From Dipteris shenzhenensis (Eukaryota), in the NCBI GenBank assembly GCA_047967505.1, contig CM106538.1: a DNA stretch of 64,000 nucleotides. One strand, given 5' to 3'. Below, piece after piece: positions 1 to 64,000 of the stretch (positions are counted from its first letter, which is position 1; every line of letters starts with the position of its first letter). The notes under the pieces were generated by a model. The model searched no databases. It was given only the letters and a program-made list of their open reading frames with translations, and was not told the origin of the DNA. Both the position numbers and the translations under genes were made by a program.

Positions 1-2335
1 GTAGAATAGAGGAGAGACCGAAATGCAAGTACCTCCCCTTATGCCCATAGCAGGCGACCAGAAGGTATGTCCTAAAAGAAGTTTGCCAGACTTAGAGCAA
101 TCATTGGCATCCAACTTGTGTTCCTAGATAAAAAGGATATCAATAGCACCTCCAGTGACACTTGGATGAACTTGATTCTGGATCAGCTGCCTACAGCGAT
201 GATGTGGAACTCCGCCTAGGCCCTGTATGTTCCAGCTAACTATCCTCATCGACAAGAGGATGCTGGGTGGAAAGGCTTACCCGACCTAGTAGAGGAGACC
301 AGCTTCCCTAGGCCGAAACACTCCTGCTGAGGGCAAGAAACTCAACAGGCGAAACGATCTCCACACCTGCTGAGGGGAAGGCCCTATCAAAAGGAATCCC
401 AATGACCGGGACCCCTAAGGTGCAGGGCACAAACTCCTCCTCGTCCATGAAAGTCGCCGAGTCTGCCAATGCCGAAAAAGAGTTCCTGAGAAGCAGGTCT
501 GGCCGAGGAGTGCGAAGAAGACCTGAACTCGTGGAAGATGGAGGAGAAGGACCTGCTAGGCCTCTATCAGCAGAACTGGAGCTGGGGGCTGAGGAGGCCT
601 GTGGCTGGGCTGAAGAGGAATCTTGAGTCCTCATCTGTGCATGCAATCCCTCAGTGGTCCTGACTGTGGCAGGAACAGTCTGTGGGGAAGAAGTATCGGT
701 AGCCCCCTCATGATCAGAAACCAAAGTGACTGGGGCTCGTACTAGTGCATCTAAAGACCCCTCCTGATGTGGAACTGTGGGGCTGCAGCAACATCTACCT
801 CTGGAGTCTGGATGGCGTCTGTCTGAATCGGATCAAAGGTCTCCTCCTGAGGTAAGAGCGCCGCTCTGATCGCTCTCCATCGAGGTAATGGATGTGCTGC
901 GGTCTTTAAGCACCCTGGTGGCCCTGCGGTGCACGAAGCAGGGCACCCTGCTGCTCCTGGTGGTCCTGGAGTGCGTGGTACAGGGCGTTGGGAAGGTGCA
1001 GTCGAGGTAGTACGTGAAGGAGCCGCACCAGAAGACCTCTTGGGTCTTTTTCTCTTCCTTGGGCAATCTCTAGCAAAGTGCCCAAGGGTCCTGCAAATCC
1101 TGCACTGGTCCTGTCTACCTGCAATCTCGACTCTTTGTCGAAAAAGAGAGCCATCTGGGCGCTGAAGCATGATGTGGTCATCTAAGATGTTAGGGTCAGA
1201 GACAATGCCCCTAACTTGAGGCACCCTGTCCGCTCTGACTACCTCTGCCGAGGAAGAAGGCATGCCAGGAAGGGGAGGGATCTCAGTGTCCACTCTGAAT
1301 GTGGCTCTGATAGTAGCAAAAAGTCGATGGTAGACTTGAGGAAGTCCAAGAAATCTAATGAACAGTGATGTGACCTAACTGTCCTCCTCGACCGGATCCA
1401 AGCCCAAGGTGTAGGGCAAAAGAAAAATCCTCCTTGAACCCAAAGCCTGAGGATTAGCTTTGAGAACAAGGGCCGTGGACGTGTGGGAGTCGAAAACCAC
1501 TTGGAAGAATCCACGTCCCAAAAGTCGAATATCCTTAAAGTGTGGGGCGAGATCTCCTGGTAATGTCGGTAGCATCTAGTCTGTGACCTGTGATCTGGAA
1601 GGGTGTGACCCAAAGATGCGGGCGAAAAGTGATGTGGAGCCTTCTAGTTCCACATCTTTCTTGAGCTTCTGCAACTCGTCTTTTGAGAAAATGACGGTTC
1701 TCGCGGCCAGTGGAGGTGGACGAAGATTGGCTGAGTGGGGATCCATTCGCCAATCGAAGTGAAAGGGTCGATTCACACACTAAAAAAGCTCTGTCCGTGA
1801 AACTGCTGCCCAGGACGCCCTAGAACACGGACGCAGGAAGAAGGAGAACAACAGAGGGAAGGAGAGAGAGGAAGAGGAGGAAAGGAGTCGGGGGGGGGGG
1901 GGGGGAGAAGGAGGAAGGCTGCGGGGGGAGGCGGAGGGGGCGGGGAGGCAGAGGGAGGGCAGGGGAGAGGAAAGGAAAGGAGGGGGCGGGTCAGGAAGGG
2001 AGGGAGGGGGCTGGCGGGGAGGGGGAGGGAGGGCGGGGGAGAGGAAGGGAGGGGGCTGGTTAGGAAGGGTGGGGTGAAGGAGGAGGCGGGGGGGAAGGAG
2101 GGGGGTGGGGAGGGCAGGGACAGCAGGTGGGGGGGGGAGAGGGGAGCGAGTGAGGGGAAAGGAGGGGGCGGGAGAGGGGGAGGGAGGGGGCGGGGGGGAG
2201 GAGAGGGGCGGGGAGGGCAGGGACAGCAGGGGGGGGGGGGGAGAGGGGAGCAGGCGGGGGTAAAGGAGGGGGCGGGGGAGAGGGAGGGAGGGGGGCAGGG
2301 GTGGAGGAGGGGCCAAGGAAGGCAGGGGCAGCAGG

Positions 2336-2371
<36 letters not shown>

Positions 2372-2530
2372 CGAGGGGAGGGGCAAGGGAGGGGAGAGGG
2401 CAGCGAGGGGAGGGAGGAAGAGGGCAGCGAGGGGGGGAGGGAGAGGAGGAGGAGGGTGAGAAAGGGGCTGACGAAGGGGGCAGAGGGACTTCATGGGGAG
2501 GAGCAGCAGCTCCGGTCTTAGCAGCCAAGC
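1..2530 (-). mobile_element. L1-clade LINE, 5' part (C-rich leader, degenerate ORF1, start of ORF2 endonuclease); runs off the window start
   Basis: ORF1 fragments carry a DUF4283-like segment (LLGRGFFQVVF) and a CCHC knuckle (CRICRTLGHFARDCP). ORF2 starts at 249 on the minus strand as MRIVSWNIQGLGG...DILFI*EHK, with a CAG>TAG stop in the QE motif. The 5' boundary is approximate. Confidence 0.85.
1850..2500. repeat. G-rich polypurine low-complexity tract (C-rich on the LINE sense strand)
   Basis: Long G runs (about 30 G near 2336-2368) and GGGAG/GGGGC units. The overlapping Pro/Gly-rich ORFs are compositional artefacts. Confidence 0.85.
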
Positions 2531-2647
2531 TCAATCTTTCTTTGGCTCATCGTTCTCTCACCTTGCCTTCATGGGGGGGTGTTGGAATATACTTCTGCGT
2601 GATTGAAATCCACACATCTGTGAATATTTGGATATGGTTGCGTGCAG

Positions 2648-2825
2648 GTATGGCTCATGGGGAGTCTGCTTTACATATGCTACATGGTTCGGAGTTCTTG
2701 GATTGATTGCTGCTGGCCAATCATACGAGAACTCGAAAGCAATTCAAAAGGCCTGTGACTTTCTATTGTCTAAGCAGCTTCCATCTGGCGGATGGGGGGA
2801 AAGTTATCTTTCATGCCAAAATAAG
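2648..2825 (+). CDS. CAS1: Oxidosqualene cyclase (cycloartenol synthase-like) exon [15 protein letters not shown]...[13 protein letters not shown]
   Basis: CAG acceptor at 2645-2647 and GT donor at 2826. The peptide matches the plant OSC C-terminal QW-repeat region. Confidence 0.93.
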
Positions 2826-3004
2826 GTAGTCCAATTTCTCAATGCTAGTTTATATGAGGTTTTCCTCTGCATCACATTACATGTTTAGCTTAGACGCAGT
2901 ACCCTTTTTGAATAAGCTAACAACTCGAAAGTTATTGTTTTTCAAAATAGAGTTTTCAGTCATTGTAAATGGTGTTAGGTGATATGAGTTTTTTCTGTAA
3001 CCAG

Positions 3005-3085
3005 GTGTACACGAACCTACCAAATGACCGGCCACATATTGTCAATACGTCTTGGGCTTTGCTCACTCTCATTAGTTCAGGACAG
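3005..3085 (+). CDS. CAS1: OSC/CAS exon [27 protein letters not shown] (81 bp)
   Basis: CAG acceptor and GTAAG donor. It follows the previous exon in canonical plant OSC order. Confidence 0.92.
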
Positions 3086-4229
3086 GTAAGGGATATCTTT
3101 GGGAACGAAAGAAAAAATGTTGAATCGGAATGCATAGGTGTGCTTGTATCCTTTTTGTGTGCCCCTTTTCGCTTAAGAGGCTGAGGCTGATTGGTTGCCC
3201 AACTACTGTCTCAGCAAATTTACATGTACTCTCTGCTTACACATATTTTCTGCACTGAATGGGCTTTTGCATCTTTGGAAGATACCTTCTTTGATGCAAA
3301 ATACATACAATTAACCACAATTGAAAGATCCAGAATCTGACCTGAGCAAGTCATCAAGTATGTGAGGAAGCTAGCCAACATCATGCTAACCTATTTAATA
3401 GCAAAATGAGGCCTCCTTTGTCATGCAGGTCTGAAGAGGTGACTGTAAAGGTTGTGATAAAAAATGCTTTTGCAGCTCTTCTTGAGGACTCCACCTTATG
3501 CTCCAATTCATCTGTTAGTCCTAAAATGCTCGGATACAGCTAACATTTCTGTGTGCGTGAAAAGGAAGAAAGATAAAAGCAGCTTGGTTGGATTTCCACC
3601 TCGGGGCTGCAACATCATTTTCCCATGGGAGAGTTTTGTGATTATCTTTGTAAAAGCAACGAGAAAGCAGTTGTCACATAATCTCAAATCCACATGAGGA
3701 AGGTAGCATCCAGGGCAGCCACCTTCAAATAATGTGGTCTATGCTGTTTATATTCACAAATCAAATGCACAAATTGGCAGTCAGAGAAGTAACAATTTCC
3801 CATTGGTCCATTTCCAGCTTTGTTCCTCTGGCAATCATTTGCTTCTGGGGGGAGCCTTTGCTATAAAGAGGAGATCAGTTTCTTGTCATGTTTTCCTTTT
3901 CTACTATATTATTGTTTGTGTGAGCTTTAACAGCTTGCTAGTGAAACTATTCACCTTTCGCTGAAAACAAATTGAAGACTTGTTAGCAAACAGCCTGCTA
4001 TTGAAACTGCTCACTTCTTGTCGATGGCAAGTTAAGACTTTGTGAGTTTTTAAGATTTGCACGTGGATTTCAAGAACTTTTTAAAAAGCCTGCATATAGT
4101 GCTGGCATAGGATGCACAACATTTTCCTAGGAAGAGAGATACTTTGATGAACATGAACATCCTACGGACCAAAAAGGGCATGTATTTCCATGATTCACAG
4201 GCTACAAGATTGGGACTTCTTGGAGGGCA

Positions 4230-5060
4230 GCCTTCATCACTTTGGTTTTTCAGATCCATGAATCAGAGGGGTCTCAGCCCTGTACAGGTAGGTGCTCATA
4301 GGAGGGTTAGGGGAGACATACTTCAGACTTCCAAATCAGTCCGTCAGGGGTGCCCTCTTGCCCCTTTTCTTTTCCTCTTTGTGGCTGAGGCTATGAATAT
4401 TTTTCTTAGGTCTCGTGCTGACATTCTTGGGCTTAGTCTTCAGACTTTCACTGAGATGGGAAGAGGACCTCGTGGATTACGAGTTAGCAAATGACATTGC
4501 TATCTTCGTGGAGGCCTCTCCTCAGACTCACTTCCTTCAGGACAGCTTTGGATTTGTTTTGTACTGCAGTAGGTGCTCACATCAATTGGAACAATGACAA
4601 TGGCTTTTGAATCTGTGACGATGACACTCCAGATTGGGGGGCTGATTTGGATTTCACATGGATTCAGAGGGATGTGTCAGTCAGATACCTAGGATGCTAG
4701 GTCAGTTTGGGTATCTCTTCATCGCATCACTTTGCTCCTGTGTTGGAGAGCATTAGGAGGAAACTCTGTGTTGGAGAGCGTTAGGAGGAAACTCCTTTTC
4801 TGGAGTTCAGCTAGATTGGACCTTGCATCCAGAGTGGTGGTTGTCAGCTCATAAGGCCTATTATGAGTTTTTTATGGAGTGGGCTAGATGGCACTACCGA
4901 CACTACTGCAAGAGTAGCTTGGGATACCTTGATCCTTCCCACACATGAGGGGGGTCTAACATCATAGATCCAGACTTACAATGCAGGGCCTTGCTTTGCA
5001 AGTTTGTGGCTAGAGGACTTATGCCTGGGGATGAGCCTTGGCAAAAATTCTTCATTCATA
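4230..5060 (+). mobile_element. Degenerate L1-clade RT fragment
   Basis: SVRQGCPLAPFLFLFVAEAM motif. Visibly homologous to the minus-strand LINE at 42111-44525. Confidence 0.8.
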
Positions 5061-7342
5061 ATATTGCTCTATGCAGATGATATAGTCCTTATATCCTCCT
5101 CAGTCGTAGGCCTACAGAACACCTCGAGGCCCTAGAGGTCTTTTACAAGGAGAGAGACTTGATAGTCAATCTTGGCAAGACCAAGGTCATCATTTTTAAC
5201 ACTTCATGAGCAGTGCTTCATCGACCCAGTTTTGTTTACCGAGGGGGGCCACTGGAGATCGTGCAGCCCTACACTTATCTAGGAGCAGTCTTCACGGGAT
5301 CAGTTTTCATGATGATTCACGTAGCTAGGGTGCAGCTTACATGAGGTCAGGGAGCCCTCGTCTGGCTAGAGTGACGGTGCTTCCAGCACCCTCCAACAAA
5401 GAGATGGCTATTTGATACAGTAGTGAGGCGAAAGTTAGGTATGCAGCACCATTCTGGGGGAGTGAACTCTCAACGGCTGACTAGAGGATATTTGACAGAC
5501 TACATGTGACCATGAGAACCCAAATGATTCGGAGTAAGCCTTCGGTTCCGCGGTAGTGTTTGCCCCATGACACGCCTCAAATCGATGCTATCTTCTAAAC
5601 GGTGACATTTCTCCATAGGGTCTGAAAACTTAACCAAACCTCAAACCCGACTTTCAAAACAAATCCCGGCTCTTTGGCTAATTCACCCTTCAGAAAGTGA
5701 TGATGGGTAGCTAGAGATCAAATCGCAGCATCAAGAACCCATCTGCAGCACTCTAGAACAAATAGCACTTGAAGGAATTCTTTATCAAGTGGCTGGAAAT
5801 CTCGTACAGCACATGTGCTTCCACTCACATTTCCACGACCCTCGGACCAAGGCCCTCCTATTTGACTCCTTGGTCCGACCAACGGGGATGTCTTGTTGGG
5901 GGCCAAATCTCTCATATACAAAATGGGCTCCTATGGAGCGCCTACAGGTTCTCATGCTCTCACGGATGATTCGCAATAAGCCGTCGGTTCCTCGTCAGAT
6001 CATCCAGGCTGAGTTTGGGACATCTCCATTTCAGTTTGATGCAGCATTCCAGCTCATCACTTATCTATATCGGGTCAGCGGATACACGGACTGCAAATCT
6101 GGACGTCACAGACCACCATGGCTAGCATTGTCCTCCTCTATGTCCCTAGCGGCTGCAGGTGACCAGAGATGCTGGTATGCACACACAAGCATGTGGTTCG
6201 AGCGACTAGGGCTCCACATGGATAGACTTCCTCCCTTCCAATATAGCATTGACGCGCCATTTCTCCACTCACGTACCACGAGGTTAGCCAGGTCATACGT
6301 GAGGATCTTCTCCAGCTACACACATTCCGGACCTACTTGAAACCGAGTGACCTCCTAGTGAAGCTCGGCTTCTACAGAGTTCATTGCCTACACATTTCAA
6401 AGGAGGCCTTTATCAACCCTCCATGATATACCTGGATTCACCTACCCCATTCACTAAGGATCTCTATTGGGCAGTTCTAGGTCTCTTTACATAGACTTTG
6501 CATTGGGAGTGACAAGGCAGAGGGATTTACCCACGGAGAGGCACATATGTACCTTGTGTGACCTACAAGAAATTGAGTCAAAGGAGCATTTCATTTTCAG
6601 ATGCCCAGTGTACTATGAGATTCGAGGCCATTCCTATTGTCTGTTCAGAGATAGCTCTGGGCTGTTATCCAGCTTCCTCACAATTTTAGACCAGATATGC
6701 TTGGCCGCCTTCATTCACAAGGCAGACAGACACCGAGAGCGCCTACTTGGATCACAGAGACAGGAGTGGAGCACTCTGGTAGACTCTCCTCAAAGTATGA
6801 TCACTGAGTTTTTACATCCATACCATAACAACCCTCACCCCACAGGCCTCCGGCACGGTAGTGACCCAAAGCTAGCGACATGACAAATCCGACAAACGAT
6901 GGATGCATAGATTACATTTGGAGACATCCCTTCCTTGTTCAGAGTTGGAGCGCGACCGACAGGGGTTACTGTAGCCCTTGTCAGACGCAAAGCCAACAGC
7001 ACAAGACCGCGTCCACACACAGCCGACAGCATTCTATCTCTGACTTCATGCTACCACTCCCCCATCGTCCTGACGGGGGAGGGGAGGGGTGGCTGTAGCC
7101 ATGATACTGGATCAGTTTTCACTTCGTACTCTAATGGCATATGATTTGACATGATGATAGTGCTGATGTAGATGATCATCCCGATATTGATGTTTATTAT
7201 GAAATCATTGATGTTATTATGACTATAGCATTTAGCATTTAGCATGGGTGTTGATGCTCATTTAGCAGCTCCACCCTTCAGCTTGTTTGTATCAGGTTTC
7301 TCATAGTCTCATAGACCCATCGGTCTTCCAAAGATTTTAATT

Positions 7343-7380
<38 letters not shown>
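5061..7380 (+). mobile_element. RTE-X-like LINE copy A (degenerate RT fragment plus 3' half, (CT)n tail); possibly a composite of two fragments
   Basis: ILLYADD and VNLGKTKV motifs near 5065-5200. C-terminal CTLC..EIESKEHFIFRCPVYYEIR. Conserved 3' hairpin at 7305-7335 followed by (CT)n. Confidence 0.8.
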
Positions 7381-7384
<4 letters not shown>

Positions 7385-7508
7385 CATACACCAGCAGTCT
7401 AGAACTGCAACGGCACCTATCATCACAACCATGATAATCCAACCACGATAATTTTCTCATGTGTACACCAGGATAGATTTCATTTGATACACGAATGTCT
7501 ATGCACGG

Positions 7509-7542
<34 letters not shown>

Positions 7543-7920
7543 CAAAATTTCCATGTTGCTTCGCCTTCGTTTCCCTAACTCTCCTTTTGGGAAACATTTT
7601 TGGCTTTTTGGCAGACTTCCTACAACCTTGGTCCATTACTCTTTATTTTTGTACTGGGTCAGATATTGGGCTTTTTGGACCATATGGCAGGATCACAACA
7701 TGAGATATTTTGGGAATCCGTTCTTGCAATCTTATGAATATTTCAGACTCTCCCTACGGCAATCTATCTATGATGCTTGCCATCAAGGAGATCTTCCTCA
7801 GTCATGCCTGGAAATAGTTTCTCTTTGCTTTTGATTTCCTGTTGAGGCTCTCTGTTTTTTGAGACCCTCATGTAAATCTTGCTGATAATATACCTCTCAT
7901 GGATTTACCCAAAAAAAAAA
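7543..7920 (+). mobile_element. 5'-truncated L1 3' fragment between (GT)n tracts
   Basis: ORF2 C-terminus (FGKHFWLFG...WVRYWAFWTIW), poly(A) at 7911-7920, (GT)n on both sides. Confidence 0.85.
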
Positions 7921-7935
7921 GAAGTGTGTGTGTGT

Positions 7936-10371
7936 ACTGTAGCCTGGCAGCATCAACATCTTCCCTCAACTTGGAAGCATGGTCTGGTTAAGCTTGTGCC
8001 CAAAAAACCTCTATGTGAGACAATGGATGATTGGAGGCCCATCACTTTGATGCCGGTTATATATAAACTTATTGCTAAAATGTTGGTACATCGGATAAAG
8101 GATATCCTTCATGATGGACTTCATCCCAGGCAATATGGTTTTGTTCCAAGAAGGCATATACATGACAATATCTCTAATACTCTCATCGCAATGGAATACG
8201 CAAAATATACAGCTCAAGATGTTTTGGTCATGCAGGTGGATGTGGCAAAGGCATTTGATACGGTACAATGGGATTATGTCTCTCAAATCATGTTTAAACT
8301 TGGTTTTGGGCCAAAGCTAGTTAATGTCATATATTGGCTTTACTCAGATTCCACTGCTCAATGCTTTATAGGGAATCATTTGTCTGAGTCTTGGACTCTA
8401 GAACGATCAGTTCGACAAGGATGCCCTCTCAGTGCTTTGCTCTATGCCATTGCTTCACATCCTTTGCTTCTTTATATGGATCATCTGGTTGATACTGGAC
8501 AGTTAGTGGGGCTTCAGATTTCTGGTTCATGGCCTTTCATTGCACAGGCTTATGCAGATGATTCATTCTTCATGCCAAAGAACAGTCCTTTGGAGCTTCA
8601 CCTATTGATGGATACCCTTTCAGATTTTGGGTTGGCAGCTGGTCTTAAAATTAATTTTCAGAAATCAAAACTCTTGCCTCTCAAGCATTGTGACTGGCAT
8701 GCTATCCTGTGGCCCGGCCAGATTATTTATCCGAAAAACATAGTAAGACATTTGGGCTATCCCATTGGCTGGAAAATCAGAAATAAGCAACAAATATCTT
8801 GGGCGTTAAACAAAATTCAGGACAAATTAGAATATTGGAAGATCTCCACTTCGCCCCTGCATGTACGGCTTCGAATTGTCCAGTCCATTGTTCTAGCTTA
8901 TGTCCAATTCTACCTTCCTCTATTACATTGGTCATCTCGAGATCTCTCTTCTTTTATGTCTCAAGCCATGGAGATTTTCTAGAAAACTAAGCTTCATAAA
9001 AAAGCTTTAAGGTTACTCAAAATGGACCTGCTTTGCTCACCAAGAATGCATGGTGGTTTGAATATAATAAACATCAAATTTCATGTGTTGGCAAGAAAGA
9101 TCACTATGCTCAAGACATTTTTTCAACAAGAGCAGTCTTGGTCTATCATGTTGGCAATTTTGTATTGGTCTATCATGTTGGCAATTTTGTATGGTCATAT
9201 CTGCACAAATGCTTATGGACATTGGCTAGTTGATCCATCGGAAGTAGTCCTTGGCAAATTTCAAGGTAAAATCCCTGGTTGTCCATTTTCTACTTCCTTG
9301 ATTCAGGATTGGAAGCAAGTTCTCTCTCACATCAAATGGTCTCTCCATCCTGTTTCTATAGCTTCCTCACTCAGAATGGAAAGCATTCATTGGAGTGCTG
9401 TGTTTTCCTCTCCCCTTGCTGTACAACAACCAATCAGAGCTTACAATCTTATGAAGTTGGGCATCCGGTTCATTGATGACGTAGTAGATACGCAAGGACA
9501 TATTCTCTCTTTTCCGGTAGCATGCCGACAATACAATCTTGGGATGCATCACAGACCTATTTGGAAAGCTATTGCTGATCTCTTACTCCCTTTGGTTCCG
9601 ATTCCAACATTGAATGTAAAAGACAAGCTTCAAGATTGGCACCTTCAGTCTTCAAGTCCAAGATTATCTTCTCGGCCTTTGCATTTATTGACTTCTATAC
9701 AAGCTTATCGATTGATATTACCTCCTCCTTGGATTGCTCATCATGCTAATTCTCTATGGCATCTGAATAAGTCATTAACCTGGTGGAAAGGAAAATTGCA
9801 ATTGATATGGAAGTTGAAAATGCCATTGAAGCAGAGACTCTTTCTATGGAGATGCATTGTTGGTATTCTTCCAGTGGGAGTGAAATTGGCTCAAAGAAGG
9901 ATTGCCTCACCTCTTTGTCCAAGATGTCATCATACTCCTAAGAGTATTCCGCATTTATTGTGGTTTTGTTCATATTCCAGAGACCTTCTAGACAAGATCT
10001 CCTATTTCTTATCTCTCAGATTTCCTGCACACAGGTTCTACAGGTTTTTCTGGATGTATGGCAAACTATCAGCTTCTTTGTCACAGTATTCTCTTTTCTT
10101 CCAATGGATCAGATACTAGGCCTTATGGACCCTCTGGCTGCAGCGAAATCATGCATATCTGAATTCTCCCCTTCAGCACCCTTATGAGTTCTTCCGAGCC
10201 TCATTGCGGCAGTCTTTATATGATGCCTTACATGAGGACGATTTAGATATTTCTTGTATTCATCTTTTCTTTTACTGCTTCTGATGGATAGGGCATTGGC
10301 TCTTTTCTTGAGCACTGCCCTGATGTAAATGAATGTTTTATAATATTATTTTCTTGGTTTCACCAAAAAAA
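7936..10371 (+). mobile_element. 5'-truncated L1 (RT + zf-RVT) of the (GT)n-associated group
   Basis: WRPITL, DVAKAFD, SVRQGCPLS, YADD and CPRC..HLLWFC motifs. Two TGG>TAG stops (8980, 10117). Poly(A) at 10365-10371 then GTGTGT. Confidence 0.93.
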
Positions 10372-10414
10372 GTGTGTGTGTACTATATTCATTGCTAGGG
10401 GTGTGTGTGTGTGT

Positions 10415-12482
10415 AGAGAGAGGTGATGGATATGGAGAGCTCTCCTGCTCCCTCCTCCCTGCCCGTACCCTTGTCCCCCCCTGTACCTCCTCATCTTTCC
10501 TCTGATCCCTCCTCGTACCTGCCCGTACAGCCTCCTCTTCAATCCGTACACATTCCGCCCGTCCTACAGCCCCCGTTTTCTCCCGTGCAGCCTCTGTCAG
10601 CCTTTGTACCTGTCCCGTCTACATCCGTACCTGTCCTGCCATCTCCTGTACAGCATCCGCTGCTTTCTGTTCCCTTCCCACAGCATCCAGTGCTGCTCCA
10701 GCCCTCCTCTGCTCCCGGCCTTCTCTGTCCGTACCATCTCTGTAGTCGACTCTTCCATTTCAGGTGCCCTATGTGCAGCCCCTGCAATCGGTACATCCTT
10801 TTGTCTCTCCTTCGGCTGTTTGCTCCTCTGCTCAGCCCCTTCCTGCCTCCATTCCCTCTACCCCTATCCCCTCTCCATTCTCTGTGCCTAGTTCCTTTTC
10901 TTCTCCTTCCTTTTCCAGCCCTTCATCTCCTACTTTTCATTATGCTCGGAAGAAGAAAAGGGATTCCCTTTCCCCATTAGTTTTGGAAGGGGTGAAGGCT
11001 GCCAAATTAGATTCTTTCGCCTTCCCCTCTTCTTCACTTCAACATGATTTGCTTCGTCAATTATGTGCTGATTCGGTGACCTCGCCTTCTGCTGCTGGAC
11101 TTTCCTTACGAAGAATTCTTTCCCCTGAACCTTTCCTTCAGAGTATTCGCTAGGAACAGCAACTTGGTGTTTGCCTTTTTTATGGGAAGAGTTATGATGG
11201 TGGCTTCTTTGCAAGCTTGGTCCTCTGCTGCAGTGGGTGTCGAGAAGATTACTTCTTTTGTGTTCATGGGCAAGGGATTCTATTTTGCTCATTGTGCCTC
11301 TGTGGACACTGTCTTCCACTTGCTTACTTTGGGTGGAGTTCATGGAGCAGGTCACTTTGCAGTTGTTATGCCTTGGGATCCTCTTTTTGATCCAGCCCGC
11401 TCCCTCCTCCACCTTTGTCCTGTTTGGGTTACCCTCAAAGACTTGCCGGTACCGCTTCTTCAGCATGTTCCTTCTCTTGCAGCCCTGCTAGGATGTGTTC
11501 TTTTCATTCCAAAGCAGAACTTCTTGGTCACAAGTAGAGATATTCGGCTATGTGTTCTTTGGGATATGGAGCAGCTTATACCTTCATGTCTGGACATGGA
11601 CTTTGGATTGCCTCATCCTCTCTGGATTCCTCTTCGCTTTGCCTCCTTTCCTAAACTTGCTATAAATGTCGCCAGTTAGGCCATTTTGCTAGAGCATGCC
11701 CATCGTCTTCTTCTCTAGCTCCTACTCTGCAGACTTCTACTCCTTCTGTACCGGTTCCTGCGGTTCCTCTTTCTTCTACCAGCACACAAGAAATCCGGCA
11801 TTCTTTCAAGCATTCTAAAGTCTGGAGGAAAGTTCAGGATGCTACGTTGGTTAAGTATTCTAATCCTTTTGCTGTTTTGTCAGTTCCGGTCCACTCCCTA
11901 CAGTGTCAGATTGTCAGGTTTCTTGTGATCCGGTTCTTGTTGCTACTTCGACGCCTGAAGTTGTTCTATTAGATTCATCTTCACTAATGCAAAATGCTGC
12001 TGTTATGCAAGATGTGGAAGAAAATCTACAGTCTCCTTCAGCTCTAGATACTAGTATTCCGGATGCAGATAGAAGCTTGTTGATATGCCTGCCCCTTTAC
12101 AGAGCCTCTCAGTCTTGGATACTGTTGTTCCTTTTTCCCTAGAATCTTTTCATCCTTGGTTGCAGCAGGTTTTTGATCCTGTGGTTCAGAAGTTTCGGCT
12201 TCCAGCTTACATTAAGAAGAATCACAAGGTAAAAAAACAACTTTGTTTTATTGATGGGGATGTCACTCCGTTACCATCACTTTTTACAAGTCAATAATTT
12301 GAAAGTGGATGATGTTCTGTTGGATTCTCCTCCAACTGATATGTAAATTTTTACTTGGTTGCCTCATGAGTTTTTTTCTTTGAGGTGTTACTTGTAAATT
12401 TTATCTTTGTACTTATTGGTGGGTTTTCACCTCTTTTTGAGGTTTCCCACGCAGAAATAAAAGATTTCACTAAAAAAAAAAA
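10415..12482 (+). mobile_element. ORF1-only non-autonomous LINE (HAL1-like), full-length copy
   Basis: A single disrupted ORF at ~10432-12346 with a Pro/Ser-rich N-terminus, DUF4283-like GKGFYF...VMPWDP, CYKCRQLGHFARACP knuckle and a conserved C-terminal block. No EN or RT. Poly(A) tail, (GT)n on both sides. Confidence 0.8.
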
Positions 12483-13590
12483 GAGTGTGTGTGTGTGTGA
12501 ATCAGCATTTTGAACTCATAATGGAGATATTTAACAGCTAGAAGGATAGCGTGATTGTTGCTTGAAAACTGAACCAAAATAATAAGTGTTGTATTTCTCT
12601 TTTGTCTCTATAGGGAAAACTCATTTCTAAGGAACTCAAGGAATCAGATTTAAAAAAATTCTTGCATCTATTGGTCCATTACACTATCAGTTCATTAATC
12701 AGAATTAATGAGTATAACTTGATAATGAGAAAACCTTGTATTTGCATTTCCTTAATTCCCTGCAAAAGCTCACATCATGCATAATGAAAAAACAACATGA
12801 CCTATCGTATGCAAAATGAGACATTTAATGAAATGGTTGGAAAAAAACTAAGCCAAGAAAACTACAGCCCCAAAGTCAGTGATGAAAAGAAGAAGGAACT
12901 TCATGATACTCTTGCAAACTGCACTGTGTCACAAACTACATGGAAATATCAGATTGAGTTCATGATCTTTATTTAATTGATAATGGCTGACAAACCTCCA
13001 ACCAAGGATAAGATCGAGTCAATTCATATGAGGCAACCCCACCATTGGCATTCTGCACAAAGAAGTACATATTAGTACGCAATAAAATGAGGCTGTAGAG
13101 ACAATACCATCAAAGCCTAGCAGCCAGTCTTCATTATAACTATGTCTGTCTTTCCATCACGAATCCAATGTTTACCCTTTGGATTTCTTGGGAATGGGAG
13201 GAGAAGCGGGCCTTATATTATCGTACAGCCCCATACTTCCTGTTTAGCACTCCCTGTTCTATCCATGCTTTTAGTCATGTGAGAAGATTTTGGCTACATG
13301 ATAGAATGCAACAATATGCATGCAGTCTTCTCTTTCTTTCTTTCTTTCTTCATTAAGACTCCACTTTAAAACCTTTACTTTTTGCAAACATAGCACAGCG
13401 TAAACACTATGACAACATTACTTACATTATCAGACCTTCACATCGGATGCAGAGAAAATAAATCAAGACATCATCACCTTAAAATTCAAAATTGCACAAA
13501 TAGACCATGCTGAGTTATTGTTTCTACATTGGCAATGCATTAGACACTAGAAAAAGATCCGATGTAGTTCCTACAGTCTAATGCATAACC

Positions 13591-16500
13591 TGTAGAAATC
13601 GACCAACAAAGGGTACCCCCAGTGAAAGACTGATAGAATAGCCCAGGAGCTCACACAGTCTGTGAGGAGTGGAATCACAAACTTCTTAAACTTATGTGCA
13701 TCAGATAGATATGCAAACTAGTAAATAGACAATGATCCAACCAGATATAGAAACCACCAAAAGAATATACTTCCATCCAAAGCTATGGACACAATACAAA
13801 AGAGAGAGATCCAAGGTCCTTTGATCTTACCACAAGGTGCTTCTACTATCTACCGGATATCTCTAGAACACTGAGCCCGTGTGCTCCACCTTGAGCATAT
13901 GTAGACTCTTCGTCCCGATCCTTCTACCTTACTGCCTGTATACAGCCTAGGTAGCAGCCTTCCAAGCTAGGTCTGCAGCTTCAAGGTTCCTTCACATCCA
14001 GTGATGAGGCCCAAGGAAGATCTCTGTGGCTGCTCCAAACTGCTGGAGATGTGCTGCTGCAAGTGATACTGAAATGAGACCTGAGGCCTCTCCTTTTATA
14101 AGCCCCCAAGGGGCTGAGAACTCCACCGACCCAAGCCTCTAGATCTAGCCGACTTGGTCAGTTCTTCTTGGTCGCCCTAGCCGACTTTGTTGCAGGCGTT
14201 CACCTGCCCAAAACTTCCCCTATAGGGGCCCAAAAGCAAGGGCACTTGGCCCATACTTCCATGCAGGGTCCAGCCCTTGCTTCAGCCCACAACTAGGCCT
14301 GGTTGGCAGGCTATACCCTTGTTAGAATTATTGCTATAATTTAGCAGTGACCAATGTAATGTAATAAGTAGGTTAGGGGCACTTTTCCCTCACTTAGAGG
14401 TTTTTTCCCCTAACCACAGTTAGTTCACTAACTATGGTTAGTGAAGTGATAAGGTTTTGTAAACCCATCACTCCATTCAGTTGTAATGCACTCTCATCTA
14501 ATTGCAACTACGGTTTCAGCTCTCACACTCTCCTGCTCTTGTTCTCACCTTTGCTCTCTCTCCCACTCTCACATTTGGTATCAGAGCATGCAGTTATGAT
14601 TCTTCCAACGATGCATCAGCTTTCAGTGTCAATGAGACACATAATACATGGTATTTTGACAGCGGTGCCTCAAAGCATATCACTTCCAGGAAGTGTCTCT
14701 TCACATCTTTGCATCCACCACCCATTGGTAAAAAGGTCACATGTGCCAACAACTCCTCCTATTCAGTTCGTGGTACAGGAGAAGTTGAACTTACAACATT
14801 CAGAATTTCTGATGTCTTGTATGTGCCTGGTATCACAAAAAATCTACTTTCAGTGTCCACTCTTAACAGAGCTGGATTTCAGGTCATTTTTTAAGATGAC
14901 AAGTGTGCAGTCCATGATAGAGAGCATGACTATGCCTTGAGATTGTCTGGCACTTTGTTGCGTGGTCTTTCTCAGCTTGACATGTATCAGAAAAGACCAG
15001 CACATGCTCTTACAGTTTCCACTCCTACTGCTGCAAATTTTCAGTGGAATGTTCATCAATTGGACATAAAAACAGCCTTCCTTAATGGAGACTTGTTGGA
15101 AGAGGTTTATGTCAAACAACCTCCAGGCTTTGAAATTTCAGGAAATGCACTTCAGGTATGCAAGCTGAATAAAGCTTTGTATGGGCTGAAACACTCCCCA
15201 CGTGCATGGTATGCAAAGATTTATGCCTTTCTGACCAGCAAGGGGCTGCACAACAGTCCAACTGAAAGCACCCTCTACATCAAGAAGGATGGGGGGGATA
15301 TTTTAGTCATCATTCTTTATGTACATGACTTACTGCTCACAGGGTCAAATGAAGATAATATTGCAGATTTTAAAGCTGAATTGGAGACCACTTTTGACAT
15401 GTCAGATTTGGGGCTGCTACACTTTTATTTGGGGATCCAGTTCACTCAAGAGCAAAGTGGCATCGGTATGTCTCAATCCAAGTATGTGCAAAAACTCTTG
15501 GACAGATTCAACATGCAGGATTGTAAGCCCATAGCTACTCCCATGGAGCCAGGGCTGAAGCTTACAATGCATGAAGCAGGTGAATCAATTGATGTCACAC
15601 TCTACAGTTAGGCTGTTGGATGCCTCATTTATCTCTGCAATACACGACCTGATATTCAGTTTGCAGTTTCTCAGGTGAGCAGATATATGCACAGCCTAAA
15701 GACTAGGCATTTGCAGGCTGTAAAATGCATCTTCCGTTACTTGCAAGGTACAAAGTCTTTTGGCTTGATGTTTCCCAGGGGGGGTGACTTGCAGATGCAT
15801 GCCTACAGTGACTCAGATTGGGCTGGAGACTATGACACTAGGCAGTCCACAAGTGGCAATTGTTTCTTTTTGGGCAAAGCTTGTATTTCTTGGTTGAGCA
15901 AGAAACAATCTACAGTGGCTACCTCTTCATGTGAAGCTGAGTACAAGGCAGCTTTCACAGCGACAATTGAATGTGTTTGGCTGCGTCGTTTATTTGCTGA
16001 TCTTCATCTTTCATTGGAGGGTCCTTCTCCAATTCTCACTGATAGTCAGAGTGCTATTGCAGTGGCAAAGAATCCTGTGTTTCATGCTCACACGAAGCAC
16101 ATTGAGGTTCACTATCACTACGTCACAGAGAAGTTGCATGCAGGAGAGATCAGCATGATCTATGTGTCAACACATGACAATGTTGCAGACATTTTCACCA
16201 AAGCACTTCCACGTGAAAAGTTTGAGGCATTTCGCAGTGCCCTGAACTTATCTCCTTTTGGTGATTGATCATTTCCTTGTACATGACATTGGCACTACAG
16301 GGGGGTGTTAGAATTATTGCTATAATTTAGCAGTGACCAATGTAACATAATAAGTAGGTTAGGGGCACTTTTCCCTCACTTAGAGGTTTTTCCCCCTAAC
16401 CACAGTTAGTTCACTAACTATTGTTAGTGAAGTGATAAGATTTTGTCACTTAGACAAAACCCATCACTCCATTCAGTTGTAATACACTCTCATCTAATTG

Positions 16501-17394
16501 CAACTACGTTTTCAGCTCTCACACTCTCCTGCTCTTGTTCTCACCTTTGCTCTCTCTCCCACTCTCATAACCCTGCCTAACCAGCCTGACCAATAGGCAA
16601 TTTTCTGCTGCTGACCCCTGCTCCAGTTCGGCCATTTATTGTGCCACTTCCAGGGACTTGCTTTAGGTCTCGCTTCTGCCCACGCACCCTGCAAAGTATG
16701 TTGCCACATAGGTGCCTCCATCATGGGTATATCTCGCCCTTTGGCGCTGCTCCAAGCATGCCTCTGATAGGCCAGATCCAGGCTGAACCTCCATAGCCAA
16801 CTTTCGGTCCATGAGCTTCATTGGTTGCAGCCACCATGGCTCCTCCAAGTTCTTTCTTTGTCTGATCTCTGCCCCCATGGCAGCCATAGTGCTGCCCATG
16901 TGGTACCCTCATGGCAGCCATAGTGCTGTCCCATGTGGTGGCCATCCCCCCCCCCCCCGATGCACTCCTCATTTGGGGGCTCACAGATGGGGAGGTGACC
17001 ATACACATTCCAAAACCCCCTCTCACCGACCAATCTTGGCCCAATGTCAATTTGTCGGTGTATGCTCCAGTAACTCCCTGGTTGTAGTCCTCTGGAACAC
17101 TTTGATGTCGAAAAATCTTCCTGGTTTTTCATCCAATGGCTCTTGCTCCACCAAGTCTGCTTCCGCTTCCGGACACCATCTTGTTACACTAGTCCATCTC
17201 TAGTAGCACCTCCTGGCACCACCACCTTCAGTCACGTTCCTGCCTTCCAACTCTAGCAATCCAGACACCATGATCTTCCAGTTTTCCCCCCCATAATGAG
17301 TGAACAACCTGGAGTCTTCCAGGCACCATGCTCTGAGAGTGTGTTTCAACCCGTCCTTCCTTTAGCAAGGTCCGCAACAAAAAATATCTCCAGA
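13591..17394. mobile_element. Possible solo LTR or unclassified repeat hosting the Copia insertion
   Basis: Non-coding, begins with TGTAG, LTR-like composition. ATAACCTG occurs at both 13585-13592 and 17394-17401. Boundaries are uncertain. Confidence 0.3.
14320..16569 (+). mobile_element. Internally deleted Ty1/Copia LTR retrotransposon (2250 bp)
   Basis: LTRs at 14320-14573 and 16306-16569. 5-bp TSD ACCCT (14315-14319, 16570-16574). PBS TGGTATCAGAGC at 14576. G-rich PPT before the 3' LTR. Protease WYFDSGASKH, RT QLDIKTAFLNG/LYVHDLL, RNase H YSDSDWAG...ADIFTK. Confidence 0.96.
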
Positions 17395-17409
17395 TAACCT
17401 GGACCACGA

Positions 17410-20400
17410 ACTCTCACTGAGCTCTCCCCCTCGCTCGGCTCTCCCCCTTGCTCCCACTCAGCCCCCCCTCGCTCCCACTCAGCCCCCTACTCACTCCCAC
17501 TCAGCCCCCCCTCGCTCAGCTCTCCCCCTCGCTCCTGCTCAGCCCCCCTCGCTCAGCTCTCCCCCTCGCTCAGCCCCCCCTCGTTCAGCCCCCGCTCAGC
17601 TCTCTCCCGCTCGCTCAGCCCCCGCTCAGCAGCTCTCCCGCTCGCTCAGCCCCCGCTCAGTCCCCGCTCAGCTCAGCCCCCCTCGCTCCGCTCAGCTCAG
17701 CCTCCCTCGCTCAGCTCAGCTCTCCCGCTCGCTCTCCCGCCCCCTTTTTTTTTTTTTTTTGCCCCCCGCTTGCAGCTCCAATACTCCCCCCCCCCCCTTT
17801 CCTGCAATCCCTTCTTTGCCCGCTGCTGCCTCCCCCATGATGAAGGGAACAGGGGATTGAGGACACGAGACTAGGCCGGAGACCCTTCGGTCCAAATTTA
17901 CATACGCGAGGAGATGGGGAAGGGAACAGTGACAAGGCGAAAACACAAAAGCAACTCAGTCTGGACGACTTCAACAAACGCAGCAACCGGAGCGGTTTGA
18001 CAGTGGACAACACCGTGGCCCAGAAGAAAGGGACCCACCCAAAGCCCATGCCGCTCACCACATCCTCGACCTCTATGGTTACCACCACTATTTCACCACC
18101 ATCATCCGCCTCATCATCTACACCACCTCTCTCCTCCCCCTCTCTTGCATCATCATCACAGGTCTCCTCTCCAGTAGCCTCACCACTAGCCCCACCAGCC
18201 ACGGCTCCACAGTACTTTCCCCTCGTATCACCTCTACCTCTCAGTCAACCACCCTTCATCACCTCGTCCGGCCTCGCTACTCCTACATACCACTCCCCCG
18301 CCCAGATCATGCTGTCCCCACCCTCAGTACAACCTCAACAGCCCACCTTCATTCCAACCCCTCTCGAGATCCAATTCCCACCTAGACCAGGACATCTTAG
18401 GCCCCCACCAGATGATTGGGACTCCCTATTGGCTGAGATACACAGCATCCGGGCCTGTCAGGCAAAGCTGACATATTACACTCACGAGCAGGCCTGATAC
18501 ACCCAGGAGTAGGCCCGCATTATACACGAGCAGGGCACCCTTATCCAAGGGCTCAGACACAACATCACACAGCTTCGAGAGGAGCTTGGGACCCTCAGAG
18601 TAGCGCCTGGAGGGACCCCAGTCACAGAGATGGAGGCACAGATAGCCACGATACAGTCGGCTATAGCAGAGACGACTAGATGGGTGGACGTGGCGAAACG
18701 AGAGCCCGCAAAGGCAACCGTTTCAGCCGCCATACAGGAGCAGCAGCAGAGGGCTTCGAAGGCCCTCAACATCTAGATACGAGGGATCACGCGATACAGC
18801 ACCAACACCACTACAACGCCCATGGAGGAGGCGATCACCTTTGTGACCACCACCATGGGGATCCCCGACCATGGCATAGAGGGAGCATGGCATGTTGGGA
18901 GAGACCCCAACCGAGAGCAGCCCCTAGTCATTCGCTTCAGAGATTCACATAATCGACTAGCGACACTCCGACGCCGAGCCGCTCTACGAGAGCATCCCAC
19001 CCTGTCCATGGACAAGGATTTGACACCACCACAAATTGAGGAGCGACGAGTTCTTCTACAGCAGCGGGATGCTGCCCGCAAGGAGGGAAAATGGGCTGTG
19101 GTCCGAGATGGTAGGTTGTTGACCGGCACCCATCGAGCTCCCACTCGTACCCCCTAGGGGGACGGGGCCTATGAGACTCAGGTTTCCGAGACCCTAGCCT
19201 GCACCATTTGGAACTGTAATGGTACCTTATGGTCAGACCCAGGGAACTTCTCAGAGTCTTATATAGAACGAGACATAGTCTTTTACACAGAGACACACCA
19301 GATCCCAGAGCATCCACTACCGATAGTCAGTGGCTACACATGGGAGTCGGCCTTCACGCATGAGACAAGGGATACAGGAGGAGTCCGAGGATCAGGCGAG
19401 GTCGCAGTATTATACAGGTCTTCCCTCGCTGGAGCCATCTGCATTGAGAGAAAGGACACACACTCCCGATTCATGTGGATCCGGATCCGCGACGCATGGA
19501 CACCCGTGACCTTATCATAGCAATATGCTACTTCCCGCCAGACACATCCCACTTCGCCAGAGTGGCATGAGAGGAAGGTGAGACATCGCCATATGCACCC
19601 TTACATCAAGATATCCCAAACCTTTCAGCCCACAGGGAAGTTCTCCTTGTTGGGGACTTCAACGCGAGGATGAGCACATGCCAGGCACCACTCCTGGACT
19701 TTCGAGACGGCTCTATTATGCTACTAGACATGGACCTAGATGGAGCAGGTATGACAAGGATCTCATCGGACCGACACGCGCCTGTTACACCATATGGACA
19801 CACGCTCCTTGATCTGGGCAGGATGCATGATCTCATCATCTACAACGGGCTTGACCTATGGCCCTCCTCACTTGGTTTTACTTGCTGGGGGACACTAGTG
19901 TAGTAGATTACATCATGGGATCCCCTACCTTCACTTCATGTATCACCGACCTCACCATAGCACCACTCCCTCCAAGAGCTGATCACACATACCTATTCTT
20001 CACTATCGCCACCCCACGCCTAGCCACACCACACACACCACATAGGAAGCACGACACCTACCACGACATACACTTTGATCACAGCCTCTCACTGGCCTAC
20101 TCTGGACGCCTAAACAGACTCCTAACCTAGATCGATCACATACCACTCATAGAGAACCGTGCTGCCCTGATTAGTCGCACACTCCACGAGGCTGCCCTCC
20201 AAATCTTTCCCCACACCACACGGTCCACTAGACCACCACCTCTTGGTTCTGTACCTTGCAACAACTAGTACGATGCGGAGTGAAAGGCTTATCGCCGACG
20301 GCTCCGACTTGAAACCAGATGTCACCTCCCGAACACACCAGACACGGTACACAAGTACCGATGTCTCATACGTCGGAAGAAGCAGGCATTTCTTCGTCAA

Positions 20401-22030
20401 AATCAGGAGGAGCTGTTGAACATCTTGTACAGCAACAACTCTAAGGATTTTTGGCGGAGATTCCTTGAGCGTAGGTCTCCATCACCCCTCACCGACACCA
20501 GAGTTTGGCACACATATGCACACCATCTTTATGATGTCCCACACCAGCCCACTCCGAGAGACAATGCTTCCACTCCCACTTCCAGGACCCTCGGACCAAG
20601 GCTCTTCTCTTTGTCTCCTTGGTCCGACCAGCCGGTATGTATGGCAGCCCTTGTTGGGGACCTAACATGTCAGAGATAGAGTGGACACAGGTGGAGCGCC
20701 TCCAAATCCTCATGCTCTCACGGATGATCCGCGGGAAACCATTTGTACCACATCACATCATTCAGGCCAAGTTTGGTGCTTCTCCACTCCAGCTAGATGC
20801 AGCCTTTCAGACCATCACATATCTACACCGGGTTAGATCATATGGGGACTGCACATCAGGGAGACAGCGGTTGCCATGGTTGGCGCTCGATTCCTCCATG
20901 AGGTTGGCAGCAGAGGAAGACGAGCAATGCTGGTATGCACAGACTCACGGATGGTTTGCGAGACTAGGGTTTCACATTGATAGGATACCTCCTTTTCAGT
21001 ACAGTTTAGATGCCCCTCCGGTACTCCCATCCACCATCCCGATCGGGCGCCACACCAACCAGGTCATCCGAGAGGATCTCCTACAGCTACACACCTTTAG
21101 GACCTGGTTGGAGCCGAGGGAGCTTCCAGTGAAGCTGAGTTTCTACAGAGAACACTGTCTTTGTATTTCGGAGAAGGGATTCATCACACCACCGGGGTAC
21201 ACTGAGCTTCATATGCCTCACTCACTACAGATCTCCATCGGACAGTTTCGGGTATCATCACACCGCCTCCGCATAGAGAGTGGCAAACCAGAGGGGATTC
21301 CTAGGGAGCATCACTTATGCATATTGTGCGACTGTCATGAGGTTGAGTCGGAGGAGCATTTTATTTTCAGGTGCCCAATGTACTACGAGATCCGAGGTCG
21401 CTACCATTGTCTCTTCAAAGATGGCTCTGGGCTCCTTTCCAGATTCCTTGCCTACCCAAATCAGAGATGCCTCGTGGCCTTCATTCACGAGGGGGTCCGA
21501 CACAGAGAGTACTTACTTAGGCGACGGGGCTTGGCTACATCATCAGACACCTCTCAGAGCAGGATCACAGAGTTCTTCCCATTGAGTGACATTGATCGTC
21601 TAGTCTCTAGCCGCAGACATGACAAAGATCCCGACCCGACAACCGTAGCACGACACACGAGACATCGAGGGGACACACACATCACTCTAGGGGACCTCCC
21701 GTCATTGTTTAGACTCGGGATACGTCCCACGGGAGTCACAGTGGCTCTGGTCTTACGTCGAGCCTCGTCCAAGAGATCGAGACACACGGCACCCCTTGAC
21801 GGGCGCCAACATTCCATCAACGGCTATGCACCAGCCAGGGCGACAGGACATACAGAGGATTCCGCTCCGCTCTAGTCTTTTTCTTTTCATTCTTACATCC
21901 AGATGTATTTGATTATGTATGATCAGACTTAGGATTCAGCACGGGTGATGATGCTCGTTTCAGTAGCTCCACCCTTACTGTGATTTGTATCAGGTTTTCT
22001 TTCAGTCTCATAGACCCATCGGTCTTCCAT
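17410..22030 (+). mobile_element. RTE-X-like LINE copy B: 5' leader, ORF1, endonuclease and C-terminus, with RT deleted
   Basis: C-rich GCTCAGC repeat leader. ORF1 with PLVIRF...LSMDKDLT. EN motifs WNCNG, LVGDFNAR, SVVDYIMGS. C-terminal CILC..ESEEHFIFRCP and the 3' hairpin. RT is missing at junction 20555/20556. Confidence 0.88.
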
Positions 22031-25000
22031 CGATTTCCTCTCCATGTACTGGTATGAGTATCTTCCCCTTGTTATCCACCATATCCATCGGCTTAGCCTC
22101 GGCTCCCGTTGTCAGTTTCCACATCTACCGAGCCACTAAATAACTCCGTTCCAGATAGGGTCATTTGTCCGTCTAGTTTCCCGGACTCTCCAAAGTTAGG
22201 GATGGTGAAAGAAAGAAATATGGGGGAGGAGGAAGGGAGACAAGGGGCTGAAGAGGCTTCTGAAATCGACATCTCTGCTGCTAAACCACATAGCAAAGTC
22301 GAACAAACTCAACCTTCTGTAGACCAGAAATCTGTATGCACTTGAGTGAACCTGAGTCACCCTTCTTCTCGCAACGGCACTGTCCTCCGGTCGTGGAAGT
22401 CGATTCCCAAGAGCTTTTGAAGTCACAAAACAGGTCATGCATCATGGCCTTCCTGGAAAGAACTGCATCTAGCCATCACACCTTTTTTATATAATATGCA
22501 GAAGAGTACAATGTTGTAGACCTTAATAGTTTTAGAGATGAGTTGACTCTAAAGACTTGTACGACGATCATACTCATAGCATGCGCTGAGAGATATTCTT
22601 GTCAATAACTTCTCCAAGCTTGATAGAGCTTAATGACAGTACATGACTTTTGCAAACAAAAGAAAGAAATTTAAATGTACACTACTCCCGATGAGGAAAG
22701 CATCCAAAGGTAGATACTGCCGCGCCCCCCGACGACGACCCGCGTAGCCCAGCCTCCAACCCGACGGCGTCGCGCCCCCGTCCCACGGTGGCGCCTCGGG
22801 CTCCCGAGTCGGGTCGCGACATGTGGTGGCCCGAACGCTGCCGCAGCCCCGGCCACGTCCGACGTGCCCACGCCTCCCACCCGACGTTACCCCGGCCCCG
22901 GCCATGCCCCGCACCTCCGACCCGACGCTGCCGCGCCCCCCGACGACGACCCGCGTAGCCCAGCCTCCAACCCGACAGCGTCGCGCCCCCGTCCCACGGT
23001 GGCGCCTCCGGCTCCCGAGTCGGGTCGCGACGCGTCGTGGCCCGAACGCTGCCGCACCCCCGGCCACGTCCTGCGCGCCCACGCCTCCGACCCGTCGTTG
23101 CCGCGGCCCCGACCACGCCCCGCGCGCCCGGACCTTCGACCGGACGCTGCCGCGCCCCCCGACGACGACCCGCGTATCTTAGCCTCCAACCCGACGGCGT
23201 CGCGCCCCCGTCCCACGGTGGCGCCTCGGCCTCCCGAGTCGGGTCGCGACGCGTTGTGGCCCGAACGCTGCCGCACCCCCGGCCACGTCCTGCGCGCCCA
23301 CGCCTCCGACCCGACGTTGCCTCGGCCCTGGCCACGCCCCGCGCGCCCGCACCTCCGACCCGTCGCTGTCGCGCCCCTCGACGACCACCCGCGTAGCCCA
23401 GCCTCCAACCCGACGGCGTCGCGTCCCCGTCCCACGGTGGCGCCTCGGGCTCCCGAGTCGGGTCGCGACGCGTGGTGGCCCGAACGCTGCCGCACTACCG
23501 GCCACGTCCTGCGCGCCCACGGCTCCGACCCGTCGTTGCCGCGGCCCCGGCCACGCACCGCGCGCCCGCACCTCCGACCCGACTCTGCCGCGCCCCCCGA
23601 CGACGACCCGCGTAGCCCAGCCTCCAACCCGACGGCGTCGCGCCCCCGTCCCACGGTGGCGCCTCGGGTTCCCGAGTCAGGTCGCGACGCGTGGTGGCCC
23701 GAACGCTGCCGCACCCCCGGCCACGTCCTGCGCGCCCACGCCTCCGACCCGATGTTGCTGCGGCCCCACCACGCCCCGCGCGCCCGCACCTCCGACCCGA
23801 CGCTGCCGCGCCCCCCAACGACGACCCGCGTAGCCCAGCCTCCAACCCGACGGCGTCGCGCCCCCGTCCCACGGTGGCGCCTCGGGCTCCCGAGTCGGGT
23901 CGCGACGCGTGATCGCCCGAACGCTTCCGCACCCTCGGCCACGTCCTGCGCGCCCACGCCTCCGACCCGACGTTGCCGCGGCCCCGGCCACGCCCCGCGC
24001 GCCCGCAACTCCGACCTGACGCTGCGGCGCCCCCCGACGACGACCCGCGTAGCCCAGCCTCCAACCCGACGGCGTCGCGCCCCCGTCCCACAGTGGCGCC
24101 TCGGGATCCCGAGTCGGGTCGCGACGCGTGATGGCCCCAACGCTTTCGCACCCCCGGCCACGTCCTGCGCGCCCACGCCTCCGACCCGACGTTGCCGCGG
24201 CCCCGGCCACTCCCCGCGCGCCCGCACCTCCGACCCGACTCTGCTGCGCCCCCCGACGACGACCCGCGTAGCCCAGCCTCCAACCCGACGGCGTCGCGCC
24301 CCCGTCCCACGGTGGCGCCTCGGGCTCCCGAGTCGGGTCGCGACGCGTGATGGCCCGAATGCTTTCGCACCCCCGGCCACGTCCGGACCTTCGACCGGAC
24401 GCTGCCGCGCCCCCCGACGACGACCCGCGTATCCCAGCCTCCAACCCGACGGCGTCGCGCCCCCGTCCCACGGTGGCGCCTCGGGCTCCCGAGTCGGGTC
24501 GCGACGCGTTGTGGCCCGAACGCTGCCGCACCCCCGGCCACGTCCTGCGCGCCCACGCCTCCGACCCGACGTTGCCTCGGCCCCGGCCACGCCCCGCGCG
24601 CCCGCACTTCCGACCCGTCGCTGCCGCGCCCCCCGACGACGACCCGCGTATCCCAGCCTCCAACCCGACGGCGTCGCGCCCCCGTCCCACGGTGGTGCCT
24701 CGGGCTCCCGAGTCGGGTCGCGACGCGTTGTGGCCTGAACGCTGCCGCACCCCCGGCCACGTCCTGCGCGCCCACGCCTCCGACCCGAAGTTGCCTCGGC
24801 CCCGGCCACGCCCCGCGCGCCCGCACCTCCGACCCGTCGCTGCCGCGCCCCCCGACGACCACCCGCGTAGCCCAGCCTCGAACCTGACGGCGTCGCGTCC
24901 CCGTCCCACGGTGGCGCCTCGGGCTCCCGAGTCGGGTCGCGACGCGTCGTGGCCCGAACGCTGCCGCACTACCGGCCACGTCCTGCGCGCCCACGCCTCC

Positions 25001-26159
25001 GACCCGTCGTTGCCGCAGCCCCGGCCACGCCCCGCGCGCTCGCACCTCCAACCCGACTCTGCCGCGCCCCCCGACGACGACCCGCGTAGCCCAGCCTCCA
25101 ACCCGACGGCGTCGCGCCCCCGTCCCACGGTGGCGCCTCGGGTTCCCGAGTCAGGTCGCGACGCGTGGTGGCCCGAACGCTTCCGCACCCCGGCCACGTC
25201 CTGCGCGCCCACGCCTCCGACCTGATGTTGCCGCGGCCCCACCACGCCCCGCGCGCCCGCACCTCTGACCTGACGCTGTCGCGCCCCCCGACGACGACCC
25301 GCGTAGCCCAGCCTCCAACCCGACGGCGTCGCGCCCCCGTCCCACGGTGGCGCCTCGGGCTCCCGAGTCGGGTCGCGACGCGTGTTCGCCCGAACGCTTC
25401 CGCAACCCCGCCTACGTCCTGCGCGCCCACGCCTCCGACCCGACGTTGCCGCGGCCCCGGCCACGCCCCACGCGCCCGCACCTCCGACCCGACGCTGCCG
25501 CGCCCCCCGACGACGACCCGCGTAGCCCAGCCTCCAACCCGACGGCGTCGCGCCCCCGTCCCACGGTGGCGCCTCGGGATCCCGAGTCGGGTCGCGACAC
25601 GTGATGGCCCCAACGCTTCCGCACCACCGGCCACGTCCTGCGCGCCCACGCCTCCGACCCGACGTTGCCGCGGCCCTGGCCACGCCCCGCGCGCCCGCAC
25701 CTCCGACCCGACTCTGCCGCGCCCCCCGACGACGACCCGCGTAGCCCAGCCTCCAACCCGACGGCGTCGCGCCCCCGTCCCACGGTGGCGCCTCGGGCTC
25801 CCGAGTCGGGTCGCGACGCGTGATGGCCCGAATGCTTCCGCACCCCCGGCCACGTCCTGCGCGCCCACGCCTCCGACCCGACGTTGCCGCGGCCCCAGCC
25901 CGGGCCATGCCCCGCGCGCCCGCACCTCTGACCCGACGCTGCCGCGCCCACCGACGACCACCCGCATAGCCCAACCTCCAACTCGACGGCGTCGCGCCCC
26001 CTTCCCACGGTGGCGTCTCGGGCTCCCGAGTCGGGTCGCGACGCGTGGTGGCCCGAACGCTGCCGCAGCCCCCGGCCACGTCCGACACGCCCACGCCTCC
26101 GACCCGACGTTGCCGCGGCCGCGGCCACGCCCCGAGCACCCGGGTGGAGACGCGTGGCA

Positions 26160-50183: not shown

Positions 50184-50833
50184 CTGCATTGACCAATACA
50201 ATCAATTTAGAATATGATACACATTTCTTATTGATAGTTTGTGCCATCTGACTCACTAACAATCAAGGAGCTTATAGCCATAGCCAGATATATGACAGCC
50301 ATGTTTAATTGATCATTAAACACTGAAACTAAGAATGTTAGAGCTCTTACAGAAAGGGGAAGCCTTAAGCCATCAATTTATTTCACATGCTAAACATGAG
50401 CTGTGAACTTATGTTTCATCAAGTCGAAGAAATTTCATAATAATGTTTTTACCCATGATTCAATCACCCCTCTCCATCTTGAGAATTCCGTTACATATAC
50501 CCTCTCCATCATGAGAATTCCTTTACGTATTATTCAAATTACAGCAATATGGATTTACTGTCTGCTTTCAAGAAAGCTCTACAAGGAAAATCAGCAAAAA
50601 CGGCAACACCAAATGTATGACCACTATGAATATGTAAACGGCAGTACAAAATGATCTTGGGCACTTCTAAAAAAATCCTTGGCAAACTCCAACGTTTCTT
50701 GCATATCTTGCAAGAATCATCTGGCAGCATCATTTTTACTTCCCTTGAATCCTACCATTACTGGTGACTTAGGTAGAAATCCGTACATAAGCATAAAAGG
50801 CCTAAAACCTTGCATGACACAGACACACATACA

Positions 50834-51865
50834 CTTTTTTTTTGGTGAAATCATATATTTCTTTGTGGGAAACCTCAAAAAGAGGAAAGGAGGAGACACT
50901 TTTTTTTTAAGTGAAAGCTTTGATTGATTATATTACAAGAATAGTCACCTTCAAAAAAGAGGCGCTAGATAATACATCAACTAAAGATCTCAGTACAAGC
51001 CAAATATACATCCTGATCTGCTTGGAGAGCCTGCAAGCAATCAAAGAAAGATTGTTGCAGAGAACGCTCAAAGAAAGCAAACAAAGGAAAATTGGGATCG
51101 CTAAAGACTTTACAATTGCGGTCCGTCCATAAAGTCCAAAGTGCCCAATAGCGAACCCAAACAAAGAAAAGATGAAACTCTGATCGCTGTGGATGAAAAC
51201 CAAAGAGCCAAAAAAAATTCCCGAAGAGAACAGTGGGGAATCTCACTCATAGCCTCTATCGAAGAGAATCCACACACACACACACACACACACACACTTT
51301 CTTTCTTTTTTTGAAAACTTTTGATTGATTATATTACAAGAGTAGCACCTCCAAACGAGGCAACCAAAATTACATCAGCTGAAAATCTCAGTGTATGCTA
51401 GATACACTTTTTTTTTTCTTTTTGAAATCTTATATTTATGTGTGGGAAACCCCAAAAGAAGTAAAAACCCACCAATAAGTACAAAGGAAAAATTTACAAG
51501 TAAAGCCTCAGAGCAAAAGTCATGAGGCAGCCAAGTAAAAAGTTACATATCAAGCTAGAGAAGGATCAAACACAACATCCTCCAGCTTCAGATTATTGCT
51601 TTGTAAAAACTGATGCAGTGTAGAAACCACACCATCAATAAAAACAAGCTGTTTTTTGCCCTTGTGATTCTTCTTAATATAGCCGGGCACTCCAAATTTC
51701 TGAATCACAGGGTCAAAAACCTGTTGTAACATGGGTGGAAGAGAATCCAGTGAAAATGGCACATCTGCATCCCGAACAGAAGAAGACTCTGGCACAGGCA
51801 TCAACATCTGTATCCTCCAACGAACGAATTGCTTCTAATAAAGTAGGGCTCAGCATCTCAGCTAG
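50834..51865 (-). mobile_element. Stack of four short 5'-truncated LINE 3' ends separated by CA-rich spacers
   Basis: T runs at ~50834, 50900, 51298 and 51408, each preceded by CAC/(CA)n. Two pieces match the ORF1-only family 3' end and two match L1 ORF2 3' ends. Confidence 0.8.
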
Positions 51866-51986
51866 CACACACGCACACACACTTTTTTTGGTAAAATCCA
51901 TTGTATTTATAAGCTCATGAATTTACAATATGGGAAGTCTCCCACACACTAGCATAGAACTCCGAAAGAGAGCCCGATAGAAGAAC

Positions 51987-54900
51987 TCAAAAACAAGTAG
52001 AGAACACTTCAAGGCAAGTAGCATCCAAATCCCTTGCAGCAAGACTGTCATGTAAAGACTGCTTAAGGGACATTCTGAAGAAAATATATGCCTGAGGAAA
52101 CTGTTGACCCATCCTAGAATGCAGTCTCTGTGTCCAGATGGTCCATAATACCCAAAAGCGAGTCCAATGAAAGAAAAGGAGTAATGGAGACATCTGAGAT
52201 GAGCAGCATCCAAACATCCAGAAAAGTTTCCCAAATCTGATAGAAGGGAACCGAAGCCGCAGTAAATGAGAAACATGAGTGATCAATGTGCGAGAGTGCG
52301 GGCAAAACCATAATAAGTGAGGAACTGTCTCGCGGGGATGAGAGCAACGGGGGCAGAAAGGAGAAGCAATGCGGCGAGCTGCCAATTTCACCCCAATGGA
52401 AAAGGCTCCCACTATACATCTCCAAAAGAAAAGCCTCTGTTTCAATGGCAATTTGGTTTTCCAGATTTTCATGAGACGGGATTGCCACCAAGATAAAGGC
52501 CTATCCAAATTCCAAAGAGTGTTGGCATGCTTGTCAATCCATGGCTGTGGAAGAAGAAATCTGTAAACCTTCGAGGAAGTCAGATTGTGTATCGAGAGTG
52601 TATGTGTAGCAGGAGGTATGGAAGTCAAATTCCAGTCCATTAATCTGTCCTGTGCAAACAGTGGAGGAACCGGAACAAATGGCTGCAACATAGTTGAAAG
52701 TGTTCTCCAAATGGATCTATGATGCAGGCCCAAGGAGAATGTCCTGCAAGCTTGTGGAAATGAAAGTGTATAGCCTTGTTGATCCACAACATCACCAACA
52801 AATCTTATGCCCAATTTCATGAGATTATATGCTTTGATAGGTGCCTGTAAAGCGAGAGGCGATGCAAACACCTTGCTCCAATGGATGCTTTCCAATCGAA
52901 AAGAATTGCCATGATGAGAGGAAGCACCTGTCCATTTTGCATATGAAAGAATTCTCTTCCAATCATGAAGAAAAGCAGTAGAAACAGGGCAACCAGGAAT
53001 TTTTCCCTGAAAGGTAGATAAAACTGCTTCCCAGTGATCTGTAATCCAATGCCCATATGCATGGGAAGCCATGTTTCCACACATAGCTGCTAACATAATA
53101 GCCCATGGTTGTTTTTGCTGAAAAAAATCAGCAATCATAGTGCTCTTTCTTGCCAACATATGAACCTGGAGATTGAGAATATTCAGCCCCCCATGAGTCT
53201 TGGGTGAACAAATAGACTGCATAGGTAGTAGTCGCAAAGCTTTTTTAAGAGATTTGCTTTTCCAAAATATCTCCATAGCTTGGGACATATAAGAGGCCAA
53301 ATGCTTGAAAGACCAAGGAAGAAGAGGCAAATAAAATTGCACATATGCCATAATGATGGACTGTACTATCCGGAGTCGAACATGTAGAGGCCAAGTGGAC
53401 AAATGCCAGTATTCCAGCTTCTTATTGATCTTTTGAAGCACCCATTTGAGCTGTTGCTGCGGAGTAATATTCCAGCCAATGGGGTATCCGAGATGTCTGA
53501 CAATAGTAAGGGAAGAGATAATGTGGCCTGGCCAAAACAGTGCATGCCAATCAGCTTCTTTCAAAGCTAGAAGTTTTGATTTCTGAAAATTGATATGCAG
53601 TCCAGCAGCTATGCCAAAATCATTCAGTGTATGCATCAAACGAGAAAGATCACTTTGAGAATTCCTTGGCATGAAGAATGAATCATCAGCATAGGCCTGT
53701 GCAAGAAAAGACTGTGCCCCTGGAATTTGCAAACCATGAAGCTGTCCTGTATCTGTCAGATAGTCCATATGCAAGAGTAACGGATGGGTAGCAATGGCAT
53801 ACAGTAGGGAACTAAGAGGGCAACCCTGTCTCACTGAGCGAGTCATAGTCCAGGTTCTTGACAACCCACCACCAAGCAAGCACTGTGCCGTGGCGTGAGA
53901 ATAAAGCCAGTAAATGATGTGGACAAGTCAAGAGCCAAATCCCAATTTTTGCATAGTTTGAGAGATGAAATCCCAATGGACAGTATCAAAAGCTTTCGCA
54001 ATGTCTACTTGCAGAATGAGAACATCTTGTTTAGAATATTTGGCATACTCAATCGCAAGCAAGGCATTGGAGATATTGTCAGTGATCTGCCTTCTGGGGA
54101 CAAACCCATACTGCCTAGGATGAAGTCCTGCTTGCAAGAGGAAGCGAACCCTGAGGACAATCATTTTAGCAATGAGTTTGTAAATGACAGGCATGAGGGA
54201 TATAGGCCGCCAATAAGCCATCGTCTCACACAACCTTTTTTTGGGAATCAATTTTACTAGGCCATGTTTCCAGGATGGAGGAAGAGATTGTTCTGCCCAA
54301 GCATGATTGATCATTAGAAGGAGAGTATTCTTGAGATCACCCCAAAATGCACGGAAGAATTCAACAGTCAGTCCATCCCAACCAGGGGAGCTGCTTTTGC
54401 GTAGATGACTCAAAGCATCTTCCAGTTCACTAAGCATAAAAGGCTGTTCCAATGCATGGGCCTGTTCCCGAGATACTATGGGCTGAACATGCATAAGAAA
54501 TTGAGACCTGGCTGCATTTACTTGCATCAAATGATCAGGTTGAGAGGAAAGGAGCTGCTGAAAGTGACTAGAACATTGCAATTCCAAGTCTGATTTGGAA
54601 GTGGTCCAGGTGCCATCAGCCTTCTTGATCCTGCAAATATCCTCCTTTCGCCTATCCGCATGGAGACTTTTAAAAAAGGCTTTGGAGGAGCAGCCCTTAT
54701 CCAAAAGGGGTTTCATACGAGCTCGGATTTGCCACTTCTTTAATTTGCGAAGATCATTTTGATGGATGATATGAACCGCATAAGCACAAGAATCCTGTTC
54801 AGAAGAAGTAAGCTGCCTATGAGAACTGATTGCATCCATTTGCTGCTTGTGGGATTGAGCCCATTTTATCTTGAGCCGAAGGTTTTCCATGTAACTCCGT

Positions 54901-55805
54901 CCATAGTCTTGAATAACAGCCTGTAAACGATGAGCAAGGCTGATCCAAGCAAAATCCATATCCTCCTGAGCATGTAAGAGGAGGGGACGGACAGCCACTC
55001 TCACCATGTTCTGAAATTGTTGATGAAGCAAGTAGGCACTATTAACATGGAGCAAGCGATGACCAAAAAAAGGCATATCATCTGTCAGACGTGCTATTGA
55101 TAATGTCAAGCATACTGGGAAATGATCAGATAGCAGGAGGGAGTGATCAATCCGCAATGTACATGTGAAATCAGCATACTGCTGAGCATGCAGCAAATAC
55201 CATCTGTCAAGTCGAGCCCAGTAATGATTAAAAGCATTGTGATGATATGTATAACCCATATCTGTGTCCCTTGTTGAGAGCCATAGATCTTCAGCATGCA
55301 GAGATGAGAGCATATCTTCCCAATGTCGGAACTCAGTGGGGATCATGTGAGAGCGATGAGTAGTATTATCTTGGGAGGCAGGCGAATTGTTAAAGTCTCC
55401 ACACAAAAAAGCATTGGAAAGCCATGGGTATTGTTTGAGGGAGTCCCACATTTGAGCTCTAGTCGCAAAAGTTTGTGAGGCATAAACAGATGCTATTTCA
55501 TAGAGAGTATCCTGCCAGGTGCACCTGATCACCATCCATCGACCCTGAGGATCATTGTGGGCCACCGTGGGCTGTATATCATGTTTTACAAGCATGCAAA
55601 CCCCCGAAAAGTGCATTGTACCAGCATAAAAAATATCATAACCAGCATAGTGGCCTTGCTGACCAGCCAAGAAATGTTGATTGTGTTCTTGTAAGGAGAT
55701 CACATCGGGATGCATTCTATGTACATAATGCCAGAAGAGTCTCCACTTATTGGCATTGCAAAGACCCTGAACATTGTATGTAATGCAAGTGATTGAAGTA
55801 GACAT
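51987..55805 (-). pseudogene. LINE ORF2 (APE endonuclease, RT, zf-RVT), 1273 codons with a single in-frame stop
   Basis: TYNVQGL, LQEH, GDFN, RLDRWY, SDHFPV, DIAKAFD, RQGCPLS, YADD and CPRC motifs. TGA at 53928-53930 is in frame with the downstream 630-aa ORF. Confidence 0.93.
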
Positions 55806-55852
55806 AAAAGATATGTACAGTCAAACCAAAAGGCAGAATAGAATGTAAACTG

Positions 55853-57097
55853 TCAGGCCTCAGCCATGACATCAACATCCACCTGGGCTCCTGGATCATT
55901 AGCTCTATGATCCTCATCATTATCACATACAGGGATGCCTCTTTTTAGCACATCAACCCACAGTTGAGAAGCAAGGCTGTCAGCAGGGGAAGAGGTCTGG
56001 CCAGGGGTAGAAATTGAAGCATCCCAATGGCGAGATTGTAGTGGACGTGGTTTGAGAGCAAAAACCTTTTTGGGTTGCTGCCAGGCACCCTGGGGAGAGA
56101 CATGAGATTCTGAAATTTTGCCCTTACCCTTATCCTTTTGCTTAGCTGAAACCTGAAGTACATTTTCCTTGGAAGGGACAGATTTGAGAGCCACATCACC
56201 CAGTTTGGTAGGCATTGCCTTAGACCCCGAGGGATAAGTCGGAGGGGGAGTATTTTCTGGAGCAATAGCTGTGGGAGGAAGCTGATGCAGAACTGCAGGA
56301 CACTGTGAGGCTAAGTGGCCAAACTTATGGCATGTGAAACAAGCCCCTGCAAAAACTCCCCATTTCAAGTCAAAATATTTTTCACCAAGGGGAACATCCT
56401 CCACTTCGACCGCAATGGAAGGAGGGGTTGGGTGATCTGTATCCCAAAGAATACAAAAGCGATTGCGATTACCCGAAGGGCGGGGTGGGCAAACAACTTG
56501 CCCCAAAGTGGCTGCCAAACTTGGTAACTCAGCCCTCATATAGTCTGGAAAATCCACTACCTCAACCCATACGGGGCAATGATGTCGAATGAGGCTGTGG
56601 TAATCTTTGTTTGGCGACCATGGCATGACATGCACCATTTGTCTGCCATAGAAAAGGGGCGACATCTCCAAAATCTGCTGGCGATATGAGGCATCTGAAA
56701 AGTGTACCTCATAAAAACCCCTAGAAGCAAAATATACCCCTTCAACAAAGCAGCCTCCCAACAATGCCTGAACCCATTGAGCCACATCATTTGCTGAAGG
56801 AAGCTTTCCTGGGAAGAAGATAATAACTGCTTGCTGAGAGAATTTTCGAAGAGGAGCAACCAATGATGGAAGCTTCAACTTGTATTTGATGGCCGGGGGA
56901 GGTTTGGCCCACTCCTTCCGGCTGTACTGAAATTCATCTTTAAGCATATCAAAGACATAGTGAGCGTCGACCGAATCTGTAGTAGAAAAATCAACCTGTT
57001 GTCTTTTGGAGTCCCGGGTCGACTCCTTACGAGAGTAGCTTTTGAACTGATCTTCCATGAAGAGAAGCAGGGCAGGATTGAAGGAAGGGCAGAGCAA
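55853..57097 (-). CDS. LINE ORF1 protein (DUF4283-like region plus CCHC zinc knuckle)
   Basis: Open 414-aa frame with RGFYEVHF, VMPWSP, PVWVEV and CFTCHKFGHLASQCP. The true start codon is uncertain. Confidence 0.88.
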   Translation of the reverse strand: MLCPSFNPALLLFMEDQFKSYSRKESTRDSKRQQVDFSTTDSVDAHYVFDMLKDEFQYSRKEWAKPPPAIKYKLKLPSLVAPLRKFSQQAVIIFFPGKLPSANDVAQWVQALLGGCFVEGVYFASRGFYEVHFSDASYRQQILEMSPLFYGRQMVHVMPWSPNKDYHSLIRHHCPVWVEVVDFPDYMRAELPSLAATLGQVVCPPRPSGNRNRFCILWDTDHPTPPSIAVEVEDVPLGEKYFDLKWGVFAGACFTCHKFGHLASQCPAVLHQLPPTAIAPENTPPPTYPSGSKAMPTKLGDVALKSVPSKENVLQVSAKQKDKGKGKISESHVSPQGAWQQPKKVFALKPRPLQSRHWDASISTPGQTSSPADSLASQLWVDVLKRGIPVCDNDEDHRANDPGAQVDVDVMAEA

Positions 57098-57519
57098 AGA
57101 AGGGCTGTACGGACGAAGAATAAGCTAGAGATGCGAGCTGTACGGAAAGAAGGAAGAAGCAGGGAGAATAAAGACTGTACGAATTTCGGAAGTGGAGAGG
57201 GGGCTGACGCAACAGGCAGGACTGTGTGTACGGAAAAGGGCAAGAGATACGACGGTGAAACAAGGAAGAAAGCGTAGGGCAAGCTGACGGGACGGAGCAG
57301 CGCAGGAGGAGAGAAGAGTGGCTGTACGGCGTCCGTACGAAAGTACGGCGTCCGTACAGTTGTACGGACAGAACGCAGGAGCGAGTGGAAGAACGAGGGG
57401 AACGCGGACGTGTACGGAGAGCGCAGGTACGATCAGAGACCACGAGTCGAATTCGTTTCTCTCGCGCACATGGAATCCCTCGCCGTCGTCACTTCTCCTC
57501 CACCACCACGCACACCCAC

Positions 57520-57609
57520 ACCCACACACACACACACACACATGCTCAACCCACACACACACACACTTTTTTTGGTAAAATCCACACACACACACACACC
57601 AATAAGAGC

Positions 57610-57642
<33 letters not shown>

Positions 57643-57709
57643 CAGACACACACACACTACACACTCTCTCTCTCACACACACACACACACCACACACCAC
57701 ACACGGCAC

Positions 57710-57743
<34 letters not shown>
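57520..57743. repeat. Compound (CA)n microsatellite with embedded tiny LINE tips
   Basis: About 220 bp of CA repeats interrupted by TTTTTTTGGTAAAATCC and CCAATAAG. Confidence 0.9.
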
Positions 57744-57745
<2 letters not shown>

Positions 57746-59220
57746 TTTTTTTTAGTAAAATCTTTATATTTCTGTGTGGGAAACCTCAAAAGAGGTAAAA
57801 ACCCACCAATAAGTACAAGAAAAAAGTTTTTACAAGTAAAACCTCAGAGCAAAAGTCATGAGGTAGCCAAGTAAAAAGTTACATATCAAGCTGGAGGAGA
57901 GTCAAACACAGCATCCTCCAGCTTCAAATTGTTCTGCTGTAAAAACTAATGTAGTGATGAAACCACACCATCAATAAAAACAAGTTGTTTTTTGCCCTTG
58001 TGAAGATTCCAGTAAAAAAGGTACTTCCGCATCCCTGACAGAAGAAGACTCTGGCACAGGCATCAAAGGCAGAGAAGCTAAATCAACATCCGTATCTTCC
58101 GATGAAAAAGCTGCATCTGATGAAGCAGGGTTCAGCATTTGAGCTTCATTCGGAGGATCAATCTAAGTAAGAGCAGGGGCAGTATCCTGAGAGAGAGCAT
58201 GCATGTCATCTTGTAAATTGCCCTCTGCAAGGGGTACATCCATATCCTGAGTAGAAGATAACTGATGGTGCTCAACAAGGGTGCAATCCTGAGCTTCTTC
58301 AGCAAGAGGAAGATTTGCCTGTGATTTATCAACCTTCCTCAAGTACTGCTTCGAAGCAGTAGAGGGCTTCGCCAAAGAAGCCATAGCAGAAACCGGAGAA
58401 GAAGGGAGAGTAACCAGAAGGATCGAAAAGCGGATCCGAGGGCATAACATAGGCGAAGAAACCCGCTCTCGGAACGCCAACATCATTGACAAGGGGGCTA
58501 CCACCTCAGTCGAAGTGCATTGGGCATAGTAAAATCCTTTGCCTAGAAAGACAAAGGAAGAAATACAATCCAGACCCACTGCAACATCAGCCCAATGACG
58601 GAGCTAAGCTGAAGATAAAACCCTGCCCATGAAGTATAGGCAGACTCCAAATTGTTGAGCCTGTCGAAGACCAGAGACCAAAAGGGCAAAAGCCAAGGAA
58701 CAAACAAGCAGGAAACTCGATGAAGGAACTTCTATAACAGAGGCAGAGCACAATTGGCGAAGAAGATCCAACTGGAGAGAAGAAGAAGAGCCATCAGAAT
58801 TATCCAGCTTTGCCGATTTGATGAAAGGTGAGGCAGGCAGACCACCATGCTTTCCCTAAAGGAACACACGAGTAGGAGCAGAGGCAGGAGGAGGTGCCGA
58901 GGCCGAGAAAACAAAAGAGAGAGGGGACTGTACAGGTTGTACGGACTTCCGTACATACTGTACGGTCGACCGTACAGCCTGTACGGAAGTCCATATAGCA
59001 AGAACGGAGGGTTGGACCCTACGGGAGACTGCGCAGGAGATTGTACGGGCAGCGGTATAGAAGGCAGCAGCCTACACGTCAACGGTACGGAAAACCGTAC
59101 AGCTGTACGAAAGACATAGGAGCTGGCAGGGTCAGGGATTGTACGGACGGGGATTGTACGGATGGGGATGGTACGAACGGAAACAAGGAGGGAGAGAAAG
59201 CGGGCTCCATCGCTCGCTCT
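57744..59220 (-). mobile_element. ORF1-only non-autonomous LINE, diverged and internally deleted copy
   Basis: FVFLGKGFYYAQC and the same C-terminal block and 3' UTR as 10415-12482. Poly(A) tail, (CA)n flanks. Confidence 0.8.
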
Positions 59221-59286
59221 CCACACACACACACTACACACACACACACATGCACGCACGCACGCATGCGCGTGCATGCACACACG

Positions 59287-61262
59287 TTTTTTTTTTTAGT
59301 GAAATCTTTTATTTCTGTGTGGGAAGCCTCAAAAAGAGGTGAAAACCCACCAATAAGTACAAAGGAAAAATTTACAAGTAAAGCCTCAGAGAGAAAAACT
59401 CATGAGGCAGCCAAGTAAAAAGTTACATATCAGTTGGAGGAGGATCCAACAAAACATCATCCATTTTCAGATTATTTACTTGCAGAAAGTGATGCAAGGG
59501 AGTGACATCTCCATGAATAAAACAAAGCTGTTTTTTACCCTTGTGATTCTTCTTAATACAGGCTAGGAGCCGAAACTTCTGAACCACGGGATCAAAAACC
59601 TGGTGCAACCAAGGATGAAAGGACTCCAGTGAAAAAGAAACATCAGGATCCAAAACTGAGAGGCTCTATAAAGGGGTAGGCAGCTCAATAAGCTACACCA
59701 GAGAAAAGGGAATATCTACATCCGGAATAACAGTATCTGCAGCTGAAGGAGACGGTAGATTTTCTTCCACTTCTTGCATAAAAGCAAAATTTTGCAGCAT
59801 TGAAGAAGAATCTAACAAAACAACTTCAGGTGTCGAAGTAACAACAAGAACCAGATCACAAGGAACCTGACAAGGTGACACTGTGGAGAGTGGATCTAGA
59901 AGCAAAATGATTTGAATCCGTAACCAACTTAACCTCCTGAACTTTCCTCCAAACTTTAGAAGGTTTAAAAAAATGCCCGACTTCCAGGGTACTGGAGGAG
60001 GAAAGAGAAACTGAAGGAACCATAGTAGAAGGAGCAGAAATCTTCGAAGGAGGAGCTGAAGTAGAAGAAGGGCATGCTCTAGCAAAATGGCCTAACTGGC
60101 GACATTTATAGCAAGCATTAGGAAAAGAGGCAAAGCGAAGTGGAATCCGGAAAGGATGAGAAAAACCAAAGTCCGCTTCCAGACACGAAGGGATCAACTG
60201 CTCCATGTCCCGGTGACCAAGAAATCTTGCTTGGGAATGAAAAGAACACGGCCGAGCAGAGCGGCAAGAGAAGGGACGTGCTGAAGAAGCGGGACCGGCA
60301 AATCTTTAAGAGTAACCCAAACAAGACAGAAGTGGAGGAGGGAGCGGGTTGGATCAAAAAGAGGATCCCAAGGCATAACAACTGCAAAGTGACCTACTCC
60401 ATGAACTCCACCCAAATTAAGCATATGAAAGACAGTGTCCACAGAGTCACAATGAGCAAAATAAAATCCCTTGCCCATGAAAACAAAATAAAGTAAAGGG
60501 AAACACCAAGTTGTTGTTTCTGGTGGATACTTTGAGCAAAGGTTCAGGGGAAAAAGTTCGTCGTAAAGAAATTCCAACAGCAGAGGGTAAGGCCACCGAA
60601 TCAGCACACAATTGGCGAAGAAAGTCTTGTTGAAGCGAGAAAGAGGGAAAGGCAGAAGAATAGAATTTGGCAGCCTTTACCCCTTTGAAAAATGACGGTG
60701 ACAGGGAATCCCTTTTCTTCTTCCGAGCATAGTGAAACATAGGAGAGGGGACGCTGGAAAGGTTAGGAGAGGAAAAGGAAAGAGGAACAGGGAACGGAGA
60801 GGATACAGGGAAATCGAAGTGGAGGTAGGAAGGGACAAATTGGCTGAAAAAAAGGGATGAGAAGAGGAGAAGGCAGCCAAGTGGCGTGGAGGATGCCCTT
60901 TGCGAAGCTGGAAAGGTACGGACGACACCTGGACAGAAACAGGTACGGACAGCAAAGGCGGCTGAGAAGGTACAGATGACTGCAGGCAGGGTATGGGCTA
61001 CTGCAGGCAGGGTGCGGACAGCAGGCAAGTTGGAAGAATTGATGACGGGATCTATACAGATTGCTGCAGGGACTGTACAGACTGGAACGGGCTGTATACG
61101 GACGATGGGGACAGAGGTACGGACATTTGCGAGGGCTGTACGGATGAAGGCAAGGAAAGTACAGGCAGGTACAAACATGATACGGAGGATGGCAGAGGTA
61201 CGGAAGCAGTAACGGGCAGGGAGGGGGGAGCAAGAGAGCTCTCCATGCTCACTGCGTCCATG
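59287..61262 (-). mobile_element. ORF1-only non-autonomous LINE, full-length copy
   Basis: Disrupted ORF at 61246->59423 starting MESSLAPPSLPV, with HYARKKKRDSLSP, VMPWDPLFDP and CYKCRQLGHFARACP. Colinear with 10415-12482. Confidence 0.85.
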
Positions 61263-61275
61263 CACACACACACAC

Positions 61276-61530
61276 TTTTTTTTTGGGCGAAATCTTTGAT
61301 TGATTATATTATATGAGTAGCAACCTCAAAACAAGGTGCTACAATTACATCAACTGAAAATTTCAGTATATGCCAAAAAGACCTCATGCGACTCTATAAG
61401 CAATCAAAGAAAGATTGATGCAGAGAACACCTAAAAAAGCCAAACAGAGAGAAAGTAGGATCACCAAAGACTTTATAATTCCTATATGTCCATAAAGTCC
61501 ATAGTGCCCCGTAGCGAACCCAGCGTAGGA
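61276..61530 (-). mobile_element. L1 3' fragment
   Basis: T run after (CA)n, WVRY.ALWTLW-like remnant, 3' end shared with the 50900 and 51298 pieces. Confidence 0.75.
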
Positions 61531-61829
61531 AGCTTGCCTTATAGAGCATAATAACCTACCCAAGGTACAAAATTAAGAGCTCGAATGCACTCTATTCTAT
61601 TCTTTCTAGTCTTTTTAATGCTAGTTTTTGTATTATTGTTTTACATATGAATAGAATCTTAACAATGAACTGTGAACATTAATGTAGAAGGACCTTTAGA
61701 TCAAAATCTCTCAAAATTCTACATCTTAAAGTGATGATACGAACATTTTGAAGTCCTAGCCAAACCAATGATACCAGCCTTCCAAGGGGGGGGGAATTAT
61801 GATACTAATCTTTCAAATACTTGGCTAAG

Positions 61830-62185
61830 TATCACTCATACCACCTATCATGATATACACTTCGACCGTAGTCTTTCACCTAGGTATTCAGCCCGCCTTT
61901 ATACACTTCTCACATATATTGATTTCATACCCCTTCTAGAGGGCTGCACGTCTCTGATCACCCGTTCACTTCACGAGGCTACCCTTCACACCTTCCTTCA
62001 CACTACTCGCTCCACTTGTCCACCACCACCTGTGACCGTCCCTTGTAATAGTTGGTACGATGATGAGTACAAGGCTCTATGCCGTCAGCTTAGATTCGAA
62101 ACCAAACACAAACTTCCGAGAGAGCCAGAGATGATGCATGAGTACCCTCGATTACCGCATAGGAAGACATTTAATCATCAGTCTC
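61830..62185 (+). mobile_element. RTE-X-like ORF2 internal fragment
   Basis: TYHDIHFDRSLS...PCNSWYDDE, homologous to 20050-20400. Confidence 0.75.
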
Positions 62186-62390
62186 AATATACCTAGATGA
62201 ATCCAAAAACATTCCCAAACTCATCCTCTAAAAACACAACATAGTGCCGTTGCAATCTCATGATAGTCACTCATAAGATTGAAAACCATAAACTCCATCA
62301 CGCATAGCAAGGACTAGCTACTATGACATCCCCACTCACGTCATCAGCGCCCAACAATAGGTGTAGACCATAGTATAAAAATATTCTCAC

Positions 62391-63643
62391 TTTTTTTTTT
62401 TTTGGAATCTTTGAGTCATTATATTACAAAAAAAAACTATCCCAGAAAGGGAGAGCTATAATACATCGAGAGAAAATCTCACTGTAGGACAAATATACAT
62501 CATGATCAAAGACATGAGATTACAAGCTATCAAAAAGCGATTGCTGCAAAGAGTGTTTGAAGAAAGAGAAAGTGGAAAAAACAGGATCACCAAAGATCCT
62601 ATGATTATGATCCTTCCAGAGAGTCCAGAGTACCCAGTACCGAACCCAAACAAAAAATAAATCAAACTCCTGTCTAGGTGGATGTATACCAAAAAGCCAG
62701 AAGAACTTGCCAAAAACAATCTGAGGAAACCGAGCTCTCAAAATCTGCCCAAGGAAGTCCAAGAAAGCACGAGAGGAAAGACAATACCAAAAGAGATGAG
62801 GCACACTCTCTCTCGGAGCCAGACATCTGCGACAAATAGAGGAAGCAATATGTCGTCGTGCCAAGAGCTGTCCATGAGGAAGAACACCCAACAAAGCTAT
62901 CCACAAGAAAACCTGCTGACGGAGAGGAATCTTAGAATGCCAAATCTGTCTTAAACGTTTTCGCCACCATTTCATAGGACGATTAAGATGCCAAAGCTGA
63001 TTTGCCTTTTGTGAGATAAATAACGGAGAAAGTAGAACTTTATAAAGAGAAGAGATAGTAATATGTGCAAACTGCAGAGGACAGTATGACAAGCCCACAC
63101 AAGAACGTGTCTAGTCTTGAAGACAATGCTGTAGATGCAATGGAGGAACCGGTTGAAAAGGCTAGAGCATCAAAGTAATCTTATGCCAAAGTGGACGATA
63201 ATGCATTCCAAGGCCAAATTTGGCAGCAGCCAAAGGAAAAGTAAGGGGAATTCCAGCATCATCAACAACATCCTGAACCAAACGAATCCCCTTGAGACTC
63301 AGAAAATACGAACGTCAAGGCTCCTACAAAGCCAAAGGAAGGGCAAACACTCTAGACCAATGTAATACTTTCAGCTCTGAAAGAGTTGCCCTGCAAGGAA
63401 TCACTGCCATGCCAATCCAAGTGAGAAAGGATATGTTTCCAATCCATTAACAAATGGGAAACCAAAGGAAAACCAGGGATTTTGCCTGTCACAAAACCAA
63501 AAAGAAACTCCCACTGGGAAAGCTGCCAATGACCAAAAGCTGGAGATTCAACATGCAAGAGTAAATGACGAATCATGGCAGCCCATCCACACACCCACAC
63601 ATACTTGAGCATCCATTTATACAAAGTCTTCGTACTAAGTTTC
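62391..63643 (-). mobile_element. L1 ORF2 3' portion, interrupted by an LTR
   Basis: zf-RVT CRRC..ESVPHLFWYC and WVRYWVLWTLW. T run at 62391-62403. Confidence 0.85.
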
Positions 63644-64000
63644 TGTCGGCGCTCCGGCGGTGAAAGGCAGACTCAGCCATGACGAAGCCTAGTACTAAAG
63701 GAGAAGGCTGATGGGATATCTCAAGGTGTATGCCTCAGGCACACCTTGGTTTCTATGTGTGAGTGCTAGAGGCACAGTTAGGTGCCCATAAGCACAGTTA
63801 GGTGGTGGAGAGCCACATAGGATGATTGAGAGAATCTAGGAGCAGATTGAGGAGATGATTGTGGAGCTCTGAAGTCATCAGTGATGTCAGTGAGCATGTA
63901 TGAGGTGCCTACTTAAGGACCTCACTCTTCTTCATTCCATAATGCAAGTATTCTGAGTTTGTGTCCACTCTTTCCTTTCCTTTCAGTTTACCAACATGGT
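63644..64000 (+). mobile_element. 5' LTR (63644-63996) and start of the PBS of an LTR retrotransposon running off the window
   Basis: TGTCGG...CCAACA termini followed by TGGT. It abruptly interrupts L1 coding sequence. Confidence 0.65.

What the first reader, a model, noticed from the sequence alone, without database searches (positions are those of the whole stretch)
10415..12482. ORF1-only ('half-L1'/HAL1-like) non-autonomous partner family
Seen: three copies with both ends (10415-12482 +, 59287-61262 -, 57744-59220 -) and two 3' pieces (51408-51865, 50834-50895). They start an ORF about 10-20 bp from the 5' end (MESSPAPSSLPV / MESSLAPPSLPV / MEPAFSPSL). The two intact copies encode a DUF4283-like region and a CCHC knuckle. 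All end in a shared ~130-bp 3' UTR and poly(A), with no EN or RT. Their ORF1 is only distantly similar to ORF1 of the neighbouring autonomous L1, and at least two subfamilies are visible, so this is not a recent deletion derivative. Known: mammalian HAL1 elements have this ORF1-only design. Inference: a long-lived parasite that supplies its own RNP protein and borrows ORF2 from the (GT)n-targeting L1, making a two-component system.
Basis: partly seen in the sequence, partly recalled or inferred. Interest (0 to 1): 0.8.

Follow-up and report, generated by a model that had tools for sequence, protein, structure and literature searches.

The report
ORF1-only L1 partner retroposon family
A roughly 2-kb plant retroposon family keeps only the RNA-binding first gene of an L1 element, has no copying enzyme of its own, and sits head-to-tail with complete L1s inside GT microsatellites, so it probably spreads by borrowing their enzyme.

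Summary
The window has three end-to-end copies (10415-12482 +, 59287-61262 -, 57744-59220 -) and two 5'-truncated pieces (51408-51865 -, 50834-50895 -). They form one poly(A) retroposon family with two deep subfamilies. The two long copies encode DUF4283 (predicted tandem RRM-like fold) plus a CCHC knuckle. No copy has any EN or RT remnant.

No copy has an intact ORF: copy 1 has 6 frame changes and at least 1 stop; copy 2 has 4 frame changes and 3 stops. The differences between copies still look like purifying selection. Copy 1 against copy 2 gives dN/dS 0.33, and 0.12 in the DUF4283 core. Between subfamilies pS is 0.53-0.89 and pN 0.17-0.31.

The 125-nt 3' UTR is 83-91% identical between subfamilies, so it changes more slowly than synonymous sites. 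It folds into two hairpins.

All five copies end in poly(A) followed by (GT)n, as do seven L1 3' ends in the window. None of those L1s carries this ORF1 or this 3' UTR.

The best reading is a HAL1/HeT-A-like ORF1-only L1-clade family mobilised in trans. I could not search the genome, so an unseen autonomous parent with the same ORF1 is not excluded. This is a known kind of element in a new setting. Interest is moderate.

The parts
10415..12482 (+). Copy 1, end to end, 2068 bp, subfamily I. The ORF is broken by 6 frame changes and at least 1 stop.
10426..10862 (+). 5'-terminal ATGs (10426, 10432) followed by a C/T-rich leader with 10 GTAC boxes. Probably an N-terminal Pro/Ser/Val-rich coding extension that also acts as an internal promoter.
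   Evidence: GTAC count 10 against 1.1 expected. 7 of 10 boxes are in the ATG phase and 2 more in the downstream ORF1 frame.
10863..11141 (+). Conserved pre-domain coding segment (FHYARKKKRDS...SPEPFL).
   Evidence: dN/dS 0.36; differences by codon position 16/10/29
11206..11511 (+). DUF4283 match. The predicted tandem RRM-like module spans about 11125-11640.
   Evidence: Pfam E 2.5e-8. AF2 pLDDT 86.5. Foldseek hits to tandem RRMs. dN/dS 0.12.
11655..11705 (+). CCHC zinc knuckle (CYKCRQLGHFARAC)
   Evidence: Pfam zf-CCHC E 6.1e-7
12100..12346 (+). Family-specific conserved C-terminal module (…FDPVVQKF..YIKKNHKGKKQL.FIDG…NNLK.(E/D)DV) and TAA stop at 12344-12346.
   Evidence: dN/dS 0.08-0.28 within and between subfamilies. 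No Pfam, window, protein-database or Atlas relative.
12347..12471 (+). 125-nt 3' UTR with two predicted hairpins (second at 12418-12452, inner stem CCUC-UUUUU-GAGG) and AATAAA at 12456-12461.
   Evidence: 83-91% identity between subfamilies. Fold z -3.3 to -4.8 in 4 of 4 copies. Alifold.
12472..12498 (+). Poly(A) (11 A), then the (GT)n flank.
59287..61262 (-). Copy 2, end to end, 1976 bp, subfamily I. DUF4283 at 60242-60481 and CCHC at 60066-60116. It has 73-bp and 28-bp deletions, 4 frame changes and 3 stops.
57744..59220 (-). Copy 3, end to end, 1477 bp, subfamily II. 13 GTAC boxes. It lacks the second half of DUF4283 and the knuckle.
51408..51865 (-). Piece 4, 5'-truncated, subfamily II. 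It carries a 78-codon open C-terminal frame plus the 3' UTR, and lies just after the poly(A)+(GT)n of L1-B.
50834..50895 (-). Piece 5: 62-nt 3' end with poly(A).
51883..57510 (-). Autonomous L1-B, a candidate ORF2p donor. It has a GTAC-box 5' UTR, ORF1 at 55856-57058 (401 codons, open) and ORF2 at 51990-55820 (1277 codons, 1 stop).
7936..10371 (+). 5'-truncated L1-A (RT and zf-RVT). It ends in poly(A)-(GT)n immediately upstream of copy 1.

Best explanation
This is a family of non-autonomous L1-clade retroposons that keep only ORF1. Each element is about 2.0 kb and carries:
- a very short 5' UTR;
- one long ORF of about 640 codons if it starts at the 5'-terminal ATG, and at least about 495 codons on the evidence;
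- a structured 125-nt 3' UTR with AATAAA;
- a poly(A) tail.

The ORF encodes, in order, a Pro/Ser/Val-rich N-terminal region built on in-phase CCGTAC boxes, a tandem RRM-like DUF4283 module, a CCHC knuckle, an acidic linker and a family-specific C-terminal module.

Proposed mechanism:
1. The element is transcribed from an internal GTAC-box promoter.
2. Its ORF1p coats its own RNA.
3. That RNP captures ORF2p (EN+RT) made by a co-resident autonomous L1 whose endonuclease nicks (GT)n/(AC)n.
4. Target-primed reverse transcription from the poly(A) inserts the copy, often 5'-truncated, in a fixed orientation into the microsatellite. This builds head-to-tail arrays with the L1s.

Shown: the anatomy, the independent copies, the absence of EN/RT, the selection signature on the ORF, the constraint on the 3' UTR, and the shared insertion signature.

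Inferred: use of ORF2p in trans, the role of ORF1p, the identity of the partner, and promoter function of the GTAC boxes.
For: 1. Five independent insertions have different flanks, two are 5'-truncated, and all five end in poly(A).

2. No EN/RT is present. Pfam found none in the 11 ORFs of the copies that I scanned. A tblastn of the L1-B ORF2 gave only E 1.5 against the copies, while the same query found at least 10 ORF2 stretches elsewhere in the window.

3. The ORF1 C-terminus abuts the 3' UTR in 4 of 4 informative copies. 0 of 7 (GT)n-associated L1 3' ends carry this 3' UTR.

4. Selection signature:
- Copy 1 against copy 2: Sd 93.5 of S 324.5 and Nd 114.5 of N 1022.5, giving dN/dS 0.33. The DUF4283 core gives 0.12.
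- Differences by codon position are 65/43/101, P 4.5e-6.
- Under a conservative best-of-three-phase null, P is 0.011. In segments whose frame is fixed by Pfam or homology the counts are 14/6/33, P 1.9e-5.
- Between subfamilies pS is 0.53-0.89, pN 0.17-0.31, and omega 0.08-0.28 where it can be computed.

5. The 3' UTR is 83-91% identical between subfamilies. Its fold z-score is -3.3 to -4.8, with 0-1 of 200 shuffles as stable, in 4 of 4 copies.

6. AF2 gives pLDDT 86.5, and Foldseek's top hits are tandem RRMs (IMP3 RRM12 E 3.8e-4; HuR, Hrp1, hnRNP A1).

7. Poly(A) followed by (GT)n occurs at 5 of 5 family ends and 7 of 7 L1 ends, all in one orientation within each array.

8. The motif CTC-(4-9 nt, at least 70% T)-GAG occurs 9 times on both strands of the window. 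6 of the 9 lie within 110 nt upstream of a LINE poly(A): 4 in this family, plus L1-A and L1x.

9. GTAC boxes number 9-13 per leader against about 1.2 expected. L1-B's 5' UTR has 11.
Against: - No copy has an open ORF (0 of 3).
- Copy 3 lacks the knuckle.
- The family could be followed only inside one 64-kb window, so an autonomous L1 with the same ORF1 and 3' UTR may exist elsewhere. The selection signature would then belong to that parent.
- For segments A, B, E2, F, G and H, I chose frames by amino-acid identity and openness, which biases dN/dS downward. Segment F gives dN/dS 1.17.
- Only 1 of 31 predicted 3' UTR pairs shows a compensatory change.
- The 3' UTR shares only a short hairpin motif and about 10 terminal nt with the window's L1s. 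No partner with a common tail was identified.
- In-phase GTAC spacing could come from 15- and 21-nt tandem duplications rather than from coding.
Confidence: 0.6

Rival explanations
1. The copies are by-products, not a self-sustaining lineage. An unseen autonomous L1 family with this ORF1 and 3' UTR repeatedly yields ORF2-less copies through internal deletion or splicing of its transcript. The purifying selection would then act on the autonomous parent.
For: No ORF-intact copy occurs in the window. The genome could not be searched. HAL1 is said to have arisen from L1 several times in mammals (PMC5753468, passage). ORF2 loss recurs in Drosophila telomeric elements (PMC13534243, passages). The GTAC-box leader is of the same type as in L1-B.
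Against: Both deep subfamilies share the same stop-codon/3' UTR junction, so any deletion predates their split or recurred exactly. 4 of 4 informative copies have the ORF1 C-terminus upstream of the 3' UTR, and none has an ORF2 C-terminus. None of at least 4 L1 families in the window has this ORF1 (28-33% identity) or this 3' UTR.
Confidence: 0.22
2. The copies are processed retrocopies of a host gene: a domesticated DUF4283-CCHC gene whose mRNA is often picked up by the (GT)n-targeting L1s.
For: Poly(A), 5' truncation and an AATAAA signal fit any mRNA retrocopy. A cluster of 7 CCGTAC boxes also lies upstream of an unrelated BED-finger ORF at 41494-41800 (-), so the boxes are not specific to LINEs.
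Against: There are five copies in 64 kb in two subfamilies that are near-saturated at synonymous sites. The 3' UTR is more conserved than synonymous sites. The 3' hairpin motif is shared with L1 families. 3 of 5 copies are full-length.
Confidence: 0.08
3. The copies were spread by segmental or tandem duplication of the array, not by retrotransposition.
For: The copies cluster at 50.8-61.3 kb within a repeat-rich region.
Against: Each copy has different neighbours, its own poly(A) length and its own (GT)n tract. Two are 5'-truncated at different points. Copy 1 lies on the other strand about 47 kb from the cluster.
Confidence: 0.02

Closest known systems
Mammalian HAL1 ('half-L1')
   Same: A non-autonomous L1 derivative that encodes only ORF1p (PMC5753468, passage read). 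Like HAL1, this family has a poly(A) end and 5' truncation, and must rely on ORF2p.
   Different: The ORF1p here is the plant type I form (DUF4283/RRM-like plus CCHC), not the Transposase_22 type. No parental L1 was identified. The 3' UTR is strongly constrained and structured. Insertion is limited to (GT)n in head-to-tail arrays. Bao & Jurka 2010 could not be read, so finer HAL1 features are recalled, not checked.
Drosophila HeT-A and other ORF1-only telomeric Jockey-clade elements
   Same: These are ORF1(gag)-only elements that depend on ORF2 from co-resident autonomous elements. They live with those elements in head-to-tail arrays at a specialised target, and ORF1-only lineages can give rise to new ORF1-only lineages (PMC13534243, passages).
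   Different: This family belongs to the L1 clade, not the Jockey clade. Its target is an internal (GT)n microsatellite, not a chromosome end, as far as the window shows. No host benefit is implied.
Plant L1 type I ORF1p (DUF4283 + zf-CCHC)
   Same: The domain pair is the one reported as the main marker of plant L1 ORF1p (PMC5203782, passages). L1-B in the window has the same pair.
   Different: Here the ORF1 is not followed by ORF2. It also carries a long N-terminal repeat region and a C-terminal module with no detectable relatives.
Stringent-type plant L1/SINE pairs (LINE1-1_ZM with ZmSINE2/3)
   Same: They have a conserved 3'-terminal sequence that forms a hairpin, proposed to be needed for RT recognition (PMC3472496, part 1 of the text).
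   Different: The rider here is protein-coding, not a SINE. Only a hairpin motif and the last ~10 nt are shared with the L1s, not a whole 3' tail.
EKA/AVRk1 family of Blumeria, derived from LINE ORF1
   Same: It is an ORF1-derived gene family linked to a LINE (PMC4641428; title and start of the abstract only, in a search listing).
   Different: It is a fungal effector family. I did not read the paper beyond the listing.

Membership tests
HAL1-type ORF1-only non-autonomous L1 derivative | Encodes a homologue of L1 ORF1p | tested here: met
   DUF4283 and zf-CCHC. 28-33% identity to L1-B ORF1p at E 1.3e-17. 103 ORF1p-like hits in the representative library.
HAL1-type ORF1-only non-autonomous L1 derivative | Full-length copies lack ORF2 (EN, RT) | tested here: met
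   3 of 3 end-to-end copies. No Pfam EN/RT. tblastn with the L1-B ORF2 gave only E 1.5.
HAL1-type ORF1-only non-autonomous L1 derivative | Amplified in that form by L1-type retrotransposition: independent insertions, poly(A), 5' truncation and target-site duplication | tested here: inconclusive
   Independent flanks, poly(A) in 5 of 5 copies and 5' truncation in 2 of 5 are met. Target-site duplications cannot be read because both flanks are (GT)n.
HAL1-type ORF1-only non-autonomous L1 derivative | Derived from an identifiable autonomous L1 lineage | tested here: not met
   No L1 in the window has this ORF1 or 3' UTR. The genome was not searchable, so this failure applies to the window only.
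HAL1-type ORF1-only non-autonomous L1 derivative | ORF1 kept functional: open copies or purifying selection | tested here: inconclusive
   0 of 3 copies are open. The selection signature is present: dN/dS 0.33 overall and 0.08-0.28 between subfamilies.
HAL1-type ORF1-only non-autonomous L1 derivative | Mobilised in trans by L1 ORF2p | not testable with these tools
   The only support is the shared poly(A)-(GT)n insertion signature and the shared 3' hairpin motif.
Plant L1 type I ORF1p | RRM-like domain(s) plus a CCHC knuckle | tested here: met
   AF2 pLDDT 86.5. Foldseek best hits are tandem RRMs at prob 0.97-1.00 and TM 0.28-0.44. zf-CCHC.
HeT-A-like telomeric ORF1-only elements (Jockey clade) | Jockey-clade gag and telomeric location | tested here: not met
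   The ORF1 is of the plant L1 DUF4283 type. No telomere repeat lies beside the arrays in the tandem-repeat table. This is an analogy of mechanism, not membership.
Stringent LINE/rider pair sharing a 3' tail | Rider and partner LINE share a homologous 3'-terminal sequence | tested here: inconclusive
   Only the CTC-U-rich-GAG hairpin motif and the terminal GATTTCAC-like ~10 nt are shared.

The most novel reading that the evidence does not exclude
This is a self-sustaining ORF1-only L1-clade lineage in a plant, with the same division of labour as HeT-A and TART but at an internal microsatellite. It makes its own RNA-binding protein. It competes for the ORF2p of (GT)n-specific L1s through a shared two-tier 3' hairpin. 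It also carries its internal GTAC-box (SBP-type) promoter inside the coding sequence of an N-terminal repeat domain. If so, target-specific, array-forming LINEs would repeatedly breed ORF1-only partners, in plants as well as in flies.
Probability: 0.35. Interest if true: 0.75.

Novelty: new variant of a known kind. Interest (0 to 1): 0.55.

Why it matters
ORF1-only LINE derivatives are documented in mammals (HAL1) and in Drosophila telomeres (HeT-A and relatives). Four full-text searches found no description of one in plants. Those searches cover open-access papers only, and I could not consult Repbase or Dfam.

A plant case would be useful for three reasons:
- It has a clear selection signature on ORF1.
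- It has a constrained, structured 3' UTR.
- It shares a microsatellite target with several autonomous L1 families.

Together these would give a second, independent system for two questions: why ORF1p is worth keeping for a parasite of a parasite, and whether target-specific, array-forming LINEs favour such partners. The Drosophila study notes that ORF2 loss is frequent in telomeric Jockey elements but not in non-telomeric ones (PMC13534243).

There is also a practical consequence for annotation. DUF4283/CCHC 'genes' in large plant genomes may in part be elements of this kind.

Tried and rejected
- Whole genome: none is held for this window.
- Earlier scan notes: none, by place or by sequence.
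- Sequencing runs: none was listed, and no RNA holder was listed.
- The search for homologous proteins: the DUF4283 segment gave no hits with 'longer' or 'near'. The 78-aa C-terminal module with 'longer' also gave none. The tool itself rates these blanks as weak evidence.
- Representative search: 103 hits. The best is 56% identical, a 150-aa fragment. The ten I looked up all come from unnamed Logan contigs of 0.9-7.3 kb, with no names.
- Metagenome scans: a 24-nt 3' UTR pattern gave 0 matches. A protein-guided scan gave 69 pattern matches, none confirmed.
- C-terminal module: no Pfam family for the two C-terminal frames. The ESM Atlas returned only low-recognition, unrelated clusters. I set both aside.
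- My first reading was that the leader is a non-coding 5' UTR, as in L1-B. I revised it after the GTAC phase analysis.
- I checked whether piece 4 might be the 3' UTR of L1-B, which would have linked this 3' end to an ORF2. I rejected this because L1-B has its own poly(A)+(GT)n upstream of piece 4.
- The MAFFT alignment of the 3' hairpins of different families (A5) was not in structural register. I made no covariation count across families and used a motif count instead.
- Bao & Jurka 2010 is not held.
Full report
**What is there**

- Copy 1: 10415-12482 (+), 2068 bp.
- Copy 2: 59287-61262 (-), 1976 bp. It is 82.7% identical to copy 1 over 1252 bp.
- Copy 3: 57744-59220 (-), 1477 bp.
- Piece 4: 51408-51865 (-), 5'-truncated.
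- Piece 5: 50834-50895 (-), 5'-truncated.

Copies 1 and 2 form one subfamily. Copy 3 and piece 4 form a second (87.7% over 268 bp). The three long copies begin 11-18 nt before a shared ATGGAG. All five end in the same 3' sequence and a poly(A) of 8-11 A.

Each copy has different neighbours, and copy 1 lies on the other strand about 47 kb from the rest. These are separate insertions, not duplications of a block.

**Coding content**

Pfam finds DUF4283 and a CCHC knuckle in copies 1 and 2 (E 2.5e-8, 1.2e-7, 6.1e-7, 1.2e-6). It finds no endonuclease or reverse transcriptase in the 11 ORFs of the copies that I scanned.

A tblastn with the ORF2 of the neighbouring L1 gave one chance-level hit (E 1.5) against the four longer copies. 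The same query found at least 10 ORF2 stretches elsewhere in the window.

No copy is open.
- Following the frame with conserved protein (tblastx) and the phase of the leader motifs, copy 1 needs 6 frame changes and has at least 1 stop.
- Copy 2 needs 4 frame changes, has 3 stops, and carries 73-bp and 28-bp deletions.
- Copy 3 lacks the second half of DUF4283 and the knuckle.

The coding frame runs to a TAA at 12344-12346, 125 nt before the poly(A). Nothing lies between ORF1 and the 3' UTR.

The last ~80 codons form a module conserved in all four copies that reach it. It has no relative in the window's L1s, in Pfam, in the protein collection or, credibly, in the ESM Atlas.

**Fold**

I folded the longest unbroken stretch (11080-11676, 199 aa) with a 40-row alignment of library hits. 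The model has mean pLDDT 86.5.

Foldseek against the PDB returns tandem RRM pairs as best matches: IMP3 RRM12 at E 3.8e-4, then HuR, Hrp1, hnRNP A1 and Sxl, with prob 0.97-1.00. TM-scores are only 0.28-0.44, so the two halves are probably oriented differently.

With the knuckle, this is an RNA-binding protein of the plant L1 ORF1p type. DUF4283 with zf-CCHC is reported as the main marker of plant L1 ORF1p (PMC5203782, passages).

**Relation to the neighbouring L1s**

L1-B (51883-57510, -) is nearly intact.
- ORF1 has 401 open codons with DUF4283 and a CCHC.
- ORF2 has 1277 codons with EN, RT and zf-RVT, and one in-frame stop.

Its ORF1p is 28-33% identical to the family's ORF1. That is about as distant as the full-length ORF1p-like proteins found in the 1.84-billion-protein library (31-34%, P0004, P0005, P0007).

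Piece 4 follows L1-B, but only after L1-B's own poly(A) and (GT)n. It is a separate insertion and does not link this 3' end to an ORF2.

None of the seven (GT)n-associated L1 3' ends in the window carries the family's 3' UTR. In 4 of 4 informative family copies, the sequence upstream of the 3' UTR is the ORF1 C-terminus.

**Selection**

I applied Nei-Gojobori counts to the nine ungapped in-frame segments shared by copies 1 and 2. This covers 449 codons. It leaves out stop codons, the unalignable leader, and the stretches next to frameshifts and deletions.

| Measure | Value |
|---|---|
| Sd / S | 93.5 / 324.5 |
| Nd / N | 114.5 / 1022.5 |
| dN/dS overall | 0.33 |
| dN/dS, DUF4283 core | 0.12 |
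| dN/dS, C-terminal module | 0.16-0.20 |
| dN/dS, acidic linker (segment F) | 1.17 |

Differences by codon position are 65/43/101 (P 4.5e-6).

Some frames were chosen by amino-acid identity, so I ran two controls.
- A null that picks the best of three phases in every segment still gives P 0.011.
- The three segments whose frame is fixed by Pfam or homology give 14/6/33 (P 1.9e-5).

Between subfamilies, synonymous sites are close to saturation (pS 0.53-0.89) while pN is 0.17-0.31. Omega is 0.08-0.28 where it can be computed.

Both copies have also decayed since insertion, so these values overstate omega in the active lineages. The protein was therefore under constraint while the two subfamilies diverged.

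**The 3' UTR**

Between subfamilies the 125-nt 3' UTR is 83-91% identical, although adjacent synonymous sites differ at more than half of positions. It is therefore constrained in its own right.

All 4 copies that have it fold into the same two hairpins, with z -3.3 to -4.8 and 0-1 of 200 shuffles as stable. Alifold agrees, but only 1 of 31 pairs shows a compensatory change.

The second hairpin has an inner stem CCUC-UUUUU-GAGG inside an outer stem. L1-A, L1x and the L1-C copies fold into similar two-tier hairpins with different stem sequences, 40-65 nt before their poly(A).

The strict motif CTC-(4-9 nt, at least 70% T)-GAG occurs 9 times on both strands of the window. 6 of those lie within 110 nt upstream of a LINE poly(A), a zone that makes up about 1% of the searched sequence. 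Four of the six are copies of this family, so the independent families number three.

A conserved 3' hairpin has been proposed as a recognition element in one plant L1 lineage and its SINEs (PMC3472496, part 1 read). The same role here is an inference.

**The leader**

The first ~450 nt are C/T-rich and hold 9-13 GTAC motifs, mostly CCGTAC. About 1.2 are expected, and the maximum in 500 shuffles was 5-6. The rest of each element has none of the CCGTAC form.

The 5' UTR of L1-B has 11 GTAC motifs. In L1-B they fall in mixed phases, and a stop lies 22 codons before the ORF1 ATG, so that leader is non-coding.

In this family the motifs are in phase with the 5'-terminal ATG.
- Copy 1: 7 of 10 are in the ATG phase, and 2 more lie in the downstream ORF1 frame.
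- Copy 2: 8 of 9 are in phase.
- Copy 3: runs of 4, 3 and 6.
- Spacings are multiples of three in 22 of 29 cases, against 4 of 10 in L1-B (binomial P 3.4e-6).

Tandem duplications of 15 and 21 nt could mimic the pattern, so I put this at about 60-65%.

A cluster of 7 such boxes also lies just upstream of an unrelated BED-finger ORF at about 41494-41800 (-). That suggests a general promoter module. SBP-domain factors bind a GTAC core (PMC4606839, passage). Whether they bind here is untested.

**Insertion context**

Twelve LINE 3' ends in the window are poly(A) directly followed by (GT)n. Three are on the + strand (7911, 10365, 12472). Nine are on the - strand between 50843 and 61284.

All five family copies are among the twelve. 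Within each array all elements point the same way, and each new 5' end follows the (GT)n of the element before it. Every (GT) or (AC) run of 12 bp or more in the window lies at such a junction.

The family therefore uses the same target, in the same orientation, as at least three autonomous L1 families. That is what one expects if it uses their ORF2p. Target-site duplications cannot be read because both flanks are the repeat.

**Interpretation**

The best reading (0.6) is a non-autonomous ORF1-only L1-clade family that makes its own RNA-binding protein and is inserted by the ORF2p of a (GT)n-specific L1.

The main rival (0.22) is that an unseen autonomous L1 with this ORF1 and 3' UTR keeps shedding ORF2-less copies.
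- Against it: both subfamilies share the same ORF1-stop/3' UTR junction, and the window holds no such parent.
- For it: a 64-kb window is a small sample, and the genome, sequencing runs and DNA of relatives were all out of reach.

Retrocopies of a host gene (0.08) and block duplication (0.02) fit the data poorly.

**Comparison with known systems**

The design matches mammalian HAL1, described as a non-autonomous L1 derivative encoding only ORF1p that arose several times (PMC5753468, passage).

It matches even more closely the ORF1-only telomeric elements of Drosophila. Those depend on ORF2 from co-resident elements, sit in head-to-tail arrays, and can found new ORF1-only lineages (PMC13534243, passages).

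It is not a member of either family. The ORF1p is of the plant DUF4283 type, the clade is L1, the target is a microsatellite, and no parent L1 is identified.

Four full-text searches found no plant example. This covers open-access text only, and I could not check Repbase or Dfam.

**Verdict**

This is a known kind of element in a new lineage and setting, with a clean selection signature and a constrained 3' UTR. What is missing is the genome-wide census that would show whether it is a self-sustaining lineage. Interest 0.55.

Noticed in passing
window 50831-61284 (-) and 7911-12498 (+): Head-to-tail arrays of LINE insertions. Twelve 3' ends are each poly(A) directly followed by (GT)n, and the elements in each array all point the same way. 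They come from at least three autonomous L1 families plus the ORF1-only family. Every (GT) or (AC) run of 12 bp or more in the window lies at such a junction.
   Followed up: partly
window 41680-41800 (-), upstream of an ORF starting near 41494 (-): Seven CCGTAC/GTACGG boxes within about 120 nt lie just upstream of an apparent intron and a BED-zinc-finger-like ORF (Pfam zf-BED E 0.008, below the cut-off). The same box type fills the L1-B 5' UTR and the leaders of the ORF1-only family. This may be a promoter module of this genome; SBP-domain factors bind a GTAC core.
   Followed up: partly
window 51883-57510 (-): L1-B is close to intact: ORF1 has 401 open codons and ORF2 has 1277 codons with a single in-frame stop at codon 631. 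It looks younger than the ORF1-only copies beside it.
   Followed up: partly
window 7850, 10300, 12431 (+); 59338, 57794, 50884 (-): The motif CTC-(U-rich loop)-GAG forms the inner stem of a two-tier hairpin 40-65 nt before the poly(A). It is shared by the ORF1-only family, L1-A and L1x. L1-B and L1-C have looser versions. 6 of the 9 window-wide matches lie at LINE 3' ends.
   Followed up: partly
window 22717-28939 and 26192-31717: Two long GC-rich tandem arrays: a 219-bp unit in about 8-9 copies, present twice at roughly 92% match, and C-rich 23-180-bp units with CCCCATG / TTGCGCGCATGTCGCGTA motifs. Their nature is not determined.
   Followed up: no
window 754-1643 (-) and 1776-2546: A CCHC knuckle (Pfam E 5e-5), with a weak DUF4283-like match to L1-B ORF1p (tblastn E 0.057), lies next to a G-rich (GGAGGG)n-like array. 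It may be another ORF1-type fragment. No ORF2 match lies downstream of it within the window.
   Followed up: no
window 14895-15608 (+): Ty1/copia-type reverse transcriptase (RVT_2, E 1.1e-59). This is an LTR retrotransposon fragment unrelated to the finding.
   Followed up: no
window 57567-57590 (-): A tiny L1-B-like 3' end, about 20 nt plus poly(A), lies between two (GT)n tracts. It is an extreme 5' truncation inside the array.
   Followed up: no
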